Shown here: positions 1 through 61,612 of the stretch, one piece after another | How positions within the stretch are numbered: position 1 is the stretch's first letter | Layout of the letters: every line of letters starts with the position of its first letter | From: Candidatus Limnocylindrales bacterium | GTDB taxonomy: Bacteria > Chloroflexota > Limnocylindria > Limnocylindrales > CSP1-4 | Direction of reading: 5' to 3' | NCBI GenBank assembly: GCA_037720745.1 | Contig: JBBJNS010000001.1 | Span: 1-61,612, forward strand | Length of the DNA: 61,612 nucleotides | Made by a program: the position numbers and the translations under genes | The notes under the pieces: model-generated | The model's input: the letters and a program-made list of their open reading frames with translations, nothing else | Told to the model about the DNA's origin: nothing | Databases searched by the model: none

Positions 1-1303
1 TCAGGCTGTGCGAGTGATCGGTGAGCACCTGGTAGGCGTAACCACGCCGGCGCGCTGCCTCGGCCCAGACGTCGATGGGCTTGGAGCCGTCGGACCACTC
101 CGAGTGCGTGTGGCAATCGCCCTGGAGGTCGGAGACATCGACCAGCTCCGGCAGTCGACCCTCCCGGGCGGCCTCGATCTCCCCGCGGTCCTCCCTCAGC
201 TCCGGCGCGATGAAGGGCAGGCCCAGGAAGTCGTAGACCTCCTCCTCTGTGGCGAACGTCCGGCGCTCGGCGCCCTGCCCTGCCAGCGCCTCGCCGTCCT
301 CGCCGAGTCGCGTGAAGCCATGTTCGGAGAGGCTCCAGCCACGGTCGCGGGCGAGCTCACGCAAGCGCACGTTGTGATCCGCGGACCCGGTGAAGTGGAC
401 CAGGTACGTGCCCGTGGCGCCGAGCGGCATGGTCATCACGTCAAGCTGCGGGCCGCGCAGCAGCTGCACGGTGGTGCGCAGCTGTCCCAGCCGTCCGCCA
501 TGGCCACCCACGCGCTCAACGGCTGCCGAGGCATGCAGCGCTTCGATCAGATCCCGCCCGCGATCGGTCTCGACCAGCAGGTCCAGGTCGCCGACGGTCT
601 CGCGCCGTCGTCGATAGGATCCCGCGGGCACCACCGAGCGCACACCCGACACGCCGCCCAGCAGGATCCCCAGCCGCTCCAGGATCTCCGACGCCTGGCC
701 CAGGCGCATGCGCCGCGGCGGTCGCTTCCGCAGCTGCTCGAGGCCATCGATGATCTTCTTCTCCGTCCGCTCGCTGATGCCCCGCACCGCGCGCAGGCGT
801 CCTGCGCGAGCGGCGACCTCCAACTCGTCGAGTGAGGTGATGCCCAGCGCGCGCCACAGGTCGCCCGCTGTCCGTGGGCCCAGGCCCGGCACCGCCAGCA
901 GCGTCACTAGCGACGGCGGCACGTCGCGGCGCAGCCGCTCGTAGAAGCGCAGTCGCCCGGTGTCGGTCAACTCCGCGAGCTTGTCTGCGATGGCCTTGCC
1001 CACCCCGGTGAGCGCAGGAGGCGCGTTGCGCCGGTAAGCCGCAGCCACATCCGCCGGGCTGTGTGCGATGGAGTCGGCCGCGCGCCGGTAGGCGGCCGTC
1101 TTGAAGGGCAGCTCGCCCTGCAATTCCAGCATGTCCCCGATCTCGTAGAAGATCCGCGCCAGCTCGACGTTGGCCAGCAGCGGCACGTCGTCACCGCGCG
1201 AGGCGCGCGGCCGGGACTCATAGGGCGGATCGTCCGGATCGACCGTGACGACCTCGGCCGGCGCAGGGACCGGCGAGTCGGCCTCGCTGAGCGCTTCTTT
1301 CAC
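1..1303 (-). CDS. polX: DNA polymerase/3'-5' exonuclease PolX (pol-beta-like N-terminus plus the start of the PHP domain; the C-terminus runs off the window)
   Basis: Absent from the ORF track because it has no stop codon inside the window. Hand translation of the minus strand gives VKEALSE...PLLANVELARIFYEIGDMLELQGELPFKTAAYRRAADSI (HhH/polX N-terminus). It continues to ...GLPFIAPELREDRGEIEAAREGRLPELVDVSDLQGDCHTHSEWSDGSKPIDVWAEAARRRGYAYQVLTDHSHSL (PHP motif) at base 2. The GTG at 1303 overlaps the upstream stop (GTGA). Confidence 0.8.
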   Translation of the reverse strand, partial: MKEALSEADSPVPAPAEVVTVDPDDPPYESRPRASRGDDVPLLANVELARIFYEIGDMLELQGELPFKTAAYRRAADSIAHSPADVAAAYRRNAPPALTGVGKAIADKLAELTDTGRLRFYERLRRDVPPSLVTLLAVPGLGPRTAGDLWRALGITSLDELEVAARAGRLRAVRGISERTEKKIIDGLEQLRKRPPRRMRLGQASEILERLGILLGGVSGVRSVVPAGSYRRRRETVGDLDLLVETDRGRDLIEALHASAAVERVGGHGGRLGQLRTTVQLLRGPQLDVMTMPLGATGTYLVHFTGSADHNVRLRELARDRGWSLSEHGFTRLGEDGEALAGQGAERRTFATEEEVYDFLGLPFIAPELREDRGEIEAAREGRLPELVDVSDLQGDCHTHSEWSDGSKPIDVWAEAARRRGYAYQVLTDHSHSL

Positions 1304-2796
1304 GCCTCCGGCTTCACCGTCTCTCGCCTCGCCGCTGAGAGGGCCGGCTCATCCTCGGGCCGGAACTGCACGATCTCGCCGTCGCGCACCGTGGAGCCGG
1401 TGGGCACCGCGCCACCGGCCGCCACCTCCACGCGGTTCCGGCCCCGACGCTTGGCCAGATAGAGGGCGCGGTCGGCACCCTCGATCAGGGCCGCCACGTC
1501 CATGTCCTCTTGCACAGCCACGGCCACGCCCACCGAGACCGTCACGGGCCGCTCGATGCCCATCCGCTCGGGAGGCATCGCCTGGACTGCCGCTCGGACG
1601 CGCTCCGCCACCTCGACGGCCTGCGCCGCGCTGGCGCGGTGCAGGATGACGCTGAACTCCTCGCCGCCGTACCGGGCGGGGGTGTCCTCCGACCGGACGG
1701 TCGTGTAGATGGCCCCCGCCACGGCGCGCAGGACCGTGTCGCCCGTGGCGTGGCCGTAGCGATCGTTGAGGTTCTTGAAGCGGTCGATATCGATCATCAG
1801 GATGCCCAGCGTGTCACCAGCGCGTCGCCGAGGCCGGACGATGGAGATGATCTCGTCGAAGTAGCGCCGATTGGGCAGCCCGGTCAGGGCGTCGATGTTG
1901 GCGCGAGCCTCGGCCTCCTCCAACGCGTAGACGCGAGCCAAGGCGGCCGAGACCTCGCCCGACGCCCAGGTGAGAAGCCGCCGGTCGAGTTCGCTCCAGG
2001 AGTCGCGCGTCCGCTTGGAGAGCATCAGGGCGCCCACGAAGCGCGCGTCCGCGATGAGCGGCGCCGCCAGCGTGTGGGGCAAGCCGTATCCGGAGCGGAC
2101 GCGACGGGCCACCTCATCGGCCGCCTCCTGGAAGCGCAGGGCTGGCGCGACGATCGGCGGCACGCCCTCCATCCGTGCCCCGGTCGGTAAGGTCATGGCG
2201 AGATCGGCGGGGGTCAGCGACGCGCCGCCGTCGGCCGGCGCGCCCAGGATGTCCGGGCGCAGCAACGTACGCGAGGCCGGCACGGAGGCGCTCGCCGCCA
2301 CGAGCGTCACCTCGAGCGTGCCATCGGCCTCTGCCCGGCGAGCGACCACCACGTGGTCCGCACCCGAACTGAAGCGAAGCTCCTCCACGATGGCCTGCAC
2401 CACGGAATCCCCCGAGACGGAGCGTGAGAGCCCGTGGAGGATGCGCGTGAAGCTCGCGTCCCGGACCATCCGGCGGCGTCCGGGGCCAACCAGTCTGCGC
2501 TGCACGAGCACGACGGCCACGATGCCGGCCACGACCGGAGCCTGGAGGAGTTCGATCTCCGTGGGCGGCCCGTCAAGCAGCGACACGGTGGTGAGGCCGG
2601 CCATCAGCACGAGCAGGATGGCCAGGGCCACCCGGGCGCGCGGCAGCCGACGTTCCTCCCGTGCCGCGGCCGGAAGAGGAGGCATGGCAGTCTGGTCGTG
2701 CTGGGTCACGATCTGGTCGTGCTGGGTCACGATGTGCGGAGCATGGCGCGTATCGCCGTAGAGTGTAGAAAGCACGGTCCGCAGGGCCGCCTCCAC
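1300..2796 (-). CDS. Membrane-anchored GAF-GGDEF diguanylate cyclase
   Basis: 498-aa ORF with an N-terminal TM segment (VALAILLVLMAGLTTVSLL) and a central GAF-like region. The GGDEF domain reads DALTGLPNRRYF..IDIDRFKNLNDRYGHATGD..RYGGEEFSVIL..ADRALYLAKRRGRNRV. The start is uncertain: GTG 2796 or ATG 2685 (M38). Confidence 0.85.
   Translation of the reverse strand: MEAALRTVLSTLYGDTRHAPHIVTQHDQIVTQHDQTAMPPLPAAAREERRLPRARVALAILLVLMAGLTTVSLLDGPPTEIELLQAPVVAGIVAVVLVQRRLVGPGRRRMVRDASFTRILHGLSRSVSGDSVVQAIVEELRFSSGADHVVVARRAEADGTLEVTLVAASASVPASRTLLRPDILGAPADGGASLTPADLAMTLPTGARMEGVPPIVAPALRFQEAADEVARRVRSGYGLPHTLAAPLIADARFVGALMLSKRTRDSWSELDRRLLTWASGEVSAALARVYALEEAEARANIDALTGLPNRRYFDEIISIVRPRRRAGDTLGILMIDIDRFKNLNDRYGHATGDTVLRAVAGAIYTTVRSEDTPARYGGEEFSVILHRASAAQAVEVAERVRAAVQAMPPERMGIERPVTVSVGVAVAVQEDMDVAALIEGADRALYLAKRRGRNRVEVAAGGAVPTGSTVRDGEIVQFRPEDEPALSAARRETVKPEA
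2691..2732. repeat. Perfect 2 x 21-bp tandem duplication (tctggtcgtgctgggtcacga); each unit contains the dyad TCGTG-N6-CACGA
   Basis: Read directly: 2691-2711 is identical to 2712-2732. If the cyclase starts at 2796, the repeat encodes IVTQHDQ x2. If it starts at 2685, the repeat lies in the divergent promoter region. Confidence 0.9.
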
Positions 2797-2818
2797 GCTC
2801 CGATCGGGGTGCCACGCG

Positions 2819-4084
2819 ATGCTCTATCTCAGCCAGGCCATCGGCCGGCCGGTGCTCGACCGGCAGGGCGAGCGACTGGGCAAGGTGGCCGACCTGATCG
2901 TGGCCCTTGGTGATCCGTACCCGCCGGTCACCGGGCTCGTCATCTCCACCGGGCGGCGGCGCATCTTCCTCCCCTGGAGCGACGTGGCCTCCTTTGACGA
3001 GGGGGGCGCGCGGCTGCGCACGAGGCGCCTGGACATCGACCGCTTCCAGCAGCGGCCCAACGAGCTGCTGCTCTTCCTGGACCTTCAGGACAAGCAGATC
3101 GTTGACATCGACGGGCGCAAGGTGGTGCGCGTCAACGACCTGCGGCTCGACCACATCGAGGGGCGCCTGCACCTGGTGGCCGTGGATGTGGGTGCGGCCG
3201 GGATCCTGCGCCGGCTGGGCATCGAAGGGCCGTTTCGCACCCTCGCGCGGAACATCCGCCTGGATGTGCCCGAGCGCTACATCGACTGGGAGGACGTCGA
3301 CCCGGTCGAGAGCTCCATCGCCTCGATCCGCCTGCGCGTCCCGCACCAGGGCCTGCGCGAGCTGCATCCGGCCGACCTGGCCTCCATCATCGACGAGCTC
3401 GCCCCGCGCGATCGTGCCGGCATCCTGGCTTCACTGGATGACGAGGCGGCGGCCGATGCCATCGAGGAGATGGAGCCGGAGACGCAGGTCGAGGTCATGG
3501 AGGACCTTAGTCCGGAGCGCGCGGCCGACATCCTGGAGGAGATGAGCCCCGACGACGCGGCCGACCTCGTGGCGGACCTCTCTGAGGCCGCGCGGCGCCA
3601 GATCCTGCCGCTCATGGAACGCGACGAGGCCGACGAGGTCCGTCAGCTGCTGGGCTACCCGGAGGACTCGGCGGGCGGCATCATGACCACCGAGTTCATC
3701 GCTATCCCGGAGCACTTGACGGCAGCCCAGACCATCGAGCGGTTGCGCGAGCTGGAGCCCAACGCGGAGACCATCTATTACATCTACGTGGTGGGCGAGG
3801 ACGGTCGACTGTCCGGGGTGCTTTCCCTGCGCGACCTGATCGTCGCCCAGCCGGCGGCGCGAGTGATCGACTTCATGCAGCGCGAGCCGGTGGCGGTCGG
3901 TCTGCTCACCGACCATGAGGAGGTCGCCCAAGTAGTGGCGCGGTACAACCTGCTGGCCGTGCCGGTGGTGGACGATGAGGGGCGCATGGCGGGCATCGTG
4001 ACCGTGGACGATGCCATCGACATGGTCCTGCCGGGCGCCTGGAAGCGACGTCTGCCGCGGCTCTTCAGCCGGAGCGAGCAGTAG
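2819..4084 (+). CDS. Soluble PRC-barrel + MgtE N-terminal domain + CBS-pair protein (MgtE cytosolic sensor module without the MgtE membrane domain)
   Basis: 421 aa. The N-terminus has PRC-barrel-like repeats (IGRPVLDRQGERLGKVADLIV; DKQIVDIDGRKVVRVNDLRL). An acidic MgtE_N region follows (DLASIIDELAPRDRAGILASLDDEAAADAIEEMEPETQVEVMEDLSPERAADILEEMSPDDAADLVADL). A CBS pair follows (GGIMTTEFIAI..; LLAVPVVDDEGRMAGIVTVDDAIDMV). The ORF ends right after the CBS pair and has no TM helices. Confidence 0.8.
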   Translation: MLYLSQAIGRPVLDRQGERLGKVADLIVALGDPYPPVTGLVISTGRRRIFLPWSDVASFDEGGARLRTRRLDIDRFQQRPNELLLFLDLQDKQIVDIDGRKVVRVNDLRLDHIEGRLHLVAVDVGAAGILRRLGIEGPFRTLARNIRLDVPERYIDWEDVDPVESSIASIRLRVPHQGLRELHPADLASIIDELAPRDRAGILASLDDEAAADAIEEMEPETQVEVMEDLSPERAADILEEMSPDDAADLVADLSEAARRQILPLMERDEADEVRQLLGYPEDSAGGIMTTEFIAIPEHLTAAQTIERLRELEPNAETIYYIYVVGEDGRLSGVLSLRDLIVAQPAARVIDFMQREPVAVGLLTDHEEVAQVVARYNLLAVPVVDDEGRMAGIVTVDDAIDMVLPGAWKRRLPRLFSRSEQ

Positions 4085-4105
4085 TGGGGGGTCCTGTGCG
4101 AAGCG

Positions 4106-5470
4106 ATGGGTGATCCGGTGCGGCGGCGGCTGCCCGCGGCGCCGCGCATCGGTGTGCTGGCGCGGCTGCGCGACCGCCTCGAGCAGGGCGAGCTCCTGCG
4201 ACTTCGTTCGCGCTTCCGCCGGCGTCGCTTCTTCGCGTTTTTGGCCGTGTTGGGTCCCGGCTTGATCGCGGGCATCGCGGGCAACGACGCGGGCGGCATC
4301 ACCACCTACTCCGTGATGGGCGCCGAGACGGGCTACGCGCTGCTCTGGCTGTTCCCCATCACGCTGCTGATGCTGGCCGTGGTGCAGGAGATGGCCGCGC
4401 GACTTGGCGTCGTGACCGGGCAGGGCCTGTCCGACCTGATCCGCGACTCCTTCGGCGTGCGCTGGACGGCCTTCGCCATGCTCGTGCTGCTGATCGCCAA
4501 CTTGGCCAATACGGTGGCCAACTTCGCCGGTGCCTCCGCCGCGCTGGACATCTTTGGGGTGCCCCGTCTGGTGACCGTGCCCGTGGTGGCGGTGGCCATC
4601 TGGGCGCTGGTCATCTTCGCCTCGTACCGCATCCTGGAACGGATCTTCCTGTCCATCAGCCTCATCTTCCTGACCTACGTGATCGCGGCCTTCCTTGTGC
4701 GGCCCGACTGGGGTGAGGTGGGGGCGGCGATCCTGTCGCCCAGCCTGTCCGTGCCGGGCGTGCCCATCGCCACCACGCTTCTGCTGGCGGTAGCCGTGGT
4801 GGGTACGACCATCACACCGTACATGCAGTTCTACCTCCAGTCGGCCGTGGCAGAGAAGGGCATCGACGAGGAGGAGCTGCGGCTGGAGCAGGCCGACGCG
4901 GTGGTCGGCGCCGTCTGGACGAACACCGTGGCGCTGTTCATCGTGGTGGCCACGGCGGGCGCGCTGTTCGGCAGCGGCATCGCGCTGGAAAGCGCCGGCC
5001 AGGCTGCCGAGGCCTTGCGGCCAGTGGCGGGCGACCTGTCAGGCGCGCTATTCGCGGTGGGCCTCTTCGGAGCGAGCGTCCTGGCCGCCACGATCATGCC
5101 CATCAGCACGGCCTACGTGATCTGCGAGGCCTTCGGCTGGGAGTCGGGCGTGGGCAAGCCGTTCCGTGACGCGCCGGCGTTCTTCATCATCTACAGCTTC
5201 GTGCTCTTCTTCGGGGCGGCCGTGATGCTGCTCCCCGGGCTGGACCTGATCGGATTGATCGTGGCCAGCCAGAATCTCCAGGGACTGCTGCTGCCCGTGG
5301 TGCTCATCTTCATGCTGCTGCTGGTCAACGACCGGCGGCTGCTCGGCCGGCACGTCAACGGCCGCTGGCGCAACGTCCTTGCCGTGGGCGCCATCGGCGT
5401 GGTCGTGGTGCTGGACGTGGCGCTGCTCGGTGCAGGCCTGCTGGGAGCCGTGGGCATCGACCTCGGCTGA
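4106..5470 (+). CDS. Nramp-related divalent-cation transporter with a non-canonical binding site (NrmT/NRMT-like, candidate Mg2+ transporter)
   Basis: 454 aa, polytopic. The TM1 region LGPGLIAGIAGNDAGGITTYS aligns to the canonical Nramp ..DPGN.. motif, which here reads DAGG. The TM6 region VVGTTITPYMQFYLQS aligns to the canonical GAxVMPHNLYLHS, giving the changes A->T, M->T and H->Y. The gene lies 21 nt downstream of the MgtE-N/CBS gene. Confidence 0.8.
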   Translation: MGDPVRRRLPAAPRIGVLARLRDRLEQGELLRLRSRFRRRRFFAFLAVLGPGLIAGIAGNDAGGITTYSVMGAETGYALLWLFPITLLMLAVVQEMAARLGVVTGQGLSDLIRDSFGVRWTAFAMLVLLIANLANTVANFAGASAALDIFGVPRLVTVPVVAVAIWALVIFASYRILERIFLSISLIFLTYVIAAFLVRPDWGEVGAAILSPSLSVPGVPIATTLLLAVAVVGTTITPYMQFYLQSAVAEKGIDEEELRLEQADAVVGAVWTNTVALFIVVATAGALFGSGIALESAGQAAEALRPVAGDLSGALFAVGLFGASVLAATIMPISTAYVICEAFGWESGVGKPFRDAPAFFIIYSFVLFFGAAVMLLPGLDLIGLIVASQNLQGLLLPVVLIFMLLLVNDRRLLGRHVNGRWRNVLAVGAIGVVVVLDVALLGAGLLGAVGIDLG

Positions 5471-5605
5471 GGCGGCTCTGGCGGTGGAGTGGCGTATCGG
5501 GCGGCGTTCCCGTCAAATGTCCGCCACGTGGACGCTGATCGATATCTTGGCGCTCCACGAGGTCGACTCGAGATCCGAATAAGCCGCTTACGGCCACCAT
5601 CTTCA

Positions 5606-5632
5606 TGACATCACAATTGACTTCTGATGTCA
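5606..5632. promoter_or_regulatory. Inverted repeat TGACATCA-N11-TGATGTCA spanning the start codon of the RHH gene (candidate autoregulatory operator) in a locally AT-richer stretch
   Basis: Read directly: 5606-5613 tgacatca and 5625-5632 tgatgtca are exact reverse complements. TTGACT at 5617-5622 lies between them, and the ATG at 5627 lies inside the right arm. Confidence 0.45.
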
Positions 5633-5989
5633 CGCCACTATGCTACTCGTATGCCCGATGACCGACCGTCGCGAACGGTCTTTCCGCTTCGTTTCGAGAG
5701 TGAGCGTACCCGCGAGCTGCTTCGCCTGGTCGCGCAGCGCCAGGGCACTTCGATGAACCGCCTCGCCGAAGAGCTCATCGCGCGCGAACTCGAGGTGTTG
5801 GCTCTGGGACTCGAGCTCAGCCTGTCACGGACGGTGGAGCTGCTGCGCAGCTATCGAGGCGATCTCCGGGCCGACGCTTGGTCCGAGTTCGCCGAGGCAG
5901 AGTCGCTGCCTGAGCCGGTGCAAGGCCGGCGGACTCACCCCGACGCCGACCACTACGGTGTCGGTCGCGCGTTCGCCGTCGAGGCTTGA
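5627..5989 (+). CDS. Ribbon-helix-helix (Arc/CopG-like) antitoxin-type protein partnered with Fic
   Basis: 120 aa. The RHH-like N-terminus reads TVFPLRFESERTRELLRLVAQRQGTSMNRLAEELIAREL. The stop overlaps the fic start (ATGA at 5986-5989). Confidence 0.6.
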   Translation: MSRHYATRMPDDRPSRTVFPLRFESERTRELLRLVAQRQGTSMNRLAEELIARELEVLALGLELSLSRTVELLRSYRGDLRADAWSEFAEAESLPEPVQGRRTHPDADHYGVGRAFAVEA

Positions 5990-6648
5990 AGCACGGCCCC
6001 TGCCCCGACTGGGACGAGGACGATCCGAGGGATGCCCCCAAGATCGTCGCCAACATCAAGACCCTCTGGCCCACTATCGCGGCTGACGCCACCTCTCGCC
6101 CCGTACCCGCGCTCCAGCGTGCCCTCGACTGGCATCGGTCGATCTACGCCGGCGTCGCGGTCCCGCTACCCGACTATGTGGGCAACATCCGCGACACGGA
6201 CCCTGCTCATCCCTGCCTGATCGACTACGAAGTCAGGGTGGGACGAGCGGATGGCGTTCTGGCCAGAGACGTGCCGGCTGCCCTCGACTCGTTCTTCCGG
6301 GCAGCCGCTTCGGTCACCTCGAGCCTGGATGCAGCGATCCCCCGAAACGGTCAAGAATGGACACCGGCCCTGGTCTCGGCCGTGCTGCGACTCTGCGCCC
6401 TGGCGCACGGGGAGTGGCTCCGCATGCATCCGTTCGCCAACGGCAACGGGCGGACGGCTCGAGTCCTGGCCAACTGGCTCGCCGTCCGCTACGGACTCCC
6501 GCCCTTCGTACGGATCAAGCCGCGCCCGGCTGACGTGCTCTTCGCGGGTGCCGCCCAGATGTCCATGCGAGGGGATCACCGCGCGACCGAGGCCATGTTC
6601 GCCGCGATGCTTCAGGACGCGCTGGCACCTGTGGCTTCGGGTCCGTGA
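5986..6648 (+). CDS. Fic/DOC family protein (candidate AMPylating toxin)
   Basis: 220 aa. The Fic core motif is HPFANGNGRTAR, a variant of HxFx(D/E)GNGRxxR with N at the D/E position. Confidence 0.85.
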   Translation: MKHGPCPDWDEDDPRDAPKIVANIKTLWPTIAADATSRPVPALQRALDWHRSIYAGVAVPLPDYVGNIRDTDPAHPCLIDYEVRVGRADGVLARDVPAALDSFFRAAASVTSSLDAAIPRNGQEWTPALVSAVLRLCALAHGEWLRMHPFANGNGRTARVLANWLAVRYGLPPFVRIKPRPADVLFAGAAQMSMRGDHRATEAMFAAMLQDALAPVASGP

Positions 6649-6656
6649 AGCCGATC

Positions 6657-6678
6657 TCAGGCCGACCTCAGGCCGACC
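6657..6678. repeat. Perfect 2 x 11-bp tandem duplication (tcaggccgacc) that includes the stop codon of the MBL-rhodanese gene
   Basis: Read directly: 6657-6667 is identical to 6668-6678. The second copy begins with the minus-strand TGA at 6668-6670. Confidence 0.85.
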
Positions 6679-8068
6679 GCGCCTCACCGGTCTGGACCGG
6701 GTACCCCGCAGCGCGCCAGTCCGGGAGTCCGCCGCGCACTGCGCTGACGTCGCTGAAACCGGCCTGGCGGAGCAAGCCTGCGGCGACCGAGCTGCGATAG
6801 CCGCTGGCGCAGATGGCGGCGATGGGACGGTCGCGCGGCAGCTCGGCCAGTCGCTCGGGCAGATCGCCCGCGTGGAGATGCCGAGCGCCGGGGACGTGGC
6901 CCGTCTCGAACTCGGAGGCCTGGCGGACGTCGATGACGAGCATCTCCGGCTCGCGGCTGAGCTGGGCGCGAAGCTCATCCACGCTGATGGACGCGCCCGC
7001 CTCCACGTGCCCGCCGCTCGCCCGCCACGCAGCCAGGCCACCTTCGAGGTACCCCGCCACGTTCTCGTGCCCGATGCGCAGCGCCTGGCGGATCTGCCCG
7101 TCCCAGTCGTCCGCGGAGTCCAGCAGCAGGATCAAGGGGCGGTCGTGCGGCACGACCCAGCCCAGCCAGGTGCCGAAGGAGCTCCCCGCCGGGATGGATA
7201 GCGAACCGGGGACGTGGCCCGACGCGTAAGCGCTCGGCGAGCGGGCATCGATGATCAGCCCCTCCCCTGCCAGCAGGACAGGCACAGCGTCCACGCCAAG
7301 GGGCTGCGGCGCCGGCACGCCACCCAAGGCAGCCGGCCCCGCCTGGTTGGTCGGGCGCATGCGAGCGAAGTAGCGCGGGAAGGCAGGCTGGTCGGCCAGC
7401 AGTGCGCGCACGAATGCCTCCACCTCATCGATGGCCAGCAGCGGATCGTGGCGTCGCTCGAAGCCCACGGTCGACCAGGGGGTGGTGGCGATGTCCTTGG
7501 AGCACAGGGATCCACCGCCGTGCGTGGGCAACACCATCACGGAGTCCTCGTGGGGCAGCAGTCGGTCGTGCAGCGAGGCGTGCATCTGCCGTGCGTACGC
7601 TTGGGCGTGATCGGCGCCCAGCAGATCGGTCCGGCCCACGGCTCCCACCAACAGCGAGCCGCCAGTGAAGAGCAGCTGCGGCTCATCGGCGCGGGAGCGA
7701 TCTGCCACGGAGTAGCTCAGATGCTCAGGCGTGTGACCGGGTGTCTCGAGGACGCGAAAACGGAGCGAGCCCACGTCGAAGATCTCATCCCCACGGACGG
7801 CGCGATGAGAGTGGCGCAGCTCCGCCCCCGCGGCATGCACGTGCTCGGCGCCGGTCGTATCGGCCAGCTCGCGGGCGCCCGAGACGTAGTCGTTGTGCAG
7901 GTGCGTCTCTACGACATGGCTGATGCGCAGGCCACGCGTCCTGGCCGCGTCCAGGTAGAGGTCCACGTCCCGCCGCGGATCGACCACGGCGGCCACCCCA
8001 GCGGCGTCATCGATGACCAGCGCGCTGATGTGACCGAGCCCCTCGATCACGAACTGACGCAACTCCAT
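6668..8068 (-). CDS. MBL-fold persulfide-dioxygenase-like hydrolase fused to two rhodanese domains
   Basis: 466 aa. MBL motifs are HLHNDYVSG and TPGHTPEH. There are two C-terminal rhodanese domains, the last carrying the active-site loop CASGYRSS. Confidence 0.85.
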   Translation of the reverse strand: MELRQFVIEGLGHISALVIDDAAGVAAVVDPRRDVDLYLDAARTRGLRISHVVETHLHNDYVSGARELADTTGAEHVHAAGAELRHSHRAVRGDEIFDVGSLRFRVLETPGHTPEHLSYSVADRSRADEPQLLFTGGSLLVGAVGRTDLLGADHAQAYARQMHASLHDRLLPHEDSVMVLPTHGGGSLCSKDIATTPWSTVGFERRHDPLLAIDEVEAFVRALLADQPAFPRYFARMRPTNQAGPAALGGVPAPQPLGVDAVPVLLAGEGLIIDARSPSAYASGHVPGSLSIPAGSSFGTWLGWVVPHDRPLILLLDSADDWDGQIRQALRIGHENVAGYLEGGLAAWRASGGHVEAGASISVDELRAQLSREPEMLVIDVRQASEFETGHVPGARHLHAGDLPERLAELPRDRPIAAICASGYRSSVAAGLLRQAGFSDVSAVRGGLPDWRAAGYPVQTGEARSA

Positions 8069-8076
8069 GAGAAACG

Positions 8077-8082
8077 AGGATA
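8077..8082 (-). promoter_or_regulatory. -10-like TATCCT, 8 nt upstream of ATG 8068 (leaderless-type promoter)
   Basis: Forward aggata at 8077-8082. There is no Shine-Dalgarno sequence between it and the start codon. Confidence 0.4.
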
Positions 8083-8145
8083 ACCGCCGATGGGATCTTG
8101 CGGGACCGTCGGTGGAGGCTGATCAGGCGCCGCGAACGGGACGCC

Positions 8146-8313
8146 TCAGTCGCTCCGCTGGGAGGACTTCGGCTCACGCCTCAGGACACGCCTCACCGCA
8201 TGCATACCCTTGGACAGCTGCGCACGGAAGAAGATCGGCACGGCCACAAGACCGGCGATGAGCGCCTGGATGATGAGGCTGCCGGAAGCGGCATCGAGGT
8301 ATGCGAAGACCAT
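8146..8313 (-). CDS. Unlisted small membrane protein (55 aa)
   Basis: Hand translation gives MVFAYLDAASGSLIIQALIAGLVAVPIFFRAQLSKGMHAVRRVLRREPKSSQRSD*. It has one hydrophobic helix followed by a basic tail, and GC is high at third codon positions. It is below the size cutoff of the ORF track. It sits in an otherwise unexplained 336-nt gap. Confidence 0.35.
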   Translation of the reverse strand: MVFAYLDAASGSLIIQALIAGLVAVPIFFRAQLSKGMHAVRRVLRREPKSSQRSD

Positions 8314-8404
8314 CGGTATCCATCCCTTCTGGAAGTGCCGCTACCCTCTCCGGCGCGCGGCGTCCGCGCAGGATAGCAGCAGCTTCGCGCGCCATCTTCC
8401 CTTT

Positions 8405-10018
8405 TCAGGGCGATAGCGAGTCCCCGGCGGGCTCAGCATCCAACGGAGGCACATCGGGAGGCGTCGCGACCAAGTCGGTCACGTCGACGAAGTCGTAGGC
8501 GCGGTCGTTATTCGGCCACGTGAAGCTGCGGTCCGTCAATAGCGGCAGGTCTGCTCCAAAGTATCGGGAGAACAGGAGCCGGAATGTATTGACGGAAGTG
8601 ATCGATGGGTGAACGGCGTCTCCACCCACGCCAGGAAGATAGAGCGCGTTAAGGATACCGAACCGTACTTGGAGGTACTCCGCCTCGCGGCCCTCCCAAG
8701 CGATGTCCTTCCGAGCGAACGGTCCCTCGTCCCCTTGGACGATGATGATGGGCTGCTCTTCCGGGGGTCCCGCCAGGAGGTGCTCGATGGTCGCCTTGAT
8801 GCGTCCGTCCAGATAGGCCAACTGTCCGCCGTACAGTCGACTTTCCGGCTCCGAATCCTCCTCGGCCTTGGTCACAAGACGTCCATCCGCCCGAAAGACA
8901 TACGGCGAGTGGGGCAAGAGCACGTGCGCGAAGACGAACTTGGGGCCAGGGTCGTCCCGCAGCTCGGCCAGCTGACGGAACTGGAAGTCCGCGATGCGCA
9001 CATGCCGCTCGCGGAGGGTGAGTGCTTCGTCCTGGTGGCCGAGCAGACGGAGGAAGGCTGGCACGATCGTCGTGTTGCGCATCACCGCCGAGAATTCCGA
9101 CTCGGCATCGTAGGAGCGGGACTCATCCGCAAGCGGGCTGGTACGAGTCGGGTCGAACCAAGACCCGAGATGGATGTAGCGATACCCCTGCGCCTGCATG
9201 AACCGGCCGACCGCGTGGTCGCGCACCATCTGACGCGCCGGAGTCCGGTCGCCGGTATCTCGACCGTAGCGCGCCGTCAAGTCGTCCAGGTACGTCATGT
9301 TAAGCGTCGCTGCCAGCGAGAAGTCCGTGGCCCGGTAGTTGGCGTGGCTCTCTGTGGCCACTTGGAACCCCTGGTCGCTCAGCCACTCAGGAAGGTCGCT
9401 GTCGACACCGAACTGGTAGTCAAGACTCCACTCGGATCCGTAGCGATCGAAGACGAGGTAGTAGATGTCGCGCTGCTGTGAGGTGGCATCACCATCACCC
9501 TGAGTAGCATCCGGCGTGTCGCCTTGGGACGCGTCCGTCGAACGCTGTATCTCTCGCGGCACGATGGTGATCAGGACTAGGAGCACGAGGACCGATGCGA
9601 CCACATTCAGGAACGTCGTGATGCGGGGCAGCAGATGCCGGGCCTTATAGGCAAGCAGTGTTGCCAACATGATGAACGCACCCCATGCCACCAGCTGGGT
9701 ACGCAGACCCAGACCGATGGACGCCAGGAATGCCTCCGCGTGGCCATAGGCAGAGAAGGCGACGACCATGGCGGAGGTCACGATCGCGGCACGGGAGAGG
9801 CTCTTGAGGACGATGCCGAGAACGAGCAGAACGGTCGCGGCCGCCAGGACAGCTCCGACCAGAGGCTGGAGGACCTCGCTCGCCGTCAGCTCGGTGATAT
9901 TCGAGGCGTATAGGAACAGCACCGCGTAAGAAGCCAAGAGGAGTGGGTGCAGCGGCACGCGGCCAAGAAGCGAGCGATAAGTGTCGGGTGCATCGATCGA
10001 TCCGCCGCTGGTATCCAT
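8405..10018 (-). CDS. Membrane-anchored sulfatase-like (alkaline-phosphatase superfamily) phosphotransferase/hydrolase, LtaS/EptA-like architecture
   Basis: N-terminal multi-TM region followed by an extracytoplasmic domain with YYLVFDRYG, ANYRATDFSLAATL, HVLLPHSPYVF and IIVQGDEGP. The ORF track extends to 10120, but that overlaps the upstream gene. ATG 10018 (M35) is preceded by a -10-like box. Confidence 0.7.
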   Translation of the reverse strand: MDTSGGSIDAPDTYRSLLGRVPLHPLLLASYAVLFLYASNITELTASEVLQPLVGAVLAAATVLLVLGIVLKSLSRAAIVTSAMVVAFSAYGHAEAFLASIGLGLRTQLVAWGAFIMLATLLAYKARHLLPRITTFLNVVASVLVLLVLITIVPREIQRSTDASQGDTPDATQGDGDATSQQRDIYYLVFDRYGSEWSLDYQFGVDSDLPEWLSDQGFQVATESHANYRATDFSLAATLNMTYLDDLTARYGRDTGDRTPARQMVRDHAVGRFMQAQGYRYIHLGSWFDPTRTSPLADESRSYDAESEFSAVMRNTTIVPAFLRLLGHQDEALTLRERHVRIADFQFRQLAELRDDPGPKFVFAHVLLPHSPYVFRADGRLVTKAEEDSEPESRLYGGQLAYLDGRIKATIEHLLAGPPEEQPIIIVQGDEGPFARKDIAWEGREAEYLQVRFGILNALYLPGVGGDAVHPSITSVNTFRLLFSRYFGADLPLLTDRSFTWPNNDRAYDFVDVTDLVATPPDVPPLDAEPAGDSLSP

Positions 10019-10026
10019 CCTGGCGC

Positions 10027-10032
10027 AGTGTA
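10027..10032 (-). promoter_or_regulatory. -10-like TACACT, 8 nt upstream of ATG 10018
   Basis: Forward agtgta at 10027-10032, inside the 43-nt gap after the stop at 10062. Confidence 0.35.
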
Positions 10033-10061
10033 TCGAGGTCCCGAGGTCAGCCACGGCTGGA

Positions 10062-11354
10062 TCAACTGAGCGGAGCAGCGCGCCCTTCTTCACGGAAGAA
10101 GCGCCAGAGCTGCACGACACACCAGGCCGCCGCGGCCATCAGGGCGACCGCGATCAATGGCACGCCAGGCCAGTCAAGGAGTCGCTCGATCCGAAGGGGC
10201 ACGTCGATCGCCCCGGACCGCCTTCCCCGGATGAGGACATACAGCAGGGACAGGCTGAAGACGCCGCTCAAGGCGACGAACGGGCGAAGCAAGGTCGGCC
10301 GCAGAGCGACCAAGGGAGCAAGGAGTGCGATGGCGGGAAAGAGATAGCGCTCGTGGACCCTCGTGGGCAGGAAGTAGACCGCCAAGGCGATGAGGAACGC
10401 GACTCCGAAGACGCCCGCCAGGTCCCGTCGGAGGTGGAGCAAGGCCAATGCGCCGAGGACGCCTGCTGCCAGCAGCGCGAGTCCCAGGTACACCCACGGC
10501 CCATCGGAAACCTCGAATCCGAAGATCAGGCCCCATGCATTGAAGCCGTGGAGCGAGGCGAAGGACAACTGCGCTGCGCTATCTCCGACGATCGCGAGCA
10601 GCTCGGCCGGCTCAAGGCCCAGCGGGACGGTCACCGCGAGATAGGCCGCAACGCCCCCCACGATGGCGAGGGCGACCCCGGAGGCCCGCCCGCCTCCTTT
10701 GCGGCGCAGGAGGAGCATCCCCAAGATGACCGCACCTGCGATGGCGAACTGCGGCTTCACCAGTACCGCCAGCACGGACAGCATGCCCGCAGTCACGTAC
10801 CGACCCGACGCCACGGCTATCAGCGAACCGACCACGGCCGCCGTGCCGACAGCGTCGAGTTGCCCCCAGACCGCGCCAGCCAGCACGACCGCCGGATTGA
10901 ATAGGTATAGGGCTGCAGCCAAGAGGCCGCCCTGTGGGCCGGCGAGCGATCGGCCGGCCACGAACAGCATCGCCCCGGTCAGGAGGTCGAACGGGATGGA
11001 GATCGCGCGCACGGCTGCGAACAGCTCTGGACGGTCGAACATCAGGCCCAGGGGCCACAGGAGGTAGAGGACAGCGAGGTAGTTCGAGTCGCCGCCGGCT
11101 TCGTAGTACCCGCCAAGGCCCCGTGCCGCGACGCTCTCCGCCCAACGTGCGAGCGCGCTGATATCACCCTCATGCCCTTGACCGCTCATCGCGACCAGTC
11201 GAACCATGAGGGCGCCGAGCAACATCATCGCCACTCTGGCGTTGACGCCGAGGGCGGCGCCACGCCTCAGCCGCGTCAACACCCTCGATTCAGCCGCGCC
11301 ATGCTCGTTTCTCATCGGGGTGAGTCTTGGACGCGAGGGCGAGCGCGTAGGCAC
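10062..11354 (-). CDS. Polytopic GT-C-type glycosyltransferase-like membrane protein (ALG6/8-, PIG-V- or DUF2029-like)
   Basis: 430-aa ORF with more than 9 hydrophobic segments. The first loop reads GDISALARWAESV...GGYYEAGGDSNYLAVLY, and a late HERYLFP motif is present. The start is uncertain because the listed start overlaps the 3' end of the upstream GT4 gene. Alternative starts are ATG 11315 and GTG 11282. Confidence 0.6.
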   Translation of the reverse strand: MPTRSPSRPRLTPMRNEHGAAESRVLTRLRRGAALGVNARVAMMLLGALMVRLVAMSGQGHEGDISALARWAESVAARGLGGYYEAGGDSNYLAVLYLLWPLGLMFDRPELFAAVRAISIPFDLLTGAMLFVAGRSLAGPQGGLLAAALYLFNPAVVLAGAVWGQLDAVGTAAVVGSLIAVASGRYVTAGMLSVLAVLVKPQFAIAGAVILGMLLLRRKGGGRASGVALAIVGGVAAYLAVTVPLGLEPAELLAIVGDSAAQLSFASLHGFNAWGLIFGFEVSDGPWVYLGLALLAAGVLGALALLHLRRDLAGVFGVAFLIALAVYFLPTRVHERYLFPAIALLAPLVALRPTLLRPFVALSGVFSLSLLYVLIRGRRSGAIDVPLRIERLLDWPGVPLIAVALMAAAAWCVVQLWRFFREEGRAAPLS

Positions 11355-12519
11355 CGGCGTGAGTGTCCGTGCAGCGCGCTACCGAGAACCGCTCTACGGC
11401 GCGCTCCCGACCAGCAAGGCCCATCTCGGCGCGTCGCTCCGGGTCGCGCAGGATCCTCGCCGCCGCATCAGCGAACGCTTCATCATCGAGGGGCGATACC
11501 ACGTAGCCCGTGACGCCATCTTCCACCACCTCGGCCACGCCCCCGACGTCCGTGGCGACCACGGGAAGGCCGCACGACATCGCCTCCAAGATCACGGTCG
11601 GGATGCCTTCCGAGCGAGGGACCGAGGCAAGCGCCAAGAGGTCGAAGCCCTGCAGCTGGCGCTCGATGTCGGAGCGGGCTCCCAGGAAGCGCACTGCCAC
11701 CCCTTCCTCGAGGCCAAGCTCGGTCATTCGGCGTCGTAGCTCCCCGGAGTAGGCACGGTGCGTGGCGTACTCGGCGCCCACCACGACGAGGCAAGCCTCG
11801 GGGATCTCGCGGCGCAGCCGATCGAACGCCTCGATGAGCATCGCGATGCCCTTCTGCGGATTGATGTTGGCCACGGAGCCGATGACCGGCACGCCGTCCG
11901 CGATGCCCCATTGGCGGCGGACCGCGGCGCGCAGTTCCGGCTGCGGGCGAAAGGTATCCGTGTCCACGGGGGGCACGAAAGGCACGACGCGAGAGGCTAC
12001 CCGCCGCCAGCCAGGGAAGGCGGAGAGGACCTTTCGACCCGTAGGCATGACGACCGTGGCCAGCGCCCTCACCCAGAGCATGGACGCCCAAGCCACGGGC
12101 CGCGGCGCGCGCGTGTCAAGGAGCTGCCAGACCACGGGCACGCCCTCCGCTCGGGCGGCCAGCGCGGCGTGGGGATTGACCAGACCACCGATCTGGACGA
12201 GGTCGATGCCGAGTTCGCGGATGCGGTGGCGGATGGCCAGCACCTCGGGCAGGAAGCCGAGCGCGAATCGTGCCTGCACGACGGGATCGGGTCGAGCGCG
12301 GAGGCTGTGGAGCGGCATCTGCTCGACGGCGATGCCTGACCTCCTCAGGCGCTCAGGTGCGTCTCCGGGCATGTCCGGCAGAAGCACGATCGTCTCGTAT
12401 CCGCGCTCGCCGAGGGGTCCGGCCAAGCGCAACGCCTGGTTGTGTGGCCCCCCGAAGACCGCGTGATGGATCACGAAGAGGACCTTGCGGGGCGGGCCGT
12501 CCCTATACTCGCCGGCCAT
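11290..12519 (-). CDS. GT4-family (GT-B) glycosyltransferase
   Basis: Motif EGIPTVILEAMSCGLPVVATDVGGVAEVVEDGVTGYVV. The likely start is ATG 12519 (MAGEYRDGPPRKVLFVIHHAVFGG), preceded by GGAGAAGG. The track ORF extends to 12699. Confidence 0.85.
   Translation of the reverse strand: MAGEYRDGPPRKVLFVIHHAVFGGPHNQALRLAGPLGERGYETIVLLPDMPGDAPERLRRSGIAVEQMPLHSLRARPDPVVQARFALGFLPEVLAIRHRIRELGIDLVQIGGLVNPHAALAARAEGVPVVWQLLDTRAPRPVAWASMLWVRALATVVMPTGRKVLSAFPGWRRVASRVVPFVPPVDTDTFRPQPELRAAVRRQWGIADGVPVIGSVANINPQKGIAMLIEAFDRLRREIPEACLVVVGAEYATHRAYSGELRRRMTELGLEEGVAVRFLGARSDIERQLQGFDLLALASVPRSEGIPTVILEAMSCGLPVVATDVGGVAEVVEDGVTGYVVSPLDDEAFADAAARILRDPERRAEMGLAGRERAVERFSVARCTDTHAGAYALALASKTHPDEKRAWRG
12504..12509 (+). 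promoter_or_regulatory. -10-like TATACT, 8 nt upstream of ATG 12518
   Basis: Read directly. It lies inside the first codons of the divergent GT4 gene. Confidence 0.45.
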
Positions 12520-13540
12520 GACCGCCGCCTTCTCCCCATCTTCCGCCGGCACTGGACCCCGCCGTGGGCCGGAACCCGACGCGCGATCGCTGGCTGTCCC
12601 CGCCCCCAGCTTCTTCATCGTCGGTGCGCCGGGTTGCGGCACGACATTCATGCACGAGCACCTGCGAGTGCATCCGCGCATCTTCATGCCTGAGCTCAAA
12701 GAGCCCAGTTACTTCTGCACGGATCTGGACTCTGGCACGCCGGCTGACGGGCTCATCTTTACGCGGGACCTGGACGCTTACCTGGCACTCTTTCGACCGG
12801 CCAGGGACGGGCAGATCGCGGGCGAAGCCTCGCCTTTCTACCTGTACTCCACGGACGCGGCCGAACGCATCGCGGCCTTTCGCCCCGACGCCCGCATCAT
12901 CATCATGCTGCGGGACCCGGCGGACATGATCCGCTACCTCCACGCTCGCCGGTACTTCGTCGGTAGCGAGGACATCGAGCGCTTCGAGGACGCGTTGGCG
13001 GCAGAGCCGGCTCGAAAGCGCGGTGAGCGGCTTCCTCCGGACGCCTGGAACGTCAAAGGGCTCTATTACCGGGAGGTGGGCCGCTACGCCGGGCAGGTCG
13101 GACGTTACTTCGCCCTGTTCCCGTCCGAACGGATCAAGGTCATCATCTTCGAGGAGTTCAGGTCCGACCCGTCGGGAACGTACAGCGACGTTCTCCGCTT
13201 CCTGGGCGTCGAGCCCCATCAAGACCTTCCGTCGCAGCAGGTCAACCCCAGCCTGGGCGTCCGCAGCCCTCGACTCCATCGGCTCTTGCTCACGCCCATC
13301 CTGCGCAAGGGCTTCCGCCGCATCGCTTCGCTGCGATTACGCAAGGTCGCGCGATCTCTGATCGAGCGCGTCAATGCAACGCCGCAGCGACCACCCTTCG
13401 ACCCGGCCCTGCGCGTTCAGCTTCAGGCAGAGTTCCGGACCGACGTGGAACGCCTCGAAGGGCTGATCGGGCGGAACGTCGCATCGATCTGGTATGGATC
13501 CAGCAGTCACATCCAAAGACCCCTGCCACCGCCATCGTAG
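12518..13540 (+). CDS. PAPS-dependent sulfotransferase-family protein
   Basis: The 5'-PSB-like loop is FFIVGAPGCGTTFM and the 3'-PB-like motif is IIMLRDPADMIRYLHARRY. ATG 12518 is preferred over the track's TTG 12485. Confidence 0.8.
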   Translation: MTAAFSPSSAGTGPRRGPEPDARSLAVPAPSFFIVGAPGCGTTFMHEHLRVHPRIFMPELKEPSYFCTDLDSGTPADGLIFTRDLDAYLALFRPARDGQIAGEASPFYLYSTDAAERIAAFRPDARIIIMLRDPADMIRYLHARRYFVGSEDIERFEDALAAEPARKRGERLPPDAWNVKGLYYREVGRYAGQVGRYFALFPSERIKVIIFEEFRSDPSGTYSDVLRFLGVEPHQDLPSQQVNPSLGVRSPRLHRLLLTPILRKGFRRIASLRLRKVARSLIERVNATPQRPPFDPALRVQLQAEFRTDVERLEGLIGRNVASIWYGSSSHIQRPLPPPS

Positions 13541-14577
13541 AGGTTCCTCAGCCTCCGGAACTCCGTTTCACCCACGATGTCCAGCACCGTCCATCTATCC
13601 GGGCGCGTGCTGCGACCCTCACGGACCGCGCTCATGAACTCGTCCGTGGAGATGCCCAGGTCGCGAGGCAACACCGGCAGTCCCGTCACTCGGAAGAAGC
13701 GGACGATGTCGTCACACGGTTCATCTCGGAGCACGTAGGCCGCGATGGTCGCGAGGGCGACCTGTAGCCCGTGGTGCCGCGGACGATCGAGGATCGAGTC
13801 GAGGGCGTGACTGATGAGGTGCTCCGACCCGCTGGCCGGGCGCGAAGAGCCGGACATCTCCATGGCGATGCCGCTGAGGATCAATCCGCGGATGAGCCGT
13901 TCTTGAAAGCCACGCTCCGTCAAGTCGGCATCGTTCTGGATCACCGACCCAGCGGCCGCCTCCGCGGTCAGACACGCGAAATCGTCTATTGGCTCGCCGT
14001 GGACCGCATGGGCCATACGCCAATCCCGTACCGCCGAGAGATTGGAGACCAGGTCGCCCAATCCGGATCGCCACGTCTCCAGTGGAGCCGAACGGAGCTC
14101 GTCCATGTCGACCACGATGCCGATGGGGATGCGCGCGCCGAGCGATCGCGGGCGACCGTCGGCCGAATGGATGACCGCGACGGGAGAGCAGATGCCGTCA
14201 CTGGACGCCTGGGTCGGCACGCTGACGAAGTCCGCGGTCTTCTCGGCCGCGGCCATCTTGGCAACGTCCACCAAGCGGCCGCCCCCCACGCCCACCACCA
14301 CGCCGGGGCGGACCGCGTCGATCGCTTGCGTGACGGCTTGGACCGATGCATCGCTGTTGCCGGCCGCCACGAATTCCTCCACGTCGAGGCCGATCCGCCG
14401 CCCTTCACCCATGAACCGGGCGCCGTAGCCGGTCACCGATGCGGCGCCGGAGTGGACCACCAGGTAGCGCGTCGGCTGCCGCATCAGGTCTGCCAGCGAG
14501 CCCACGGCCGAGGGGACCCCCTGAACGATCCGCAGCAGGCGCGGGATACGGATGGAGCGGTGTGCTGGGCTCGTCAT
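13507..14577 (-). CDS. egsA: sn-glycerol-1-phosphate dehydrogenase (EgsA/AraM type)
   Basis: 356 aa. Signature motifs are GVGGGRLVDVAKMAA, VSVPTQASSDGICSP, GLGDLVSN and GSSRPASGSEHLISHALD. The start overlaps the stop of the upstream cytidylyltransferase (ATGA at 14574-14577). Confidence 0.8.
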   Translation of the reverse strand: MTSPAHRSIRIPRLLRIVQGVPSAVGSLADLMRQPTRYLVVHSGAASVTGYGARFMGEGRRIGLDVEEFVAAGNSDASVQAVTQAIDAVRPGVVVGVGGGRLVDVAKMAAAEKTADFVSVPTQASSDGICSPVAVIHSADGRPRSLGARIPIGIVVDMDELRSAPLETWRSGLGDLVSNLSAVRDWRMAHAVHGEPIDDFACLTAEAAAGSVIQNDADLTERGFQERLIRGLILSGIAMEMSGSSRPASGSEHLISHALDSILDRPRHHGLQVALATIAAYVLRDEPCDDIVRFFRVTGLPVLPRDLGISTDEFMSAVREGRSTRPDRWTVLDIVGETEFRRLRNLYDGGGRGLWM

Positions 14578-15350
14578 CTGCTCGACGATGTGTCGAGCGC
14601 ACGAGCCACATCGATCGCCCGCTCGTAGTCGGTGAGGTCATCGACCTCGGTCCATGCTCGTCCTGCGACCGGCACCAGGCCGATGGCCAGCTCGGACGCC
14701 GCTCGGTCGAACGCGTCCTCGTAGTAGAGGTCCGTCTGACCGTCGGCCACCAGCTGGCGGGCATGCCGTATGACGGCAGCGGCGCCCGCCGCGTCGAACC
14801 GAGCGATGCCGATGTACTCGCCCGCTGACACCTCCGGGATGAGACTCTTGCTGACCCGGCGGACAAAGCCGTCCTCGTCCACCTGCACCTTCATCTCCTC
14901 GGCGCCGAGCGGCTCATCGCCGTCGACCGTAAGCCAGCAGCCCGGCCCAGCGCTGGCCACGTCCTGCAGGATCGAGGCATCGAACACGATGTCCGAGTTG
15001 AGCAGGCAGAAGCCGTCCCGGATCTCGTCCTCGACCGTCAGGAACGAGACGATGTTGTTGGCTGTCGCGTAGTTCGGGTTGTACACGCAACGTGCGTCCC
15101 TCGTCCAGGCACCTTGTGCCACCACGGCTTCGATCATCTCTGCGCGATGTCCCGTGACGATGACGACGCGCGGAAAGCCGGCCGCTTTGACCGCCCGCAT
15201 CGCCCGTGCCAGGAATGTGGAGCCCTCCACCTCTACCAGGGCCTTGGGACGGTCGTCCGTGAGCGGCGCGAGACGCCGCCCGACACCGGCGCCGAGGATG
15301 ACCGCGATGGGCAGACCGCTGTGATGCATCAGCCGGCGATGGTAGTGCAC
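14574..15350 (-). CDS. Phospho-alcohol nucleotidyl(cytidylyl)transferase, LicC/IPCT-like
   Basis: Motifs are IAVILGAGVGRRLAPLTDDRPKALVEV, NPNYATANNIVS and WTEVDDLTDY. The likely true start is ATG 15329 (MHHSGLPIAVILGAG). Confidence 0.75.
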   Translation of the reverse strand: MHYHRRLMHHSGLPIAVILGAGVGRRLAPLTDDRPKALVEVEGSTFLARAMRAVKAAGFPRVVIVTGHRAEMIEAVVAQGAWTRDARCVYNPNYATANNIVSFLTVEDEIRDGFCLLNSDIVFDASILQDVASAGPGCWLTVDGDEPLGAEEMKVQVDEDGFVRRVSKSLIPEVSAGEYIGIARFDAAGAAAVIRHARQLVADGQTDLYYEDAFDRAASELAIGLVPVAGRAWTEVDDLTDYERAIDVARALDTSSSR

Positions 15351-15395
15351 AGGTCAGCGATCGGTCGGGGCCAGCATCATCGAACGAACGCGCGC

Positions 15396-15401
15396 TAGAG
15401 T
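15396..15401 (+). promoter_or_regulatory. -10-like TAGAGT, 6 nt upstream of GTG 15408
   Basis: Read directly in the 57-nt divergent gap. Confidence 0.45.
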
Positions 15402-15407
15402 CAGCCG

Positions 15408-16172
15408 GTGAGTGTTCCCATCGGGACCCCAGGCAAGCTCGCCGACTTCTTGGCGCGGGCTCGGGAGTTCCGTCGGCGCTACCAGGGCCCAGAGGGATTG
15501 TTCTGGATCCGTCGCGTAAACCACCCCGTGGGAGCGATGCTCGCACTTCCTCTGCTACCCACGCGGGTGACGCCCAACGCCGTGACGGTGGCTGGCCTTC
15601 TGGTGCACCTGCTAGGTGCCCTGATCGTGGCACTCGCGTCACCGCCAGCGTCGCTGCTGGTGATGCTCGCTGTGCTCATCATCTGGCAGCTCGCCTTCTC
15701 CCTCGACTGCGCTGACGGGCAGCTGGCTCGAGCGCGGGGTCAAGCCAGCGCGTTCGGGGCATGGTTCGACCAGCTCGTTGACGTGGTCTCTCACGCCGCG
15801 GTGTACACGTCACTCAGCCTCTTCCTAGTCCGGGCCCTGGACCCTGACGCCGGGACGGCGGTGGTGCTCGCTGCCACGGCCATCACGCTCAGCCTGCTCC
15901 AGACCTTCAGCACCTGGCAACGCGCGGAGCTCATCAGCCGCGAGCGGCCCGTCGGCGAACGACCTTCTCCGCAGCTCCTCCTGCTCTACGCCAGCCGGCA
16001 TCTTCTGGACTACGGATGGTTTCTCTTCGCGGCATCGGTGCTGTTGCTGTGGCCAGCCGGGCTCCTCGCCTTCCTCGTCTTCAGCGGGCTACTGCAGGGG
16101 CTTTACGTCGCAGCGCAGGTCCTTCTCTCGTGGCGTGCCGGTGATGCGAACGGCTCCCGCCCCGGCGAGTAG
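15408..16172 (+). CDS. CDP-alcohol phosphatidyltransferase-family enzyme
   Basis: 254 aa, polytopic. It has an exact D(x2)DG(x2)AR(x8)G(x3)D(x3)D motif: DCADGQLARARGQASAFGAWFDQLVD. Confidence 0.85.
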   Translation: MSVPIGTPGKLADFLARAREFRRRYQGPEGLFWIRRVNHPVGAMLALPLLPTRVTPNAVTVAGLLVHLLGALIVALASPPASLLVMLAVLIIWQLAFSLDCADGQLARARGQASAFGAWFDQLVDVVSHAAVYTSLSLFLVRALDPDAGTAVVLAATAITLSLLQTFSTWQRAELISRERPVGERPSPQLLLLYASRHLLDYGWFLFAASVLLLWPAGLLAFLVFSGLLQGLYVAAQVLLSWRAGDANGSRPGE

Positions 16173-17634
16173 CCGCTGGGGCGGCTCGACAGTCGGCTTC
16201 CTGACACGGGTCGTGACCTGGGCCGGCATCGGGCTGTTCGTCCTGATCGCCCTGGAGGCCACAGCCATGGTCGGGGTGATCGTGGCGCGATCGGTAGGCG
16301 ACCTGCAGCACCCCGCCGTTGCGCCTGCCCTCCTGACCAGCCTGCTTGCTGTGGCTGCGACCGCAGCTCTGATCGCCGGCGTTCACCGATGGACGGCGCG
16401 CGACGCGCGACGGCAGTGGCTGATCGTGATGCTCGGACTGTCGCTCGTAGCGCTGATACGCATCGCCATCGCTCTCGTGATCGATGCGCCGGTCGACCGG
16501 GACATGGTGGCCTACGACTCGCTGGCCGCTCAGGTGCTGAGCGACGGCCGGCTGTTCAGCGACCGGCCGATGGGCTTTCCCTATCTCCTGGCTGGGTCGT
16601 ACGCGATCTTCGGGCGCGGAGCCCTGGCGGGCGAGGCTTTGAACACCCTGGCCGCGCTGGTCGGCGGCCTCGCTCTGTGGCTTCTCGTCCGGTCTGCTCA
16701 TCGCGAGCGAGCCGCGAACGTGGCGCTGTTCCTCTACGCGATCTGGCCAGCGGGGGCACTGATGACGAGCGTCCGTCTGACCGAGACCACCTACACGGTG
16801 AGCCTGCTGTTGGCGGTCCTGGCCGTCATGCAGGGAGCGCGCCCACAGCGCATGAGGGATCACGCGCTCGCGGGAGGGCTGCTGGGGGTCAGCCAATACT
16901 TCCGACCGACCAGCCTCTTCCTGCTGCCGGCCTTTCTGCTCGCAGCCACCTCGCCCGGAGCCGTCGGTCGCCGGCGGGTGCTCCTGGGCGCGGTGACTGT
17001 CGCCTTGGCCTTCCTGGCGGTTCTGCTGCCGGTCGTGGAGTACAACCGGGAGGCACACGGCGAGCTGTCGGTGTCGACCTCAGCGTATGGCGGCTGGAGT
17101 CTGTGGGTGGGCGCCAATCAGGAGCACGGCGGACGCTGGAATCCTGGCGACTGGGAGGCGCTCTTCCAGCTCACCGACGGCACGGTGTGGGATGACAGCA
17201 AGGCAGCCGGCCCGCTGGGCGTTCAGCGCATCAGAGAGGATCCCGTCGGCTTTGCGCTCCTCGGCATCGACAAGTTCCACACCATGTGGGGTTCGGAGGC
17301 GTACGGCGTGGACTTCGCCATCGCATCGCGTGCGGCGGCGCTTCCCGAGCACACCTTCCTGACCCTGACCAGCCAGATCTTCTATGCCGTCGTGACGGTC
17401 GCGGCAGCTCTTGCGCTGATCGCCCGACGCCAGTGGCTGGACCGGCTCGGGCTGCTGATCGTGACTGTCACGCTCACCGTGGCCCTAGTTCACGTCTTCG
17501 TGGAGGTGCGCGACCGCTATCACGCCTACCTTGTGCCCCTCTTCATCGCACTCGCCTCGGACTGGATCGCCCGGCAGCGAGCGGTCTCCGCGACCGAAGG
17601 CAACCAGATCTTGCCGTCTGGCCAGCCCACATAA
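16135..17634 (+). CDS. GT-C glycosyltransferase (GT39/ArnT/PMT_2-like polytopic membrane protein)
   Basis: 499 aa with many TM segments. The early loop reads DRDMVAYDSLAAQVLSDGRLFSDRPMGFPYLL and the C-terminal motif is RDRYHAYLVPLF. The 5' end overlaps the preceding gene by about 30-38 nt. Confidence 0.7.
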   Translation: MPVMRTAPAPASSRWGGSTVGFLTRVVTWAGIGLFVLIALEATAMVGVIVARSVGDLQHPAVAPALLTSLLAVAATAALIAGVHRWTARDARRQWLIVMLGLSLVALIRIAIALVIDAPVDRDMVAYDSLAAQVLSDGRLFSDRPMGFPYLLAGSYAIFGRGALAGEALNTLAALVGGLALWLLVRSAHRERAANVALFLYAIWPAGALMTSVRLTETTYTVSLLLAVLAVMQGARPQRMRDHALAGGLLGVSQYFRPTSLFLLPAFLLAATSPGAVGRRRVLLGAVTVALAFLAVLLPVVEYNREAHGELSVSTSAYGGWSLWVGANQEHGGRWNPGDWEALFQLTDGTVWDDSKAAGPLGVQRIREDPVGFALLGIDKFHTMWGSEAYGVDFAIASRAAALPEHTFLTLTSQIFYAVVTVAAALALIARRQWLDRLGLLIVTVTLTVALVHVFVEVRDRYHAYLVPLFIALASDWIARQRAVSATEGNQILPSGQPT

Positions 17635-17651
17635 GACAGAGCTGGCGCTTC

Positions 17652-18851
17652 CTACTGCGCTGGTTCCTGCTCACCGCGCAGCGCACGGCCGACGCTGGCG
17701 TGCAGCATGGCGTTGTCGTACTGGAGCTCCACGCGCCGCAGCGCACGCTCCGTCATCTCCGCCATCAACGTCGGCTCCCGCCAGAGTCGAAGGAGCGCGT
17801 CGGCGAACTGCGCGTCGGTCTCCGCTACGGCCACCTCCTCATCCGGCGTGAAGTCGAGCCCCGCAAGGCCCAGTGACGTGGTGACCACCGGGATGGCCGA
17901 AGCGGTCGCCTCCAGGATCTTGAGACGCGTGCCCGTCCCGGCCTCCAGTGGAGCGAGCAGTGGGCCAGCCTCCGCCAGGGCCGCCATCGCGTCGGACACA
18001 TCGCCAAGCAGCGTCGCGCCGGGGGTGCGCTCCACGAGGGCGCGGAGCGAGGGCGGCGGATCACGCCCGATGAGTACGAGCTTGGCCTCTGGGCGATGCG
18101 ACCGCACCAGCGGGAGGATCCGTGTCAGCAATCTGATGGCGGCAGTCAGATTCGGGTCGAAGCTATAGATACCGACGAATCCGAAGGTGGACGGTTCGGC
18201 TGCGATCGCTCGATAGGGAACGTAGTCGGCGACGCGGATGGTGTTCGGGATGACTCGCACCGTGGCGTCGTAGCGCTCGGCGTAGACCTTCGCCTCCCCC
18301 TGCTCGACGAACCAGACCTCATCGGCATAGCGCGGCACTTCCCGCTCCAGTCGCGCGAGCACGAGGAGGTCGAGTGCTGCGCGACCCCGGCGACCCAGAC
18401 CCGACCCGGTGTGCAGCCGCTGGCGCGCGCCCACTGAGCGGAGTTGCCAGAGATCCACGATAAGGCGGCCGACATGTGGCCTCACAGCGGGAAGGAAGCC
18501 GTCGTAGAGGGGATGCCCCAGGACTACCACGTCCGGCCGCGTCTCGCGCACGATGCCCGCCAGCCTTTCCATCGCGCCGAGTCGAGCCAGGTTCTCCTGG
18601 AATACCTGGCGGCCGCGCACGGTCGCCGCCGAGCGGATGGCGACCCGTCGCAGAGGGTGACGAGGCATCGGCGACGGGAAGACGCGCGCCACGTTCGGCG
18701 GAGTGGGCTCCTGCGGTTGGCTCCAGATGGGGAAGCACACGAGTTCGAGATCGGCCTGGGCGTCAAGGGCCCGATAGATGCCCAGGTCGCGCAGCTTGGC
18801 GCCGGAGACCGCCTCCCAAGGCAGGTCCGCTGTAGCGAATACGACCTTCAC
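17652..18851 (-). CDS. GT4-family glycosyltransferase
   Basis: Motif RLKILEATASAIPVVTTSLGLAGLDF. GTG 18851 (VKVVFATADL) is preceded by GGGAGG with a 5-nt spacing. The track ORF extends to 18911. Confidence 0.8.
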   Translation of the reverse strand: MKVVFATADLPWEAVSGAKLRDLGIYRALDAQADLELVCFPIWSQPQEPTPPNVARVFPSPMPRHPLRRVAIRSAATVRGRQVFQENLARLGAMERLAGIVRETRPDVVVLGHPLYDGFLPAVRPHVGRLIVDLWQLRSVGARQRLHTGSGLGRRGRAALDLLVLARLEREVPRYADEVWFVEQGEAKVYAERYDATVRVIPNTIRVADYVPYRAIAAEPSTFGFVGIYSFDPNLTAAIRLLTRILPLVRSHRPEAKLVLIGRDPPPSLRALVERTPGATLLGDVSDAMAALAEAGPLLAPLEAGTGTRLKILEATASAIPVVTTSLGLAGLDFTPDEEVAVAETDAQFADALLRLWREPTLMAEMTERALRRVELQYDNAMLHASVGRALRGEQEPAQ

Positions 18852-18876
18852 GAAACCTCCCGGAGGGTGGGCATGA

Positions 18877-18882
18877 AGCGTA
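18877..18882 (-). promoter_or_regulatory. -10-like TACGCT upstream of the GT4 gene (short leader containing an SD sequence)
   Basis: Forward agcgta at 18877-18882, about 25 nt upstream of GTG 18851. Confidence 0.3.
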
Positions 18883-18941
18883 TCCCGACTGACCCGCCGG
18901 CTGCTCTCCATCCAGCGGCTCGACGTGCCCGTCCGTGGCCC

Positions 18942-18947
18942 TATCCT
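18942..18947 (+). promoter_or_regulatory. -10-like TATCCT, 5 nt upstream of GTG 18953 and 8 nt upstream of ATG 18956
   Basis: Read directly. Confidence 0.4.
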
Positions 18948-18952
18948 CCGAG

Positions 18953-20464
18953 GTGATGCAGCCGGAGCAGCCAGGTGCCGCGGACGACGCGATCGATCCC
19001 TTGCAGGGTGTCGCGCGGCACGGCGCCTGGCACATGGCGGCGATCGTCGTGCCCGGCGTGTACACCGTCCTCCTCATCGCGTACCTGTTGCGCACCCTTG
19101 GCCCCGAGGCGTACGGCATCTGGGCGGCCGCGACGGCCCTGGTGGGCTACCTGACGCTGTTGGACGCCGGTCTTTCGACTACGACCGCGCGCGCCGCGGC
19201 ACGTGCGGCGGCGGGCGAAGAGGAGGCCATCGACCAGGTCCGGACAGCGTACGGAGCGTATGCGCTGCTGGCCTGTGTGGCGGTCCTCATCGGACTCCTG
19301 CTCGGGACGCTCATCCCTTTGATCCTTCGGCTGGAGGGAGACATCGCACGGGAAGCATGGTTGGTTGCCGCCTTCCTGGCGCTCGACCTGGGGATCGTCA
19401 TCGCCACTGCCGGCTGGATGGGCACGCTTCGGGGCACCCGCCGCTTCCGCGAGATGCTGCTGGTGAACTCGGCACAGGTCGCCGTGGCGGTGCTTCTTCT
19501 GCTCGTCCTCTTGCCGCCCCTCGGCCTGGTCGGTGCGGCCGCGGCACAGCCCGTTGGGCGTATCGTCGGGCGGTCGCTGGCAGCGCTCATCCTCGCCCGA
19601 CAGGTGAGCTGGTTCCGCGCCCGGCCACGGTGGCCCGGTTGGGCGAACCTCCGGACCGTCACCGCGTTTTCGCTGCCCATCCTGGCCATGCAGACCGCTA
19701 CGCAGCTCGGCGTGGGGACGGACGTCATCATCGTCGGAGCTGCCGCGGGTCCCACAGCCGCCGGGCTCTACGCAGCAGGTGCGCAGCTGTCGCGCTACGT
19801 CGGCTACTTCCTGTTCCCGGTGCTGGGGGTGCTGTTGCCCTCATTCTCGACGGCCTTCTTGCAGCGTCCCGAAGCCGCGCCTGAGCTGGTCCGCCGCGCG
19901 GTGCTTCTCACCGGCTTGATCGGCGGAACGGTGTATGGCGTGATGGCGTTCCAGGCCGAGCCCCTGCTCCGGCTATGGTCGGATCAGTCGTCCGCCCTGA
20001 GCGTCCAGGTCCTGATCCTCTACGCCCTGGCCTGGACGATCGTCACGCCCACGCACGTGATGATGCTGATGGTCATCGCCAGCGGACGGCATCGGATCAT
20101 CGGAGCGATCGTGCTCGCCGAGGCGCTCGTGAACCTGGTCTTGTCCATCGTCCTCGTCTCGATGATGGGTCCGGTCGGGGCGGCGATCTCGAGCTTCCTG
20201 GTCATCCTGGCGGACGACCTCTTCCTCCTTCCCGTGGTTTCCGCGCGAGCGCTCCGGACGCGAACGCGGCCCATCCTGCAGGGCTCACTGGGGGGCGCTC
20301 TGGGAGGGATCGCCATCGCGGCGGCCGTCACCCTGCTGCCAGTGAGTGGCGTGGAGGGCCTCCTCCTGCGTGGCCTGGTCGCCGCGGCGGTCCTGGCAGT
20401 GGCCATCGCCGTGGTCGTGCCGGGCAGTCGGGCGCTTATCGCGGGGCGCCGACGGAGCGGCTGA
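18953..20464 (+). CDS. MOP-superfamily oligosaccharide/polysaccharide flippase (Wzx-like), copy 1
   Basis: About 503 aa with 12-14 TM segments. The N-terminus is typical: YGIWAAATALVGYLTLLDAGLSTTTAR. The track start is GTG 18935. Confidence 0.8.
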   Translation: MMQPEQPGAADDAIDPLQGVARHGAWHMAAIVVPGVYTVLLIAYLLRTLGPEAYGIWAAATALVGYLTLLDAGLSTTTARAAARAAAGEEEAIDQVRTAYGAYALLACVAVLIGLLLGTLIPLILRLEGDIAREAWLVAAFLALDLGIVIATAGWMGTLRGTRRFREMLLVNSAQVAVAVLLLLVLLPPLGLVGAAAAQPVGRIVGRSLAALILARQVSWFRARPRWPGWANLRTVTAFSLPILAMQTATQLGVGTDVIIVGAAAGPTAAGLYAAGAQLSRYVGYFLFPVLGVLLPSFSTAFLQRPEAAPELVRRAVLLTGLIGGTVYGVMAFQAEPLLRLWSDQSSALSVQVLILYALAWTIVTPTHVMMLMVIASGRHRIIGAIVLAEALVNLVLSIVLVSMMGPVGAAISSFLVILADDLFLLPVVSARALRTRTRPILQGSLGGALGGIAIAAAVTLLPVSGVEGLLLRGLVAAAVLAVAIAVVVPGSRALIAGRRRSG

Positions 20465-21998
20465 AGGAGTCGACCGCGGGGCTTCGCCCGACAAGTCCGG
20501 CTGCCAGCCCCAGCATAGTTCCGAAGATCACGGCTTCGGCCAGTACAAGTGGATTCGTGCCGGCGAGCTGCACCAGCGCCCAGACCGGGATCCAGGCGGC
20601 CAGCCACAGGAGCGCCGCCCCTTGCCAGACGCTCCGGACGCCGCGGAGTGCGCCGAGGAGCCGGACCCACGTGACGCCTAGCAGCGCTGCCAGGAGGAGC
20701 ACCGCGGGAAGTCCGCCTACGAGGCCTGCCGTCAGCCAGAGTGAGTTGGGATCGTTGATCCTGGCCGCGTCGGGGATGTAGTCGGGGCTATCGGGATCGT
20801 GCACGGCCACATCGAAACGGCTCATGCCCGTGCCCAGGACCAGCGAGCGCGGCGACTCGAGGATGGCTTCGAGCGCTACCGCCTGAAGGCGCACACGGGT
20901 CTGCCCGGCGCGACTGGCCCCGCCCTCCACGCTCGGATCGAAGGGCGTCTCGGATGTCATGGGGTCGGGCAGATCAGTGGCAGCCAGCCGCCTTGCCCCC
21001 AAGTCGTCGGCGAGGACCGTGGCACCCAGCGTCAGCACCAGGAATCCAGCCGTCAGGGCGCCGGGCACCAGCTCCTTGCGGAGTGACCGACTCCGGACGC
21101 GCAGCCTCCAGATCACATCGATGACGACCGTCAGCCCCACCGCCGCGACCAGCCCAAGCAAGCCTGCTCGAGAGTAGGTCCAGTACGTCAGGAGGCTGAC
21201 GAGCGCGATCCCCACGAAACCTGCGGCAACGAGGCGCCGGTCGCCGGCATGCCAGCCGCGCAGGGTAACGGCCGTCGCGAGCGGTGCCAGCAGGATGCCG
21301 AAGAAGGCCATGTAGTTGGTGTGGAAGAAGAGACCCGTGGCACGGATGTCCCCCTCCCCGCCCAAGCGGAAGTGCAGCGGCGGCGGTCCGACCTCTCCCA
21401 GCCGAGGATGCTGAAAGACATTGGCGGGCCGGAAGAACCGCCAGAAGTCGGCCAGCGGATCCGCGCTGCCTGGCTCGGGATATGTCACGCGCTCCAACAC
21501 CGCGCCCGCGAAGGCCAGGAGGAGGAGGACGCCCAGGAAACCGATGAGCCGGCGCGGGCCGCTGTCAAGGCTTGCGCGCAGTGCGGCGAAGGCCACGGCC
21601 GCCGCGCCCCCTGCGAAGAGCAGATACACGATGGCCGGCTTGAGGTCGGCACCGCCACCTCGTAACAGCGCGGCCAGCGGGAACCAGCTGAGGTAGGCGG
21701 CGAAGAGGAGCAGCCACGGGAGGTCGCGGCGCTCCAGCAGCCGCCAGGCACCTCCAGCCAGCAGGAGGAGTGCACCGAGCGGCACGATAAGCTCCATGGG
21801 CGTGATGTCTGCCCATGGCGTGCGCAGCAGCACGTTCTGAGGGAACCACCAGGCGGCCACGAGCTGCGCGAACGTCGCCAGGATCAGCCCCGCTGCGATC
21901 GGCGCCGCCACCCGCGGAGGCCCCCGCCACCCAAGCCCGCCGAACGGGCCAGAACGCTGCGGGCGATCGCGGGGTGCGTTGGGGGAACGGTCGTCCAC
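20436..21998 (-). CDS. Wzy/O-antigen-ligase-like polytopic membrane protein, divergent copy
   Basis: 520 aa with more than 10 TM segments. It contains GLFFHTNYMAFFGILLAP and a large loop with a degenerate Wzy_C-like stretch DPNSLWLTAGLVGGL. Its 3' end overlaps the flippase 3' end by 29 nt. Confidence 0.6.
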   Translation of the reverse strand: MDDRSPNAPRDRPQRSGPFGGLGWRGPPRVAAPIAAGLILATFAQLVAAWWFPQNVLLRTPWADITPMELIVPLGALLLLAGGAWRLLERRDLPWLLLFAAYLSWFPLAALLRGGGADLKPAIVYLLFAGGAAAVAFAALRASLDSGPRRLIGFLGVLLLLAFAGAVLERVTYPEPGSADPLADFWRFFRPANVFQHPRLGEVGPPPLHFRLGGEGDIRATGLFFHTNYMAFFGILLAPLATAVTLRGWHAGDRRLVAAGFVGIALVSLLTYWTYSRAGLLGLVAAVGLTVVIDVIWRLRVRSRSLRKELVPGALTAGFLVLTLGATVLADDLGARRLAATDLPDPMTSETPFDPSVEGGASRAGQTRVRLQAVALEAILESPRSLVLGTGMSRFDVAVHDPDSPDYIPDAARINDPNSLWLTAGLVGGLPAVLLLAALLGVTWVRLLGALRGVRSVWQGAALLWLAAWIPVWALVQLAGTNPLVLAEAVIFGTMLGLAAGLVGRSPAVDSFSRSVGAPR

Positions 21999-22001
21999 CG
22001 A

Positions 22002-22010
22002 TAGACTCTA
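22002..22010. promoter_or_regulatory. Overlapping divergent -10 boxes in the near-palindrome ATAGACTCTA
   Basis: TAGACT on the plus strand is at 22002-22007. It lies upstream of the SD sequence GAGGAG (22020-22025) and GTG 22033. TAGAGT on the minus strand is at 22010-22005, 6 nt upstream of GTG 21998. Confidence 0.45.
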
Positions 22011-22032
22011 CCCGCCGCTGAGGAGATCCGAT

Positions 22033-24130
<2,098 letters not shown>

Positions 24131-24131
<1 letters not shown>

Positions 24132-25042
24132 TGCGCGTCCTGGTCACCGGCGCCTCCGGCTTCGTGGGGCGCTGGCTGTCCCGGGCACTCATCGACAAGG
24201 GCCACGAGGTCCTGGACGGGGGGCCACGACTCGACGTCACCGACCAGGGGGCGATGAGGGAGGCTCTGGCGAGAGCGGAGCCTGACGCGGTGGCGCACCT
24301 GGCGGCTATCGCGTTCGGACCCGATGCCGGCGCGGACCCGGCCAATGCCTTCAGAGTTACCGTGGGTGGCACGGTGAACCTGCTCGAGGCGGCCCGTGCC
24401 CTGCGCCGGCCGCCGGCCGTCCTGGTCACCGGCTCATCTGACGTGTACGGCACGCCGGCGGCCGAGGACCTGCCGCTGACGGAGGACGCGCCGTTGCGGC
24501 CCGTCAAGCCTTATGCGCTGTCCAAGGCGGCGCAGGAGTCGATCGCGCTGGCCTACGCCGCTCGTCACGAGCTGCGCGTCGTGGTGACGCGCTCCTTCAA
24601 CCACGCTGGGCCGGGCCAGCGGCCGGTCTTCGTCATCCCGGCGCTCGCCGAGCGCGTGGCGGCCGTGGGCCGCGGCGAGACCGATGAGGTGCCCACCGGC
24701 AACCTCGACGTGCGGCGCGACGTGACCGACGTGCGTGATGTGGCTGACGCCTACGTGCGCCTTCTCGAGGCGCTCCACGAGGGCAGAGTGGGCAAGTCTG
24801 GGATCACCATCAACGTCTGCTCCGGCCGATCGGTGACCATCCGCTGGCTCCTGGAGGAGCTCGGGCGACTGGCCGGGGTCCAGCCCCGCATCCGCATCGA
24901 TCCTGCCCTCGTTCGCCCCGACGATGCGCCAGAGATCCGCGGCGACGCATCGGCCATCGAGGATCTCATGGGCTGGCGGGCCACGACCCCGCTGGAAACG
25001 ACCTTGGCCGACATCTGGGCGGCCACCAACAGGGGCCTGTGA
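24131..25042 (+). CDS. NAD-dependent epimerase/dehydratase, most like GDP-4-keto-6-deoxy-D-mannose reductase (Rmd)
   Basis: 303 aa. Motifs are MRVLVTGASGFVGRWL and YALSKAAQE (YxxxK). The ATG shares 1 nt with the gmd TGA. The track fuses this gene to an out-of-frame upstream stretch (23411..). The Rmd assignment over fucose synthase is an inference from the N-terminal pattern and the protein's size. Confidence 0.7.
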
Positions 25043-25157
25043 GCCGCCCCGCCGCCTGGGTTCGACGTTCTTCGGTTATCTTGACGACAAGTGGTGGCCG
25101 AGGGTGACGCCGATAGACCCGCCGGCCCTGGTCGCCTGGGGACGCGGTAGGGCACGG

Positions 25158-25184
25158 ACCCCGGGACCCGAACAGCGGGGTTTT
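25158..25184 (+). terminator. Weak hairpin plus T-tract (aCCCCG-N12-CGGGGtttt) between the rmd-like gene and sqdB
   Basis: Read directly: a stem of 5-6 bp followed by TTTT. It could be a terminator for the gmd operon or an attenuator in an sqdB leader. Confidence 0.3.
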
Positions 25185-25191
25185 CGAGCGA

Positions 25192-26379
25192 GTGACTGAA
25201 CGTATCCTGGTCCTGGGCGGAGACGGCTATCTGGGCTGGCCCACGGCGATGCACCTCTCAGGACGCGGCGCGCGCGTGGGCGTGGTGGACAACATGTCCA
25301 AGCGTGCCTGGGAACGCGAGCTAGGCGTGGAACCGCTCATCGCCATCGCATCGCTCACCGAGCGGATCGCTGCCTGGAAGGAAGTCTCCGGAGCCTCCAT
25401 CGAGCTGTTCGAGGGGGACCTGACCGAGGCTGACTTCGTGCACGCCACGCTGGAGTCCTTCCGTCCCGACACGATCATCCATTACGGCGAGCAACCGTCC
25501 GCGCCGTATTCCATGATCGATGTCCATCACGCCGCCTTCACGCAGTCCAACAACGTGGTAGGCAACCTCAACGTTATTTTTGCCATGCGCGACCTGGTGC
25601 CGGACAGCCACCTGGTGAAGCTGGGCACCATGGGCGAGTACGGCACGCCGGATATCGATATCGAGGAGGGCTACCTCAAGGTCGACCACAACGGTCGCAG
25701 CCACACGTTCCTCTACCCCAAGACACCCGGCTCGATGTACCACCTCTCCAAGGTCCACGATTCCCACAACATCCATTTCGCCTGTCGGGTCTGGGGTCTG
25801 CGCGCCACGGATCTCAACCAGGGCGTGGTCTACGGGATCGAGACCGAGCAGACCGCTCTCGACCCACGGCTGGCCACGAGCTTTCACTACGACGAGGTCT
25901 TCGGCACCGCTCTGAACCGCTTCTGCGTGCAGGCCGTGGCGGGCGAGCCCATCACGGTCTATGGCAAGGGCGGGCAGACACGTGGGTATCTCAACATCCG
26001 TGACACGCTGGCCTGCGTCGCGCTGGCCGTGGACAACCCCGCCGGCCGCGGCGAGATGCGCGTCTTCAATCAGTTCACGGAGACCTTCACGGTCCTGGAG
26101 CTGGCCCAGCGCGTGCGCGATGCGGCGGCGCAGCTGGGCATCGCGGCCGACGTCATCCATGCCGATAATCCGCGCTTCGAGGCGGAGGAGCACTACTACA
26201 ATCCCAAGCATTCGGGACTCGTCGAGCTAGGTCTCCAGCCACATCTGCTGTCGCAGGAGCTCATCGACACGATGCTGCAACGCATCGTCGAGCACCGCGC
26301 GCGCATCCGACCCGAGTCACTCGTCATGAATGTACGGTGGACCCCCAAGCTCCGATCCGGCGCGGCGGCCGGGCTGTGA
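25192..26379 (+). CDS. sqdB: UDP-sulfoquinovose synthase
   Basis: 395 aa, matching SQD1/SqdB nearly throughout. Matching stretches are ILVLGGDGYLGWPTAMHL, VDNMSKRAWERELGVEPLIAIASL, HYGEQPSAPYSMID, HLVKLGTMGEYGTPDIDIEEGY and YHLSKVHDSHNIHFACRVWGLRATDLNQGVVYG. Confidence 0.9.
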   Translation: MTERILVLGGDGYLGWPTAMHLSGRGARVGVVDNMSKRAWERELGVEPLIAIASLTERIAAWKEVSGASIELFEGDLTEADFVHATLESFRPDTIIHYGEQPSAPYSMIDVHHAAFTQSNNVVGNLNVIFAMRDLVPDSHLVKLGTMGEYGTPDIDIEEGYLKVDHNGRSHTFLYPKTPGSMYHLSKVHDSHNIHFACRVWGLRATDLNQGVVYGIETEQTALDPRLATSFHYDEVFGTALNRFCVQAVAGEPITVYGKGGQTRGYLNIRDTLACVALAVDNPAGRGEMRVFNQFTETFTVLELAQRVRDAAAQLGIAADVIHADNPRFEAEEHYYNPKHSGLVELGLQPHLLSQELIDTMLQRIVEHRARIRPESLVMNVRWTPKLRSGAAAGL

Positions 26380-26395
26380 ACCCGCGCCCTCAACC

Positions 26396-27805
26396 ATGAT
26401 CAGACGGCATACGGCTGCCCTGCGCGTGGCGCTCATGGTGGTCGACGTCGCCAGTGCGATGCTCATGTTCGTCCTGGTGGCCGGGCTGCGCGTGAGCGAC
26501 CGTGACTGGACCGCCGTGATGGGCCCCGCCACGGCGCTGACGGGCCTGGCGGCCCTGGTTTACGCGGGCGGCTGGGTCGTCACGCTGTGGCTGCGAGGCC
26601 TCTACCGACTGCGCACCCGCTGGTCCATCCGGCGGGAGGCGCTGGACATCGTCACCTCGGCCGTGATCCTGGCGGTGATCACCTTCGCCGTCCTGTTCCT
26701 GTTCCGGCTCAGCGATGTCAGCCGGCTCTTCCTGCTGGCCCTCTTCCCCGCTCAAGTGTTGCTCACGCTGGGCGTGCGCATCGTGCTGCGTCGCGGCTTC
26801 GAGTGGATCCGTCGTCGCGGCGGCAACGCACGCTTCTCACTGGTAGTGGGCACCGGTCCCGCCGCGCAGGAGTTCGCCGATCGCATGGAGAGCCACCCGG
26901 CGCTGGGACTCAAGGTCATCGGTCACCTTTCTGAGCCACACGACCCGCCGCTCGTCGTGAGCCGGCCGGTGCTCGGCTCTGTGGAGGACGTCATCGATAT
27001 CCTCCATGACAACGTGGTCGATGAGGTGGCCATCTGCCTGCCGGTCACGGAGTGGGCTCTGGTGGAGCCTGTGACGCGCGTCTGCGAGGCGGAGGGCCGC
27101 GTGGTGCGCATCCCCATGGACGTGGTGGGGCTGCCCATGGAGCGCGGCATCGTGGAGGAGATCGACGGTCAGCCGGTGGTCTCGTACGTGTACGGGCCGG
27201 ATCGGGCGGTCGGGCTGCTCTTCAAGCGCGGCATCGACGTGGCCATCTCCGCCATTGCACTGCTACTGCTGGCACCGGTCCTGTCCGTCGTGGGCGTGTT
27301 GGTGCGGCTCAGCGACGGCGGCCCGGCCATCTTCCGCCAGACACGTGTCGGCCTTCACGGTCGAACCTTCACGTTGCTCAAGTTCCGGAGCATGGTGGCC
27401 GGCGCGGAAGAGCAGCTGGATGACCTCCGACACCTCAACGAGATCGAGGGCGGCGCCTTCAAGCTCTCCGAGGACCCTCGTCAGACCCGGACCGGCCGCT
27501 GGCTGCGTCGCACCTCGATGGACGAGCTTCCTCAGCTCTGGAACGTCCTGCGCGGCGAGATGAGCCTGGTGGGGCCGCGTCCGCCGCTCCCCGACGAGGT
27601 CGCCGGCTACGACTTGTGGCATCGCCGCCGACTGTCCATGAAGCCGGGCGTGACGGGCCTCTGGCAGGTCGAGGGGAGACGCGAGCCCCTGTTCGACCGC
27701 TGGGTGGCCATGGACCTCGACTACATCGACCGCTGGTCCCTCTGGCTGGATCTCAAGATCCTGCTGCGGACGATCCCCTCGATGCTTCAGCAACAGGGCC
27801 GCTGA
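26396..27805 (+). CDS. Polyprenyl-phosphate glycosyl-1-phosphate transferase (WbaP/WcaJ-type priming enzyme)
   Basis: N-terminal TM segments plus a C-terminal sugar-transferase domain. The domain reads FKRGIDVAISAIALLLLAPVL, GPAIFRQTRVGLHGRTFTLLKFRSM and DELPQLWNVLRGEMSLVGPRP. ATG 26396 is preferred, since the track start at 26330 overlaps sqdB. Confidence 0.85.
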   Translation: MIRRHTAALRVALMVVDVASAMLMFVLVAGLRVSDRDWTAVMGPATALTGLAALVYAGGWVVTLWLRGLYRLRTRWSIRREALDIVTSAVILAVITFAVLFLFRLSDVSRLFLLALFPAQVLLTLGVRIVLRRGFEWIRRRGGNARFSLVVGTGPAAQEFADRMESHPALGLKVIGHLSEPHDPPLVVSRPVLGSVEDVIDILHDNVVDEVAICLPVTEWALVEPVTRVCEAEGRVVRIPMDVVGLPMERGIVEEIDGQPVVSYVYGPDRAVGLLFKRGIDVAISAIALLLLAPVLSVVGVLVRLSDGGPAIFRQTRVGLHGRTFTLLKFRSMVAGAEEQLDDLRHLNEIEGGAFKLSEDPRQTRTGRWLRRTSMDELPQLWNVLRGEMSLVGPRPPLPDEVAGYDLWHRRRLSMKPGVTGLWQVEGRREPLFDRWVAMDLDYIDRWSLWLDLKILLRTIPSMLQQQGR

Positions 27806-29264
27806 GTCGCTTCGAGTTCCCTTCCCGCAGGGCCAGGCCAAGGGCCGTGCCCAGGACGGCGAAGACGGGGATGTTGAGCTGAGCGTAGTTCAACGGGTTG
27901 TTGAACGAGGCCATGATGGCGTAGGCGACGAGCACGCCGAAGGCACCCAGCGCGACGGCGCCGCCCCAGACGACGGCCCGGGTCAGCTGCCAGAGGGCTG
28001 TGAGGGCCGCCACCAGGAACACGAGGCCAGCCGTCCCCACGATGACGCCCTGCTCGGCATAGAGGCGCAGCCACTCGTTGTGTGGTGCGGATTGGGCTGG
28101 ATCCCCGAACTGCGCGTGGAGCAGAACGTATGAGCGGAAGCCATGACCGATGAGAGGCGAGTCCAAGGTCATCCTGATGGCCGCCGCCCAGCCGCTGGCG
28201 CGCACCGAATCGCCCACCGTGAAGAACCCCTGGAGGATGCCCTCGACCCCGGCCAGCGGGGTCCCGGCGCGCTGTTCCAGGTAGAGCGGCACCAGGATCG
28301 CCGCACCCACCACTGCGACGAGCAGCATCACGATGGCGGCGGAACGACGGATGTACCAGGCGTACGAGACGGCAACCGCCGCCAGGGCCAGGACCGCCGA
28401 GCGACTGAAGGTCAGCAGCACGCCCAGGGCCACCACGGCCAACACGGCTGAACCGGTCAGCCACACGGACAGCGACCGGCGATGCATCATCCAGGCAGCC
28501 ACCAGGCAGGCCGCTAGCAGGGCCAGCATGGCCATGGCGTTGGGCGCGGACATGATGCCCCTCAGCCGCAGGGGCTCCTCGTCCACGGCGATCAGCCAGC
28601 CCAGTGGTGTCGAGACGATCAGGCTGGGCAGTGCCTCGTGTAGAAGGCCGATGCACACTGCGATGGCTGCCGCTGCGGCAGCACCGGCTGCGACCAGGCT
28701 CGCGCGTGACCCTCCCTGGCTCCCGAAGAAGACGCCGATGAGCAGCACCACCAGAGCCATGCCTGTGCCCGTTCCCCATAGTTCCGCCGCCTCGTAGCCC
28801 GCCGCCGGTCCGAAGCGGACGGTGGTGTGGATCACGCCGAGGCCCGTTCCGAAGAACACGACCGCTGCCGCAGCGAGAGCAACGCCGGCCGGCGTCCGGA
28901 GCGCAGGCAGTTCCGCCAGGGCGCCGCGTGCTCGCCACCATTCGGGAAGTCGCGCCAGCGTCCGAACGGCCTCGGATATGACCAGCGAGCCCTCCAGGAC
29001 CGCGCGGCCGCCGGCCTCGGTGCCCAGCACGGACCAGTCATCGAAGGGACCCAGAGCGACGGCCGCAAGGAACCCGGCCAGCGGCGAGAAGAGCGCCACG
29101 AGGGAGGCCAGAGCCGCCCATACCTCGGGTACAGGGCTGCCCATGCCCGCGGAACGAAGGATGACGAAGGCGGCCACGAGAAGGGCGGCCAGCGCCGGAT
29201 CGCGGGAGGACCACGAGGTCGACCGAGGCCCGGTCACGGTCCTGCTGCCACCGGTCGCCGCCAT
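27753..29264 (-). CDS. O-antigen ligase/polymerase family membrane protein (Wzy_C domain), canonical copy
   Basis: Polytopic, with the motif SAPHNEWLRLYAEQGVIVG. ATG 29264 is preferred (MAATGGS..) because of the adjacent -10 box. The track ORF to 29573 is an upstream extension. The 3' end overlaps the priming transferase by 53 nt. Confidence 0.75.
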   Translation of the reverse strand: MAATGGSRTVTGPRSTSWSSRDPALAALLVAAFVILRSAGMGSPVPEVWAALASLVALFSPLAGFLAAVALGPFDDWSVLGTEAGGRAVLEGSLVISEAVRTLARLPEWWRARGALAELPALRTPAGVALAAAAVVFFGTGLGVIHTTVRFGPAAGYEAAELWGTGTGMALVVLLIGVFFGSQGGSRASLVAAGAAAAAAIAVCIGLLHEALPSLIVSTPLGWLIAVDEEPLRLRGIMSAPNAMAMLALLAACLVAAWMMHRRSLSVWLTGSAVLAVVALGVLLTFSRSAVLALAAVAVSYAWYIRRSAAIVMLLVAVVGAAILVPLYLEQRAGTPLAGVEGILQGFFTVGDSVRASGWAAAIRMTLDSPLIGHGFRSYVLLHAQFGDPAQSAPHNEWLRLYAEQGVIVGTAGLVFLVAALTALWQLTRAVVWGGAVALGAFGVLVAYAIMASFNNPLNYAQLNIPVFAVLGTALGLALREGNSKRLSGPVAEASRGSSAAGS

Positions 29265-29272
29265 GCCCGGGC

Positions 29273-29278
29273 AGGATA
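29273..29278 (-). promoter_or_regulatory. -10-like TATCCT, 8 nt upstream of ATG 29264
   Basis: Forward aggata at 29273-29278. Confidence 0.4.
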
Positions 29279-29296
29279 GCGGCATCGACCGACTGC

Positions 29297-29302
29297 TAGA
29301 CT
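29297..29302 (+). promoter_or_regulatory. -10-like TAGACT upstream of the epimerase gene (about 30-nt leader containing the SD sequence GGGAGGGA)
   Basis: Read directly. ATG 29334 is preceded by gggaggg. Confidence 0.4.
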
Positions 29303-29333
29303 CGGCCGCGCTCCACCGGAGCTCACGGGAGGG

Positions 29334-30314
29334 ATGGACACGAACGCCGCGCGACGCATCCTCGTGACCGGCGGGGCCGGCTTCATCGGGGCTTCCCTGG
29401 TGCGCGCCCTGGAGGCCGCCGGTGACAGGGTGACCGTGGTGGACGACGGCCGCGCGGCGGGCACCGCCTTTGTGCGCGGTACGGCGGCACCGGTCGTGTC
29501 GGGTGACGTCGGGCGGCTGAGCGCGAATGGCGAGATGGAGCGCCTGCTGGCCGGCACCGATGCGATCGTGCATCTGGCGGCACGGACGGGGGTGCCCGCC
29601 TCCATCGCTGATCCGGCGGCCGACTGGGCCGACAACGTGGTGGCCAGCCTGGCCCTCCTTGACCTCGCCCGGCGGAGCGGCGTGGAGCGCTTCGTCTTCG
29701 CCTCCTCCAACGCCGCCGTGGGCGCGGCAGAAGGCCCCATCAGCGAGAACACGGTCCCGCGGCCGACCTCACCGTACGGCGCCGCCAAGCTCGCCGTGGA
29801 GGGCTACCTCTCGGCCTTCGCAGACTCTTATGGGATGGCCAGCGTGGCCATCCGCTTCGCCAACGTCTACGGTCCGTACGCCCTGCACAAGCGAAGCGTC
29901 ATCGCCTCCTTCCTGCTGGCCGGGCTGCGGGGTCGACCACTGACCGTCTACGGCGACGGCAGCCAGGCCAGGGACCTGGTGCACGTGGACGACCTGGTGA
30001 GTCTCATCCGCGCCTCCCTGGATGCACCGTCCGAGCGCGTGGCGGGCCGCATCTTCCAGGGTGGGAGCGGTGTGCGCACGCCCATCGGCGAGCTGGCCAC
30101 CCTGGTCAGTGACGTGCTGGGAGGAGAAGTGCCGGTCGTCCATCAGCCGGCGCGCACGGGTGACGTGGCCGGCGCTGCCTGTGACCTGTCGCTGGCCACG
30201 GAACTGGTCGGGTACCGGCCGCAGGTCGAGCTTCGTGCGGGCATCACCAGCGTGGCCGGATGGTTCCGAGCGGCCCTTCAGGATCCCGAGCTCGCGGCCC
30301 TGGCCGACCGGTGA
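29334..30314 (+). CDS. NAD-dependent nucleotide-sugar epimerase/dehydratase (GalE/UXS-like SDR)
   Basis: 326 aa with motifs ILVTGGAGFIGASLVRAL and SPYGAAKLAVEGY. Confidence 0.8.
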   Translation: MDTNAARRILVTGGAGFIGASLVRALEAAGDRVTVVDDGRAAGTAFVRGTAAPVVSGDVGRLSANGEMERLLAGTDAIVHLAARTGVPASIADPAADWADNVVASLALLDLARRSGVERFVFASSNAAVGAAEGPISENTVPRPTSPYGAAKLAVEGYLSAFADSYGMASVAIRFANVYGPYALHKRSVIASFLLAGLRGRPLTVYGDGSQARDLVHVDDLVSLIRASLDAPSERVAGRIFQGGSGVRTPIGELATLVSDVLGGEVPVVHQPARTGDVAGAACDLSLATELVGYRPQVELRAGITSVAGWFRAALQDPELAALADR

Positions 30315-31642
30315 CCGCTGGGAAGTCGCCTCCGGCGAGTCGATCCCTGGTGCGTGAGGCGGCCACCACGGTCGGTGCCCGCTTCCTGCTGGCGGCCCTC
30401 ATCCTGGCCACCGACGTGCTGCTGGCCAGGACGTTGGGCGCGGACGCCAAGGGGCGCTTCACGCTCGTTCTGCTTCTTTCGCAGCTGTCAGCGCTGGCCA
30501 TCGGACTGGGCTTGGACCGGGCCATCGGCGTGGCGGTGGCTCGATCGGCGGCGGCCGCCCGTGCCAGCCTGGCCAACGCCCTCGCCTGGACCGCCGTGGT
30601 GGGCGGTGCCGCCTCACTGGCCGGTCTGGCCCTGGCGGCCAGCACAGCGGTGCCCAACCTGGCTGCCAGCGACGTCCTTTTCGCGGCGTTGGCGCTGCCC
30701 CTCGAGCTGCTCATCTCCATGGGCCTGCTGGCCCTCCTTGGGCGGCGGCTGGTTGGTGCCTACAACGCTACGCGCCTCTTGCGCCGAGCGGTGCTGCTCA
30801 CGGGCCTGGGCATCGTGGCCCTGGCCGGCCTGGATCTGCGTGCTGCGCTGGTCGCCAACCTGGTGGCGCTGGCCCTGGGCGTGCTCCTGGTCTTCGTCGC
30901 ACTGCGCCGCGACGGCGTGTCGCCGGCACGGCCGGGGAAGCACCTGCTGGCCGACCAGCTGCGCTACGGGATCCGCTCCTGGCCCGGCTCTCTCGCCGAG
31001 CGTCTCCAGTTCCGTGCCGACCTCTTCCTGGTCAACGCGCTGGTGGGCGTGACCGCGACTGGCGTCTATTCCGTGGCCACATCCGTGGCCGAGACGCTGT
31101 GGTACATCCCGGCAGCGCTGGGTGTGGTCATCTTCAGCCGCGTCGCGGCAGGCGGCCTGGATGCTGCGCCGCTGACGAGTGCCGTCACTCGCGTGACGCT
31201 GGCCTTCGGCCTGGTGGTCGGCGCGGCCGCCCTGGTCATCGCTCCCATGGGCGTGGAACTGCTGTACGGAGCGCCCTTCCGCGACGCTGGCCCGGCCCTC
31301 CAGTTGCTGCTGCCTGGCATCGTCGCCTACGGCGTGGTCTCCGTGCTCTCGCAGTTCCTGCTGGCGGCGGGGGCGCCCGGCCGCTCCACCCTGGTGCTGC
31401 TGGCCGGACTGACCATCAATCTGGTGGCCAACGCCCTGCTCATACCGCGCTTCGGCATCATGGGTGCGGCCATGTCTTCCTCCATCTCCTACACCATCAC
31501 CGCCCTGCTCATGGTCCTCGCGTTCCATCGACTGACCCATCAGCCCCTGCGGGACACGCTGCTGGTGCGACGCAGCGATCTGCGCCGTCTGGTGGAGCGC
31601 TTGGACAGTCGATCGATGGGGAGCGCGGCTCGTGGCGCCTGA
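30311..31642 (+). CDS. MOP-superfamily polysaccharide flippase (Wzx-like), copy 2
   Basis: Polytopic, about 443 aa. GTG 30311 overlaps the upstream TGA (GTGA). The track start is 30260. Confidence 0.75.
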   Translation: MTAGKSPPASRSLVREAATTVGARFLLAALILATDVLLARTLGADAKGRFTLVLLLSQLSALAIGLGLDRAIGVAVARSAAAARASLANALAWTAVVGGAASLAGLALAASTAVPNLAASDVLFAALALPLELLISMGLLALLGRRLVGAYNATRLLRRAVLLTGLGIVALAGLDLRAALVANLVALALGVLLVFVALRRDGVSPARPGKHLLADQLRYGIRSWPGSLAERLQFRADLFLVNALVGVTATGVYSVATSVAETLWYIPAALGVVIFSRVAAGGLDAAPLTSAVTRVTLAFGLVVGAAALVIAPMGVELLYGAPFRDAGPALQLLLPGIVAYGVVSVLSQFLLAAGAPGRSTLVLLAGLTINLVANALLIPRFGIMGAAMSSSISYTITALLMVLAFHRLTHQPLRDTLLVRRSDLRRLVERLDSRSMGSAARGA

Positions 31643-32903
31643 GGCCGGGGTGGCAGAGCGAGGGAGCGGCCGGGCGAGGCGCCAGCGCGGCCCGGTCCGG
31701 CTGACCATCATCGACGACAACCCCTTCCTCCGTGAGCCTGACGGGCAGTTCCGGCCACGTGCCGCGACCTTCCACCGCTTCGCCGAGGCCGTGGTGCGAG
31801 CGGGGCCGTTCGGCGTCGCAAAGTACGTCATCCCGGTGAGCGCAGACGCGCGTGACGGCACGGAGCAGGCGACCGCACTGGGCACGGAGCAGGCGACCGC
31901 ACTGGGCACGGTCGACGAGTCCCTGCTGCATATCGTGCCCAGTGCCCCCTTCGAGGGTGCGGCGGGCTACCTGCGCCGCCTGCCCTGGATGTGGCGCCAC
32001 AACCTGCCCCTGCTGCGCGAGGCGCTGCACGGCGAGCACCTGGTCTGGATCAAGGTGCCGGGTTCCAACGGCGCGGCAGCCGCCCTGGTGGCGGACGCGC
32101 TGGGCGTGTCACGTTTCGCGTACGTCGTGGGCAGCGTCAGCGAGGTCGTCGCGGCGAGCCCGCGCACGGGACTGGCACGCACCGCTGCCTTGGGGGCCGC
32201 CGCTCTGCACGATGGCACGACCACCATGCTGACGCACACGGGACCCAGCCTGCGCCTGGGCCCGGAACTATTCACGAGCGCCATCGATGAGGTCGAGCTG
32301 CTTCAGGCGGTCGGTGAGCGGGACCGTCGCACGATGGATGAGCCTTGGCGGATCGCCTGGGCGGGGCGGATGGCGCCGGAGAAGGGACTGGCCACGCTCC
32401 TGAGGGCCGTCACGCTGCTCGTCGCGACCGGTCGGGACGTGCGACTCAGCCTCATCGGTGACGGACCCGAGCGACCACGCCTGGAAGCTCAGGCACGCAC
32501 GCTGGGTATCACCGATTCGATCAGCTGGGAAGGGTACGTCGGCGAGCGGGAACGCTTTGTGGCGATGCTCCGCGAAAGTGACTTGTTCGTGCTGCCATCA
32601 CTGACCGAGGGTGTGCCCAAGGTCCTGCTGGAGGCGATGGCCTGCGGCCTACCGGTGGTCGCCTCGGCCGTGGGAGGCATCCCCGCCCTGCTGGGTGACG
32701 GTGACCGGGGACGGCTCCTGCGCGCGGGCGATGAGATCGACCTGGCCGCGGCCATCCGCTCGGTGCTGGAAGATCCCTCCGTCGCCCGAACGTTCCGTGA
32801 GCGCGGCGTGGCCTGGGCCGCCGACCACACCGCGCAGCGACAGGCCGAACGGATGGTGGACTGGATGCGCGCCACCTTCCCGGCACTCCCCTGGCCCGTC
32901 TGA
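31632..32903 (+). CDS. GT4-family glycosyltransferase
   Basis: C-terminal motif EGVPKVLLEAMACGLPVVASAVGGIPALL. The N-terminal half is atypical and contains a duplicated octapeptide. Confidence 0.75.
   Translation: MAPEAGVAERGSGRARRQRGPVRLTIIDDNPFLREPDGQFRPRAATFHRFAEAVVRAGPFGVAKYVIPVSADARDGTEQATALGTEQATALGTVDESLLHIVPSAPFEGAAGYLRRLPWMWRHNLPLLREALHGEHLVWIKVPGSNGAAAALVADALGVSRFAYVVGSVSEVVAASPRTGLARTAALGAAALHDGTTTMLTHTGPSLRLGPELFTSAIDEVELLQAVGERDRRTMDEPWRIAWAGRMAPEKGLATLLRAVTLLVATGRDVRLSLIGDGPERPRLEAQARTLGITDSISWEGYVGERERFVAMLRESDLFVLPSLTEGVPKVLLEAMACGLPVVASAVGGIPALLGDGDRGRLLRAGDEIDLAAAIRSVLEDPSVARTFRERGVAWAADHTAQRQAERMVDWMRATFPALPWPV
31857..31911. repeat. Perfect 2 x 24-bp tandem duplication plus a 7-nt partial third copy (ggcacggagcaggcgaccgcactg)
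   Basis: 31857-31880 is identical to 31881-31904. It lies in frame and encodes GTEQATAL x2. Confidence 0.9.
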
Positions 32904-33081
32904 TGAACGATCCCTGTACGCGGCCTCTCGACCGCTTGGAACCCTATCGTCTACCGATGGGGGCGGTCATATGTGAACGATCGCGTCGCAGAGTCATGTG
33001 CGATGCCCACCAGTCGGGGTCGAACGAGCGCGGAGGAACGGCGGGACGAAGGGTCCCGAGCCCTGCTGATGCACGACGGGC

Positions 33082-34335
33082 ATGGCCCAGTCGTTTACTA
33101 CCGCCCCGAACCGTAAACGACAGGAACGTCGGCCCTCCATCCGTGGCACCGGCCTGATGGCCCGTCGTCTCTTCTGGGCAGCCACGGGGCTGCTCGGCTG
33201 GGTCTATGCGGGCTATCCGCTGGCAGCCTACGCGGCCGGACGCGTGCGGCCGGTCATCGTCACCGCCGTGGAGCCGCCGGTGGCCAGCGTGACCGTGGGC
33301 ATCGCCATCCACGACGAGGCCGAAGAGATCGCCGCGCGCATCGCCGATGTGCTGGCACAGGAGATCGACGCCTCGCTGGAGGTGATCGTAGCTTCAGATG
33401 GCTCCACCGACGGCAGCGACGAAGTGGTCCGAGCGCTGGCCGCGGCCGACCCCCGCATCAGGCTGCTGTCGCTGGCACGTGCCGGCCAGACCGCGGCACA
33501 GAACCGGATACTGGCCGAAGCGCGTTCCGAGATCGTGGTGCTGACCGATGCCGAGACACGCTTCGAGCCCGGTTGTCTTGCGGCGCTGGTGGAACCGTTC
33601 GCCGACCCGCGTGTGGGCGCCACCACGGGGGTCTTGCTGTGGCGCAACCTGGGCGACACGCAAACTACCCGCCACGAGGGCATCTACTGGCGTTACGAGC
33701 AGTCAGTGCGCGGCGCGGAGAGCCGCGCCGGCTGGCTCACGGCCGCCACGGGCGCGCTGCTCGCCCTTCGCCGCGAGCTGATCGGTACCGTGCCGGAGCA
33801 CAGCTCCTTCGACCACATCGCGCCCCTCCAGGTGCGTGAGGCCGGTCGTCTCATCCTGGCTGTCCCGGAGGCTCGGGCCACGGACCGCGTGGTGGCCGGT
33901 CTGGGTGATCAATTCCGTGCCCGTTCGCGCACCGCCACGCGAGGCATCGCCGCCAACCTGGCCATGGCCCGTCGCCTGCCACCGTGGCGCAGTCCCAGCG
34001 CGGCCATCGCCATCTGGTCGCACAAGATCCTGCGCTGGGCGTCGCCCTGGGCCGTGCTGCTCGCCTGCGGCGCAGGGCTGTTGCTGACCTTGCGGGGCCA
34101 ACGCCGGTACGCGGTGGCGCCGGCAGGCGCGGCTGCGGCCGTCCTCACGGCTACCTGGGAGTACCGTGCCAGGAAGGCGTCGCGGCCGGGTACTCGCATC
34201 GGGACCGCAGCCCTGGCCATCGTCGCCGTCAACGCCGCCTTCCTGCGAGGCTGGCTCAACCTCCTGGCACGTCGGCGCATCTATGTCTGGCAGGGCCATC
34301 ACTGGCAGGCTCAGGGTACGCCGAAGCAGCCCTAG
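33082..34335 (+). CDS. GT2-family glycosyltransferase with flanking TM segments
   Basis: Motifs are VTVGIAIHDEAEEI, VIVASDGSTDGSDEVV and VVLTDAETRF, followed by C-terminal TM helices. The true start may be ATG 33157 (MARRLFWAATG). Confidence 0.8.
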   Translation: MAQSFTTAPNRKRQERRPSIRGTGLMARRLFWAATGLLGWVYAGYPLAAYAAGRVRPVIVTAVEPPVASVTVGIAIHDEAEEIAARIADVLAQEIDASLEVIVASDGSTDGSDEVVRALAAADPRIRLLSLARAGQTAAQNRILAEARSEIVVLTDAETRFEPGCLAALVEPFADPRVGATTGVLLWRNLGDTQTTRHEGIYWRYEQSVRGAESRAGWLTAATGALLALRRELIGTVPEHSSFDHIAPLQVREAGRLILAVPEARATDRVVAGLGDQFRARSRTATRGIAANLAMARRLPPWRSPSAAIAIWSHKILRWASPWAVLLACGAGLLLTLRGQRRYAVAPAGAAAAVLTATWEYRARKASRPGTRIGTAALAIVAVNAAFLRGWLNLLARRRIYVWQGHHWQAQGTPKQP

Positions 34336-35498
34336 TCCATGTGCGAGCCGACCCAACCCCGCACGGCCCTGTTCTTAAGCTTCGATGAGTCCTTCGGGTA
34401 CGTCAGCACCTTGGCGTAGGAGGGCGGCACGAACACGATCCTATCCGAGCTGTAGGCGATGGCACCAGCGAGCTTGCTGCGCAGCCACGAAACGTCCTCC
34501 CAGCCGGTCGGCAGGCTGGTGGTGACGTGGCTGAGAGAGGCGGAGCGAAGGCTGCTCAGGTCAGCCCCACCGGAAGCCACTTTGCGTATGGCGGCGAGGA
34601 CCAGGCCCTGCTGACGGCGCACACGTTGCGCGTCGCTGTTGGCGGCACTGCCTACGGTGCCCTTGCGGCTGCGCACATAGACGATGCCGCGCTTGCAGTT
34701 CATGGCTGTGCCCGAGCAGCGCTTGGCTGCCCATCCCCGCAGGTTCCAGCCGTATGCCGTGGGGAACTGGATGCCGAAGGGCGGCGAAGCTGAGTCTTGA
34801 TAGTTCGGATCGACGATCCGCGCAGGGATGTCCACGGACACTCCACCGACGTTGTCCATGAGCGCATCGAAGCCGGAGAATCGCAGGTAAGCGTAGTAGT
34901 CGATCTCCATGCCCAGCGCGAAGGCGACGTCCTTCCTGAACTTGTCCAGAGCGGTGCGCTCGATGACGCCGTCTGCCTGCCGCTTGTACCCGTCATACAG
35001 GAGGTTGACGCGCAGCGCTCCCGAGTCCTTGGCCGTCCCACTGCGGTTGTCCGGATGGACGGGGAAGTAGGCTACGTCACGGGGGATGCTGGCCATGGCC
35101 AGGCGCTTGGTGGCCAGATCGAGGGACGCCACCATCATCACGTCCGTGTGTTCCGTGTAGCGATAGCCCGTGCGGTAGTCCGAGCCCAGCAACAGGACGG
35201 TCAGACGGCCGTCGCTGCCGGCACTGACCGCGGACGGCGAAGCGGCGGCGGCGGCGGCCTCATCGAGCGCGCGCGAGATGTCACTTCGCAGCGCCTCAGC
35301 TCCCTGAGCGAGCGATGCCCCGAGAGAAGTCCCTGATGGTCTCAGCGCAAGCGCGTCTTCGGGAAGCGGGCTGCCCGATGAAGCCGGGGCGCGCTGAGCT
35401 AGCTCCGCCTCCGAAGCCGTGACACCCATCCCCGGCAGCGCTGCGACCAGCAGGCCAGCCAGGAAGACGCCACCGAACCGTGTGCGCGATCCGGTCAT
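34332..35498 (-). CDS. LCP (LytR-CpsA-Psr) family glycopolymer ligase, paralog 1
   Basis: Motifs are LLLGSDYRTGYRYTEHTDVMMVASLD and MASIPRDVAYFPV, with an N-terminal TM segment. ATG 35498 shares 1 nt with the upstream TGA. Its stop overlaps the GT2 stop within CTAG. Confidence 0.85.
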   Translation of the reverse strand: MTGSRTRFGGVFLAGLLVAALPGMGVTASEAELAQRAPASSGSPLPEDALALRPSGTSLGASLAQGAEALRSDISRALDEAAAAAASPSAVSAGSDGRLTVLLLGSDYRTGYRYTEHTDVMMVASLDLATKRLAMASIPRDVAYFPVHPDNRSGTAKDSGALRVNLLYDGYKRQADGVIERTALDKFRKDVAFALGMEIDYYAYLRFSGFDALMDNVGGVSVDIPARIVDPNYQDSASPPFGIQFPTAYGWNLRGWAAKRCSGTAMNCKRGIVYVRSRKGTVGSAANSDAQRVRRQQGLVLAAIRKVASGGADLSSLRSASLSHVTTSLPTGWEDVSWLRSKLAGAIAYSSDRIVFVPPSYAKVLTYPKDSSKLKNRAVRGWVGSHMD

Positions 35499-36712
35499 CA
35501 GGGCACCTCCACAGCGGCCATCTTCTGGGCGATCCACGCTCGGACATCCTTGAGGAGAAGTCGGGCCGAGTCCTTGGGCACGGCCAGATCGGTGGCCCAG
35601 GTGGGCGGTGCGAACACCACGCGAGACCTGGCCGGCGACCTTGCCCCGGCGAGGCGGTCGCGCAGCCAGGCCGCATCGGCGGCGGTGCGCGGCATATCAG
35701 TCGCGATGTGCGAGATCGACCCCAGGCGGAGCACCTCCAGATCCGCCTCTCCTGCCGTGACCTTCTGGATGGCCGCAAAGATGAGTCCTTGCTGGCGTCT
35801 CGCGCGCTGGTAGTCGCTGTTCGACGCGCTGCCGACCTTGCCCTTGCGACTCCGGACGTAGACGATGCCGCGCTTGCAGTTCTTGGTCGTGCCAGCACAG
35901 CGTTTGGCGCTCCCACCTTTGAGCAGCCAATCGGTGGCGACCGGGAAACGGATGCCCGGCGTGGGCGAGTCCTGGTAGGACGGGTCGACGATGGCGGCGG
36001 GGATGTCCACGGCGATGCCGCCTGCCATGTCGACCAGGGCATCGAAGCCGGAGAAGCGGATGAGGGCGTAGTAGTCGATCTCCACGCGCAGCGCGTGTGC
36101 GACGTCCATCCCCACGCGCTCCAGAGCCCGTGCGTCGGCTTCGCCGTCACCGCCCGTTTGTCGATAGCTGTCGTACAGGAGATTGACGCGCAGATCACCG
36201 GAATCCTTGGCACCGCCCGGAGGTCGGTTCTCAGGATGGATGGGGAAGCGGACCATGGAGCGTGGGACGCTGGCCATGGCCAGCTTGCCCCTCACCGGGT
36301 CCAGCGAGACGACCATCATCACGTCCGTGTGTTCCAGGTACTTGTAGTCGGCGCGGTAGTCCGAGCCCAGGAGCAGGATCGTCAGGCGCCCGTCCGCCCC
36401 GTAGCTGATGGTCGGCTCCTCACCGGTGGCCAGCCCGGCATAAGCCAAGGCAAGTTCGTTAAGACCCGAGCGCAATCGCTCGCCGGCCCCCGATGCGCCA
36501 CGCAGCAGCGCACCCAGGGTGTCATCACCCGGCGCAGCGAGCGGCGGGTTCGCTCTGGCTCCCGGGACTGCCGCCGCGTCTGGCGTGGGGCTGGCGGCGA
36601 CCCCGGGAAAGGCGGCGACCAGCAGGGATGCGGCCAGCGCGAACGAACCAAGACGACGGCGGATGACGGACACCGGCTCACTCCCCCTCGCGGGATCCCT
36701 TGATCCCGTCAC
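35498..36712 (-). CDS. LCP family glycopolymer ligase, paralog 2
   Basis: Motifs are LLLGSDYRADYKYLEHTDVMMVVSLD and MASVPRSMVRFPI. It shares the MTGSR N-terminus with paralog 1. Confidence 0.85.
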   Translation of the reverse strand: MTGSRDPARGSEPVSVIRRRLGSFALAASLLVAAFPGVAASPTPDAAAVPGARANPPLAAPGDDTLGALLRGASGAGERLRSGLNELALAYAGLATGEEPTISYGADGRLTILLLGSDYRADYKYLEHTDVMMVVSLDPVRGKLAMASVPRSMVRFPIHPENRPPGGAKDSGDLRVNLLYDSYRQTGGDGEADARALERVGMDVAHALRVEIDYYALIRFSGFDALVDMAGGIAVDIPAAIVDPSYQDSPTPGIRFPVATDWLLKGGSAKRCAGTTKNCKRGIVYVRSRKGKVGSASNSDYQRARRQQGLIFAAIQKVTAGEADLEVLRLGSISHIATDMPRTAADAAWLRDRLAGARSPARSRVVFAPPTWATDLAVPKDSARLLLKDVRAWIAQKMAAVEVP

Positions 36713-36806
36713 CCGCAGCCTAATACCTCTGGCAAGGGGGTTCCAGCAGCCACTTCAGCGGGACCCCTCAGGACCTTATCCGGACGATCGTCCCGCCATC
36801 ACCTGC

Positions 36807-38027
36807 TCAGGCACCTACCTGGAGCCCACCGGGCACCGGGCCGCCGCCGACGCCGCGGGTGGGCGGTGGCGGGACGGGGATGGGGGTCAGTGGCACGGGC
36901 GGCATGTAGCGGTCGATCCAGCCGCGCACCGAGTCCAGGTACAGGACCGTGCCATCGCCGGCGACCTCACGTCCGAAGCCCGGCGACGAGAAGACGGCGC
37001 GACCACCCGGCGCGAACCGGGCGCGCCGCAGCATCTGGTACAACGACGGCGCGGCGCTCAACGGGATGTCCGTGGTCAAGTGTCGGGCCGCGCTGACCAG
37101 GAGGGTACCCAGCCGCTCTCCGTCGCCGCGCTGGATGACGCGCCTGACGGCTGCCAAGACGAACTCCTGCTGGCGGCGAGAACGCTGCGCATCGCTATTG
37201 GAGAAGCCGCCCACATATCCCTTGCGGCTGCGCACGTAGACCAGCGCCCGCCGGCAGGCGGTGGCGGTATCCGGGCAACGCGCCGCCGAGAAGCCGCCGA
37301 GTCGATAGCGGGAGACACCACCGGGGAACACGATGCCCCGAGGCGCGCTGCTCTCATCGGAGTAGATGTAGTCCACGATGCGCGCCGGGATCGAGACGGG
37401 CACGCCGTTCATGGCATCCACCAGCGCGTCGAAACCGGAGAACCGGACATACGCGTAGTGATCGACCTCCACACCCAGGGCGTGGCTGACGTCCTTGCGG
37501 AAGCTCTCCAGGGCCGGTCGCTCGATGACTCCGTCGGCCCGGCGCTTGTACGTCTCATACATCAGGTTGATGCGCTCCGATCCGGAGGTCGACCCACCCG
37601 GATTGTCGGGATGACGCGGAAAGAAGACCACGCTGCGCGGCACGCTGGCCATGGCCACCCGGCGAGTGTTGGGATCGAACGAGACGAGCATGATCACGTC
37701 GGTGTGCTCGCGGTACCGATAACCCTCGCGATAGTCCGAGCCGAGCAGAAGGATGGTCAGGCGTCCGTCCTGACCCAGGCTGAGGCCATCTCCGGGTGCA
37801 TCGACGTGGCCGGTGGCTACTCGCTCCGCGATCTCCCGGCGCAGGCTCGCCACGCGGTCGCCCAGCGAGGTGAGGAGGGAGGGCGCTTGATCCCTTGCCG
37901 TCCCCGCGGAATCGCTGACGGCCGCCGGCAGGAGCACGCTTTGACCCAGCAGCGCGGTGGGCACGAGCGAGCCGGCCAGGGCGAGCGAAAGCGCCATGGC
38001 CACCCAGCGGTGGCGAAGTAGAGACAC
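36807..38027 (-). CDS. LCP family glycopolymer ligase, paralog 3
   Basis: Motifs are LLLGSDYREGYRYREHTDVIMLVSFD and MASVPRSVVFFPR. Confidence 0.85.
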   Translation of the reverse strand: MSLLRHRWVAMALSLALAGSLVPTALLGQSVLLPAAVSDSAGTARDQAPSLLTSLGDRVASLRREIAERVATGHVDAPGDGLSLGQDGRLTILLLGSDYREGYRYREHTDVIMLVSFDPNTRRVAMASVPRSVVFFPRHPDNPGGSTSGSERINLMYETYKRRADGVIERPALESFRKDVSHALGVEVDHYAYVRFSGFDALVDAMNGVPVSIPARIVDYIYSDESSAPRGIVFPGGVSRYRLGGFSAARCPDTATACRRALVYVRSRKGYVGGFSNSDAQRSRRQQEFVLAAVRRVIQRGDGERLGTLLVSAARHLTTDIPLSAAPSLYQMLRRARFAPGGRAVFSSPGFGREVAGDGTVLYLDSVRGWIDRYMPPVPLTPIPVPPPPTRGVGGGPVPGGLQVGA

Positions 38028-38128
38028 GGATAGGACCCCTATGCCTGTTGCGATGGACGCGCGCGGCTGGCTCGTCCGACTGGCAAGCCTAAACGGCGCA
38101 GCGCGAACCCGCCATGGGCCGAACGTCC

Positions 38129-38878
38129 CTACATCATCACCAGGCCGCCATCGACGGCCAGTACCTGCCCCGTGATATAGGCGGCTTCGTCGGAAGCCAG
38201 GAAGCAGACGGCGGCGGAGATATCCTCCGGCGTCCCGAAGCGGCCCAGTGGCGTCCGGTCCGTGATCTGTGCCTGGAGCTCCGGCGGGAGATCCTTGGTG
38301 AGCTCGGTGAGCACGAAGCCGGGCGCCACGGCATTGACCGTGATGCCCCGACCGGCGAGCTCGCGGGCGCTCGCCTTGGTCAGGCCGATGAGGCCCGCCT
38401 TCGCCGCGGAGTAGTTGGCCTGACCGGTCTGCCCAGCCTGGCCGGACACGCTGGTGATGTTGATGATGCGCCCGCCGCGTGCCTTGAGCATGGGCCGCGT
38501 GACCGCCTTCAGCGTGTAGAAGGCACCGAAGAGGTTCGTCTCCAGGACCTCCCGCCAGGCTTCCGTGCTCATGCGCATGATCAGGTCGTCGCGCGTGATG
38601 CCCGCGTTGTTGACCAGGATGTCGATCTTGCCGAACTCGCCCGTGGCGGCCTTGATGAGCGCCTCGGCGGCGGCCGGGTCCGTGACGTCGGCCTGCACCG
38701 GCAGTGCGTGCCGGCCGAGGGCTGTGATGGCCGCGGCGACTTCGTCCGCGGCGGCCTGATCACGGCGGAAGCTGAAGCAGACATCGGCGCCCTGTTCGGC
38801 CAGCCGAGTCACGATGGCCCGCCCGATGCCGCGCGAACCGCCCGTCACGACGGCGCTCTTGCCGGATAGGTCGATCAC
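38129..38878 (-). CDS. fabG: 3-oxoacyl-[ACP] reductase
   Basis: 249-aa SDR with motifs VTGGSRGIGRAI, NNAG and YSAAKAGLIG. There is a GTGA overlap with the fabH stop. Confidence 0.9.
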   Translation of the reverse strand: MIDLSGKSAVVTGGSRGIGRAIVTRLAEQGADVCFSFRRDQAAADEVAAAITALGRHALPVQADVTDPAAAEALIKAATGEFGKIDILVNNAGITRDDLIMRMSTEAWREVLETNLFGAFYTLKAVTRPMLKARGGRIINITSVSGQAGQTGQANYSAAKAGLIGLTKASARELAGRGITVNAVAPGFVLTELTKDLPPELQAQITDRTPLGRFGTPEDISAAVCFLASDEAAYITGQVLAVDGGLVMM

Positions 38879-40083
38879 ACTGGCACCTCCCGGCGGGCAT
38901 GCTCAGGCTCGCCGGGCACGACATCATCGAGCGGGACCTGCGGCCCTTCACGGTCCTCCAGCACGGCCGTGAGGCGCGCCGGCATGGGGTCCACGGAGTC
39001 CCAGTCGACCGGCGCGCGGACGGAGGCGACCGGCTCCACGCTCTCCGAACGACGTCCGTTGGCCGGGTCGGCGGTCCATTCGACGGCCGCGGCACCACTG
39101 GTGAAGCCGGCCCCGAAGGCCACGAAGACGATCTTGTCGCCCACCTTCACGCGCCCGAAGTCGACCGCCTCTGCCAGCGCGATGCCCACCGAGGCGGCCG
39201 AGGTGTTGCCGTAGCGGTCGACGTTGACGAACATCTTGTCCATGGGCAGATCCAGCCCCTTGGCCACCGATTCGATGATGCGGATGTTGGCCTGGTGCGG
39301 GATGAAGAGGTCGACCTCGGAGGGATCCCAGCCCGCCCGGCTGATGGCCTTGAGAGCGGAGGTGGCCAGGGTCTTGGTCGCGTAGCGGTAGGTCTCCTTG
39401 CCCTCCATGCGCACGTAGTGCTCGCCGCGTCGCACGGTCTCGTCCGAGGGCGGGCTCTTGGAACCGCCCGAGGGCAGCCAGATCATGTAGGCACCGTCGG
39501 GGTCGGTCGTCATCTCCATACCGGCCAGCCCGCCGCCCTCCTCGTCCGAGGCGGAGACGACCACCGCGCCTGCTCCATCGCCGAAGAGGATGCACGTATT
39601 GCGGTCACTGAAGTCCAGGAAGCGCGTGAGCAGCTCCGCGCCGATGACCAGCACGTGGCGGTACATGCCGCTGCGGATGTAGGCGTCGGCCGTGGCATAG
39701 GCGAAGACGAAGCCGGAGCAGGCGGCCATCACGTCGAAGGCGGCCGCCTTGCTGTTGCCGATGGCCTCTTTGACCAGCGCCGCCGTGGAAGGCATCCAAT
39801 AGTCGGGCGTGAGCGTGCCCACCAGGATAAGGTCGATCTCCTGGGGATCGAGTCCGGCCACGGCGATGGCGCGCTTGCCGGCGATGGCCGCCAGTGTGGC
39901 CGTGGTCTCGTGAGGCGCGGCCACGCGACGCTCGCGGATGCCCGTGCGGGAGCGGATCCAGTCGTCATTCGTGTCGACCAGCTTCTCTAGGTCGGCGTTG
40001 GTCAGGATGCGTTCAGGGGCGTAGTGCCCCCAACCCGTGATGCGAACGCTGCGCGGCACCATCCTCCGTCCCTCCACGCTCAT
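38875..40083 (-). CDS. fabH: 3-oxoacyl-[ACP] synthase III with a C-terminal extension of about 70 aa
   Basis: Catalytic context: AACSGFVFA (Cys), IPHQANIRI (His), GNTSAASV (Asn). At 402 aa it is long for FabH. The extra tail is acidic and proline-rich (..VEPVASVRAPVDWDSVDPMPARL..). Confidence 0.85.
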   Translation of the reverse strand: MSVEGRRMVPRSVRITGWGHYAPERILTNADLEKLVDTNDDWIRSRTGIRERRVAAPHETTATLAAIAGKRAIAVAGLDPQEIDLILVGTLTPDYWMPSTAALVKEAIGNSKAAAFDVMAACSGFVFAYATADAYIRSGMYRHVLVIGAELLTRFLDFSDRNTCILFGDGAGAVVVSASDEEGGGLAGMEMTTDPDGAYMIWLPSGGSKSPPSDETVRRGEHYVRMEGKETYRYATKTLATSALKAISRAGWDPSEVDLFIPHQANIRIIESVAKGLDLPMDKMFVNVDRYGNTSAASVGIALAEAVDFGRVKVGDKIVFVAFGAGFTSGAAAVEWTADPANGRRSESVEPVASVRAPVDWDSVDPMPARLTAVLEDREGPQVPLDDVVPGEPEHARREVPV

Positions 40084-40562
40084 GACGGCTCGACCTCGAT
40101 GAGGGTCTGCTTCTGCTTTACGAGCGCGCCGCTTTCGGCGGCCAGGCGCCGGACCGTGCCACTGACGTCGCTCTTGATCTCATTGAAGAGCTTCATGGCT
40201 TCGATGAGACCGATGACCTGCCCCGCGCTGACGTGGGCTCCTTCCTTGACGTATGGCGCGGCGCCCGGCGAGGGCGAGGTGTAGAAGATGCCCGTGAGCG
40301 GTGCCACCACGGCATGAAAACGGCTCTCCGGCTCGTGCGCGCCGTCCGTCGGCGCGGCGGTGGCTGAGGGCGGTGGCGTGGCCACAGCCTGGCTCACTGG
40401 CGGGGCTGTGGGCCGCAGCGCGGCATGCTTGGCGAGGCGCAGCATGGTGGGACCGGCCTCGACCTCGAGCTCGATGAGATCCGAGCGCTGGAGAAGCGCC
40501 TCGTACCGGTCGATGAGCGCCAGGAGCTCGCCCGCTTCACTCCGCTCGGACGGTTCAGGCAC
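40080..40562 (-). CDS. accB: Biotin carboxyl carrier protein (canonical, biotinylatable)
   Basis: 160 aa. The C-terminal biotinyl domain carries the EAMKLFNEI hairpin. Confidence 0.85.
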   Translation of the reverse strand: MPEPSERSEAGELLALIDRYEALLQRSDLIELEVEAGPTMLRLAKHAALRPTAPPVSQAVATPPPSATAAPTDGAHEPESRFHAVVAPLTGIFYTSPSPGAAPYVKEGAHVSAGQVIGLIEAMKLFNEIKSDVSGTVRRLAAESGALVKQKQTLIEVEPS

Positions 40563-40568
40563 TGCACA

Positions 40569-40595
40569 GCTCAGGCATCGGCCGGCTCAGGCATC
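40569..40595. repeat. 11-bp direct repeat gctcaggcatc x2 (16-bp period); the second copy contains the fabF stop codon
   Basis: 40569-40579 and 40585-40595 are identical. Confidence 0.8.
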
Positions 40596-41846
40596 CCAGC
40601 GCCGCATCACGAGGCACGTGTTCTGGCCACCGAAACCGAAGGCGTTGATGATGGCCACGCGGGCATCGCGGCGCACAGCGGACAGTGGCGTGCAGTCCAG
40701 GTCCCCTACCTGTGCATCCGGATCGGTCAGGTTGAGGGTGGGCGGCACACAGCCCTCGAGCAGTGTCCGCACGGTGACCACGGCGGCGATGGCGCCCGCC
40801 GCGCCCAGCGAGTGGCCGATGGAGCTCTTGGTGGCCGTGATGCTCACCTTCGGTGCTCGCTCACCCAGCAGGGAGCGGATGGCATGGAGCTCGGCCACGT
40901 CGCCTTCTGCGGTGCTCGTGGCGTGGGCGCTGACCACGTCCACCTCGGAAGGGTCGATGCGCGCCTTCTCCAGCGCTCGCCGGCTGGCCCGCAAAGCGCC
41001 CGAACCACCCGGGGCGGGCAGCGTGATATGGCTGGCGTCAGCGGTGGCGCCGTAGCCGCACAACTCGGCCAGGATGGTGGCGCCCCGTCGCTCGGCCTGG
41101 CCCAGCTCCTCCAGGATGACCACCGCGGCACCCTCGGCACAGACGAAGCCATCGCGGCCCTGGTCGAACGGCCGGCTTGCTCCCGCCGGGTCATCGTTGC
41201 GCGTGGACAGCGCGCGCATGGCCGCGAAGCCACCCACCGTGGCTTCGTGGATGGGCGCCTCCGAGCCGCCCGTGATCATCATCTCCGCGTCGCCGCGCCG
41301 GATGGTCTCGAAGGCTTCCCCGATGGCATGGCCCGACGATGCGCAGGCGCTCACGGCGGCGTAGTTGGGCCCCTGCGCTCCGGTGCTGATGGCCACCTGA
41401 CCGGCGGCCATGTTGGCGATGACCATGGGGATGAAGAAGGGGCTCAGGCGCTCAGGTCCGCGCGTCGCCCAGAGCTCGACCTGATCCATGAAGCTGCGCG
41501 TGCCGCCCAGGCCGGAGCCGATGAGCACCCCCGTCGACTCGCGCATCTCGGGCGCCAGCTTTTCGGGCAGGCCAGCCTGCGTCATGGCCTCGCGCGTGGC
41601 CACCAGGGTGAACTGCGTGCAGCGGTCGTTGCGCCGCATCTCCTTGCGATCAAGGACGCCACTGGCGTCGAAGTCGACCACCTCGCCGGCCATCTGGCTC
41701 TGCACCCGGCCGGGGTCGAAAGCCTCGATGCGGCGCACACCGGACTCCCCGGCCACGAGTCGTCGCCAGGTCGTGGACACGTCGCTGCCCAGGGGCGTCA
41801 CGGCACCCAGGCCGGTGATCACCACACGGCGCTGCTCGCTGGTCAT
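40587..41846 (-). CDS. fabF: 3-oxoacyl-[ACP] synthase II
   Basis: 419 aa with motifs ACASSGHAIG, HATSTAEGD and GHSLGAAG. Confidence 0.9.
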   Translation of the reverse strand: MTSEQRRVVITGLGAVTPLGSDVSTTWRRLVAGESGVRRIEAFDPGRVQSQMAGEVVDFDASGVLDRKEMRRNDRCTQFTLVATREAMTQAGLPEKLAPEMRESTGVLIGSGLGGTRSFMDQVELWATRGPERLSPFFIPMVIANMAAGQVAISTGAQGPNYAAVSACASSGHAIGEAFETIRRGDAEMMITGGSEAPIHEATVGGFAAMRALSTRNDDPAGASRPFDQGRDGFVCAEGAAVVILEELGQAERRGATILAELCGYGATADASHITLPAPGGSGALRASRRALEKARIDPSEVDVVSAHATSTAEGDVAELHAIRSLLGERAPKVSITATKSSIGHSLGAAGAIAAVVTVRTLLEGCVPPTLNLTDPDAQVGDLDCTPLSAVRRDARVAIINAFGFGGQNTCLVMRRWDA

Positions 41847-42589
41847 CGGATGAGCCTCCCTGTGCGCACCGTGGCGGCGCGATAGACGTCACCCGGCAAT
41901 CCTCGCGCGGACAGTTCGTCGGCCACCTGCTGCGCGTCGAAGGCGGCTCGGAAGAGTTCCGCCTGCGGTTCGTCGCCTGCCACGGTCAACATCGCCCAGC
42001 CCGCGGTCGGTTCGCCGTCGAAGGCGTAGCCGCACGAGCCGGGGTTGCAGATCAACTTGCGGCCCAGTTCGCGGACCTCCGCCACGTGCGTGTGGCCACA
42101 GACGATGACGCGCGCGTCGGTCCGGGTCACCCGCTCGACGGTCACCGACGGATCGAGGTCCGCCGCCAGGCCGCTGGTCTGACTGCCGGGCGAGGCGTGA
42201 CAGATGAGGACCATGTGCTCGCCCAGCATCACGCGACGCTCGAACGGCAGCCGGCGCAGCCACTCCACCTCGTCGTCGGCCAGCTCGTCGTGGGCCCACT
42301 CCGCGGCAAGTCGCTGGGCCTCGGGCACCTCGTCCAGCCAGGGGAATGCGGCCGCATAGTCGGCGTCGGCCACGGCCACATCCGTGTTGCCCTGGATGAC
42401 CAACACGCCGCCAGCCGCTTCCATCTCACGCAGTCGAGCCACCACGGCCGATGGCTGCGGGCCGTTCATGACCAGGTCTCCGGTGACCGCCACGAGCTGG
42501 GGCTCCTTGCGCTTGATGTCCTTGAGCGCCGCCTCGAGGGCCGCCACGTTGCCGTGGATGTCGCCCAGCACCGCGATGCGATCAGCCAT
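41843..42589 (-). CDS. Calcineurin-like metallophosphoesterase (YfcE/MJ0936-like)
   Basis: 248 aa with motifs VLGDIHGN, TGDLVMNG, GNTD and CGHTH. It overlaps both neighbours (ATGA at 41843-41846 and a 1-nt overlap at 42589). Confidence 0.8.
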   Translation of the reverse strand: MADRIAVLGDIHGNVAALEAALKDIKRKEPQLVAVTGDLVMNGPQPSAVVARLREMEAAGGVLVIQGNTDVAVADADYAAAFPWLDEVPEAQRLAAEWAHDELADDEVEWLRRLPFERRVMLGEHMVLICHASPGSQTSGLAADLDPSVTVERVTRTDARVIVCGHTHVAEVRELGRKLICNPGSCGYAFDGEPTAGWAMLTVAGDEPQAELFRAAFDAQQVADELSARGLPGDVYRAATVRTGRLIR

Positions 42590-43065
42590 CAGTCCAGCGC
42601 CCCTTCGGGTGGGATGACGAAGGAGAGCAGCGCTTCACAGGCGACCTCGCCGTCCACCGTGGCCAGCGCGCGACCCTTGCCGAAGCGACGACCCAGCTTC
42701 TCCATGGTGACCTCCAGCGAGAGCCGATCGCCGGGCTGCACGATGCGCTTGAAGCGGCATCCCTCGATGCCCGCGAAGAGCCCGATGCGATCACCGAAGC
42801 CGGGCTGGCGTGCCACGTACACGGCCATCGTCTGCGCCAGAGCCTCGACCTGGAGCACGCCGGGCATGACAGGCAGACCCGGGAAGTGGCCCTGGAAGAA
42901 CCACTCGGAGGCGGTGACGCCCTTCTCGCCGCGGATGTAGCCGCGTTCAGGGTCGTACTCCATGATCCGATCGACGAGCAGGAACGGCCAGCGATGCGGG
43001 ATCAGGTCCTGGATCGCCCGAGAGCTCAGCAGCGGCCCGGCGGCACTGGCGGTCTGGTCGGTCAT
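42589..43065 (-). CDS. fabZ: 3-hydroxyacyl-[ACP] dehydratase
   Basis: 158 aa with motifs IPHRWPFLLVDRI and GHFPGLPVMPGVL. The SD sequence GAGGAG lies upstream. Confidence 0.9.
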   Translation of the reverse strand: MTDQTASAAGPLLSSRAIQDLIPHRWPFLLVDRIMEYDPERGYIRGEKGVTASEWFFQGHFPGLPVMPGVLQVEALAQTMAVYVARQPGFGDRIGLFAGIEGCRFKRIVQPGDRLSLEVTMEKLGRRFGKGRALATVDGEVACEALLSFVIPPEGALD

Positions 43066-43097
43066 CGGCTCCTCATGATGCTCATGTTCGCGCGTTG

Positions 43098-44474
43098 TCA
43101 GGACTCGGCGCCGGCAGCCGCGGCCAAGAAGGCCGCGCTGCCCACGCGATCGAGCAGGTTCGTCGTGAAGCGGCCCTCCAGGAACGTGGCGCCCTCGATG
43201 AGCGCGCGATGGAAGGGGATGTTCGTCTTGAGTCCGTCGACCACCAGCTCCCCCAGCGCCACACGCCCCCGGTCGATGGCCGTGGCTCGGTCGGGACCCC
43301 AGACGATGAGCTTACCCAGCAGCGAATCGTAGTAGGGCGGGACCTCATAGCCCGCATACAGGTGCGTGTCCATCCTGACGCCCGGGCCGCCGGGCTGCGT
43401 GAAGGCCGTGACGGGTCCCGCCTGAGGCCGGAAGTCGTGCTCCACGTCCTCGGCATTGATGCGGAACTCGATGGCGTGCCCGCGCAGCGAGACGTCCGCC
43501 TGCGAATACCCCAGCGGCTCGCCCGCCGCGATGCGGATCTGCTCCACCACCAGGTCGATGCCCGAGAGCATCTCGGTCACGGGATGCTCCACCTGGATGC
43601 GACAGTTGATCTCGATGAAGTAGGCATCGCCCTTGGCATCGACCAGGAACTCCAGGGTGCCCACGTTCTCGTAGCCTGCCGCCACCACCGCCCGCACGGC
43701 ATCCTCGGCCAGCGCCGCACGCTGCGCTGCGTCGAGGGCGGGCGTGGGCGCCTCCTCCACGACCTTCTGATGGCGCCGCTGGACGGAGCAGTCCCGCTCA
43801 CCGACGTGGACGCCGTTGCCGTAGCGGTCGACGATGACCTGGATCTCCACGTGGCGGTTATCGTCCAGCCACTTCTCCAGGTAGAGCGAATCGTCACCGA
43901 AGGCCGCCCGCGCCTCTGAGCGGCAGATGGTCAGGGCCTGCTGGAGTTCCCGCGTGGAGCGGACCAGGCGCATGCCCCGGCCGCCGCCGCCGGCGGAGGG
44001 CTTGATGAGCACGGGATAGCCGATCCGCTCCGCCTCGGCCAGGGCGTGATCATCGTCGCGCAGCATGCCGTCCGAGCCGGGGATGGTGGGCAGGCCCTGG
44101 CGACCCAGCAACTGACGCGTGCCGGCCTTGGAGGCGAAGCGCTCCAGGACCTCGGGCGGCGGCCCGATGAAGGTCAGGCCGTGTGCCCGGGTCATCTCCG
44201 CGAAGGTGTCGTCCTCGGACAGGAAGCCGTAGCCCGGGTGCACAGCGTCGCAACCTGTGACCACGGCGGCCGACAGGATGGAGGCCACGGAGAGGTAACT
44301 GCGTCGCGCCTCGGCGGGTCCCACGCAGATGGCTTCGTCCGCCATCTGGACGGCGCGAGAGTCGCGATCAGCCTCGCTGTAAGCGACCACGGCGCTGATG
44401 CCCATGCGTCGGCAGGCGCGCAGGATGCGCAGGGCGATCTCGCCGCGGTTGGCGATCAGCACGCGGCTGAACAT
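43098..44474 (-). CDS. accC: Biotin carboxylase subunit of acetyl-CoA carboxylase
   Basis: 458 aa with an ATP-grasp fold. It reads MFSRVLIANRGEIALRILRACR.., ..EMNxR-type INCRIQVEHPVTE. Confidence 0.9.
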   Translation of the reverse strand: MFSRVLIANRGEIALRILRACRRMGISAVVAYSEADRDSRAVQMADEAICVGPAEARRSYLSVASILSAAVVTGCDAVHPGYGFLSEDDTFAEMTRAHGLTFIGPPPEVLERFASKAGTRQLLGRQGLPTIPGSDGMLRDDDHALAEAERIGYPVLIKPSAGGGGRGMRLVRSTRELQQALTICRSEARAAFGDDSLYLEKWLDDNRHVEIQVIVDRYGNGVHVGERDCSVQRRHQKVVEEAPTPALDAAQRAALAEDAVRAVVAAGYENVGTLEFLVDAKGDAYFIEINCRIQVEHPVTEMLSGIDLVVEQIRIAAGEPLGYSQADVSLRGHAIEFRINAEDVEHDFRPQAGPVTAFTQPGGPGVRMDTHLYAGYEVPPYYDSLLGKLIVWGPDRATAIDRGRVALGELVVDGLKTNIPFHRALIEGATFLEGRFTTNLLDRVGSAAFLAAAAGAES

Positions 44475-44980
44475 CAGGCCTGCTCCGGCCGGCTGGGCGA
44501 ACCATCGACGCGCGCGAGTTCCTGGCCGTATTCCACGGCCTCGCCGGCCTCCACCACGATCCGGCCCAGCATCCCATCAGACGTGGCCACCACGTCGTGG
44601 CGGATGCCCAGCACATCGACATGGCCCAGCATATCGCCAGCGCGGACGCTGCGCCCCACATCGAGTCCCTCCCCCGGCTGGAAGTAGCCCACGGCGGGCG
44701 ACGTGACCATCGATCGGTCGGCGTGACCACCGTCCCCCTCGGCACGGCGCTCCTTCTCCGCGGCGCGGCCGTCGCGCGCTTCGCGGGGACCGACCGTGCT
44801 CGCCACGCCGTCGGCTCGACGGAGACGGACGCGCCAGTCCCCATGCCGGACCTCCAGCTCGCCCAGGCCGCCGCCGCTGAAGCGGGCGATGAGGGCGGGC
44901 AGCACGTCGTCCGCGACGCGCCTCAGCTCGCGCTGCGCGGCCTCGCCGTCCAGTGGCGCCGGCGGGGACTCGTGGGGCAC
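44474..44980 (-). CDS. BCCP-like biotinyl-domain protein lacking the biotinylated lysine (BADC-like)
   Basis: 168 aa. MVTSPAVGYFQPGEGLDVGRSVRAGDMLGHVDVLGIRHDVVATSDGMLGRIVVEAGEAVEYGQELARVD aligns to the BCCP C-terminal domain. The AMKM hairpin is replaced by VLGI, with K changed to G. The gene occupies the classical accB position immediately 5' of accC (1-nt overlap). Confidence 0.7.
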   Translation of the reverse strand: MPHESPPAPLDGEAAQRELRRVADDVLPALIARFSGGGLGELEVRHGDWRVRLRRADGVASTVGPREARDGRAAEKERRAEGDGGHADRSMVTSPAVGYFQPGEGLDVGRSVRAGDMLGHVDVLGIRHDVVATSDGMLGRIVVEAGEAVEYGQELARVDGSPSRPEQA

Positions 44981-45993
44981 TACACGTCCTCCCGCAAGGG
45001 CGGCTCGTCCTGATCATCAGCGGCTTCGGGACGGAGCGGACCCTGCTCCGCGCCCAGGATGCCGCGGCTTGAGCCGAGCCGCATGCGCAGGCGGTCGGCC
45101 AGGCTCTGTCGCTCGGGCCGCGGCGTCACCACCGAGCCGCTGTCGGCGAAGGCGCCCATCCGCCGGAAGCGGTCGTAGCGCTCCTGAAGCAGCTCGTCCA
45201 GGTCGCGCGGCATCAGCCTGTCGAGCTGCGTCACGATCTGGGCGCCCAGCCGACGGGCGGTCTCCTCGGGCGCGGCGTGGGCGCCCTCTGTCGGTTCGCC
45301 GACCACGACATCGATGACACCCAGTGCCTGTTGTTCGCCGGCCGTCAGTCGCATGGCGACGGCCGCCTGCTGGGCCGCCTCGGGCGCGCGCCACAGGATG
45401 GAAGCGCAGCCTTCCGGGGAGATGACCGAATAGATGGCGTTCTCCAGTGCGATGACCACGTCACCTACGGCGATGGCCAGCGCGCCGCCGGAGCCGCCCT
45501 CCCCGGTGATGACACAGACGATGGGCGTGCGCAGACCGGCCATCACGCCGATGGAGCGGGCGATGGCCTCGGCCACACCGCGCTCCTCCGATGCCGCGCC
45601 AGGATAGGCACCGGGTGTATCGATCAGGGTCACCACGGGCAGGCCCAGGCGTTCGGCCAGCTGGAAGAGCCGCATCGCCTTGCGGTACCCCTCGGCATGG
45701 GGCATGCCGAAGTTGCGCCTGACGTTCTCCTCGACCTCCGAGCCTTTCTGCTGGCCGACGAAGACGACGCGGTGCTCACCGATGCGGCAGAAACCACCGA
45801 CCAGCGCCGGATCGTCCCCGAAGAGCCGGTCGCCGTGTAGCTCGATGACGTCGGTGGCCATCATGCCCACCAGCTCCAGCGTGTGCGGCCGCTTGACATC
45901 GCGTGCCTGCTGGACCCGCGCCCAGACCGCTTCGCGCAGCGCCTCATGGTCCACCCGATGAGGCTGGACGAGTCCGCCCTCGGCGGGCGGCAT
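44980..45993 (-). CDS. accA: Acetyl-CoA carboxylase carboxyltransferase alpha subunit
   Basis: Motifs are GGFCRIGEHRVVFVGQQKG, NFGMPHAEGYRKAMRL and LIDTPGAYPG. ATG 45993 is preferred because it is preceded by GAGG. The track ORF extends to 46086 and overlaps accD. Confidence 0.85.
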   Translation of the reverse strand: MPPAEGGLVQPHRVDHEALREAVWARVQQARDVKRPHTLELVGMMATDVIELHGDRLFGDDPALVGGFCRIGEHRVVFVGQQKGSEVEENVRRNFGMPHAEGYRKAMRLFQLAERLGLPVVTLIDTPGAYPGAASEERGVAEAIARSIGVMAGLRTPIVCVITGEGGSGGALAIAVGDVVIALENAIYSVISPEGCASILWRAPEAAQQAAVAMRLTAGEQQALGVIDVVVGEPTEGAHAAPEETARRLGAQIVTQLDRLMPRDLDELLQERYDRFRRMGAFADSGSVVTPRPERQSLADRLRMRLGSSRGILGAEQGPLRPEAADDQDEPPLREDV

Positions 45994-46003
45994 GTGCGTG
46001 GCC

Positions 46004-46959
<956 letters not shown>

Positions 46960-46960
<1 letters not shown>

Positions 46961-47403
46961 CAGACAGCGCGCCCACCGGTCAGGCCGGACGGGGCGGCCG
47001 CTCCCCTGCCCCGGCGCCAGGCCAGCAGCGCGGCGCCCGCGATGGACACTCCCGAGGCGATGGCACCACCCACCAGCAGGCTGCGCGCACGCCGGTCATT
47101 CGAGTCGACGCTCGCGTCCGACAGCGGAGCCGCGCCGGGGAAGGCCACCAGCTCGCCGGCCGACAGGGTCGCACCGTAGCCGGCAGCCTCCGATCGCAGC
47201 CGGCCCGCCAGTCGTTCCTCGAAGTGGAAGGAGGGTCGGAAGCGGGGTAGCACTCGGTCGAGCAGATCGGCCGTCAGGCGGAGGGAGGGCGCCAACTCGG
47301 TCGAGGACACCGGCGTGAGCTCGGTCGGTCGTGACCCGGCACGCCTGGCCAGCAGGCGCTCGAGATAGATATCCGTAGCCATCGCTTGCCGCTCGCCCAT
47401 CAC
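46960..47403 (-). CDS. Putative anti-sigma factor (single C-terminal TM segment, very short extracytoplasmic tail)
   Basis: 147 aa. Its start overlaps the stop of the ECF sigma gene (ATGA at 47400-47403). The TM segment is LLVGGAIASGVSIAGAALLAW. There is no HxxxCxxC zinc motif. The assignment rests on position and topology only. Confidence 0.5.
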
Positions 47404-48017
47404 GAGGATCGCGAAGGCCGCGCCGGCCGCGATCCATCCATCTGCTCGGCCACGCTGTGCAGGGCGCGGTGCACCAGCACGCGGACGGCACCCTCCGAGC
47501 GGCCCATGACCTGGCCGATCTCGCGCGTGCTCAACTCCTCCACGAAACGCAGCGTGAGTGCGCGCCGTCGGTCCGCCGGCAGCCGCTCGATGGCGGTCCA
47601 GGCGCGCGCCACCAGGTCTCTGGTGACGACTTCCTGAGCAGGATCGTCGGTGGCGGCGATGGCCAGTGCATCGTCCAGCGGCTCGGTCGGGTGACGTCGC
47701 GCCCGGCGCCGCTCGTTGGAGAGGGCGTTGCGAGCGATGCGAAAGAGCCAGACGCGGAACGTGGAGGCATCACCGTCGCCTTGCTCCCGGAAGCGGGGCA
47801 GTCCGTGCAGTGCCCGGAGGAAGACCTGCTCGGTCAGATCCTCGGCAGCGTGCGGGTCACGGGTCTCGTAGAGGGCGAAGCTATACACCTGGGCCACGTA
47901 CTTGCGATAGAGCGCGTCGAATGCGCCATGGTCACGACGAGCGGCTTCCACGGCAGGACGGTCCGCGTCATAGGGGATCGGGCGTTGGGGCGCCTCTTCC
48001 CTCCCTCTACCGAACAC
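47400..48017 (-). CDS. ECF-type RNA polymerase sigma factor
   Basis: 205 aa. Region 2 reads FDALYRKYVAQVYSFA..DLTQEVFLRA. Region 4 reads LPADRRRALTLRFVEELSTREIGQVMGRSEGAVRVLVHRAL. Confidence 0.85.
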   Translation of the reverse strand: MFGRGREEAPQRPIPYDADRPAVEAARRDHGAFDALYRKYVAQVYSFALYETRDPHAAEDLTEQVFLRALHGLPRFREQGDGDASTFRVWLFRIARNALSNERRRARRHPTEPLDDALAIAATDDPAQEVVTRDLVARAWTAIERLPADRRRALTLRFVEELSTREIGQVMGRSEGAVRVLVHRALHSVAEQMDGSRPARPSRSS

Positions 48018-48023
48018 CGGGGC

Positions 48024-48029
48024 AGTCTA
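48024..48029 (-). promoter_or_regulatory. -10-like TAGACT, 6 nt upstream of the sigma-factor GTG 48017
   Basis: Forward agtcta at 48024-48029, in the 38-nt gap after birA. Confidence 0.45.
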
Positions 48030-48055
48030 TCCGTTACGCCGATGCGCTCCCCGGC

Positions 48056-48880
48056 TCACCCCTTGCCGGGTCCGGGCGTAGATCGACTTGGTAGCTCGAC
48101 GACACGGCAGCGGACCACCTCGCCGGAGTCGACGGCCAGCGCACTCCCATCTCTTTCATCCTCGACCAGCAGGGCGCCCGACTCAGGGTCGACGCCCACC
48201 GCCAGGCCGCTGACGAGGCTTCCGCCGAGGTCGACCTCCACGCGTCGGCCGATGATGCGCTGGCGCCTGGTCCAGCCGCCGGCATCGAAGGCGCCCGCTG
48301 TGAGCGCTTCCAAACGAGGCTCAAGCCGCGCCAGCCAACCCTCGAGCAGGACATCGCGGTCGACCGGCCGACCGGCCGATATCTCGCGCAGGCTGGTCAT
48401 GAAGGGAGCCAGGTCAGCGGGGAAAGATGCCGTGGACCAATCGACGTTGACGCCGATGCCGATCACCGCGCTCTCGACCCGATCACCATCGGACTGGCTC
48501 TCGCCCAGGACACCCGCCAGCTTGAGCAGCCGGCCGTCCGGCCCGTCTGCCACCAGGTCGTTGGGCCACTTGATCCAGAGCGTGGCGTCGCGCAGCCCGG
48601 CAGCCGCCTCGGCCGCGTCCATCATGGCCAGCGTGACCGTCGCCGCCAGGCGCCAGGCGTGGCGCAGAGCCAAGCCGCTCGGCGTGAAACCGGCCGAGAC
48701 GAGGAGCGCCGCGCCGGGCGGAGCGGACCAGTCCCGATCCAGCCGGCCCCGACCGGCGGTCTGCTCGTCCGCGACCGCGACACAAACGCCCTGCGTGCCC
48801 TCTGCCAGCCACTCGCGCACGATGCGCTGGGTGGAGTCGACCCGCCCGAAGCGCTCCAGCCTGCTGGGAAAGCTCGTCAT
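48056..48880 (-). CDS. birA: Biotin-[acetyl-CoA-carboxylase] ligase, class I (no N-terminal HTH)
   Basis: 274 aa with the motif GRGRLDRDWSAPPGAALLVS. It begins directly with the catalytic domain. There is an ATGA overlap with the thrB stop. Confidence 0.85.
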   Translation of the reverse strand: MTSFPSRLERFGRVDSTQRIVREWLAEGTQGVCVAVADEQTAGRGRLDRDWSAPPGAALLVSAGFTPSGLALRHAWRLAATVTLAMMDAAEAAAGLRDATLWIKWPNDLVADGPDGRLLKLAGVLGESQSDGDRVESAVIGIGVNVDWSTASFPADLAPFMTSLREISAGRPVDRDVLLEGWLARLEPRLEALTAGAFDAGGWTRRQRIIGRRVEVDLGGSLVSGLAVGVDPESGALLVEDERDGSALAVDSGEVVRCRVVELPSRSTPGPGKG

Positions 48881-49857
48881 GTCGCGAGTGTGGCCGGGGG
48901 CCCGATGCCGATGACCCCCTGCGAGCGCGGCCGGAGGATCAGCGAACGACCGGTCAGCCCCGCCGCTGCTGCGGCGCGCTCCAGCGCCGTGGCCACGTGC
49001 GCCGCCAGATCGGGCCGATCGGCGAAGGCGAGGATGCTCGATCCAGCGCCGGAGAGGCAGGCACCCAGCGCCCCCGCGGCACGGGCCGCCGCGACGAGAT
49101 GGGGCAGCTCCGGATAGACCGCCGCTCGGTAGGGTTCGTGCAGACGATCGTCCGTCGCGGCGTCCATCAGCTCCATGCGGCCGCTGGCCATGGCGGCCAC
49201 CGCCAGTGCCGCTCGAGCTACGTTGTGTACGGCGTCGCTGCGCGGCACAGGATCCGGAAGCACGGCGCGCATGCGCTCGGTGGAAAGGGTCCGGTCCGGC
49301 ACGAAGAGCACCGCCAGCAGACCGGGCGGCGGCTCGAAACGTGCCGTCAGGAGCCTCTCCGGCGACCGCGCAAGCCGGCCCTCCGTCGAGTCGTCACGCG
49401 CCCGCGCCGCGACCGTGAAGCCGCCGTGGATAGCCGCCACGACATTGTCCGGGTGCCCCTCGAGCTCCGCGGCCAGCTCGAGCATCCGCTCAGCCGCCAT
49501 CACGCCGCCGCCCGCCAGGAGATCGGCCGCCGCCAGCCCGCCGACCGTAGCTGCCGCCGACGAGCCCAGGCCGCGCGACAGGGGGATCGCGTTGTGCATC
49601 CTCACGCGCCAGGCGAGGCCAGCCGTGTCGGGACCGCCCACCTCGGCCAGCCCGCGCCGAAGCGCCTGGCTGAAGCGGTCAGAGCCGTCGCCGGGGATCG
49701 AGTCGGCGCCCTCGCCCTCGACCGTCAGGGAGATGCTTCCGGGCGGCAGGTCGGCAGCGCCGTCCACGCTGAAGATGTCGGCCAGGTCCAGCGCCAGCGC
49801 GAGCGTATCGAAGCCGGCCCCCAGGTTGGCGCTCGAGGCCGGCACGTCGACCGTCAC
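48877..49857 (-). CDS. thrB: Homoserine kinase
   Basis: GHMP kinase with motifs VDVPASSANLGAGFDTLALAL and PLSRGLGSSAAATVGG. The start is uncertain: GTG 49857 or TTG 49878. The track ORF to 50073 overlaps thrC. Confidence 0.8.
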   Translation of the reverse strand: MTVDVPASSANLGAGFDTLALALDLADIFSVDGAADLPPGSISLTVEGEGADSIPGDGSDRFSQALRRGLAEVGGPDTAGLAWRVRMHNAIPLSRGLGSSAAATVGGLAAADLLAGGGVMAAERMLELAAELEGHPDNVVAAIHGGFTVAARARDDSTEGRLARSPERLLTARFEPPPGLLAVLFVPDRTLSTERMRAVLPDPVPRSDAVHNVARAALAVAAMASGRMELMDAATDDRLHEPYRAAVYPELPHLVAAARAAGALGACLSGAGSSILAFADRPDLAAHVATALERAAAAAGLTGRSLILRPRSQGVIGIGPPATLAT

Positions 49858-49885
49858 CGGTCCACGCGCGGCGGTCAAGGCTCGT

Positions 49886-51004
49886 TCACCAGCCCAGGGC
49901 CCGCCGTACTCCAGCGGCAGACGGCTCCGCCTCGACCACCGGCAGCCGGGCCTCGCGGCGCGCCGTGTCGGGATCCTTGAGGCCGTTACCGGTGAGCACG
50001 CAGACGATGGTCGCGCCCGGATCGATGGCGCCCTCCGCGGCCAGCTTGCGCACGCCGGCCACGGAGGCCGCACTGGATGGCTCGCAGAAGATGCCCTCGT
50101 AACGTGCCAGGTCGCGGTAGGCGTCCAGGATCTCTTCGTCGGTCACCGCTTCGATGCGACCGCTGGACTCGTCGCGAGCCCGCAGCGCTGCTTCGCCGCT
50201 GGCCGGGTCGCCGATGCGGATCGCCGTGGCCACGGTGGTAGGTTCGTAGACGCGATGCCCTGACACCAGCGGCGCCGCGCCCGCCGCCTGGAAGCCCAGC
50301 ATGACGGGACGCGTCTCTACCAGACCGGCCGAGCGGTACTCGCTGAAGCCCTTCCAATAGGCCGTGATGTTGCCCGCGTTGCCGACCGGGATGGCCAGGT
50401 AGTCGGGCGCGCCGCCCAGGTCCTCGCAGACCTCGAAGGCGGCGGTCTTCTGGCCCTCGATGCGGAACGGGTTGACCGAGTTGACGAGGGTCATGGGCTG
50501 CCGCGGGTCGGGGTCCTCCATAAGCTCGCGCACTGCCCGTAGCGCGCCATCGAAGCCGCCTTCGACGGCCACCACCCGAGCCCCGGCGGCCTGCGCCTGG
50601 AGCAGCTTGCCGGCAGCGACCTGTCCGCGTGGCAGCACCACGATCACCTCCAAGCCGGCGTGGGCTCCGTACGCCGCGGCGGAGGCGGCCGTATTGCCGG
50701 TCGAGGCGCAGATCAAGGCCCGGCTGCCCTCCTGCATGGCTTTGGCCACGGCCAGCACCATGCCCCGATCCTTGAACGACCCGGTGGGGTTCTGACCCTC
50801 GACCTTGAGCTGGAGCATGGGACAGCCGATGGCGCGTCCCAGCGTGCGCGCGTGGACCAAGGGCGTGAAGCCCTCGCCCAGCGAGATGAAGGGCGTGGCG
50901 GGATCGACCGGCAGGAAGGCCTCGAAGCGCTGGAGCAGGCGCGGCCGGGCACCGGCACGTGATTGCTGCTGGCGTAGCTGCCGAAGGACGTCGCTCATGC
51001 GCAT
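49886..51004 (-). CDS. thrC: Threonine synthase
   Basis: 372 aa with the PLP-lysine motif NPTGSFKDRGM. Confidence 0.9.
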   Translation of the reverse strand: MRMSDVLRQLRQQQSRAGARPRLLQRFEAFLPVDPATPFISLGEGFTPLVHARTLGRAIGCPMLQLKVEGQNPTGSFKDRGMVLAVAKAMQEGSRALICASTGNTAASAAAYGAHAGLEVIVVLPRGQVAAGKLLQAQAAGARVVAVEGGFDGALRAVRELMEDPDPRQPMTLVNSVNPFRIEGQKTAAFEVCEDLGGAPDYLAIPVGNAGNITAYWKGFSEYRSAGLVETRPVMLGFQAAGAAPLVSGHRVYEPTTVATAIRIGDPASGEAALRARDESSGRIEAVTDEEILDAYRDLARYEGIFCEPSSAASVAGVRKLAAEGAIDPGATIVCVLTGNGLKDPDTARREARLPVVEAEPSAAGVRRALGW

Positions 51005-51010
51005 CTGGCG

Positions 51011-51016
51011 AGCGTA
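51011..51016 (-). promoter_or_regulatory. -10-like TACGCT, 6 nt upstream of the thrC ATG 51004
   Basis: Forward agcgta at 51011-51016. Confidence 0.35.
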
Positions 51017-51082
51017 TCAGCGCAGAGCGGTGCTCATCCGGTACTCGACAAGCACCCCCAGCTTCGGCACGCTCCCCCACGG

Positions 51083-51088
51083 TAGACT
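51083..51088 (+). promoter_or_regulatory. -10-like TAGACT, 7 nt upstream of the trpS GTG 51096
   Basis: Read directly. Confidence 0.45.
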
Positions 51089-51095
51089 CGGCGCC

Positions 51096-52121
51096 GTGAG
51101 TGCGACGATCCCCCTACCAGCTCTCAGCGCGGCCCCGTCACGTCCGGCCGGGCGCGTCTTCAGCGGCGTGCAACCGTCGGGCCTGCCGCACATCGGGAAC
51201 TATCTGGGTGCGTTTCGGAACTACATCGCGATGCAGGAGTCGAACGATGCCATCTACTGCATCGTCGACTATCACGCGCTGACCTCGACACACGATGGCG
51301 AGCTCATCCGGCGCAACGCGCACGAGATGGCGCTGGGGCTCCTGTCACTCGGCCTCGACCCGCAGAAAGCGGTCCTCTTCCGTCAATCCGATCGACCTGA
51401 GCACACCGATCTGGCGTATCTCCTCTCCACCGTGGTGCCCGTCTCGTGGGTAGAGCGCACGCCATCGTTCAAGGAAAAGAAGCGCGACCAGCCCGACGAT
51501 GTGAATCACGCGCTGCTCACCTATCCCGTGCTCCAGACCGCCGACATCGCGATGTATCACGCGCGGTACGTGCCGGTCGGTCGCGATCAGGCGGCGCACC
51601 TCGAGTTGGCGCGCGAGATCGTGCGTGCCTGGAACTCCCGCTACGGCGACTTCTTCATCGAACCCGAGGCGGTCTTCACTGATTCGCCCGTGGTGAAGGG
51701 CACGGACGGCACCCAGAAGATGTCCAAGTCGACCGGCAACGTGGTAGAGGTATTCGCCGAGGAGGCGACCATCCGGAAGCAGATCATGAGCATGGTCACG
51801 GACACGCAGCGCATCGTGCGGTCGGACCCCGGCCGGCCCGAGGTGTGCAACGTGTGCCAGCTCCACCGCTTCTTCGGTGAGGACTACGAGTCGGTCTGGG
51901 AAGGAGAGCGGACCGCGCGCACGGGTTGCGTGGACACCAAGCGCCTGCTGGGGGATCGGATCCTGGACTTCTTCGCCGAGGCACGTGAACGCCGGCGGGA
52001 CATCGAGTCGCGTCCCGGATACGTGGAGGAGGTGCTGCGGGCCGGCGCCGAGCGCCTCGCTCCCATGGCCCGAGAGACGATGCGCGAGGTCCGTGCGCGG
52101 ATGGGCCTCGGACGTTCCTGA
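51096..52121 (+). CDS. trpS: Tryptophan--tRNA ligase
   Basis: Motifs are VFSGVQPSGLPHIGNYLG (HIGH-type) and KMSKS. The track ORF starts further upstream at 50805, antisense to thrC. Confidence 0.9.
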   Translation: MSATIPLPALSAAPSRPAGRVFSGVQPSGLPHIGNYLGAFRNYIAMQESNDAIYCIVDYHALTSTHDGELIRRNAHEMALGLLSLGLDPQKAVLFRQSDRPEHTDLAYLLSTVVPVSWVERTPSFKEKKRDQPDDVNHALLTYPVLQTADIAMYHARYVPVGRDQAAHLELAREIVRAWNSRYGDFFIEPEAVFTDSPVVKGTDGTQKMSKSTGNVVEVFAEEATIRKQIMSMVTDTQRIVRSDPGRPEVCNVCQLHRFFGEDYESVWEGERTARTGCVDTKRLLGDRILDFFAEARERRRDIESRPGYVEEVLRAGAERLAPMARETMREVRARMGLGRS

Positions 52122-52161
52122 TGCAGGAGCGCGGGTCGACCGGCCGGTCATGCCGCCGCGC

Positions 52162-52167
52162 TAGACT
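52162..52167 (+). promoter_or_regulatory. -10-like TAGACT, 9 nt upstream of GTG 52177
   Basis: Read directly. Confidence 0.45.
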
Positions 52168-52176
52168 CGGCCCACC

Positions 52177-53421
52177 GTGAACAGCCAGCCGCTCCTGCCC
52201 GAGTCGGAACGCCGATGGCTCCATGCCCTGCTCGTGCTGGGTACGTTCGTGCTCGGCTTCCTCCTGCTGGGGATGGTCGCCGAGGTCCTGATCTTCTTCA
52301 GCGACATCCTCTTCATCCTGGTGATGGCCTGGCTGCTGGCCTTCGTGCTGTCGCCCATCGTGTCGGTCGTCCTGCGCGCCTTCCCGACCCTGCCGCGCGG
52401 CCTGGTCACCATCCTCGTCTACCTGGTGATCTTCATCATGCTGACCGTAGTCGTGGTGCTGACGGCACAGAGCCTGGTTTCGTCCATCGCGGGCTTCATC
52501 ACCGAGTTGCCCACCTTGAATGCGCGTCTGCCGGAGATCCTGGCGCCCTGGCAGGAGCGACTCCAAGGCTTCGGGCTCAACGTCGATCTGGTCGCGGCGT
52601 TCCAATCGGTCCTGAACGGCTTGGCGGGCTTCGGTGGCGATCTCGTCACACCGCTGGCGGGCCTCGCCGTAGCCAGCCTGGGTGCCTTCGGCAACCTCCT
52701 GCTGATCGTCTTCCTGTCGCTGTTCATCCTCATGGACAAGGACAGCATGGTTGCGTTCATGAACCGGATGATCCCCCCGCGTTGGGCCGATGAGGCGCGC
52801 CTCTTCCAGACGAGCGTGGCTTCCTCTTTCGGCGGCTTCATGCGCGGGCAAGCCATCCAGGGCATCATCTACGCGGCCTTCGCCGTCGCCACGCACCTCG
52901 TCCTGGGACTCGACTTCATGCCCGCTTCGGCCGCCCTGGTGGGCCTGCTCCAGGCGCTGCCCTTCTTCGGCGCGTTCGTGTCGTGGGCGCCACCCGTGGT
53001 CGTCGCCGCACTGACCAACCCCGGAGCGCTGCTGCCCGCCGCCGTGATCATGGCAGTGGGCTGGTTCATCGTGATGAACATCGTTCAGCCGCGAGTGATG
53101 GCCAGCGCGGTGGGCATCCACCCGGTGGTCGTCCTCGCTTCCGTGCTCATCGGGCTCAAGCTGTACGGCGTGACCGGCGCGATCTTCGCGGTGCCTGTCG
53201 CGGCCGTCATCTCGTCCTTCTTCTTCTTTTATCTGAACCGGAGCGGCGGTCCTCGTGATGTGACGTCACGCGCTGCTCGCCGCGTGGAGCAACGAGAGGG
53301 CCGGCGCGTGCGCGTCCCGGCGGCCCCGGCGCTCGAGTCATCCGAGGGACCGGCCTCGAGCCCGGCGAAGGATCCGCCTCCGAGCCCGGCGAAGGATCCG
53401 CCGTCGGATCCCACGCAATGA
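52177..53421 (+). CDS. AI-2E family (PerM/UPF0118) transporter
   Basis: 414 aa with about 8 TM segments and a family-typical layout. The tail is hydrophilic, proline-rich and contains a repeat. Confidence 0.8.
   Translation: MNSQPLLPESERRWLHALLVLGTFVLGFLLLGMVAEVLIFFSDILFILVMAWLLAFVLSPIVSVVLRAFPTLPRGLVTILVYLVIFIMLTVVVVLTAQSLVSSIAGFITELPTLNARLPEILAPWQERLQGFGLNVDLVAAFQSVLNGLAGFGGDLVTPLAGLAVASLGAFGNLLLIVFLSLFILMDKDSMVAFMNRMIPPRWADEARLFQTSVASSFGGFMRGQAIQGIIYAAFAVATHLVLGLDFMPASAALVGLLQALPFFGAFVSWAPPVVVAALTNPGALLPAAVIMAVGWFIVMNIVQPRVMASAVGIHPVVVLASVLIGLKLYGVTGAIFAVPVAAVISSFFFFYLNRSGGPRDVTSRAARRVEQREGRRVRVPAAPALESSEGPASSPAKDPPPSPAKDPPSDPTQ
53355..53402. repeat. Near-perfect 2 x 24-bp tandem repeat (core cgagcccggcgaaggatccgcc)
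   Basis: The cores at 53357-53378 and 53381-53402 are identical. They encode SPAKDPP x2 in the transporter tail. Confidence 0.85.
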
Positions 53422-54434
53422 TCGGTGACGACGGCCAGCGAGAGCGCAGCCGCATCGAGGGCCGCTCCATGGATCGCGACATGGGCGAGCCGCGGGCGGC
53501 TGGTGAACGCACGGCGCGCGCGCCACGCTCGCGGTCGCTCTCGCCGCGCCCGCTCAGCGAGTGGACGTCGCGGCCGCGCATCCTGGTCACCAACGATGAC
53601 GGCATCGAGTCGCGCGGACTGCTGGCCCTGGCACAGTCCCTCAAGCCGATCGGTGACGTGTATGTGGTCGCCCCCGAAACCAATCAATCGGCGGTGGGCC
53701 ACCAGAAGACCTTCATGCGGCCTCTGCGCGTTCGAGAGCGTACCTTGGCCGATGGGTCGACCGGCTGGTCGGTCGACGGCTCACCGACCGATGCCGTCAG
53801 CCTCGCCTTTCTGGGCTACTTCGAGATCACCTTCGATCTGGTCGCCTCGGGCATCAACTACGGGGCCAACCTGGGCGATGACGTGACGTATTCCGGGACG
53901 GTCAGCGCTGCCATGGAGGCCGTCATCAACGAGTGCCCCGCCTTCGCGATCTCGCAGGAGTACTACGAGCACCCCGATTTCCTGCTGGCCAGCCGCATGG
54001 CGCACCTGACCGCCACCAACATCCTGGAGCACGGCCTGGCCCCCGGCGAGCTGCTCAACATCAACGTGCCGGCCGTGGCGCCGGACGACTGCCAGGGCAT
54101 CGAGGTCACGCGCATGGGCAAGCGCATCTATCAGGATGAGCTCATCGAGCGGCTCGATCCGCGCGGCATCCCCTACTATTGGATCGGCGGCCCGCCACCG
54201 TCCGGCGTGGCGGAGGACGGCACGGACTTCGCGGCCGTGGTCAACAAGCGCATCGCCATCACGCCCATCCACCTCGATCTCACGGCACGTCGCCTGCTGT
54301 CGCGGCTCCAGACGTGGGACTGGGAGCTGCCGCCGGAGGTCACGCCGGCCGCTGCCCATGCTGATACGGCCGTCGACGCGGCCGCCGACGAAGTAGTCAC
54401 CGCCCAAGCTGACCCCGCCGCCGAGCGCCGCTGA
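53418..54434 (+). CDS. surE: 5'/3'-nucleotidase SurE
   Basis: Motif RILVTNDDGIESRGLLALAQSL..VVAPETNQSAVG. The listed ATG overlaps the upstream stop (ATGA), which gives an Arg-rich N-terminal extension of about 55 aa. The true start is uncertain. Confidence 0.85.
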   Translation: MIGDDGQRERSRIEGRSMDRDMGEPRAAGERTARAPRSRSLSPRPLSEWTSRPRILVTNDDGIESRGLLALAQSLKPIGDVYVVAPETNQSAVGHQKTFMRPLRVRERTLADGSTGWSVDGSPTDAVSLAFLGYFEITFDLVASGINYGANLGDDVTYSGTVSAAMEAVINECPAFAISQEYYEHPDFLLASRMAHLTATNILEHGLAPGELLNINVPAVAPDDCQGIEVTRMGKRIYQDELIERLDPRGIPYYWIGGPPPSGVAEDGTDFAAVVNKRIAITPIHLDLTARRLLSRLQTWDWELPPEVTPAAAHADTAVDAAADEVVTAQADPAAERR

Positions 54435-54483
54435 CACCGCCGCTTCGTCCGCTCGTGGCCAAGCATCGGCCGGCGGACCACCG

Positions 54484-55365
54484 TCAGGGCTGGCTGGCCA
54501 CGGTCAGGTTGCCGTTCGAGGTGTCGGCGCGGATGCGGACGTCGGGATGGTCGTCGTCCGTGCTCGTGCCCGCCAGCGAGTCATCGCCCACGGTGAGCTC
54601 GGAGAAGTTGCTCGAAACACTGGCGTTCGAGGTCTGACCATCGATGGAGAACTCCGCATCGGCGGGCAGCATCAGCGCCAGCGACGCGTTCGAGGTCCGG
54701 AAGAGGTGATCGCCCGGATCGAGCGTCCCGCTGAAGCCGAGCGAGCCGTTGGAGGTCTCGGCCCTGACCACGGCGTTCTCCGCGGACACGATATCCAACG
54801 CGCCGTTGGAGGTGCGCAGATCGAGGCGCCCGCTCGACTCGGCAACGGTCAGCGGCCCGTTCGAGGTCTCGGCGTCGACGCCAGTGGCGTCGCGGATGGT
54901 CACGCCCCCGTTGGAGCTGCGGGCGATGACGGAACCGGTCACGTTGGCCGACTCGATGCGCCCGTTGGAGGTTCGCAGCTCCAGCGATGAATCGAGGGGC
55001 ACGGAGAGCTCGACATCCGCGCCGCTGTTGCCCAGGCTGAGGGCATCGTCGGTCCGCCGCACGGCAACGGTCACGCGGGTCCCTTCTCGGAAGATGGTCA
55101 GCTCCACACGCGACAGGTCTCGCTCGGCTTCGCCCTGGCTTCGGCCTGATCCGCGCTTCACGACGCGAGCCTCGATGGTCGTCTCGCCGCCGGTGATGAC
55201 GCTGATGCGGCCGTTGAAGGTCTCGACCAGGATCCTGGAGCCGTTCTCCACCTCCACCGATTCCTCGACCACCTCGTTGGCCACTACGGTCCCGGTCATG
55301 TTGCAGCCGGCCGAGGCCAGAGACAGGGCTAGCAACGCGGTCAGCAGGCTGAGGGGAGTCTTCAC
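54484..55365 (-). CDS. DUF4097-type beta-strand-repeat protein, probable lipoprotein
   Basis: Repeated xTSNGxLxV units (ETSNGPLTV, RTSNGALDI, ETSNGSLGF, RTSNASLAL, DTSNGNLTV, RTSNGRIES). The signal peptide VKTPLSLLTALLALSLASAGC is lipobox-like. GTG 55365 overlaps the upstream stop (GTGA). An alternative start is ATG 55395. Confidence 0.7.
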   Translation of the reverse strand: MKTPLSLLTALLALSLASAGCNMTGTVVANEVVEESVEVENGSRILVETFNGRISVITGGETTIEARVVKRGSGRSQGEAERDLSRVELTIFREGTRVTVAVRRTDDALSLGNSGADVELSVPLDSSLELRTSNGRIESANVTGSVIARSSNGGVTIRDATGVDAETSNGPLTVAESSGRLDLRTSNGALDIVSAENAVVRAETSNGSLGFSGTLDPGDHLFRTSNASLALMLPADAEFSIDGQTSNASVSSNFSELTVGDDSLAGTSTDDDHPDVRIRADTSNGNLTVASQP

Positions 55366-57020
55366 GCTGCGTCTCGTGACGGCATTCCGCGCCATGCCGG
55401 GCGTCGCCGCCGGTCGGCCAGCACCTCGCGCGCCGCGTTCTGCCCGGGCCAGCCGGTCACGCCGCCGCCGGGGTGAGCGCCCGATGCACACAGGTAAAGG
55501 CCATCGACCGGCAGCCGGTAACTGGCGAAGCCGAGCAAGGGGCGCCAGGCGAACCACTGATCCAAGGCTGGCTCGCCATGCAGCGGATGCCCCTCGGTCA
55601 GGCCGTGATCCCGCTCCAGGTCGAGGGGGGTGAGCACCTGACGCGCCACCACTTGCCCGCCGATCCCCCGCGCGACCGTCTCCAGCTCGGCCGTGACGCG
55701 ATCGCCCAACGCCTCGCGATCGGCGTCCCAGTCACCCACGCGACGGTGGTACGGCGTGCCCTGAACCAGCACGCTCATGACGTGTCGCGCCGGCGCGGAC
55801 CCATCGACCAGCGTGGGATCGACCAGCGACGGGATGGTCGCCTCCAGCACCGGATGCTCAGCGATGCGCCCGGCCTTGACCGCGTCGGCGGCACGGTCGA
55901 TGGCAGCCACGGAAGGAGCGAGCACGATGCGACCGCGCAGCCGGCGCCTCGCGTCGTCCTGGTCGGCAAGCCCCTCGAAGGCGGGCAGGTCGGACAGGGC
56001 CAGGTTCACCTTGGCCACCGAGCCCTTGAGTCGAAGGTTGCCCGCCTGCCAGCCCAGATGGGGGCCCAGCAAGGCGGGATCGAGCAGGCTCAGAAGCGTG
56101 TGCTTGGGGTCGAGCCCGGAGACCACTACGGCCGCCTCGATCTCCTCTCCGTCGGTGAGCACCACCCCGCTGGCTCGGTCGCCGCGCGTCCGCACCGACA
56201 CGACCGTGGCGCCGGTGCGGATGGTCACGCCGGCGGCCGTGGCGGCCGCGGCCAGGGCCCCGGCCAGAGCACCCGGTCCGCCTCGAACGAAGACCGTCTC
56301 ACCGGCCGCCCCCTCGCGAGTGCCCGCCGTGTCGGCCAGGAATGTCTGCGTCGAGCCGGCATCCCGCGGCCCCATCGCTGAGTAGCGCACGCCGCGCCAG
56401 GCCAGCGCCGCCCGCAGCGCATCACTTTCGAACCAGTCGTCGAGGTGATCGGCGATGGGCATGGGCAGGACGCGCAGGAACGCGCGACCATCCTGCGTGC
56501 CGAGCGCGCGGTAGCCGAGGCCCAGCCGCACGGCACCAAGAGCGTCGCTCAGAGCCGGGTGTGAAGGATCCGGTGGCGTGATGGCCATGAGTCGGGCCAG
56601 GAGACCGGAGAGGGCTCGCGTCTGGCGGTCGAATCCTGAGTAGGCTGCGGCATCGTGTGACGATCCGGCGGCGCCCAGCTCAGCGGCCGTGCGCCGGACA
56701 TCTCCCCAGAGCGTGAGCGGCGCCGCATCCGACTGCAGACTCACGCTGCGCACCTCCGGCGCCACCAGTCGCAGCCCATGCGCCGTCAGCCCCAGATCAC
56801 GCACCACCGACGGGCGCAACCGCCCCACGCTGTGCGCCAGAAGCGGCACTCGCACGCCGGGCATGAGCTCTGCCGTGGCGACGGCACCACCGACCTTGTC
56901 GAGCCGCTCCAGGACCAGGGTCTGCAGTCCTCCGCGGGCCATGTACGCGGCGCACACCAACCCGTTGTGGCCGCCGCCGACGACGATCGCGTCGTATCGG
57001 CGGGTCGCCGAGGCACTCAC
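55362..57020 (-). CDS. PYROXD2-like FAD-dependent oxidoreductase (CrtI/phytoene-desaturase superfamily), paralog B
   Basis: Motifs are YDAIVVGGGHNGLVCAAYMARGGLQTLVLERLDKVGGA and the C-terminal LYLCASGAHPGGGVTG. GTG 57020 overlaps the upstream stop (GTGA). Confidence 0.8.
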   Translation of the reverse strand: MSASATRRYDAIVVGGGHNGLVCAAYMARGGLQTLVLERLDKVGGAVATAELMPGVRVPLLAHSVGRLRPSVVRDLGLTAHGLRLVAPEVRSVSLQSDAAPLTLWGDVRRTAAELGAAGSSHDAAAYSGFDRQTRALSGLLARLMAITPPDPSHPALSDALGAVRLGLGYRALGTQDGRAFLRVLPMPIADHLDDWFESDALRAALAWRGVRYSAMGPRDAGSTQTFLADTAGTREGAAGETVFVRGGPGALAGALAAAATAAGVTIRTGATVVSVRTRGDRASGVVLTDGEEIEAAVVVSGLDPKHTLLSLLDPALLGPHLGWQAGNLRLKGSVAKVNLALSDLPAFEGLADQDDARRRLRGRIVLAPSVAAIDRAADAVKAGRIAEHPVLEATIPSLVDPTLVDGSAPARHVMSVLVQGTPYHRRVGDWDADREALGDRVTAELETVARGIGGQVVARQVLTPLDLERDHGLTEGHPLHGEPALDQWFAWRPLLGFASYRLPVDGLYLCASGAHPGGGVTGWPGQNAAREVLADRRRRPAWRGMPSRDAA

Positions 57021-58606
57021 GCGGCCAACCGCCGGGAACGCAGCACCTGGAGCGCCGCGATGCGGCCCGGGGCACCCATGATGCCGCCGCCGGGATGGAC
57101 CGCCGAGCCGCACAGCCACAGGTCGCGGATGGGCGTCCGGAAACGCGCGTGCCCGGGCACGGGCCGATTGAAGAAGAGCTGCTCCAGGCTCAGCTCGCCC
57201 TGGAAGATGTTGCCCTCCGTAAGCGAGAACGTCTGCTCGATGTCGAGCGGCGTGAGCACCTGTCGCCCGACGATGAGGTCGCGGATGTTGGGCGCGCGCT
57301 CGGCGATGACGTCGATGACCGCGTCGCCGAAGGTTTCTCGCTGCGCGTCGTCCCAGCTACCGTCCGCCAGGTGGTAGGGCGCGTACTGCACGAAACAGCT
57401 CATGACGTGCTTGCCGGGCGGGGCCATGGACGGATCGACCAGCGTGGGGATGATCACGTCGGTGTAAGGCCGGCGGCTGAAGCGGCCCTCCTTGGCGTCG
57501 ATGTAGGCGTTTTCCATGTAGTCGATGCTCGGCGAGAAGCTGATGGCCCCACGCAGGTGCTCGCCCGGGCCGGGCAGGCAGGTGAAGTCGGGCAAGCCAT
57601 CGAGGGCCAGGTTGACCTTGCCGGACGAGCCGCGGAATCGGTAGCGTCGGACCTCGTCGGTGAAGGTCGGGTCAAGCGTCTCCGGCTCGAGCATGCGCAG
57701 GAAGGTCTGGTGCGCATCGGCGCTGGAGAGGACGACCTTGGCCTCGATCTCTTCGCCGGACTCCAGCGTCACGCCCGTGGCCCGGCCGTGGCGCACGTTG
57801 ATGCGCGCCACCGGTGCCTCGGTCCGGATGGTGGCGCCGTGGGCCCGCGCGGCCGAGGCGATCGACTCACTCACGCCGCCCGTGCCGCCGCGCGGGATGC
57901 CCCAGGCACGGAAGGCACCGTCGATCTCGCCCATGTAGTGATGCAGCAGGACGTACGCCGTGCCCGGCGAGCGGACTCCCAGGAACGTGCCGATGATCCC
58001 CGACGCGGCCATGGTCGCCTTGAGCGGGTCGGTCTCGAACCACTGATCCAGGAAGTCCGACGAACTCATGGTCATGAGCTGGATGAAGGCTGTCTGCTGT
58101 CGCCGGGGCAGTTTCGAGAAGGTGCGGGCCAGGCCGCCCAGCGGCAGGAGATCGCGCGGGTCGGGGCGGATGGTGTCAGGCGGGACCGCGGAAAGGATGG
58201 GCTTGATGAAGCGCGCCATCTCGACCATGAGCAGGCCGTACTCCTCGTACGCCTCCGCGTCCGTGGCCGACCAGCGCCGGATCTCGCGCATGGTCTGGGC
58301 GTGGTCGTTGGTGCGCCACAGGTAGTCGCCGTCGAGCGGCGTGAAGGTGCCGTCCAGAGGCAGGATCTCCAGGCCGTGTCGCGGCAGCTGGAGGTCGCGG
58401 ATGATCTCCGGGCGCAACAGGCTGACCACGTAGCTGGCCACGCTGAAGCGGAAGCCGGGCACGATCTCCTCCGTGACCGAGGCGCCGCCCAGGACGTGCC
58501 GCCGCTCCAGGACGAGGGTGCTCATCCTGGCCCGTGCGAGGTAGGCGGCACTCACCAGCCCGTTGTGCCCCCCACCGATGACGATCGCGTCCCAGGAACG
58601 CGCCAC
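57017..58606 (-). CDS. PYROXD2-like FAD-dependent oxidoreductase, paralog A
   Basis: Motifs are WDAIVIGGGHNGLVSAAYLARARMSTLVLERRHVLGGASVTEEIVPGFRFSVASYVVSLLRPEI, LDQWFETDPLKATMAASGIIG and LWLCGSAVHPGGGIMG. GTG 58606 is preceded by AAGGAGG. The track ORF extends to 58681. Confidence 0.8.
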   Translation of the reverse strand: MARSWDAIVIGGGHNGLVSAAYLARARMSTLVLERRHVLGGASVTEEIVPGFRFSVASYVVSLLRPEIIRDLQLPRHGLEILPLDGTFTPLDGDYLWRTNDHAQTMREIRRWSATDAEAYEEYGLLMVEMARFIKPILSAVPPDTIRPDPRDLLPLGGLARTFSKLPRRQQTAFIQLMTMSSSDFLDQWFETDPLKATMAASGIIGTFLGVRSPGTAYVLLHHYMGEIDGAFRAWGIPRGGTGGVSESIASAARAHGATIRTEAPVARINVRHGRATGVTLESGEEIEAKVVLSSADAHQTFLRMLEPETLDPTFTDEVRRYRFRGSSGKVNLALDGLPDFTCLPGPGEHLRGAISFSPSIDYMENAYIDAKEGRFSRRPYTDVIIPTLVDPSMAPPGKHVMSCFVQYAPYHLADGSWDDAQRETFGDAVIDVIAERAPNIRDLIVGRQVLTPLDIEQTFSLTEGNIFQGELSLEQLFFNRPVPGHARFRTPIRDLWLCGSAVHPGGGIMGAPGRIAALQVLRSRRLAA

Positions 58607-58719
58607 GACCCCTCCTTGTGCCCATCCGCCAGGGTCCGCCGACGGGCGCCACTCGCCACATTCGGGGCGCACGCGGCGCATCCCTAGACGGCCGCGAGTC
58701 TACGCGACGAAGGCCCCGG

Positions 58720-58818
58720 GGAGCGGGCCGCGATCGGCCGCCGCGCCAGAGGAGCGGGCCGCGACCGGCCGCCGGGCCCGGGGAGCGGGCCGCTACCGGC
58801 CGCCGCGACCGGCCGCCG
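58720..58818. repeat. Three 24-nt direct repeats GGAGCGGGCCGC(G/T)A(T/C)CGGCCGCCG at a 31-bp period, plus a partial fourth copy
   Basis: Copies lie at 58720-58743, 58751-58774 and 58782-58805. A partial copy, cgaccggccgccg, lies at 58806-58818. Each copy contains a GGCCG..CGGCC dyad. Confidence 0.8.
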
Positions 58819-58831
58819 CTCCCGACGTACC

Positions 58832-58929
58832 GCCGAGTTCCCCTCACATTCCCGTGAGGCGGACACTAAGTCGACGGACGGGCCGAGTTGCCTGCAGATT
58901 CCCGTGAGGCGGTCGTTGAGTCGGAGGAC
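58832..58929. repeat. Two imperfect direct repeats of about 48 nt (50-bp period) sharing the exact core ATTCCCGTGAGGCGG
   Basis: 58832-58879 versus 58882-58929 match at about 38 of 48 positions by hand alignment. The cores lie at 58848-58862 and 58898-58912. Confidence 0.75.
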
Positions 58930-59011
58930 TTGCGTTCGATCGCCCGCCGAGGAGCATCGAACGCCCTCCGGCCGGCCCTCCGCTGCCGCGATCCACGCTC
59001 GGATCGAGCGG

Positions 59012-59743
59012 TCAGCGACCCTTCGCGTCCACTCTCACCCGTCGGATCGCTGACGGATTCCGCGTAGCGCCCGCCTCACGGGAAGATGACAGGAACCACA
59101 ACCCGCGCAAAGCTCCCACCGGCGCTCGGAGCCAGCGTCGAACCTCTCTGGATCGGTGCGGCAGCGCGATGTCCAGCACGGCCGCATGTCGCGCGACCTG
59201 TCGCCGGGCACGAGCATTCTCGGGCAGCACCACCATGGAGCAGACCTGCGCCGCACGCCAACCGAAGCGCTCGGCGGCGATCCCGCCGGCCAGCCGCGCC
59301 TTTACGTCGAGCGGCCGGAGCAACCCCTCCACAGACCCAAGCTCCGACTTGATCTCCACCACGAGGAGCGTTCGGCTGGGCGCATGCCAAGCGAGGATGT
59401 CGATGGAGCCACGCTCTCCGTAATGCGCGAAGCTGACCTCCACCTGCGTGTCCCATCCCCAGCCGCGCAGGAGCTTGAGCGTCTGACCACTCAGGCGCGC
59501 ATGACCCTCATCCAGCAGCCGGTCCATGGCCGCGCCTCGCCAGAGCGGCCGGATCTCGACCCGCGCGCCCACCGCCTCGAATACAGCCGTCAGCGTCCCC
59601 ACGGTGATGCCGCTGACATCGCCACCCTCGATCCGTGCCACCGTGGAGCGGCTGACGCCGGCCGGCCGAGCCACGTCTTCCTGGCGCAGCCCGCCCCGAC
59701 GGCGGAGCGCACGAAGCGAGGCACCGATGCGCTGACCGTTCAT
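59012..59743 (-). CDS. XRE-family HTH protein fused to a PD-(D/E)xK nuclease-like domain
   Basis: 243 aa. The HTH reads LRALRRRGGLRQEDVARPAGVSRSTVARIEGG. The C-terminal domain has GSIDILAW...LLVVEIKSEL, a D..ExK pattern. The track fuses it to a spurious 701-aa ORF. Confidence 0.7.
   Translation of the reverse strand: MNGQRIGASLRALRRRGGLRQEDVARPAGVSRSTVARIEGGDVSGITVGTLTAVFEAVGARVEIRPLWRGAAMDRLLDEGHARLSGQTLKLLRGWGWDTQVEVSFAHYGERGSIDILAWHAPSRTLLVVEIKSELGSVEGLLRPLDVKARLAGGIAAERFGWRAAQVCSMVVLPENARARRQVARHAAVLDIALPHRSREVRRWLRAPVGALRGLWFLSSSREAGATRNPSAIRRVRVDAKGR
59071..59084. repeat. Inverted third copy of the TTCCCGTGAGGCGG core, inside the 3' end of the HTH gene
   Basis: Forward ccgcctcacgggaa is the reverse complement of the core found at 58849-58862 and 58899-58912. 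Confidence 0.75.
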
Positions 59744-59862
59744 CGCGCCGTCAGTGTCGCGGCCAACGCTTACCAGCCACTCACCGGCGACTTTGCTCGG
59801 GTGAACCGACGGCGCAGTGCCCTCACAACACCGCCCCACCTCCCAGGGATCGACCGCACCGG

Positions 59863-59868
59863 CATACT
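59863..59868 (+). promoter_or_regulatory. -10-like CATACT, 7 nt upstream of ATG 59876
   Basis: Read directly. Confidence 0.4.
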
Positions 59869-59875
59869 GCCCGCC

Positions 59876-61069
59876 ATGACCGTCGGCAGCCCGCTCGATC
59901 CGCGCACGCTGGCCCTGAACCCCAAGCGCCAGTGGCGTGAATGGGCCGGCTTCTTCGCCGCCAGCGCGTATGCCGCGAGCCATGACATCGAGTACAACGC
60001 TGTGCGCAACGCGGCCGCGCTCTTCGACGTGAGCCCGCTCTTCAAGTACCGGGTGAGCGGCGCGGACGCGGTCGCGCTCATCGACCGGATCATCACCCGC
60101 GACGCGACCAAGATCCGCCCCGGACAGGTCGTTTACACGCCGTGGTGCGACGAGCACGGCAAGGTCGTGGACGACGGCACGGTGGCACGGCTCGACGATG
60201 ACTCTTTCCGCTGGACGGCCGCCGACCCTCAGCTCCGCTGGCTGCGAATGAACGCCCGCGGCCTGGATGTCTCCATCGAGGAGGAGACAGAGCGAGTCGC
60301 CGCCCTGGCGCTCCAGGGTCCCCTCTCGCGCGCCGTCCTGGGGGCCGCCACGGGGGCCGACTGGTCGGACCTGGGCTATTACCGCCGCCGATCCGGGAAG
60401 GTCGGGCGGATCGGCATCGACGTCAGCCGCACCGGCTACACGGGCGACCTCGGCTATGAGCTCTGGGTGGACGCCGCCGAAGCGCTGCCGCTCTGGGACG
60501 CGCTGCTGAAGGCGGGTGCCAGCTACGGCATCCGTCCGGCCGGGTTGCTGGCGCTCGACGTGGCACGTGTCGAGGCCGGGCTGATCCTGCTGGAGGTCGA
60601 CTACACCAGCTCGCGTCACGCCCTGACCCCGGAGCAGAGCTACTCGCCCTACGAGATCGGGCTGGGTCGCCTGGTCGACTTGAGTAAGGAAACCCGGTTC
60701 GTGGGGCGGCGCGCCCTGGAGCGAGAGGTCGACCAGGGCGGCCCGGAGCGACGGCTGGTCGGGCTGGACCTCGACTGGGACGACCTGGAGCGTCTCTACG
60801 CTCGGCAAGGACTTTCGGCCGTACTGTCGCCGACGGCCTGGCGGGAACACGTGCCCGTGTTCGTGGGCGGGCGTCAGGTCGGCCGTGCCACCAGCGGGAC
60901 GTGGAGCCCCGTGCTCAAGAAGAATCTGGCCATCGCCTCGGTGGACGCCGCGCTTGAACCGGCCGGCTCCAAGCTCCAGATGGAATGGACCGTGGAGGGC
61001 CAACGCGGCCGCATCGGTGCCACGGTCGTGCCGCTGCCCTTCTTCGATCCGCCACGCAAGCGCAAGTGA
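59876..61069 (+). CDS. GcvT-family aminomethyltransferase (folate-dependent, DmdA/GcvT-like)
   Basis: 397 aa with motifs DVSPLFKYRVSGADA, ALQGPLSRAVL and SRTGYTGDLGYELW. The track start at 59156 is an antisense extension over the HTH gene. Confidence 0.85.
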   Translation: MTVGSPLDPRTLALNPKRQWREWAGFFAASAYAASHDIEYNAVRNAAALFDVSPLFKYRVSGADAVALIDRIITRDATKIRPGQVVYTPWCDEHGKVVDDGTVARLDDDSFRWTAADPQLRWLRMNARGLDVSIEEETERVAALALQGPLSRAVLGAATGADWSDLGYYRRRSGKVGRIGIDVSRTGYTGDLGYELWVDAAEALPLWDALLKAGASYGIRPAGLLALDVARVEAGLILLEVDYTSSRHALTPEQSYSPYEIGLGRLVDLSKETRFVGRRALEREVDQGGPERRLVGLDLDWDDLERLYARQGLSAVLSPTAWREHVPVFVGGRQVGRATSGTWSPVLKKNLAIASVDAALEPAGSKLQMEWTVEGQRGRIGATVVPLPFFDPPRKRK

Positions 61070-61103
61070 CCATCCCTCTCGACGGCCGGCCCGAAAGGCA
61101 GAC

Positions 61104-61508
61104 ATGACGACCACCACCTATCCACTACGTCTCGGTCCGCGGCAGCGCTGGCTGCTGCTGCCCTTCGGCGTCCGCCCGGGGAACGCGTGGGCCCGACTGG
61201 ATCATGAGCATCTGGACGCCCGCTTCGGCTTCTTCCGCCTTCGGACCAGGCTGGACGACATCGTCCGCTGGGAGATCAGCGGTCCATACCGCTGGTTCAT
61301 GGCGCTGGGCGTCCGGCGGAGCGTCCGCGGCGGCGACGTGACCTTCGGCTCCAGCACGCACGGCGGCGTCCGGGTGGACTTTCGCGAGCCGGTCCGATTC
61401 GCCGGATTCCTCCGGCCACCCGCGCTCTACCTCACCGTGGACGACCTTGAAGGATTCGCCGCGGACCTGGCACGCCGCGGCATCCCGGGCACTGACGCGA
61501 GGCCGTAG
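61104..61508 (+). CDS. Hypothetical protein (134 aa)
   Basis: In-frame ATG 61104 (MTTTTYPLRLGPRQRW..). No motif was recognised. Coding is supported only by ORF length and GC3. Confidence 0.45.
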   Translation: MTTTTYPLRLGPRQRWLLLPFGVRPGNAWARLDHEHLDARFGFFRLRTRLDDIVRWEISGPYRWFMALGVRRSVRGGDVTFGSSTHGGVRVDFREPVRFAGFLRPPALYLTVDDLEGFAADLARRGIPGTDARP

Positions 61509-61571
61509 ACGGTCGTCGGACCCTGCGTGTGACACTGACGCGCACACCACCGGATACCGAGGACGACGTCC

Positions 61572-61612
61572 ATGAGGTTGACCCGGACGAACGTGACACT
61601 GCCCGAGGAGCT
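61572..61612 (+). CDS. Partial ORF, possible CopG/RHH antitoxin N-terminus
   Basis: MRLTRTNVTLPEE.. resembles the typical RHH beta-strand start (TxVTLPEEL). It is preceded by GAGGAC and runs off the window. Confidence 0.3.
   Translation, partial: MRLTRTNVTLPEE

Follow-up and report, generated by a model that had tools for sequence, protein, structure and literature searches.

The locus at positions 2819 to 5470 of the window, the 61,612-nucleotide stretch of DNA analysed here, is almost certainly an operon of two genes of the kind published as 'MgtE-like fragment + NrmT/NRMT', in which a soluble MgtE-like protein is encoded directly upstream of an Nramp-related transporter (NRMT). The original prediction implied that such a partnership was new, but Shin et al. 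(2014, PLoS Genet 10:e1004429, PMC4072509) had already reported that most nrmT genes adjoin a gene for a homolog of the MgtE cytoplasmic domain. Both the gene pair and its order are the same in their loci (C. acetobutylicum Ca_c0685 and Ca_c3329; A. capsulatum ACP2976/2977) and in the window, whereas the host of the window pair, judging by how its nearest homologues are named, is a soil Chloroflexota (Ca. Limnocylindrales-like). For the function of the soluble partner, we give an even chance to the reading, drawn from sequence comparison, that it is a detached MgtE-type cytoplasmic sensor providing post-translational feedback on the NRMT.

Organization of the locus

The partner ORF (421 aa) has exactly the coordinates given for it before, and the NRMT ORF (454 aa) follows in the same reading frame. 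The features of the locus are as follows.

2687..2818, no strand assigned: probable divergent promoter region between the partner gene and a GAF-GGDEF gene, if the latter starts at the ATG at 2686
2819..4084, + strand: gene for the soluble NRMT partner (421 aa), with PRC double barrel, MgtE_N domain, CBS pair and polybasic tail but without membrane domain
2819..3298, + strand: N-terminal PRC-type double beta-barrel module, aa 1-160 (Pfam PRC, AF2)
3344..3673, + strand: MgtE_N domain, aa 176-285 (Pfam, alignment to TtMgtE)
3674..4027, + strand: CBS pair, aa 286-403 (alignment to TtMgtE)
4028..4081, + strand: short polybasic C-terminal tail, VLPGAWKRRLPRLFSRSEQ, aligned at the position of the acidic MgtE plug helix
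4085..4105, + strand: intergenic spacer of 21 nt, between the TAG stop and an in-frame ATG
4106..5470, + strand: NRMT gene (454 aa), SLC11/Nramp-related Mg2+ transporter by homology (Pfam Nramp, EleNRMT match)
4286..4297, + strand: alpha-1 binding-site motif D61-A-G-G64, canonical D-P-G-N (alignment with DraNramp and EleNRMT)
4805..4822, + strand: alpha-6 binding-site motif T234-T-I-T237-P-Y239, canonical A-x-x-M-P-H (alignment with DraNramp and EleNRMT)

Because the two ORFs share a frame, a single gene split by a stop codon or translated by read-through was considered. This was rejected since in relatives the two genes overlap or differ in frame, their spacing ranging between -4 and about 250 nt. 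The earlier description of the partner as PRC, MgtE_N and CBS domains without a membrane domain, 21 nt upstream of the transporter, agrees with the Pfam matches and the ORF coordinates.

The transporter belongs to the NRMT clade

Sequence matches place the window transporter within the NRMT clade, nearer to the characterized NRMT than to canonical Nramps. The ORF matches Pfam Nramp (PF01566) with an E value of 9.3e-89 over profile positions 1-356 of 357. Against the Eggerthella lenta NRMT structure 7QIA the match has an E value of 5.5e-113 (381 bits), as compared to at most 97 bits with any MntH/Nramp structure and E values of 1e-26 or weaker with canonical Nramps. The NCBIfam MntH score is 139 bits, against a cut-off of 430.

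The NRMT signature is defined as DxxG-TxxA/T (PMC8806188). In the window protein, D61-A-G-G64 aligns with DPGN of DraNramp and DAGG of EleNRMT, and T234-T-I-T237 provides the second part of the signature. Alignment with these two proteins thus gives the same motif readings as the original prediction, DAGG for DPGN and TxxTPY for AxxMPH, and it does not restore the metal ligands, with Gly64 and Thr237 at the Asn and Met positions. Together with the E values, it also bears out the assignment to the class of Nramp-related Mg2+ transporters that have lost both residues.

EleNRMT (Ramanadane et al., 2022, eLife 11:e74589; 7QIA, 7QIC, 7QJI, 7QJJ) shows about 45% identity to the window NRMT over the full length. 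The two share D-A-G-G on alpha-1, the first alpha-6 Thr and the alpha-10 Gln, and both have lost the alpha-6b histidines. They differ at the Met position (Thr237 in the window protein, Ala in EleNRMT; the signature allows either), at the His position (Tyr and Trp, respectively) and at the alpha-3 Glu, which is E133 in EleNRMT and Asn139 in the window NRMT. A partner protein is not discussed in the EleNRMT paper. Canonical Nramp/MntH proteins (DraNramp, ScaDMT, EcoDMT) have the SLC11 fold, the binding-site Asp and the alpha-10 Gln in common with the window NRMT but differ by the replacements Asn to Gly, Ala to Thr, Met to Thr and His to Tyr, and the identity with DraNramp is only about 27%. Homologues of the pair are named 'Mn2+/Fe2+ NRAMP transporter' and 'magnesium transporter' in databases.

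The proton pathway was inspected at the alpha-6b histidines and the alpha-3 Glu. All of these are lost in the window protein, with Y239 and L244 replacing the two histidines and Asn139 replacing the Glu, which suggests that transport is not coupled to protons. EleNRMT carries Mn2+ besides Mg2+, and the first alpha-6 Thr is required for its Mg2+ transport (PMC8806188). By homology with EleNRMT, the window NRMT probably takes up Mg2+ in largely hydrated form, accepts Mn2+ as well, and works without proton coupling.

The partner is a stand-alone MgtE N+CBS module

Pfam detected PRC (PF05239, E 1.6e-13, two stretches), MgtE_N (E 1.8e-27, aa 182-283) and CBS (E 1.4e-18, two stretches) in the partner. 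The MgtE membrane domain (PF01769) gave no match in this protein, which stops 18 aa past the CBS pair, and the five-helix pore with the Mg1 aspartate (Tt D432), a hallmark of MgtE channels, is absent from it. Correspondingly, the NCBIfam mgtE model scored below its cut-off, matching profile positions 26-251 of 450, and the cytosolic domain of TtMgtE (2YVY) matched with an E value of 8.8e-52.

An AF2 model built from a deep alignment reached a pLDDT of 87.5 and a pTM of 0.74; a shallow alignment (at least 78% identity) had left aa 70-178 unmodelled. Foldseek superimposed the N+CBS part of the model on Mg2+-bound TtMgtE (2YVY) with an rmsd of 1.7 Å and a TM score of 0.87. When the whole model was used, MgtE and CBS matches dominated, and the search was uninformative on the PRC module. 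In the model, this module consists of strands at 11-66 and 82-123 and helices at 126-145 (pLDDT about 90), followed by a disordered linker (aa 162-174).

The window partner is thus a stand-alone MgtE N+CBS module. Its N domain and CBS pair are homologous to those of TtMgtE (2YVX, 2YVY, 5X9H), but it lacks the plug helix, the transmembrane pore and the Mg1, Mg2 and Mg3 sites of MgtE, and it carries an extra N-terminal PRC double barrel. In TtMgtE the sensor is part of the channel, whereas the window partner forms a polypeptide of its own and is paired with a carrier of the LeuT fold. The PRC barrel, CBS pair and tail, all three present in the window partner, go unmentioned in the description of the MgtE-like fragment by Shin et al. 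(2014).

Conservation of the gene pair

We surveyed 80 NRMT loci from many phyla, taken from a collection with one genome per species; 79 of these had usable flanks. The 80 loci provide about 65 species pairs of partner and NRMT, and the genome collection contains more than 593 loci. All 80 encode DxxG-TxxA/T, with the alpha-1 Asp and Gly and the first alpha-6 Thr invariant. The alpha-6 motif is TxxA in 52 loci and TxxT in 28, and the His position is occupied by Trp in 60 and Tyr in 20. The partner gene adjoins the NRMT gene in 74 of the 79 evaluable loci, spread over more than 10 phyla, so that the pair is indeed conserved across genomes, a point on which the original prediction depended. In 70 of the 79, the partner lies immediately upstream on the same strand, as in the window. 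This arrangement is far beyond chance.

Of 69 complete partners, 68 contain the PRC double-barrel module, and a comparison of 68 partners from many phyla shows Q93, D96, N106, D107 and R131 of this module to be invariant. A PRC-only ORF abuts the NRMT gene in an Actinomycetota locus. Fusions of sensor and transporter, which would provide Rosetta-stone evidence, were found neither in the 80 loci nor among the top 240 homologues. Long 'NRMT' ORFs of L072 and L077 were rejected as fusions, since they result from mechanical extension into GC-rich upstream DNA, where the partner occupies another frame.

Some observations would suit a different view, namely that the two proteins are co-expressed without direct interaction, the partner acting elsewhere or being the slowly decaying remnant of an ancestral PRC-MgtE channel gene of full length. 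NRMTs function alone, and five loci with intact flanks have no partner. In the close relative L081 about 9.5 kb separates the two genes, although its partner was rejected as a true 'orphan' because the pair is split by a 9.5-kb insertion. Furthermore, a degenerate MgtE membrane domain persists in a minority of partners, all of them long, and suggests that these derive from a full channel. Even so, we regard the absence of interaction as improbable in view of the adjacency across so many phyla. Decay is also at odds with a conserved partner length of about 420 aa, the many invariant residues, the specifically remodelled tail motif described below, and a PRC-module family of 1061 clusters at 50% identity (E ≤ 1e-10).

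Mg2+ sites, ATP site and tail of the partner

The Mg2+ sites of MgtE were taken as defined in PMC5882242. In the alignment, MgtE_N residues D213, D245 and D249 of the partner are equivalent to the Mg7, Mg4 and Mg6 ligands Tt E59, D91 and D95, and CBS-pair residues D398 and D401 are equivalent to Tt D247 and D250. Among 68 partners (Tt numbering), D91 is kept in 58, D95 in 67 and D247 in 60, and an Asp or Glu is found at the E59 column in 62 and at the D250 column in 60. The Mg5 ligand D226, on the other hand, is Asn in the window partner and in 42 of the 68. Also missing are Mg2 and Mg3, the sites through which sensor and pore are coupled in MgtE.

For the ATP site of TtMgtE, the contacts Y170, R187, D188, N203 and F227 were used (PMC5529423); the F227A mutation abolishes ATP binding in TtMgtE (PMC5529423). 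Partner residues Y321, R338 and D339 correspond to Y170, R187 and D188, which contact the phosphates and the ribose. The adenine side differs: N203 is replaced by Gln354 and the adenine-stacking F227 by Leu378, and the latter column is Leu in 54 of 68 partners. Since D226 is Asn in most partners and F227 is Leu in even more of them, the ATP dependence of MgtE sensing probably is not carried over to the partner.

The tail has changed as well. The acidic plug residues Tt E258 and D259 align with K409 and R410 of the window partner, and Lys or Arg occupies these columns in 51 and 44 of the 68 partners, respectively. Glu-Asp is kept at the plug columns by only three or four partners, including all three long, TM-bearing ones (L065, L067 and L079).

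The acidic character of the N domain, with a net charge of -24 (family median -23) and many conserved Asp and Glu residues, would also fit a cytoplasmic metal chaperone or buffer that takes Mg2+ or Mn2+ at the inner mouth of the transporter without gating it. Shin et al. (2014; PMC4072509) offered a chaperone role as alternative to the feedback regulation that they proposed for the nrmT-adjacent gene. In the sole co-expression test, performed with the A. capsulatum pair in B. subtilis, Mg2+ rescue was unchanged by the partner (PMC4072509), as such a role would allow. We nevertheless find it a poor candidate. A chaperone seems unnecessary with free cellular Mg2+ in the millimolar range, conservation falls specifically on the ligands that bridge the two domains and drive the conformational switch of MgtE, and the predicted fold of the partner matches the closed sensor state.

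Upstream region and M-box control

No M-box or other riboswitch was found by Rfam at E ≤ 1 in positions 1-9000 of the window, and a scan of 2400-6100 for sigma-70 promoters and intrinsic terminators gave no signal of relevance to the operon. Upstream of the partner gene, a stretch of 21 nt is perfectly duplicated in tandem at 2691-2733. Among 11 relatives, four have an M-box riboswitch upstream of the partner gene, and because of this position it controls both genes. Two of these M-box loci (Clostridium L014 and L023) encode a DAGG/TTITPY site identical to that of the window NRMT. In loci for NrmT-associated MgtE-like fragments the M-box is frequent but not universal, and the window locus is without one.

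The missing M-box, together with a divergent GAF-GGDEF gene whose adjacency to the partner gene is kept in close relatives, is compatible with a partner that responds not to Mg2+ but to another signal, for instance Mn2+ or else a nucleotide or second messenger at the CBS pair, the transporter then being chiefly a regulated importer of Mn2+ or mixed divalent ions. The A. capsulatum NrmT-like protein, which has an adjacent partner, acted as a Mn2+ importer and rescued a Mn2+ transport defect (PMC4072509), and Mn2+ transport by EleNRMT agrees with this possibility. Conservation of the phosphate and ribose contacts without those to adenine hints at a different ligand. Against this stand the Mg2+ control of a binding site identical to the window's in Clostridium, the invariance of the alpha-6 Thr needed for Mg2+ transport by EleNRMT, and the conserved Mg-site ligands of the sensor, which make a non-Mg2+ signal unlikely in our estimate.

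Proposed mechanism

According to the favoured reading, a sensor for Mg2+ acting on the NRMT, high cytoplasmic Mg2+ would cause ions to bridge the acidic N domain and the CBS pair, as at the Mg4, Mg6 and Mg7 sites of MgtE, and this would lock the partner module in a compact form. The compact form may then inhibit the NRMT at its cytoplasmic face, which would amount to rapid post-translational feedback. Since the partner is not covalently joined to a membrane domain, we infer that the PRC double barrel and the polybasic tail could hold it at the NRMT or at the inner membrane face. Both NrmT (PMC4072509) and EleNRMT (eLife 11:e74589) transport Mg2+ without partner, in agreement with a regulatory protein rather than a subunit on which transport depends. 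As the window has no M-box riboswitch, the partner may be the main Mg2+-responsive control there.

More tentatively, and with somewhat less than an even chance, the PRC-MgtE_N-CBS protein can be seen as a detachable, trans-acting Mg2+ gate that is docked via PRC module and tail and in which closure of the N/CBS clamp blocks the cytoplasmic exit. The tail would then stand in, with its charge reversed, for the acidic plug helix of MgtE and dock to the NRMT or the inner leaflet, and the long TM-bearing partners would be evolutionary intermediates. Several of the results given above speak against a sensor mechanism: the lack of an effect of co-expression and the Mn2+ import in the A. capsulatum case, the five loci without partner and the one separated pair, the changed Mg5 and adenine-site residues in most partners, and the missing Mg2 and Mg3 sites.

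Implications

NRMTs form a fourth class of bacterial Mg2+ importers. As they are not coupled to protons, their uptake, driven by the membrane potential, needs a brake, and the conserved partner is the obvious candidate. If the trans-acting gate exists, it would be the first instance of a sensor module of the MgtE type that has become a protein of its own and controls a transporter of an unrelated fold. The window pair itself adds nothing categorical to the known NRMT-partner pairs. Our literature search found no later work on the partner and none on a PRC barrel combined with MgtE; the near-universal PRC module, the conserved Mg2+ ligands with the polybasic tail, and the partners with a degenerate TM domain are absent from the searchable literature. 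Such pairs would be better annotated as NRMT and NRMT-associated MgtE-like sensor than by their current database names. The comparative data, with a universal docking-type PRC module, retained Mg2+ ligands, a charge-reversed tail and degenerate-TM intermediates, sharpen the question of whether and how the partner acts on this class of transporters.

Gene pair and transporter identity

The partner gene and the NRMT gene share one frame and are separated by a 21-nt spacer:

2819..4084, + strand, partner gene, 421-aa ORF
4106..5470, + strand, NRMT gene, 454-aa ORF

ORF calls, Pfam and NCBIfam reproduced the positions, the gap and the domain content of the original prediction. Pfam assigns to the partner two stretches of PRC, MgtE_N at aa 182-283 and a pair of CBS domains, with the C-terminus 18 residues past that pair. 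The NCBIfam mgtE profile matches its cytosolic half only (profile positions 26-251 of 450), with a score below the cut-off. The second ORF matches Nramp over its full length (E 9.3e-89). Its closest solved relative is Eggerthella lenta NRMT (EleNRMT, 7QIA; E 5.5e-113, 381 bits), and all canonical Nramp/MntH structures scored ≤97 bits.

The NRMT clade has the signature DxxG-TxxA/T, as opposed to DxxN-A/CxxM in canonical Nramps; the α6 Thr is required for Mg2+ transport, and the proton-pathway histidines are gone (Ramanadane et al., 2022, PMC8806188). Alignment with DraNramp and EleNRMT upheld the motifs predicted earlier, the DPGN site reading DAGG (D61-A-G-G64) and the AxxMPH site TxxTPY (T234-T-I-T237-P-Y239). 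The window protein conforms to the clade in DxxG, in TxxT and in the loss of the two α6b histidines, which are replaced by Tyr and Leu, and it retains the α10 Gln. Among 80 NRMT loci sampled from a one-genome-per-species collection, DxxG was present in all, TxxA in 52 and TxxT in 28, so that Thr at the Met position is a common variant. Strings identical to those of the window, DAGG and TTITPY, occur in two Clostridium loci with operons behind M-box Mg2+ riboswitches, which ties this variant to Mg2+. Of 120 close homologs, 110 have the α3 Glu (E133 in EleNRMT), as do 64 of 80 diverse NRMTs; the window protein (Asn139, window 4520-4522) and the five relatives nearest to it (P0121-P0125) have Asn instead. 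Asn139 is a lineage-specific oddity at a position otherwise conserved as Glu across nearly all SLC11 proteins.

Conservation of the pairing

The two-gene arrangement on which the original prediction depended is conserved across genomes. One of the 80 loci had no upstream DNA and was left out; the partner adjoins NRMT in 74 of the 79 evaluable loci, immediately 5' on the same strand in 70 and immediately 3' in four, and five loci have no partner despite intact flanks. The pairing is real, and paired loci occur in, among others, Chloroflexota, Nitrospirota, Clostridia, Syntrophales, Omnitrophota, Bacteroidota, Acidobacteriota, Patescibacteria and a bin labelled Nanoarchaeota. Its implied novelty did not survive: the pairing was already described for NrmT by Shin et al. 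(2014), with whom our survey independently agrees, and the mechanistic idea is the one published then. Literature searches found no work on the partner after that paper, and it goes unmentioned in the EleNRMT paper.

An M-box riboswitch lies 5' of the partner gene in four of 11 relatives scanned; none was found in window positions 1-9000 (no Rfam hit at E<=1), nor in those of the scanned relatives that belong to Chloroflexota. The window shares the gene pair of the NrmT plus MgtE-like-fragment operons but not the riboswitch, and is a riboswitch-less Chloroflexota addition to this known family.

A less likely alternative is that the partner and NRMT do not interact directly. In a close relative (L081/L083, JGI contig Ga0604940_0000072) they lie on the same strand about 9.5 kb apart, so co-transcription is not obligatory; the operon was split there by an inserted block with glycosyltransferase, sulfotransferase, ScmC and PqqD-like genes. 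An Actinomycetota MAG without a full partner, in which a 201-aa PRC-barrel-only ORF (L031:7202-7807) overlaps the NRMT gene end, lends slight support to a link between PRC and NRMT.

Three NRMT loci came from bins labelled as Nanoarchaeota (L012) or Patescibacteria/Saccharimonadales (L050, L068), with the partner adjacent in L012 and L068 and no upstream DNA in L050. NRMT would not be expected in genomes this reduced; horizontal transfer or mis-binning could account for it.

Architecture of the partner protein

The cytosolic domain of Thermus thermophilus MgtE matches partner residues 173-403 (E 8.8e-52). An AF2 model built from a diverse alignment was confident (mean pLDDT 87.5, pTM 0.74) and predicts an N-terminal double β-barrel module (aa 1-160), a disordered linker (aa 162-174), and then a helical N domain, the CBS pair and a short tail helix. 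The modeled N and CBS domains superimpose on 2YVY, the cytosolic domain of MgtE with Mg2+ bound, at 1.7 Å (TM 0.87).

By sequence, the PRC module is universal in partners (68 of 69 complete ones), with Q93, D96, N106, D107 and R131 invariant across phyla; the Shin et al. paper (PMC4072509) nowhere mentions PRC, barrel or CBS. The PRC region alone as query retrieved 1061 clusters at 50% identity (E<=1e-10), with full-length sizes of mostly 410-457 aa and a minority of ~593-656 aa. In a Spirochaetota MAG (L020:4423-5977) the regions coding for PRC, MgtE_N and CBS each have a different frame, reflecting either a pseudogene or assembly indel errors.

Less probably, the partner has a different ligand, or the system a Mn focus; the transporter of A. 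capsulatum was able to rescue a Mn2+ defect (Shin et al., PMC4072509). With the inter-domain Mg2+ sites defined as in TtMgtE (PMC5882242), the ligands are conserved across 68 partners: D91 is kept in 58, D95 in 67 and D247 in 60, the E59 and D250 positions are D/E in 62 and 60, respectively, and Asn stands at the D226 position in most. The net charge of the N domain is -24. The phosphate/ribose contacts of the ATP site are largely present (Y170 in 56/68, R187 as R/K in 59/68, D188 as D/E in 52/68), but the adenine contacts are not kept, F227 being Leu in 54 of 68 and N203 variable. Since F227A abolishes ATP binding in TtMgtE (PMC5529423), the ATP dependence of MgtE probably does not carry over.

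In MgtE, plug residues E258 and D259 make sites Mg2 and Mg3, coupling sensor to pore. In short partners they are Lys/Arg, inside the motif LPxAW[KR][KR]RxP[KR]. The acidic plug is retained, with ~215 extra residues, in three long partners (632-696 aa; Eubacteriales, Coriobacteriia):

L065:4081-5979, long partner
L067:3909-5999, long partner
L079:4053-5981, long partner

L065 and L079 lie behind M-box riboswitches, and some 13 of the 150 top-ranked PRC-region representatives fall in this length class. The extra residues align to the MgtE membrane domain (E 3e-54, chain positions 45-466), with pore Asp432 aligned to Met and a Pfam MgtE value of just 0.0045. The region resembles a degenerate membrane anchor, and the long partners are plausibly an evolutionary intermediate.

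Neighbouring genes

1300-2796, - strand, GAF-GGDEF diguanylate cyclase gene, divergent from the partner gene
5627-5989, + strand, 120-aa ORF, no Pfam match
5986-6648, + strand, Fic/DOC-domain gene, overlapping the 120-aa ORF by 4 nt
6668-8068, - strand, metallo-β-lactamase-fold domain fused to two rhodanese domains

Two relatives, L081 and L082, carry a homologous GAF-GGDEF gene (39-46% identity) 5' of the partner; this could be mere synteny or a functional link to c-di-GMP signalling. Between this gene and the partner gene, a 21-nt sequence (TCTGGTCGTGCTGGGTCACGA) is perfectly duplicated in tandem (2691-2733); it falls between the two genes if ATG 2686 is the GGDEF start codon, and otherwise is part of a longer N-terminus, where it encodes the heptapeptide IVTQHDQ twice. 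The 120-aa ORF and the Fic/DOC gene look like a Fic toxin-antitoxin-type pair, with a sigma-70-like site just upstream (5617-5644). The 6668-8068 product has the architecture of persulfide dioxygenase-rhodanese fusions.

Proposed regulation of NRMT by the partner

It is established what both proteins are, that their linkage is conserved, that Mg2+ riboswitches control the pair in some lineages and that the inter-domain ligands are retained. The partner would close on Mg2+, like the MgtE cytosolic domain, and inhibit NRMT in the closed state, with the PRC barrel and basic tail supplying the attachment given by the covalent link in MgtE. We consider it an even bet that the partner is a regulatory gate of NRMT. 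Against this reading stand the NRMT loci without a partner and the lone co-expression experiment, in which the A. capsulatum pair left rescue unchanged (Shin et al., PMC4072509), albeit in a heterologous setting and with a Mn-preferring homolog. NrmT complements Mg2+ transport without the partner (Shin et al., PMC4072509). Less probably, the partner is a chaperone or buffer. The comparative details obtained here (PRC module, ligands, tail and long forms) make the regulatory question raised in 2014 more directly testable.

Follow-up and report, generated by a model that had tools for sequence, protein, structure and literature searches.

We suggest that a cytidylyltransferase gene and a gene of the G1P dehydrogenase (G1PDH) family, paired within a cell-wall glycopolymer cluster, most likely make an archaeal-type, mirror-image form of activated glycerol phosphate. 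The pair lies in a stretch of 61,612 nucleotides (the window) from a Limnocylindria-like Chloroflexota genome, where genes for G1PDH, cytidylyltransferase, CDP-alcohol phosphotransferase and a GT-C glycosyltransferase stand together within a Wzx/Wzy/LCP glycopolymer cluster of ~30 kb (Table 1). These two coupled genes are probably a cassette dedicated to supplying CDP-glycerol of archaeal-type (sn-1) stereochemistry, for glycerophosphorylation of a glycan. If so, bacteria of several phyla would make a CDP-glycerol enantiomer thought to be missing from them; in a 2021 paper, CDP-1-glycerol is described as "likely absent" from bacteria. No description of the cassette was found in text-searchable papers. 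To our knowledge, sn-glycerol-1-phosphate is not otherwise supplied by bacterial central metabolism.

Table 1. Features of the cassette and its surroundings, in window coordinates.
Feature	Position	Strand	Basis
Upstream cluster genes (block)	8405..12699	-	Pfam, hydropathy
Membrane sulfatase/LtaS-like protein	8405-10120	-	
Polytopic GT-C-like membrane protein	10062-11354	-	
GT4 glycosyltransferase	11290-12699	-	
Sulfotransferase	12485..13540	+	Sulfotransfer_3 / Sulfotransfer_1
G1PDH-family NAD(P)H dehydrogenase, 356 aa	13507..14577	-	Fe-ADH_2, NF002022
ATGA stop/start overlap, cytidylyltransferase with G1PDH gene	14574..14577	-	read directly in sequence
LicC/IPCT/PntC-type phospho-alcohol cytidylyltransferase, 258 aa	14574..15350	-	NTP_transf_3 / NTP_transferase (Pfam)
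Divergent intergenic spacer, 57 nt	15351..15407	.	
Six-TM CDP-alcohol phosphotransferase, 254 aa	15408..16172	+	CDP-OH_P_transf
Signature D(x2)DG(x2)AR(x8)G(x3)D(x3)D, aa 100-125	15705..15782	+	regex D..DG..AR.{8}G...D...D
GT-C glycosyltransferase (PMT_2), 499 aa, about 9 TM	16135..17634	+	Pfam PMT_2, E 6.7e-14
Remaining Wzx/Wzy-type glycopolymer cluster	17652..38027	.	Pfam
Wzx flippase	18935-20464		
Bac_transf priming transferase	26330-27805		
Three LCP ligases	34332-38027		
GT4s, two Wzy_C proteins, GDP-mannose 4,6-dehydratase and reductase, GT2	within 17652..38027		

Family assignments

Every feature described in the original prediction lies at the coordinates given for it there. The dehydrogenase, cytidylyltransferase, phosphotransferase and GT-C assignments are strong family-level matches, with chance motifs excluded, and profile-HMM searches with the three proteins of the original prediction matched Fe-ADH_2/NF002022, NTP_transf_3 and CDP-OH_P_transf. 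The G1PDH signature claimed for the ADH-like protein is present (PTQASSDG at aa 121-128 and GSSRPASGSEHLISHALD at aa 243-260). This protein matches Pfam Fe-ADH_2 (E 1.7e-26) and, over its full length, the NCBIfam G1PDH model NF002022 (252.5 bits, a score below the 413-bit equivalog cutoff, which counts against our reading), compared with only 77.8 bits for glycerol dehydrogenase (GldA). The metal ligands and the Arg of the SSRPxSGxEH block are kept as in proven G1PDHs, and in the block itself, SSRPASGSEH, the protein agrees letter for letter with M. jannaschii G1PDH. The three G1PDHs with biochemical proof (Mj, P. calidifontis and AraM) share this Arg, as does every member of our group A; it is lost in a Clostridial subclade containing 3ce9. 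Group A is not a robust clade in the NJ tree (87/200 bootstraps), a further point against our reading. Solved relatives are 3ce9, 5fb3 and 4rgq, and the fold of the AF2 model (pLDDT 90.6) agrees with that of archaeal G1PDHs (Foldseek TM 0.78-0.86 against these and 3ce9). A G1PDH annotation alone can mislead, because a Halobacterium protein so annotated proved to be a glycolaldehyde reductase (PMC9700705).

As predicted, an ATGA overlap couples the G1PDH gene to that of a LicC/IPCT-type cytidylyltransferase, whose best solved relatives, matched full-length, are LicC (1jyk, E 2e-15) and PntC (6pd1, E 3e-13), and which also matches the IPCT half of IPCT/DIPPS. The spacer beyond it is presumably a shared regulatory region; scanning it found neither a sigma-70-like nor a terminator-like site. 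On the opposite strand, 57 nt from the cytidylyltransferase start, begins the phosphotransferase, which scores 41.8 bits against Pfam CDP-OH_P_transf (cutoff 22) and carries the family motif in perfect form, with D100, D103, G104, A107, R108, G117, D121 and D125 invariant among 28 homologs. Its best solved relative by sequence is Af2299, a CDP-glycerol binder, and Foldseek placed Af2299 and IPCT-DIPPS at the top for its AF2 model (pLDDT 88.7; TM 0.64-0.66), with lipid-donor PIP synthases ranking behind. By sequence and predicted structure it thus resembles the soluble-donor subclass, nearest to Af2299 (CDP-glycerol) and DIPPS (CDP-inositol).

The glycopolymer setting was borne out by Pfam, which places Wzx, Wzy_C, Bac_transf, glycosyltransferases and LCPs around these genes. 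The window ORFs that were scanned include no GGGPS or UbiA-type prenyltransferase, in line with the original prediction, and no kinase, HAD phosphatase, TagD or inositol-phosphate synthase.

Conservation of the pair

We compared 32 loci carrying the cytidylyltransferase-G1PDH pair, spread over Chloroflexota, Solirubrobacterales, Acidimicrobiales, WOR-3, Verrucomicrobiales, Coprothermobacter and Nitrososphaeria. In every group A locus a cytidylyltransferase ortholog (31-69% identity) adjoins the G1PDH gene, and the 4-nt overlap is often kept: Chloroflexota, Solirubrobacterales, Verrucomicrobiales and other groups together supply at least nine loci that have it. What is conserved is the pair and not the trio whose adjacency had been proposed, as the third gene varies: counted within about 7 kb of the pair, it is CDP-OH_P_transf in 16/32 loci, a TagF-like Glyphos_transf in 6/32 and LicD in 2/32. 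The 8/32 loci with no transferase nearby count against our reading. Every partner found within that distance is a user of CDP-activated alcohols, and the three families are mutually unrelated, interchangeable and always in glycan-assembly clusters; that all partners use CDP-activated alcohols argues for a route from DHAP through sn-glycerol-1-phosphate and CDP-glycerol to a glycerophosphorylated surface glycan. One Saprospiraceae locus (L063) has a TagD-family cytidylyltransferase (PF01467) between its LicD and G1PDH genes, with the LicC-type absent from that position, a non-orthologous replacement. Pair conservation, interchangeable partners and this replacement together support the predicted route from G1P through CDP-glycerol to glycerophosphate decoration of the wall polymer made nearby. 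Searches found neither a kinase nor a HAD gene in the window's cluster, nor any HAD gene in 30 group A loci (the kinase search covered the window). This leaves DHAP to G1P as the one way of obtaining a phosphorylated substrate.

Proposed pathway and alternatives

In the pathway that we propose, the G1PDH-family enzyme is predicted to reduce DHAP to sn-glycerol-1-phosphate, which the LicC-type cytidylyltransferase would convert with CTP to CDP-glycerol. The six-TM phosphotransferase, its active site facing the cytoplasm, would then transfer glycerophosphate from soluble CDP-glycerol to a hydroxyl, giving acceptor-P-glycerol and CMP. Of the points that we infer, namely the sn-1 stereochemistry, the substrate of the cytidylyltransferase and the acceptor, the last is the least certain; most likely it would be a sugar in an undecaprenyl-PP-linked repeat unit built by the priming transferase and the GT4/GT2 enzymes encoded nearby. 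The decorated unit would be flipped by Wzx and polymerised by a Wzy-type protein, and the polymer would be modified further by GT-C enzymes, possibly also by the sulfotransferase, and attached to the wall by the three LCP enzymes. Six-TM CDP-alcohol phosphotransferases have been described with soluble acceptors (PMC4634129), which counts against this scheme; a member acting on a glycan would thus have no precedent, and the true acceptor could be of another kind.

The TagD/TagF pathway used for wall teichoic acids and for group 2 capsules (there with a Gct/TagF-like capsule polymerase) is similar in its CTP-dependent activation of glycerol phosphate and in a phosphotransferase acting on a lipid-linked glycopolymer in the cytoplasm. 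It differs in taking glycerol phosphate from GpsA or GlpK, whereas the cassette would take the enantiomer from a dedicated G1PDH, and in its TagD-type cytidylyltransferase, where the window has a LicC-type; the window's transferase is of the CDP-alcohol phosphotransferase family, and export is by Wzx/Wzy, not TagGH. The predicted independence from TagD/TagF holds in the window but not among the relatives, which combine G1PDH with TagF-like genes (6 loci) or a TagD-type gene (one). Bacillus subtilis AraM, the most distant G1PDH compared (91 bits), likewise is a bacterial enzyme of this family that makes G1P, there for the heptaprenylglyceryl phosphate synthase PcrB; in contrast, the window has no prenyltransferase, and the proposed fate of G1P is cytidylylation, not etherification.

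We regard as unlikely a Kennedy-type lipid synthesis, in which the phosphotransferase would use CDP-glycerol to put glycerophosphate on diacylglycerol or a glycolipid, much as choline/ethanolamine phosphotransferases work with CDP-choline. The best-known reactions of its family do involve lipids, CPT1/CEPT1 match weakly, and on chemical reasoning CDP-sn-1-glycerol and DAG would give phosphatidylglycerol with the natural sn-1' head group; this, or a lipid anchor, could prime a polymer or feed the LtaS/EptA-like protein of the same cluster, which has TM helices at its N terminus and a weak Sulfatase domain. However, lipid-acceptor members have 3-4 extra C-terminal TM helices (PMC4634129) where the window protein has about six TM in total, CPT and PgsA structures match it far worse than do Af2299 and DIPPS, and relatives substitute glycan-directed TagF-like and LicD enzymes for it. 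The closest characterised analogue, likened by description and not by sequence, is the CDP-2-glycerol system of Streptococcus pneumoniae serotype 15/23 capsules, where gtp1 ('glycerol-2-phosphate dehydrogenase'), gtp2 ('nucleotidyl transferase'), gtp3 ('phosphotransferase') and the glycerol phosphotransferase gene wchX share the cassette's logic inside a Wzx/Wzy capsule locus (PMC3493582; PMC1391919). That the window follows such a route, in which the dehydrogenase would turn dihydroxyacetone into glycerol, a phosphotransferase would form glycerol-2-phosphate from it and the LicC-like enzyme would activate this, seems to us improbable: no equivalent of the third enzyme that the pneumococcal system requires (kinase/HAD-type) was found in the window's cluster, with HAD in 0/30 group A loci, the dehydrogenase retains the phosphate-associated Arg of proven G1PDHs, and L063 pairs G1PDH with a TagD-type glycerol-phosphate cytidylyltransferase; the Gtp product is glycerol-2-phosphate, unlike the proposed G1P. 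Gtp1, probably of the same superfamily as the window dehydrogenase, reportedly reduces dihydroxyacetone and not DHAP (Gtp biochemistry of Wang et al. 2010), which counts against our reading.

The solute alternative of the original prediction fares worse still, and we consider it very improbable that CDP-glycerol and a soluble phospho-alcohol yield a phosphodiester of the diglycerol-phosphate or glycerophospho-inositol type known from Archaeoglobus and Aquifex. Those pathways also combine a phospho-alcohol cytidylyltransferase with a six-TM phosphotransferase using a soluble CDP-alcohol donor; the window protein matches Af2299 and DIPPS best in both sequence and structure, these two act on soluble substrates, and six-TM members typically have soluble acceptors. 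Yet IPCT/DIPPS fuses two activities that are separate in the window, where neither an inositol-phosphate synthase nor a solute-finishing phosphatase gene is present; all contexts are glycan-assembly clusters, the phosphotransferase gene overlaps that of the GT-C enzyme, TagF or LicD takes its place in relatives, and the cassette is carried by mesophilic lineages of soil and freshwater. The acceptor is probably something other than a small phospho-alcohol. Least probable of all is that public annotation is correct, orthologs being named 'phosphocholine cytidylyltransferase family', 'choline kinase' or 'L-glutamine-phosphate cytidylyltransferase', and that the enzyme activates phosphocholine or another phospho-alcohol beside an unrelated dehydrogenase, for instance one for archaeal-type ether lipids; bacterial G1PDH has indeed been handled as a lipid gene (PMC6431249). 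Neither the window nor annotated relatives carry LicA, LicB, GGGPS or PcrB genes, and the cytidylyltransferase gene is translationally coupled to that of G1PDH across phyla.

Flanking genes

The GT-C gene overlaps the 3' end of the phosphotransferase gene by 38 nt, assuming a GTG start, confirming an overlap noted earlier, and the same CDP-OH/PMT_2 arrangement is found in L086 and in L087, where the PMT_2 match is weak. On the other side, the sulfotransferase gene is convergent with the G1PDH gene and overlaps its 3' end; a sulfotransferase lies beside the cassette again in L003, L006, L007, L009, L063 and L087.

The dehydrogenase and the cytidylyltransferase

The dehydrogenase encoded in the window was matched over its full length (residues 6–336) by the NCBIfam G1PDH model NF002022 at 252.5 bits, against 77.8 bits for GldA and 17 bits for DHQS. 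The G1PDH signature that the original prediction had assigned to this ADH-like gene is thus borne out, and, of the groupings it had set against one another, G1PDH prevails over glycerol dehydrogenase and DHQ synthase, with residues of the catalytic type present. The score lies below the NCBIfam equivalog cutoff of 413 bits and, judged by sequence, the protein is a member of a divergent clade rather than closely orthologous to archaeal EgsA. Its Asp/His/His metal ligands are D175, H253/H257, and H269/270, and on the substrate side it shares the block SSRPASGSEH, without any change, with the G1PDH of M. jannaschii (4rgq). Among solved structures, the best sequence match is 3ce9, a C. acetobutylicum protein that structural genomics labeled ‘glycerol dehydrogenase’, followed by the archaeal G1PDHs 5fb3 and 4rgq and then AraM (9h4x), with GldAs far lower; an AlphaFold model (pLDDT 90.6) gave a TM-score of 0.86 to 3ce9 and 0.78–0.85 to archaeal G1PDHs, again ahead of GldAs. 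In an alignment of 84 loci and four PDB sequences, the SSRP Arg and the metal ligands are kept in every cytidylyltransferase-linked protein and likewise in the three biochemically proven G1PDHs, and in a Clostridial subclade that includes 3ce9 the Arg is replaced by S, A, or T. We infer that this residue, Arg246, binds the substrate phosphate, and the enzyme is predicted to reduce DHAP stereospecifically to sn-glycerol-1-phosphate (G1P).

The start codon of the dehydrogenase gene overlaps the stop codon of the cytidylyltransferase gene (ATGA, 14577–14574), as had been claimed. The cytidylyltransferase carries the N-terminal GxGxR signature of the NTP_transferase fold as GVGRR (aa 22–26), and its whole length is matched by LicC (1jyk, E 2e-15; residues 16–248), by the phosphonate enzyme PntC (6pd1; residues 16–246), and by the IPCT half of IPCT/DIPPS (residues 16–245), whereas sugar-1-phosphate nucleotidyltransferases align over the first ~120 aa only. 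Because the gene is coupled to that of a G1PDH, and because a TagD-type enzyme replaces it in one locus described below, the phospho-alcohol substrate would be G1P. Orthologs (P0174–P0293) are publicly named ‘choline kinase’ (JGI), ‘phosphocholine cytidylyltransferase family protein’ (NCBI), and ‘L-glutamine-phosphate cytidylyltransferase’ (JGI); for this clade, whose coupling to a G1PDH gene is invariant, such naming is probably wrong.

Features of the glycopolymer cluster and its flanks
Feature	Coordinates	Strand	Length	Remarks
GAF-GGDEF diguanylate cyclase	1300–2796	-		upstream flank
Fic-domain protein	5986–6648	+		upstream flank
Membrane-anchored sulfatase/LtaS-like protein	8405–10120	-	571 aa	4–5 N-terminal TM helices; Sulfatase E 3e-4 (weak)
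Sulfotransferase	12485–13540	+		convergent with G1PDH gene, overlaps its 3' end by 34 nt
G1PDH-family dehydrogenase	13507–14577	-	356 aa	Pfam Fe-ADH_2, E 1.7e-26
LicC/IPCT/PntC-type cytidylyltransferase	14574–15350	-	258 aa	upstream of G1PDH gene
CDP-alcohol phosphotransferase (PF01066)	15408–16172	+	254 aa	about six TM; 57 nt from cytidylyltransferase gene, opposite strand
PMT_2 GT-C	16135–17634	+	499 aa	overlaps 3' end of phosphotransferase gene
Wzy_C/O-antigen-ligase-like	20436–21998			separate from the next
Wzy_C/O-antigen-ligase-like	27753–29573			
Three tandem LytR-CpsA-Psr (LCP) ligases	34332–38027	-		close cluster
FabG, FabH, FabF, FabZ, AccABCD	38129–46960	-		downstream flank; bacterial FAS II/acetyl-CoA carboxylase block

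Distribution and partners of the pair

At least 592 relatives were found, at one genome per species; the best 80 of these were fetched and, together with contigs of metagenomic homologs, make up the comparison set, in which neighbors were labeled by jackhmmer and Pfam and ORFs of the fetched loci were called as the longest available, a procedure that over-extends them in high-GC loci. By gene context the family divides into two groups. Group A (32 loci) comprises all of the Chloroflexota, Solirubrobacterales, an Acidimicrobiales MAG, WOR-3, Verrucomicrobiales, Coprothermobacter platensis DSM 11748, and three Nitrososphaeria archaea, and in 32 of 32 loci an ortholog of the window cytidylyltransferase lies directly adjacent (31–69% identity, full length). 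In bacterial members it is usually upstream of the G1PDH gene with the same 4-nt stop/start overlap, and an adjacent HAD gene occurs in none of the 30 group A loci covered by the HAD search. Group B (52 loci, or 55 with L015, L021, and L063) includes Clostridia with the family of 3ce9, gut Alphaproteobacteria MAGs, Endomicrobia, Planctomycetes, and Lactobacillaceae. A cytidylyltransferase next to the G1PDH-like gene was never seen in group B; a gene for a ~215-aa HAD phosphatase precedes it in 39 of the 55 loci, and the pathway there is perhaps from G1P to glycerol, or something Gtp-like. The HAD gene lies ~650 nt upstream (e.g., L056:7330–7980), and such loci include L018, L023, L030, L035, L056, L057, L070, and 32 others. 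In a neighbor-joining tree group B was robust (186/200 bootstraps), and every replicate recovered the Chloroflexota subclade (200/200). Taken together, the group A members were not separated from archaeal EgsA (87/200) and so show no robust monophyly in this tree.

The transferase genes found within about 7 kb of the pair vary: a CDP-alcohol phosphotransferase in 16 of the 32 loci, a TagF-like Glyphos_transf in six, LicD in two, and none in eight. Co-conservation of all three window genes, which the original prediction had made a point to be checked, therefore holds for the pair and fails for the phosphotransferase. Exactly the window layout, [GT-C <- CDP-OH <-][-> NT -> G1PDH], recurs in the closest two relatives, L086 and L087; a convergent sulfotransferase is called in L087, and the L086 contig ends within the convergent downstream gene, for which Pfam made no call. 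One TagF-like locus (L003) also carries a TarIJ-like CDP-ribitol synthase, and the pair stands alone in Coprothermobacter and some Solirubrobacteraceae. In a Saprospiraceae MAG (L063:1208–6017) the order is Wzx, sulfotransferase, LicD, a 141-aa TagD-family cytidylyltransferase (PF01467), and the G1PDH gene, so that a classical glycerol-phosphate cytidylyltransferase stands in the place of the LicC-type enzyme. The Nitrososphaeria (Nitrosomirales, Nitrosopumilales, and Nitrosocaldus) share the order G1PDH, LicC-like cytidylyltransferase, CDP-alcohol phosphotransferase (L016:7992–10733, L020:5365–8017, and L036:3212–5418), and the L016 set adjoins a Wzx-like flippase.

The CDP-alcohol phosphotransferase, TagF-like, and LicD families all take CDP-activated alcohols as donors. 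As these three families and two non-homologous cytidylyltransferases pair with one dehydrogenase, the simplest reading of the pair, drawn from gene content, would be a route from DHAP through G1P to CDP-glycerol; and since a dedicated dehydrogenase is sensible only if its product is absent from central metabolism, that product would be G1P rather than G3P. On entirely computational evidence, the conserved module is the cytidylyltransferase–G1PDH pair, probably a cassette supplying CDP-sn-1-glycerol to interchangeable transferases of surface-glycan clusters. The prediction that G1P is converted to CDP-glycerol and then to a glycerophospho-substituent on the neighboring polymer is in this way supported and sharpened by comparative genomics, its stereochemistry, cytidylyltransferase specificity, and acceptor being predictions.

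The phosphotransferase, its acceptor, and the surrounding cluster

The divergent CDP-alcohol transferase described earlier is present with its short spacing, its GT-C overlap, and its perfect motif: the signature D(x2)DG(x2)AR(x8)G(x3)D(x3)D is exact at aa 100–125, and the Pfam score of 41.8 bits clears the cutoff of 22. Its nearest solved relative by sequence is Af2299 (E 4e-10), and its predicted structure matches Af2299 and IPCT-DIPPS, the two members of the family whose CDP-alcohol donors are soluble, at TM 0.64–0.66, compared with 0.44–0.56 for PIP synthases and at most 0.4 for PgsA, PSS, and CPT. Af2299 has been crystallized with CDP-glycerol inside a small hydrophilic donor pocket, and six-TM members have soluble acceptors, while lipid-acceptor enzymes have extra helices (PMC4634129). 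By this analogy the acceptor of the window enzyme is probably a hydrophilic group, and we propose that it would be a sugar hydroxyl of an Und-PP-linked repeat unit, which is the weakest link of the model. Kennedy-type transfer to DAG or a glycolipid is a possible alternative, one that would call for a lipid acceptor in a protein of about six TM helices. Solute formation is possible as well. The IPCT/DIPPS and the Archaeoglobus CDP-glycerol solute pathways have enzyme families in common with the window, but their context is different. Scores for the IPCT/DIPPS model NF041135 were 47 and 43 bits, far short of its cutoff of 580, and, unlike IPCT/DIPPS, the window has separate, divergent cytidylyltransferase and phosphotransferase genes and no inositol-phosphate synthase among the ORFs scanned.

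The overlapping GT-C gene is conserved in the closest relatives only. Elsewhere the next gene is Wzy_C or unassigned. In L001 and L010 the phosphotransferase is followed by ~490-aa membrane proteins that jackhmmer did not link to the window GT-C and for which Pfam gave no match either, so that a universal module of phosphotransferase plus GT-C is unsupported; what comes after the phosphotransferase varies (PMT_2, Wzy_C, or unassigned). A PDB sequence search with the GT-C protein gave no match. The idea that the GT-C transfers glycerol from a polyprenyl-P-glycerol donor was discarded for a chemical reason: glycerol has no anomeric carbon.

According to Pfam, 8.4–38 kb of the window (GC ~0.69) is one large surface-glycopolymer cluster, with a Bac_transf priming transferase, several GT4s, one GT2, GDP-mannose 4,6-dehydratase and reductase, a Wzx flippase, two Wzy_C proteins, and GT-C-like membrane proteins; the closest protein relatives are in Chloroflexota/Candidatus Limnocylindrales MAGs. 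A promoter and terminator scan of 13.3–17.8 kb detected nothing. Sulfotransferase genes recur next to the cassette (L003, L006, L007, L009, L063, and L087), which suggests that the glycopolymers are both sulfated and glycerophosphorylated. The sulfatase-like protein has an LtaS-, EptA-, or OpgB-like architecture, is encoded where GC drops locally (0.63 versus ~0.69), and had no match in a PDB sequence search; a second phospho-group transferase, acting outside the cytoplasm, is one role that it could have in the cluster. With three LCP genes and two Wzy_C genes present, the cluster may encode several polymers or several routes of attachment.

The genes flanking the cluster are ordinary. MgtE, Nramp, and rhodanese/MBL genes are common to the window (2819–8068) and to a related locus, L089 (1950–6068), where they are followed by a shorter, different glycan cluster that still has the cytidylyltransferase–G1PDH pair; the chromosomal site thus seems to be conserved and the glycan locus that occupies it to be a variable island.

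Relation to known pathways

Kinase, HAD phosphatase, TagD, TagF, inositol-phosphate synthase, and GGGPS/UbiA prenyltransferase genes were absent from the ORFs scanned across the 61-kb window, in keeping with the earlier statement that no prenyltransferase is present. G1PDH is the only element in common with AraM/PcrB; GGGPS/PcrB was found neither in the window, which has bacterial FAS II and ACC genes instead, nor in the annotated relatives. The proposed route resembles TagD/TagF functionally, as glycerophosphorylation from CDP-glycerol, and differs in substrate supply, cytidylyltransferase family, and, in the window, transferase family. Independence from TagD/TagF stands for the window, where neither PF01467 nor TagB/F (PF04464) occurs among the ORFs scanned, but not for some related loci, which have one or the other family next to the G1PDH gene. 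The closest characterized analogue in logic, likened by description, is pneumococcal wchX-gtp1-gtp2-gtp3 (CDP-2-glycerol), in which Gtp1 is probably of the same superfamily as the window dehydrogenase. That cassette needs a third enzyme, the phosphotransferase Gtp3, making glycerol-2-phosphate; no equivalent was found here, either as a kinase or HAD-type gene in the window cluster or in the HAD search of group A.

We put forward tentatively, at a little under an even chance, that at least five bacterial phyla and Nitrososphaeria archaea routinely make CDP-sn-1-glycerol by a dedicated cassette, feeding three unrelated transferase families (CDP-alcohol phosphotransferase, TagF-like, and LicD) and yielding cytoplasmically assembled surface glycopolymers, including teichoic-acid-like ones, with the ‘archaeal’ glycerophosphate enantiomer. 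If true, the window phosphotransferase would be the first glycan-directed member of its family. For surface polymers, glycerophosphate derived from CDP-glycerol is believed to be sn-3 and that derived from phosphatidylglycerol sn-1. A widespread G1PDH–cytidylyltransferase cassette would break this rule, would predict polymers that resist GlpQ and other stereospecific enzymes, and would provide glycoconjugate synthesis with a natural enzyme source of enantiopure CDP-1-glycerol. In the text-searchable literature we found no paper in which a G1PDH of bacteria is tied to glycopolymers or to a cytidylyltransferase; the only relevant one describes CDP-1-Gro as “likely absent” in bacteria, the known Gro1P of bacterial surface structures coming from other donors (Litschko et al., 2021, PMC8262930). 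Phylogenomic studies of the lipid divide have counted bacterial G1PDH orthologs as evidence of archaeal-like lipid potential, handling them as lipid genes only (PMC6431249, PMC5059525). In the gene contexts compared here, a large share of bacterial G1PDH genes lie in glycan clusters or beside HAD phosphatases, in a prenyltransferase-free vicinity, and many of these orthologs would, if the proposal is true, be unrelated to lipids. Among the carriers of the pair, Coprothermobacter platensis DSM 11748 is cultured.

Follow-up and report, generated by a model that had tools for sequence, protein, structure and literature searches.

[quoted passage not shown] To our knowledge, neither a sulfonated LCP-type wall polymer nor a bacterial SQ-containing surface glycan has yet been described. 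In reviews of the SQ cycle, the sugar is taken to originate from phototroph SQDG (PMC13436972). In the archaeon Sulfolobus acidocaldarius, the UDP-SQ of the Agl3 pathway goes to a lipid-linked surface glycan, an N-glycan (PMC4388408, PMC8993221). This archaeal case was the only use of SQ in a glycan that we found in the literature. Here we analyse a bacterial sqdB gene in a window of 61,612 nt (the whole stretch of DNA considered; positions 1 to 61,612 of contig JBBJNS010000001.1, assembly GCA_037720745.1). The source genome is a Limnocylindrales (Chloroflexota) MAG of 2.2 Mb with a single copy of sqdB; as it is 91% complete, gene absences are provisional.

The sqdB gene and the surrounding glycan locus

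Apart from the remaining cassette genes listed in the next section, the genes considered in the window are:

6668–8068, minus strand: CstB-like persulfide dioxygenase with two rhodanese domains, candidate sulfite source
12485–13540, plus strand: PAPS-type carbohydrate sulfotransferase (PF13469, PF00685)
17652–23151, mixed strands: GT4_b (minus), Wzx (plus), Wzy_C_a (minus) and GT4_c (plus), a second Wzx/Wzy set within the merged locus
23148–25042, plus strand: gmd and rmd, GDP-D-rhamnose pathway (TIGR01472; relatives of 6X3B and 2PK3)
25192–26379, plus strand: sqdB, UDP-sulfoquinovose synthase homologue of 395 aa, assigned by SQD1/SqdB homology and catalytic residues
26396–27805, plus strand: large PGT, polyprenyl-phosphate hexose-1-phosphate transferase (TIGR03025, PF02397; ORF open from 26330)
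27753–29573, minus strand: polytopic Wzy_C-domain protein of polymerase, ligase or O-oligosaccharyltransferase type
34332–38027, minus strand: three tandem LCP (LytR-CpsA-Psr) ligase paralogues, directly after the cassette GT2

The assignment of sqdB made in an earlier, sequence-only reading of this DNA was borne out. By phmmer, residues 3-384 of the window SqdB aligned with residues 2-383 of Arabidopsis thaliana SQD1 (1QRR; E 2e-152), with about 60% identity/similarity over the full length. The score against NF041015 was 455 bits (E 1e-136), below an equivalog cut-off of 575 bits that only 1 of 12 matching control genomes exceeded. Using the residue roles given for SQD1/Agl3 (PMC4388408), we found Thr146, Tyr183, Lys187 and His184 retained (SQD1 Thr145, Tyr182, Lys186 of the YxxxK motif, and His183), and the NAD motif GxxGxxG is present as GGDGYLG. 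All of these are invariant or nearly so across the 80 closest SqdB homologues, and the predicted product is UDP-SQ. At one further position, Arg101 of SQD1/Agl3 (EQRSAP motif) is replaced by Pro102 in the window protein and by Pro in 80/80 closest homologues, and the neighbouring IDR is IDV across this whole Pro101 clade; the plant, cyanobacterial, S. meliloti and Pseudonocardia enzymes have Arg. An R101A mutant of Agl3 is inactive (PMC4388408). With Arg101 lost clade-wide, the product or the sulfur donor of these enzymes could therefore differ.

The PGT starts at an in-frame ATG at 26396, 16 nt past the sqdB stop codon, which agrees with the priming enzyme placed there before. It scored 398.5 bits against TIGR03025 (cut-off 295.6), fell below the WcaJ and WbaP equivalog cut-offs, and matched PF02397 (Bac_transf catalytic domain; E 4e-66) and PF13727 (N-terminal membrane/CoA_binding_3 region; 5e-19). 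The gmd product (23148–24131) scored 448 against TIGR01472 (cut-off 415), and the rmd product (about 24128–25042) is closest, among solved structures, to two GDP-6-deoxy-D-mannose reductases, 6X3B (E 2e-49) and 2PK3 (E 3e-45). D-rhamnose synthesis is thus encoded, in keeping with the 6-deoxyhexose component proposed for the glycan, and what had been called an rmd-like gene is a true RMD. The flanking flippases, Wzy/ligase-like proteins and LCP ligases were also recovered, and the count of five GT4s was corrected to four GT4s and one membrane GT2. In total, the locus has two MOP flippases, two Wzy_C proteins and three LCPs, so that a PGT, a MOP flippase, a Wzy_C protein and an LCP ligase, the set that defines a Wzx/Wzy-dependent, LCP-attached pathway, all lie together.

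The proposal of a separate sulfotransferase with PSB and PB loops was likewise correct. The protein scored 53 bits against PF13469 (cut-off 27), also matched PF00685, and is related to 3RNL (E 1e-40) and to heparan-sulfate 3-O-sulfotransferases; its 5'-PSB loop reads GAPGCGTT, and a 3'-PB region is present. CysD, CysN and CysC, for PAPS supply, are encoded in the genome; neither CysH nor sulfite reductase was found in it. The suggestion of an anionic polymer that is both sulfonated and sulfated stood only in part, since PAPS-dependent sulfation is encoded but the sulfotransferase and sqdB do not follow each other across genomes. Two sqdB-less genomes (G007 and G027) carry the sulfotransferase gene, and in most genomes with the cassette no copy was found; an obligate link between the two genes was therefore rejected. 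A single polymer carrying both C–S sulfonate and sulfate is possible. The CstB-like gene is divergent from sqdB in 30/64 related loci; in the window, 17 kb of glycan genes lie between them. Six sqdB-less genomes also carry this dioxygenase, which argues against an exclusive functional link. The sulfite for SqdB may come from this enzyme.

A five-gene cassette and the search for sulfolipid synthases

The sqdB gene belongs to a cassette with four other genes:

29334–30314, plus strand: GalE-like UDP-hexose 4-epimerase
30260–31642, plus strand: polytopic MOP (Wzx-type) flippase (the orthologue in locus L019 matches PF13440 at 1e-9)
31632–32903, plus strand: GT4_d, a retaining GT4 with an atypical N-terminal half, not an SqdX orthologue
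33082–34335, plus strand: membrane GT2 with an N-terminal TM helix, a GT-A domain, a KLLRW motif and C-terminal TM helices

Cassette synteny is kept in most of 64 Limnocylindrales loci. Among those with enough downstream DNA, the epimerase gene followed sqdB on the same strand in 49/57, the flippase gene in 43/50, GT4_d in 37/46 and GT2 in 35/44. Orthologues of SqdB, the flippase, GT4_d and GT2 occur in an identical set of 14 of 61 related genomes, 13 of which also have the epimerase (none was detected in G008, a fragmented genome). Conversely, the flippase, GT4_d and GT2 had orthologues in none of the 46 related genomes without sqdB, one of which has a 50%-identical epimerase homologue. Four related genomes (e.g. 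G035, a closed 3.1 Mb chromosome) have an intact sqdB beside fabG and no cassette; another sink must exist there.

The adjacency of sqdB and the PGT, the headline of the sequence-only reading, was over-read. It is present in only 10 of the 64 related loci, in several orientations and limited to some lineages. It is a lineage-specific rearrangement, and the cassette is the informative linkage; UDP-SQ-dependent priming was rejected for this reason. Other genes near the cassette in these loci encode Wzy_C proteins (16), CWB2 proteins (15, with signal peptides, directly upstream of or inside the cassette) and LCPs (6). No CWB2 homologue was found in the window's own genome. A DUF2304-GT2 (Dpm1-like) lies beside the cassette in 21/64 loci, with an adjacent GT-C protein in 16 of these 21.

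Since an SQD1-based homologue search gave plant proteins only, the SqdX reference was taken from metagenome contigs, as the gene next to sqdB in eight cyanobacterial contigs with Nostocales source names. As a positive control, this SqdX detected a high-GC orthologue (L150) at 59% identity and 444 bits. No SqdX orthologue was found in the window genome (best 68-75 bits, 26-32% identity) or in 61 relatives (maximum 85 bits). In a GT4 phylogeny, as had been proposed for the GT4s against SqdX, the SqdX clade (100/99) was separate from the GT4_d clade (100/100), and all window GT4s fell outside the SqdX clade. A homologue search with GT4_d returned generic names only, but its matches pointed to Chloroflexota as the source; an actinobacterial origin, suggested by the GC content, was rejected. 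SqdD (GT8) was also not found in the window genome (S. meliloti SqdD, tblastn, best E 0.88), in agreement with the earlier remark that no obvious sqdX/sqdD partner is present. A plasmid search for sqdB gave no cyanobacterial match; it returned S. meliloti SqdB/SqdD and a Pseudonocardia plasmid, on which the GT2 next to sqdB is no orthologue of the window GT2. These results support sqdB here as a glycan-locus gene and not a sulfolipid-operon gene. The original case for a wall-glycan gene thus survives through the missing SqdX/SqdD and the strict co-inheritance with a flippase and two glycosyltransferases, but not through the PGT adjacency or the sulfotransferase tie.

PDB sequence searches gave no informative match for the flippase and only weak ones for GT2, and a structure model of GT2 was used (pLDDT 84.6). 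The modelled fold is minimal cellulose-synthase-like; its best match was PcManGT (6YV7, TMt 0.77), followed by hyaluronan and cellulose synthases. PcManGT is a membrane glycosyltransferase of archaeal N-glycan assembly (title cited in PMC8993221). A processive polymer synthase role for GT2 is kept only as a minor possibility, because PcManGT is non-processive and the motif is KLLRW, not QxxRW.

Possible destinations of UDP-sulfoquinovose

Because sqdB travels with a flippase and two glycosyltransferases, without a sulfolipid synthase, its most likely role is to supply a sulfonated surface glycan. From homology and gene neighbourhood, we favour the reading that the co-inherited cassette incorporates the sugar of SqdB-made UDP-SQ into a lipid-linked envelope glycan, and give it a probability of about 60%. 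SqdB would convert UDP-glucose and sulfite to UDP-SQ. The inverting membrane GT2 and/or the retaining GT4_d would put SQ and a second hexose on a polyprenyl-diphosphate-linked acceptor at the inner membrane face, with the GalE-like epimerase either providing the second hexose or acting on UDP-SQ itself. The unit would be exported by the cassette MOP flippase and polymerised or transferred by the Wzy_C protein, and in the window genome the adjacent LCP ligases could link the product to the wall. In the window genus, the cassette appears to have fused with a larger locus that adds the PGT, the D-rhamnose pathway, the second Wzx/Wzy set, the sulfotransferase and a glycerol-phosphate module; the fused locus would make one or more wall polymers with a strong negative charge. 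We infer GT2 and/or GT4_d as the UDP-SQ-using transferase, the polyprenyl acceptor and the final attachment site.

LCP attachment, part of the earlier proposal, is plausible in the window genome, where three LCPs directly follow GT2; in the relatives, few loci have LCP genes near the cassette. More tentatively, Limnocylindrales might make a C–S-sulfonated secondary wall polymer that contains SQ or, through the GalE-like enzyme, its 4-epimer; its sulfite would be supplied by the CstB-type persulfide dioxygenase and not by sulfate reduction, and the polymer would be an anionic anchor for CWB2 surface proteins.

The same scarcity of LCP genes, together with the Wzy_C and CWB2 genes around the cassette and the archaeal N-glycan enzyme as the closest structure to GT2, could instead point to a short SQ oligosaccharide that a Wzy_C-type O-oligosaccharyltransferase moves onto secreted or S-layer-like proteins such as CWB2, which would be the bacterial equivalent of the SQ N-glycan in Sulfolobus. 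PF04932 also covers O-oligosaccharyltransferases of the PglL/WsaB type. We consider this destination unlikely, as the window genome combines three LCPs with no detected CWB2 homologue, and CWB2 proteins are known as anionic-polymer binders, not as obligatory glycoproteins (PMC4973711).

It is improbable that SQ, by itself or together with a second hexose, goes to diacylglycerol or a different membrane lipid. GT2 and/or GT4_d would then be SQDG-type synthases of a new family, with the MOP protein as flippase of the glycolipid. GT2 does weakly match GT2s with lipid or small-molecule acceptors (HpnI, CruG, MftF) and GT21-type lipid glycosyltransferases, the window cassette adjoins an acc/fab cluster, and in four relatives a solitary sqdB abuts fabG. 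However, adjacency to fab marks the chromosomal site and is seen also without the cassette, SqdX/SqdD orthologues are absent from the window genome and 61 relatives, and the neighbouring genes (MOP flippase, Wzy_C, PGT, LCP and CWB2) speak for a polyprenol-linked glycan. Very improbable, finally, is that the reaction of the Pro101 clade differs (for example by using another nucleophile or donor, or by stopping at the 4-keto-5,6-ene) and the cassette installs a different 6-modified hexose: the Arg101 and IDR replacements, the inactivity of Agl3 R101A, a dedicated SDR after sqdB and a usual CstB-like neighbour that handles persulfide and thiosulfate besides sulfite would fit, but the full-length similarity to SQD1, the retention of all other tested catalytic residues and strong conservation of the clade in three phyla argue for a working enzyme with the same general reaction.

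If the more tentative wall-polymer reading is true, the product would be the first SQ-containing glycan known from Bacteria and would parallel teichoic acids with sulfur in place of phosphate. The cassette would give a phosphate-free route to an anionic cell wall. Conserved in a widespread soil and freshwater order, outside phototrophs and apart from lipid synthesis, it would be a new biological sink and source of SQ. It also provides candidate SQ-transferases for lipid-linked glycans, the retaining GT4_d and the inverting membrane GT2, and the clade-wide loss of Arg101 is a natural test of the SQD1/Agl3 mechanism.

Comparison with described systems

The SQDG pathway (Arabidopsis SQD1; cyanobacterial and S. 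meliloti SqdB with SqdX/SQD2 or SqdD) shares with the window its first enzyme, including the GxxGxxG motif and the Thr/Tyr/Lys and His residues. It differs in its partners, as the cassette has a flippase, an atypical GT4 and a membrane GT2 in place of SqdX (GT4) or SqdD (GT8), and in the Pro that replaces Arg101.

Side-chain systems of the GtrB/GacI type, which use polyprenyl-phosphate sugars and pair a GT2 with a GT-C protein, resemble the DUF2304-GT2 and GT-C genes beside the cassette in relatives, and in two Actinomycetota contigs a DUF2304-type GT2 directly follows sqdB. No DUF2304-GT2 orthologue was found in the window genome, which gave only generic matches of 32-35%; this route cannot be the one used there.

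The proposed likeness to the S. acidocaldarius Agl3 pathway is that UDP-SQ would enter a lipid-linked surface glycan, not a lipid; PcManGT-like membrane GT2s belong to such pathways, and the modelled window GT2 shares their fold. Unlike that system, the window is bacterial with a polyprenyl rather than a dolichyl carrier, its context is Wzx/Wzy/LCP with a PGT and not AglB-type N-glycosylation, and its SqdB is of the SQD1-like and not the Agl3 type, with the NF041015 score below cut-off.

Monoderm Wzx/Wzy-dependent, LCP-attached wall polysaccharides such as Clostridioides difficile PSII correspond to the PGT, glycosyltransferases, MOP flippase, Wzy_C and LCP genes of the window. CWB2 motifs bind the anionic wall polymer in C. 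difficile (PMC4973711), and the CWB2 genes beside the cassette in relatives recall the CWB2-anchored proteins of the PSII system. In contrast to PSII-type polymers, the charge of the window product would come from a C–S sulfonate, possibly with sulfate esters and glycerol phosphate, and not from phosphodiesters or uronic acid.

The envelope-glycan locus and its sqdB gene

Contig C29, which makes up the window, belongs to a metagenome-assembled genome of 2.22 Mb in 223 contigs (90.9% complete). The organisms named for its close homologues and for related contigs assign it to the order Limnocylindrales of the Chloroflexota. The window has a GC content of about 70%; genes were called by third-position GC and annotated by Pfam, NCBIfam and PDB searches. 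One large envelope-glycan locus spans 8.4 to 38.0 kb; its left border is a metallo-beta-lactamase gene with two rhodanese domains (6668-8068), its right border an acc/fab cluster. The LtaS-like and GT-C-like genes form its left end and adjoin the glycerol-phosphate module.

Gene content of the 8.4-38.0 kb locus
8405-10120 (-), LtaS-like membrane/sulfatase-fold protein: 4-5 TM helices and a sulfatase-fold ectodomain (PF00884 below cut-off)
10062-11354 (-), GT-C-like polytopic protein of 430 aa with faint PIG-U/ALG6-type matches
Within the locus, GT4_a and a sulfotransferase
Within the locus, a module of G1P-dehydrogenase-like, cytidylyltransferase and CDP-alcohol-transferase genes, plus a PMT_2 GT-C
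Within the locus, GT4_b, Wzx, Wzy_C_a, GT4_c, gmd and rmd
Within the locus, sqdB, the priming phosphoglycosyltransferase (PGT), Wzy_C_b (-), a GalE-like SDR, a second MOP flippase, GT4_d and a membrane GT2
Within the locus, three LCP genes

The sequence-only reading had described sqdB next to a WbaP/WcaJ-type PGT in a wall-glycan setting, and this observation is real. SqdB (25192-26379), encoded once in the genome, aligns with Arabidopsis SQD1 (1QRR) over 382 residues (E 2e-152), and an in-frame ATG at 26396 places the PGT (26396-27805, +) 16 nt downstream, as described. The PGT passes the TIGR03025 cut-off but not those of the WcaJ and WbaP equivalogs. The gmd and rmd-like flank was borne out: gmd exceeds its equivalog cut-off and the best solved relatives of the following gene product are the GDP-6-deoxy-D-mannose reductases 6X3B and 2PK3; therefore, GDP-D-rhamnose synthesis is encoded. 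In agreement with its earlier assignment, the sulfotransferase matches PF13469 and PF00685; it also resembles 3RNL, a sulfotransferase of bacterial origin (1e-40), and heparan-sulfate 3-O-sulfotransferases. Instead of five GT4s, we counted four GT4s and one membrane GT2.

A five-gene cassette around sqdB

The sqdB regions of relatives' genomes and 80 named loci were collected, and the window proteins were mapped onto them. Among 64 Limnocylindrales-type loci, the commonest order was sqdB, epimerase, MOP flippase, GT4_d and membrane GT2, on a single strand.

Genes after sqdB, counted in loci with enough downstream DNA
Epimerase, 49/57 loci
MOP flippase, 43/50 loci
GT4_d, 37/46 loci
Membrane GT2, 35/44 loci

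The PGT, however, lay within 10 kb of sqdB in only 10/64 loci and in varying order. What matters as a unit is the cassette of five genes, not the sqdB-PGT pair that had first drawn attention. The window's genus has an insertion of the PGT and Wzy_C_b between sqdB and the epimerase; a further insertion, 17 kb of extra glycan genes, separates sqdB from its usual upstream neighbour.

Within the order, sqdB was present in 15 of 61 genomes; in 14 of them, the flippase, GT4_d and GT2 all had matches at orthologue level. Of these 14 cassette genomes, 13 also had the epimerase, which was not detected in the fragmented G008. Flippase, GT4_d and GT2 orthologues were absent from all 46 sqdB-less genomes, one of which had a 50%-identical epimerase homologue. 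Since the profile of the partner genes follows sqdB, the cassette has been acquired and lost as a whole. Genome G035 and three similar contigs are exceptions: their intact sqdB lies on its own, with a rhodanese-dioxygenase gene on one side and fabG on the other. For these lone-sqdB loci (L017/L060 on the G035 chromosome, L076, L080 and L093), the cassette, SqdX and SqdD were all absent from the genome. In the congeneric genome G002 (C2 and C21; L016, L023), sqdB, the cassette GT2 and a sulfotransferase each carry an in-frame TGA, which could reflect assembly error or a decaying cassette.

The flanks of the cassette in the 64 loci included Wzy_C genes in 16 and LCP genes in 6. Fifteen loci have genes, either just upstream of sqdB or within the cassette, for secreted proteins that bear three CWB2 repeats; in Clostridioides difficile, CWB2 motifs tether proteins to the anionic polymer PSII (PMC4973711). 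The repeats are C-terminal and wall-binding (examples in L021 13265-15079, L044, L057, L063 and L071). In 21 loci, a DUF2304-GT2 gene lies beside or after the cassette, and 16 of these also encode a GT-C protein next to it; the fusion is Dpm1/GtrB-like and its GT-C-like partner is polytopic, of about 660 aa (e.g. L048 16131-19167, -). Two Actinomycetota contigs have an orthologous DUF2304-GT2 directly after sqdB and a class-V aminotransferase upstream (L107 8226-9272; L109). Neither DUF2304-GT2 nor CWB2 genes were found in the window's genome; these are variations on the theme and not part of the window locus. Elsewhere, in five Terriglobia (Acidobacteriota) loci (L095, L098, L099, L105 and L108), the gene after the Pro101-type sqdB encodes a conserved LysE-type translocator (about 204 aa), with no adjacent glycosyltransferase. 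On Pseudonocardia autotrophica plasmid pPA12743CP (L111), an Arg101-type sqdB of 59% identity, with a MurJ-like flippase and a PLP-dependent gene of the cysteine-synthase family nearby, is divergent from a GT2/GT21-like membrane glycosyltransferase; this enzyme and the GT2 of the window are not orthologues.

Sulfolipid synthesis, the SqdB active site and sulfur supply

A 2026 review of sulfoquinovose (SQ) cycling gives the biosynthetic route as SqdB-SqdX/SQDG, with sqdB and sqdX co-localised in cyanobacteria (PMC13436972). Our reference SqdX agrees with this placement: it comes from eight metagenome contigs of low GC, on which it is the 373-378 aa GT4 directly 3′ of sqdB. Its closest database relatives are Nostocales GT4s (82-100% identical). 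As a positive control for detectability, the high-GC contig L150 has an SqdX orthologue right after sqdB (59% identity, 444 bits). Against the window's whole genome, SqdX found at best 68-75 bits (26-32% identity), and at best 85 bits across 61 relatives, including the sqdB-only G035. In a maximum-likelihood tree, the comparison for which the sequence-only reading had called, the SqdX (100/99) and GT4_d (100/100) clades were separate and GT4_a, b and c formed long, unaffiliated branches; none of the window's GT4s fell within the SqdX clade. Similarly, Sinorhizobium meliloti SqdD, the GT8 of its sqdB operon, had no homologue in the window's genome. By sequence comparison, the known SQDG synthases are not present in this genome. 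On balance, a role in a glycan has more support than a role in a lipid.

The window SqdB keeps the catalytic Thr, Tyr, Lys and His. The position of Arg101 in SQD1 and Agl3, the archaeal counterpart, is Pro (residue 102), and an alanine mutant of Agl3 Arg101 (EQRSAP motif) is inactive (PMC4388408). Pro101 occurs in 80/80 closest homologues (L031-L110, from Limnocylindrales, Terriglobia and Actinomycetota), accompanied by a nearby change of IDR to IDV. Besides SQD1, the enzymes of cyanobacteria, S. meliloti and Pseudonocardia keep Arg101, as do many from soil metagenomes; every SQDG-linked or archaeal enzyme examined has Arg here. Judged by its strong conservation, the Pro101 clade is surely functional, and we infer that its product would be UDP-SQ.

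The window's genome encodes CysD, CysN and APS kinase (G000 C27:5964-6638, C73:8820-9263; L114, L113), while searches of it for a CysH-type reductase, NIR_SIR sulfite reductase and Sat found none. Therefore, sulfate activation seems to serve PAPS-dependent sulfation, and may serve only that; the sulfotransferase itself has no phyletic tie to sqdB. The sulfite for SqdB would need another source, for which a CstB-like persulfide dioxygenase is a plausible candidate. This product of the left border gene (6668-8068, -) is most similar to 3TP9 and 3R2U (E 5e-56), the latter named in the PDB only as a metallo-beta-lactamase family protein, which we take to be Staphylococcus aureus CstB; lower matches are persulfide dioxygenase-rhodanese fusions and ETHE1-type dioxygenases. 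An orthologue with two rhodanese domains divergently adjoins sqdB in 30/64 loci (L031-L094) across a gap of about 100-130 bp; inserted glycan genes part the two in the window. Because six sqdB-less genomes also have the dioxygenase, the link is suggestive only.

Cassette proteins and their known counterparts

Full-text literature searches found sulfoquinovose in glycans for Archaea only. The cassette SDR is closest to UDP-glucose and UDP-hexose 4-epimerases. The flippase (460 aa, polytopic) is, by its sequence, a Wzx-type MOP flippase; its L019 orthologue matches PF13440, with PF03023 and PF01943 below curated cut-offs. The C-terminal half of GT4_d is canonical for the family, and its N-terminal half has no Pfam match. 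The membrane GT2 has a TM helix at its N-terminus and helices at its C-terminus; Asp residues of its GT-A domain are invariant, as is a KLLRW motif. Its AlphaFold2 model, built on 15 orthologues (pLDDT 84.6, pTM 0.80), best matched PcManGT of Pyrobaculum calidifontis (6YV7, E 1e-16, TMt 0.77); hyaluronan and cellulose synthases came next, and ArnC, GtrB and DPMS ranked far behind. According to a title cited in PMC8993221, PcManGT is a transmembrane mannosyltransferase that acts in N-glycan biosynthesis and has a minimal cellulose-synthase-like fold. Together, the cassette looks like a small unit for the assembly and export of a lipid-linked glycan.

Follow-up and report, generated by a model that had tools for sequence, protein, structure and literature searches.

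[quoted passage not shown] Whether the BADC proteins associated with the plastid enzyme act as inhibitors or as assembly factors is still debated. [quoted passage not shown] They have been described as barring BCCP from BC (PMC13585458; PMC7712654) and have been called 'unique to the plant htACCase' (PMC11926652). In Escherichia coli, the N-terminus of BCCP is predicted to be α/β/β and was modeled as an oligomeric β-barrel (PMC11160672), and in Chloroflexus BC1 a β-hairpin barrel of BCCP tetramerizes the enzyme and links BC dimers (PMC11077971). In the window, i.e. the whole stretch of 61,612 nucleotides that was analyzed, an uncultured Chloroflexota bacterium encodes a BCCP paralog whose hairpin has no biotinyl-lysine (termed K-less below). 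The gene is placed between two acetyl-CoA carboxylase genes (Table 1), and its product is probably a non-catalytic, BADC-like fifth subunit of ACC.

Table 1. Genes and protein features of the acc/fab cluster (positions in the window)
Feature	Coordinates	Strand	Description	Evidence
fabG	38129-38878	(-)		name read from ORF translation
fabH	38875-40083	(-)		name read from ORF translation
Canonical BCCP (AccB)	40080..40562	(-)	160 aa, thumb present	TIGR00531 102.8 bits, Biotin_lipoyl 54.6 bits, alignment
fabF	40587-41846	(-)		name read from ORF translation
metallophosphoesterase	41843-42589	(-)		Pfam
fabZ	42589-43065	(-)		name read from ORF translation
accC	43098..44474	(-)	biotin carboxylase, 458 aa	Pfam CPSase_L_D2, Biotin_carb_N, Biotin_carb_C
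K-less BCCP paralog	44474..44980	(-)	168 aa, GTG start	ORF, Pfam, TIGR00531, AF2 model, 1BDO match
K-less, biotinyl-domain-like barrel-sandwich fold	44504..44716	(-)	residues 89-159, thumb 6 residues shorter	pLDDT >95, Foldseek, hhalign, MAFFT
K-less, hairpin	44603..44620	(-)	V121-D-V-L-G125-I126 for (V/I)-E-A-M-K-(M/L)	sequence read, alignments, model turn 124-125
K-less, N-terminal helix and β-hairpin	44819..44947	(-)	residues 12-37 and 41-54, ...LGELEVRHGDWRVRLRR	DSSP on AF2 model, pLDDT 81-88
accA	44980..46086	(-)	carboxyltransferase alpha	Pfam ACCA 368 bits from residue 54
accD	46004..46960	(-)	carboxyltransferase beta with zinc ribbon	Pfam Carboxyl_trans, Zn_ribbon_ACC
birA	48056..48880	(-)	biotin protein ligase, 274 aa	Pfam BPL_LplA_LipB, BPL_C

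Architecture and hairpin of the K-less protein

The K-less protein is a full-length BCCP homolog in which an N-terminal helix and β-hairpin are followed by a disordered linker and then by a biotinyl-domain fold. Biotin_lipoyl (PF00364) matched residues 107-157 with model positions 22-72 at 24.0 bits (E 3.5e-5), which passes the Pfam gathering threshold of 22.1 bits. The NCBIfam model for BCCP, TIGR00531, matched residues 29-158 at 41.2 bits, far under its curated equivalog cut-off of 115.2 bits, under which the window's own true carrier (102.8 bits) also falls. The mean pLDDT of the AlphaFold2 (AF2) model was 82, with values >95 across residues 89-159, means of 43-67 per ten-residue block in the linker and values <50 at residues 59-71 and 80-82. 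The top PDB match of the model in Foldseek was 1BDO, the biotinyl domain of E. coli BCCP (TM 0.83 on target, rmsd 1.7 Å). Homologs that are 99-61% identical (P0001-P0017) open with the same MP(H/D)E...SPP N-terminus. The N-terminal module, in which the model places hairpin strands at residues 41-46 and 49-54, is the most strongly conserved section of the K-less family; it contains an RVRLRR motif, and L39, E41, E43, W49, R52 and R54 are invariant across 36 members. Many of the conserved positions of the C-terminal domain are Gly and hydrophobic fold sites, and therefore this conservation alone is no proof of a docking surface.

Four methods place Gly125 (codon ggc at 44606-44608, minus strand) at the position of the biotinyl-lysine. 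In a MAFFT alignment, VDVLGI stands opposite VEAMKM of E. coli AccB and IEAMKL of the window carrier, and hhalign of 36 K-less members against nine canonical Limnocylindria carriers returned the same register (98.2% probability, E 2.8e-14). In the AF2 model L124-G125 form the turn that joins strands 117-123 and 126-131, and the Biotin_lipoyl coordinates also put Gly125, and no Lys, at the tip. The replacement of the target Lys by Gly in VDVLGI, read from the sequence in a preliminary description, is borne out by these results and by the Foldseek match. As that description also stated, the sole Lys of the protein is distant from the hairpin; it is K76, within the low-confidence disordered linker. 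The tip residue is Gly in 257/257 collected members of the K-less family, and 83 of 231 members (36%) have no Lys anywhere. The thumb is 6 residues short, with gaps of 2+4 (hhalign) or 4+2 (MAFFT) that fall at TPSPDAKAF of the E. coli protein and TSPSPGAAPY of the window carrier.

Because of the Gly at the hairpin tip and the shortened thumb, the K-less protein is predicted to be unable to receive biotin. A lipoyl-lysine is likewise absent from the tip, where Gly stands instead, and in the NCBIfam search no GcvH model matched the protein and E2 (lipoyl-carrier) models matched far under their cut-offs. As encoded, the protein cannot act as a biotin or lipoyl carrier, nor shuttle carboxybiotin, in agreement with its earlier designation as non-biotinylatable. 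From the missing tip Lys and the Lys-free members, we infer that in vivo it would be free of both biotin and lipoate.

Operon context, distribution and relation to the carrier

The K-less gene follows accA, precedes accC and occupies the accB slot. Its two 1-nt overlaps were confirmed by reading the junctions directly: the accA TAG and the K-less GTG have base 44980 in common, with GGGAGG 8 nt upstream of the GTG, and base 44474 belongs both to the K-less TGA and to the accC ATG. The start of accA is uncertain, as its longest ORF runs into accD. In 24/28 loci of this type the K-less stop lies -8 to +3 nt from the accC start. In another locus type, fabD occupies a gap of ∼960 nt between the K-less gene and accC, and the fabD GTG overlaps the K-less stop in the one such locus that was read. 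Judged by these junctions, translational coupling links the K-less gene into the acc operon, presumably on one message with AccD, AccA and AccC, so the earlier view that it is built into the operon stands. The same-strand array that follows accC spans 38129..43065 (minus strand) and includes, between fabF and fabH, the biotinylatable BCCP recognized before; its hairpin reads LIEAMKLFNEI, with K124 encoded at 40191-40193. In the birA product, Pfam shows the ligase domain and BPL_C only.

When the distribution of K-less BCCPs was surveyed, the cluster was found again in about 50 species genomes labeled Limnocylindria or Chloroflexota. It is headed by birA in related loci, and blastp matches to window proteins show that the order birA-sigma-accD-accA-X-accC-fabZ-(phosphoesterase)-fabF-BCCP-fabH-fabG is kept in L007-L060. 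A K-less profile scored >100 bits in every genome of three families in the class Limnocylindria (23/23, 4/4 and 16/16). The family comprises 149 clusters at 50% identity (counted at E <= 1e-30), and, barring a few frameshifted assemblies, about 50 species have the gene with an unbroken reading frame. Outside Limnocylindria, related lysine-less copies occur in most of the Chloroflexota families sampled, where they adjoin efp and xseA (pepP-efp-X-xseA), away from the acc genes. Two Armatimonadota genomes have a lysine-less gene beside accC, chained to acc genes. The tip residue is also Gly in families f21, f26 and f33 and in Armatimonadota; it is N, R, Q, E, A, S or M in the lysine-less genes of other families. 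A normal carrier is present in every checked genome with a related lysine-less copy, with motifs of the EAMK(V/L)FNE type (one variant reads IETMKLFN and one IEAMKSFN), and biotin carboxylase is also present in all five Chloroflexota genomes searched for it. In trees, the efp-slot and Armatimonadota genes group with the K-less protein. The lysine-less lineage, so placed, is one that spans the phylum Chloroflexota, beyond the acc locus alone.

Of the about 50 related loci, 39 have the canonical carrier together with the K-less gene; in most of the others the contig stops short of that position or has frameshifts there. The carrier motif is IEAMKLFN in all 39 loci with a complete carrier, with IEAMKLYN in one. 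In the closest genome pairs, omega (dN/dS) was 0.14-0.20 for the K-less gene versus 0.13-0.19 for the carrier, and the mean identities of the two proteins were 0.47 and 0.54, respectively. On these estimates the K-less gene is maintained, and purifying selection acts equally strongly on it and on the true carrier. By sequence comparison, the K-less protein and the adjacent carrier are old, separate paralog lineages, and a recent duplication of the neighboring carrier was rejected as the origin of the K-less gene.

Candidate roles in acetyl-CoA carboxylase

The most likely role of the K-less protein, as far as its sequence can tell, would be that of an ACC subunit without catalytic function, acting as an assembly partner or as a competitor of BCCP on BC. 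Its N-terminal α/β/β module could let it enter the N-terminal oligomer of BCCP, and its dummy biotinyl domain may take the docking sites of BCCP on BC and possibly those on the carboxyltransferase too. The protein would be made at a fixed proportion to the catalytic subunits, which would favor a constitutive role in assembly or in setting the stoichiometry over competitive inhibition. We would accordingly prefer an assembly role of the 'glue' kind, as proposed for BADC2/3. How the protein acts is still a guess, because a decoy held at a fixed ratio has no obvious regulatory value.

In the original BADC model the protein would instead be a competitive negative regulator that replaces BCCP on BC and lowers the flux to malonyl-CoA. 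We consider such a regulator unlikely here: the retention of the carrier architecture without the acceptor agrees with it, as does the description of BADC as blocking the access of BCCP to BC (PMC13585458; PMC7712654), but coupling to accA and accC fixes the ratio of the K-less protein to the enzyme to be inhibited, and no sensor feature is visible in it. The sign of the effect is the sole difference between this reading and an assembly role, and a regulatory effect would perhaps depend on pH, ions or a ligand.

The barrel-sandwich domain might also have been reused in a complex other than ACC, the acc position in Limnocylindria being secondary. Related lysine-less genes of other Chloroflexota have efp and xseA as neighbors and lie apart from accC, which makes an ACC-independent role of the lineage conceivable. 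However, linkage to efp is an old arrangement for accB, seen in Bacillus and in cyanobacteria; genes of the efp slot that keep their lysine reach 112-168 bits on TIGR00531 and, in 4/5 genomes searched, are the sole full-length BCCP; and in Limnocylindria and the two Armatimonadota genomes the gene forms a chain with acc genes. This makes a non-ACC partner improbable.

A shade less credible still is a regulator of gene expression that is no enzyme subunit, with AccB-type autoregulation moved to a carrier-dead copy. According to James and Cronan in 2004, the N-terminal part of E. coli AccB reportedly autoregulates accBC, and it is the N-terminal module, with its invariant residues and RVRLRR, that is most strongly conserved in the protein now filling the accB slot. 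An intact biotinyl-like domain under selection would be needless for such a role, however, and Pfam and NCBIfam searches found no nucleic-acid-binding domain. The protein can hardly be a decaying accB relic or a carrier that is modified at some other residue. A score of 41 bits, where the cut-off of the BCCP family is 115 bits, would suit a relic, but these readings are contradicted by an omega (0.14-0.20) equal to that of the live carrier, by frames intact in about 50 species (a few frameshifted assemblies excepted) and throughout the 149 clusters formed at 50% identity, and by an invariant hairpin with 36% of the members Lys-free.

If the K-less protein is a dummy carrier of a bacterial acc operon, it would be a simple system that E. 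coli could express, suited to settling how such a carrier affects BC-BCCP-CT assembly, and a bacterial counterpart would give a way to ask whether plant BADC is convergent or inherited. It would also be a caution that, of the database entries under the name "acetyl-CoA carboxylase biotin carboxyl carrier protein", many have no capacity to hold biotin. A bolder and doubtful idea is that, across a large part of the Terrabacteria (Chloroflexota and Armatimonadota), heteromeric ACC has long had a lysine-less BCCP as an obligatory fifth subunit, which co-assembles with BCCP through an N-terminal hairpin barrel. On this view BADC of plants and algae either descended from such a bacterial lineage or went through the changes of M to L and of K to G on its own. 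The use of dummy carriers would in that case be a general principle in the design of multi-subunit ACC and not a plant invention.

Comparison with known systems

The K-less protein falls in the length class of bacterial AccB/BCCP (E. coli AccB; PDB 1BDO and 4HR7; TIGR00531) and has their three-part architecture, a 1BDO-type fold and a gene that adjoins accC. Its N-terminal α/β/β layout is that predicted for E. coli BCCP (PMC11160672). Unlike these carriers, it has Gly for Lys, DVL for EAM and a shorter thumb. The efp-slot and Armatimonadota lysine-less genes share its architecture and its coexistence with a carrier, whereas the Chloroflexota efp-slot context differs. Chloroflexus aurantiacus BC1, from the same phylum, is a catalytic BC-BCCP fusion with a working EAMKM (K553) (PMC11077971), and the K-less protein, in contrast, is a free small protein without an acceptor. 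The hairpin barrel contact of BC1 is of the kind that may be formed by the K-less N-terminal hairpin.

The BADC proteins of plants and green algae (Arabidopsis BADC1-3, or BCCP-like; Chlamydomonas Cre01.g037850) belong to the plastid heteromeric ACCase. Like them, the K-less protein is BCCP-like, has a biotinyl-domain fold without the biotinyl-lysine and coexists with a true BCCP and the genes of a four-subunit ACC; unlike them, it is bacterial, encoded within the acc operon and translationally coupled. The preliminary description had proposed a bacterial analog of BADC, which appears to hold for the sequence-level hallmarks (no acceptor, dN/dS of ∼0.14-0.20, operon coupling and a co-occurring carrier). 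Arabidopsis BCCPL-2 is taken here to be a BADC. In PMC9578262, Brassica BCCP-like proteins described as orthologous to BCCPL-2 are given with CYIEQLGGQFPIE versus CIIEAMKLMNEIE, and the change of M to L and K to G between these matches VDVLG of the K-less protein. Within a 23-residue plant BCCP-like stretch from the same paper, 4/23 residues are identical to the K-less protein and 8/23 to the window carrier (counted by hand), which weakly points to convergence as the source of the likeness. We describe the K-less protein as an analog of BADC and do not file it as a member of the BADC family.

Fold, register and conservation of the lysine-less protein

The lysine-less BCCP paralogue (X, 168 residues) passes the Pfam Biotin_lipoyl model with 24.0 bits (cut-off 22.1). 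On the BCCP equivalog TIGR00531, which has a cut-off of 115 bits, X scores 41 bits over residues 29–158, and the canonical BCCP of the window (the carrier) scores 102.8 bits. The preliminary description had placed Gly at the position of the target Lys in a VDVLGI hairpin, and four checks agreed on this register. In a MAFFT alignment of X with E. coli AccB and the carrier, V-D-V-L-G-I lies opposite V-E-A-M-K-M and I-E-A-M-K-L. When a profile of 36 X-family members (A2) was compared by hhalign with nine canonical carriers from related Chloroflexota/Limnocylindria loci (A3), hVDVLGV was paired with LIEAMKL (98.2% probability, E 2.8e-14). In the Biotin_lipoyl HMM, G125 of X and K124 of the carrier both fall near model position 40, as calculated by hand by offset from the match ends. 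In the AlphaFold2 model of X (mean pLDDT 82; residues 89–159 above 95), the turn L124-G125 joins strands 117–123 and 126–131. The top PDB match of this model is the biotinyl domain of E. coli BCCP (1BDO; TM 0.83 on target, rmsd 1.7 Å, 76 columns). The sole lysine, K76, does lie far from the hairpin as first reported, in a linker with modelled pLDDT of 43–67 (ten-residue block means). Relative to E. coli AccB and the carrier, X lacks six residues of the ACC-type thumb (MAFFT, hhalign), and it departs from BCCP in three features that define the family: biotinyl-lysine, thumb and score cut-off. The N-terminus is predicted to form a helix (residues 12–37) followed by a β-hairpin (41–54). This α/β/β layout is the one predicted for residues 1–30 of E. 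coli BCCP, which were modelled as an oligomeric β-barrel in the centre of the ACC tubes (PMC11160672). A weak third match in the same genome (C99:151-336, E 7e-4) has a translation that is not BCCP-like and no Pfam match, and it was treated as a chance match.

A search with X in a collection of 5.8 billion proteins returned 2462 matches, the best 120 of which all contain the (V/I)-(D/E)-(V/M)-L-G hairpin, and a profile search of a 1.84-billion representative library returned 149 clusters at 50% identity (E ≤ 1e-30). Many X-family members are named 'biotin carboxyl carrier protein' in their source annotations. The AMK motif occurs in none of the 257 collected X-family proteins. Wherever the hairpin is present its tip is Gly (VDVLG, IDVLG, VEVLG, VDMLG, VEMLG, VNVLG, VDCLG, VDLLG), and 83 of the 231 members with a hairpin matched by motif pattern have no lysine at all. 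Residues invariant in the 36 aligned members include L39, E41, E43, W49, R52 and R54 in the N-terminal hairpin and P95, V97, G98, D116, G119, G125, V130, G136, E150 and G152 in the domain.

Selection on X is as strict as on the carrier. Nei-Gojobori estimates of omega were taken from the closest, unsaturated pairs among the 29 genomes that hold both genes, and the values for X and the carrier were 0.139 and 0.133 (L036/L055), 0.156 and 0.141 (L013/L016), 0.148 and 0.189 (L024/L040), 0.149 and 0.176 (L040/L044), and 0.203 and 0.140 (L037/L042), respectively. Over conserved columns, X averages 0.47 amino-acid identity and the carrier 0.54. The dN/dS medians over all 406 genome pairs (0.60 vs 0.49) are not meaningful, because synonymous sites are near saturation at the given G+C content, and were dropped. 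Selection, conservation and the lysine-free members together led to rejection of both a pseudogene or relic and an alternative attachment site. X is a carrier-shaped protein that is unable to carry.

The acc/fab cluster in the window and in related genomes

The source genome is a 2.22-Mb MAG in 223 contigs (completeness 90.9%, contamination 0.33%). Every gene of the acc/fab region is on the minus strand.

Genes of the acc/fab region of the window, in order of transcription
Feature	Coordinates	Strand	Remarks
birA	48880-48056	-	first in transcription order
gene 48017-47400	48017-47400	-	between birA and the 147-aa ORF
147-aa ORF	47403-46960	-	no Pfam match; directly upstream of accD
accD	46960-46004	-	
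accA	46086-44980	-	
X (lysine-less BCCP paralogue)	44980-44474	-	between accA and accC
accC	44474-43098	-	
fabZ	43065-42589	-	
calcineurin-like metallophosphoesterase	42589-41843	-	Metallophos_2, 88 bits
fabF	41846-40587	-	
canonical BCCP (carrier)	40562-40080	-	160 aa
fabH	40083-38875	-	402 aa
fabG	38878-38129	-	last of the array

The two 1-nt overlaps that had been described for X are borne out by the sequence: in GTG TAG TG CCC base 44980 belongs both to the stop codon of accA (TAG) and to the start codon of X (GTG), and in GCC TGA TG TTC base 44474 belongs both to the stop codon of X (TGA) and to the start codon of accC (ATG). A GGGAGG motif is located 8 nt upstream of the X start. With these overlaps, X would be translated from a single message together with the ACC subunits. 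The window's own array contains no fabD, acpP or fabI. From a reading of its translation, the KAS III-like part of the window FabH stops ahead of a C-terminal tail of ~70 residues (…ANGRRSESVEPV…EHARREVPV).

The occurrence of a lysine-less BCCP beside accC, which the preliminary description had reported for the window, recurs in relatives and also in two Armatimonadota genomes. A scan of species-representative genomes gave 54 loci (L007-L060), nearly all from MAGs labelled Chloroflexota, Candidatus Limnocylindria or Limnocylindrales, with two labelled Methylomirabilota and Solirubrobacterales. Where contigs are long enough, the common array is birA, a match to gene 48017-47400, (147-aa ORF), accD, accA, X, accC, fabZ, (phosphoesterase), fabF, BCCP, fabH, fabG. 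X is Gly-tipped throughout, and IEAMKLFN is the motif of the fabF-linked BCCP in each of the 39 loci in which the complete gene was found, with IEAMKLYN in one. In 24 of the 28 loci of the window's type the X stop lies -8 to +3 nt from the accC start. A second type (family f3) has ~960 nt between X and accC; in L098, the one f3 locus read, this gap (4456-5421) is occupied by fabD (321 aa), the GTG of which overlaps the X stop. A gap of this size is also seen in L024, L027, L036-L045, L047, L052 and L055. The metallophosphoesterase gene chained between fabZ and fabF is kept in families f1 and f2 and missing from f3. Most related loci have a match to gene 48017-47400 between birA and accD, and only about one third have one to the 147-aa ORF. 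In three loci (L014 4850-6982, L030 1627-3708, L097 4466-6502) accD and accA form one open frame of ~680–710 aa, possibly a fused carboxyltransferase, with X directly after it.

In a 400-genome sample of the phylum, three families of the window's class gave A2 scores above 100 bits in all of their genomes (23/23, 4/4 and 16/16), and in a fourth family X is more divergent (VQSLG) and likewise directly follows accA. A true carrier accompanies X wherever a locus or genome is sufficiently complete for checking. The small f2 genomes (1.1–1.4 Mb) had been suspected from a single profile match to be without one, wrongly: a canonical Biotin_lipoyl gene lies in the same cluster, 4.5 kb downstream of X. 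In the two Armatimonadota MAGs, Gly-tipped BCCP-like genes with EILALGI and VISVFGI are located just upstream of accC (L070 6803-7213 and L071 6812-7225), and both genomes contain a canonical LIEAMKVFNE carrier elsewhere (L153, L162). A BCCP-like gene upstream of accC in a 7.2-Mb uncultured bacterium (L067 6836-7423) reads IEAMHL, with His for the biotinyl-lysine and the remaining motif intact; either recent loss or an error in the assembly could explain this.

The efp slot and the origin of lysine loss

In other Chloroflexota families (48 genomes; 40 and 8 in two surveys) the best profile match is usually lysine-less too. Lysine-less BCCP-like genes fill a pepP-efp-X-xseA slot in most sampled Chloroflexota families (L088, L093, L094, L096, L111-L150), lying between efp and xseA and downstream of an M24 peptidase gene. 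Linkage of efp and accB is an old accB position in other bacteria. The tip residue is G in families f21, f26 and f33; N in f24, f37 and f46; N or M in f32; N or R in f9; Q or E in f7; A or N in f28; N or Q in f17; R in f40 and f76; and S in f81. The lysine is kept in 5 of the 19 families (f5, f22, f50, f64, f66). Biotin carboxylase is present in all five searched genomes with a lysine-less efp-slot gene (free-standing in four), and four of the five contain a second small K-bearing BCCP with LIEAMK(V/S)FNE(I/V); the fifth, G064, has the carrier variant IETMKLFN. Where the efp-slot BCCP keeps its lysine, it is the sole full-length BCCP in four of five such genomes. In one Chloroflexota genome (L176; G303:C2:1229815-1230300) a K-bearing efp-slot BCCP is accompanied by another full-length BCCP, in which the hairpin has the unusual sequence IEVMKLMH (114 bits on TIGR00531).

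The window's own genome has no BCCP-like gene between efp and xseA (L193 2772-4857, contig C76), where xseA directly follows efp. The empty slot is compatible with relocation of the gene between this slot and the acc operon, perhaps from the former to the latter. On the same contig, two ORFs of 156 and 134 aa, neither with a Pfam match, separate the M24 peptidase gene from efp.

A careful tree was built from all columns of 88 BCCP-like proteins. One clade (98/92) unites the EAMK(V/L)FNE-type carriers from Limnocylindria, the other Chloroflexota and Armatimonadota. One branch separates all 49 lysine-less rows (support 87/88), 92% of the bootstrap trees require one change, and the nearest neighbours of these rows are the K-bearing efp-slot BCCPs. 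This one-branch result leans on the hairpin columns. When these seven columns are left out, four changes are required, and one clade is neither rejected nor shown by the AU test (p 0.23); the lysine may therefore have been lost once or several times. The sequences robustly indicate that the two BCCP genes of the window belong to different, old lineages and are not recent duplicates of each other.

Likely role and comparison with plant BADC proteins

X is most likely a non-catalytic ACC subunit, as inferred from its sequence and gene context. Its N-terminal α/β/β module would enter the same oligomer as that of BCCP, and its dummy domain would occupy BCCP docking sites. Two modes have been described for BADC proteins, the plant and algal BCCP-like proteins without biotinyl-lysine that associate with plastid heteromeric ACCase (htACCase): competition with BCCP for BC (PMC13585458, PMC7712654), and action as a 'glue' or 'cap' that aids BC-BCCP assembly (PMC11926652, PMC12873504). 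For X, we consider a constitutive structural role roughly twice as probable as that of a switchable inhibitor, because X would be co-translated with AccA and AccC in a fixed ratio.

BADC subunits have been called 'unique to the plant htACCase' (PMC11926652). A full-text literature search found no description of a lysine-less BCCP encoded in the acc operon of a bacterium, and a paper on Chloroflexus ACC (PMC11077971) does not mention one. Judged by sequence, X shows every feature of a BADC-like protein. The hairpin of the plant BCCP-like proteins is CYIEQLGGQFPIE and that of plant carriers is CIIEAMKLMNEIE (PMC9578262), so the pair of changes, M to L and K to G, is common to plant BCCP-like proteins and X. 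Over the rest of the motif, the plant BCCP-like stretch of 23 residues is nearer to canonical carriers (8/23) than to X (4/23) by hand count, which weakly suggests that the shared L-G change arose by convergence.
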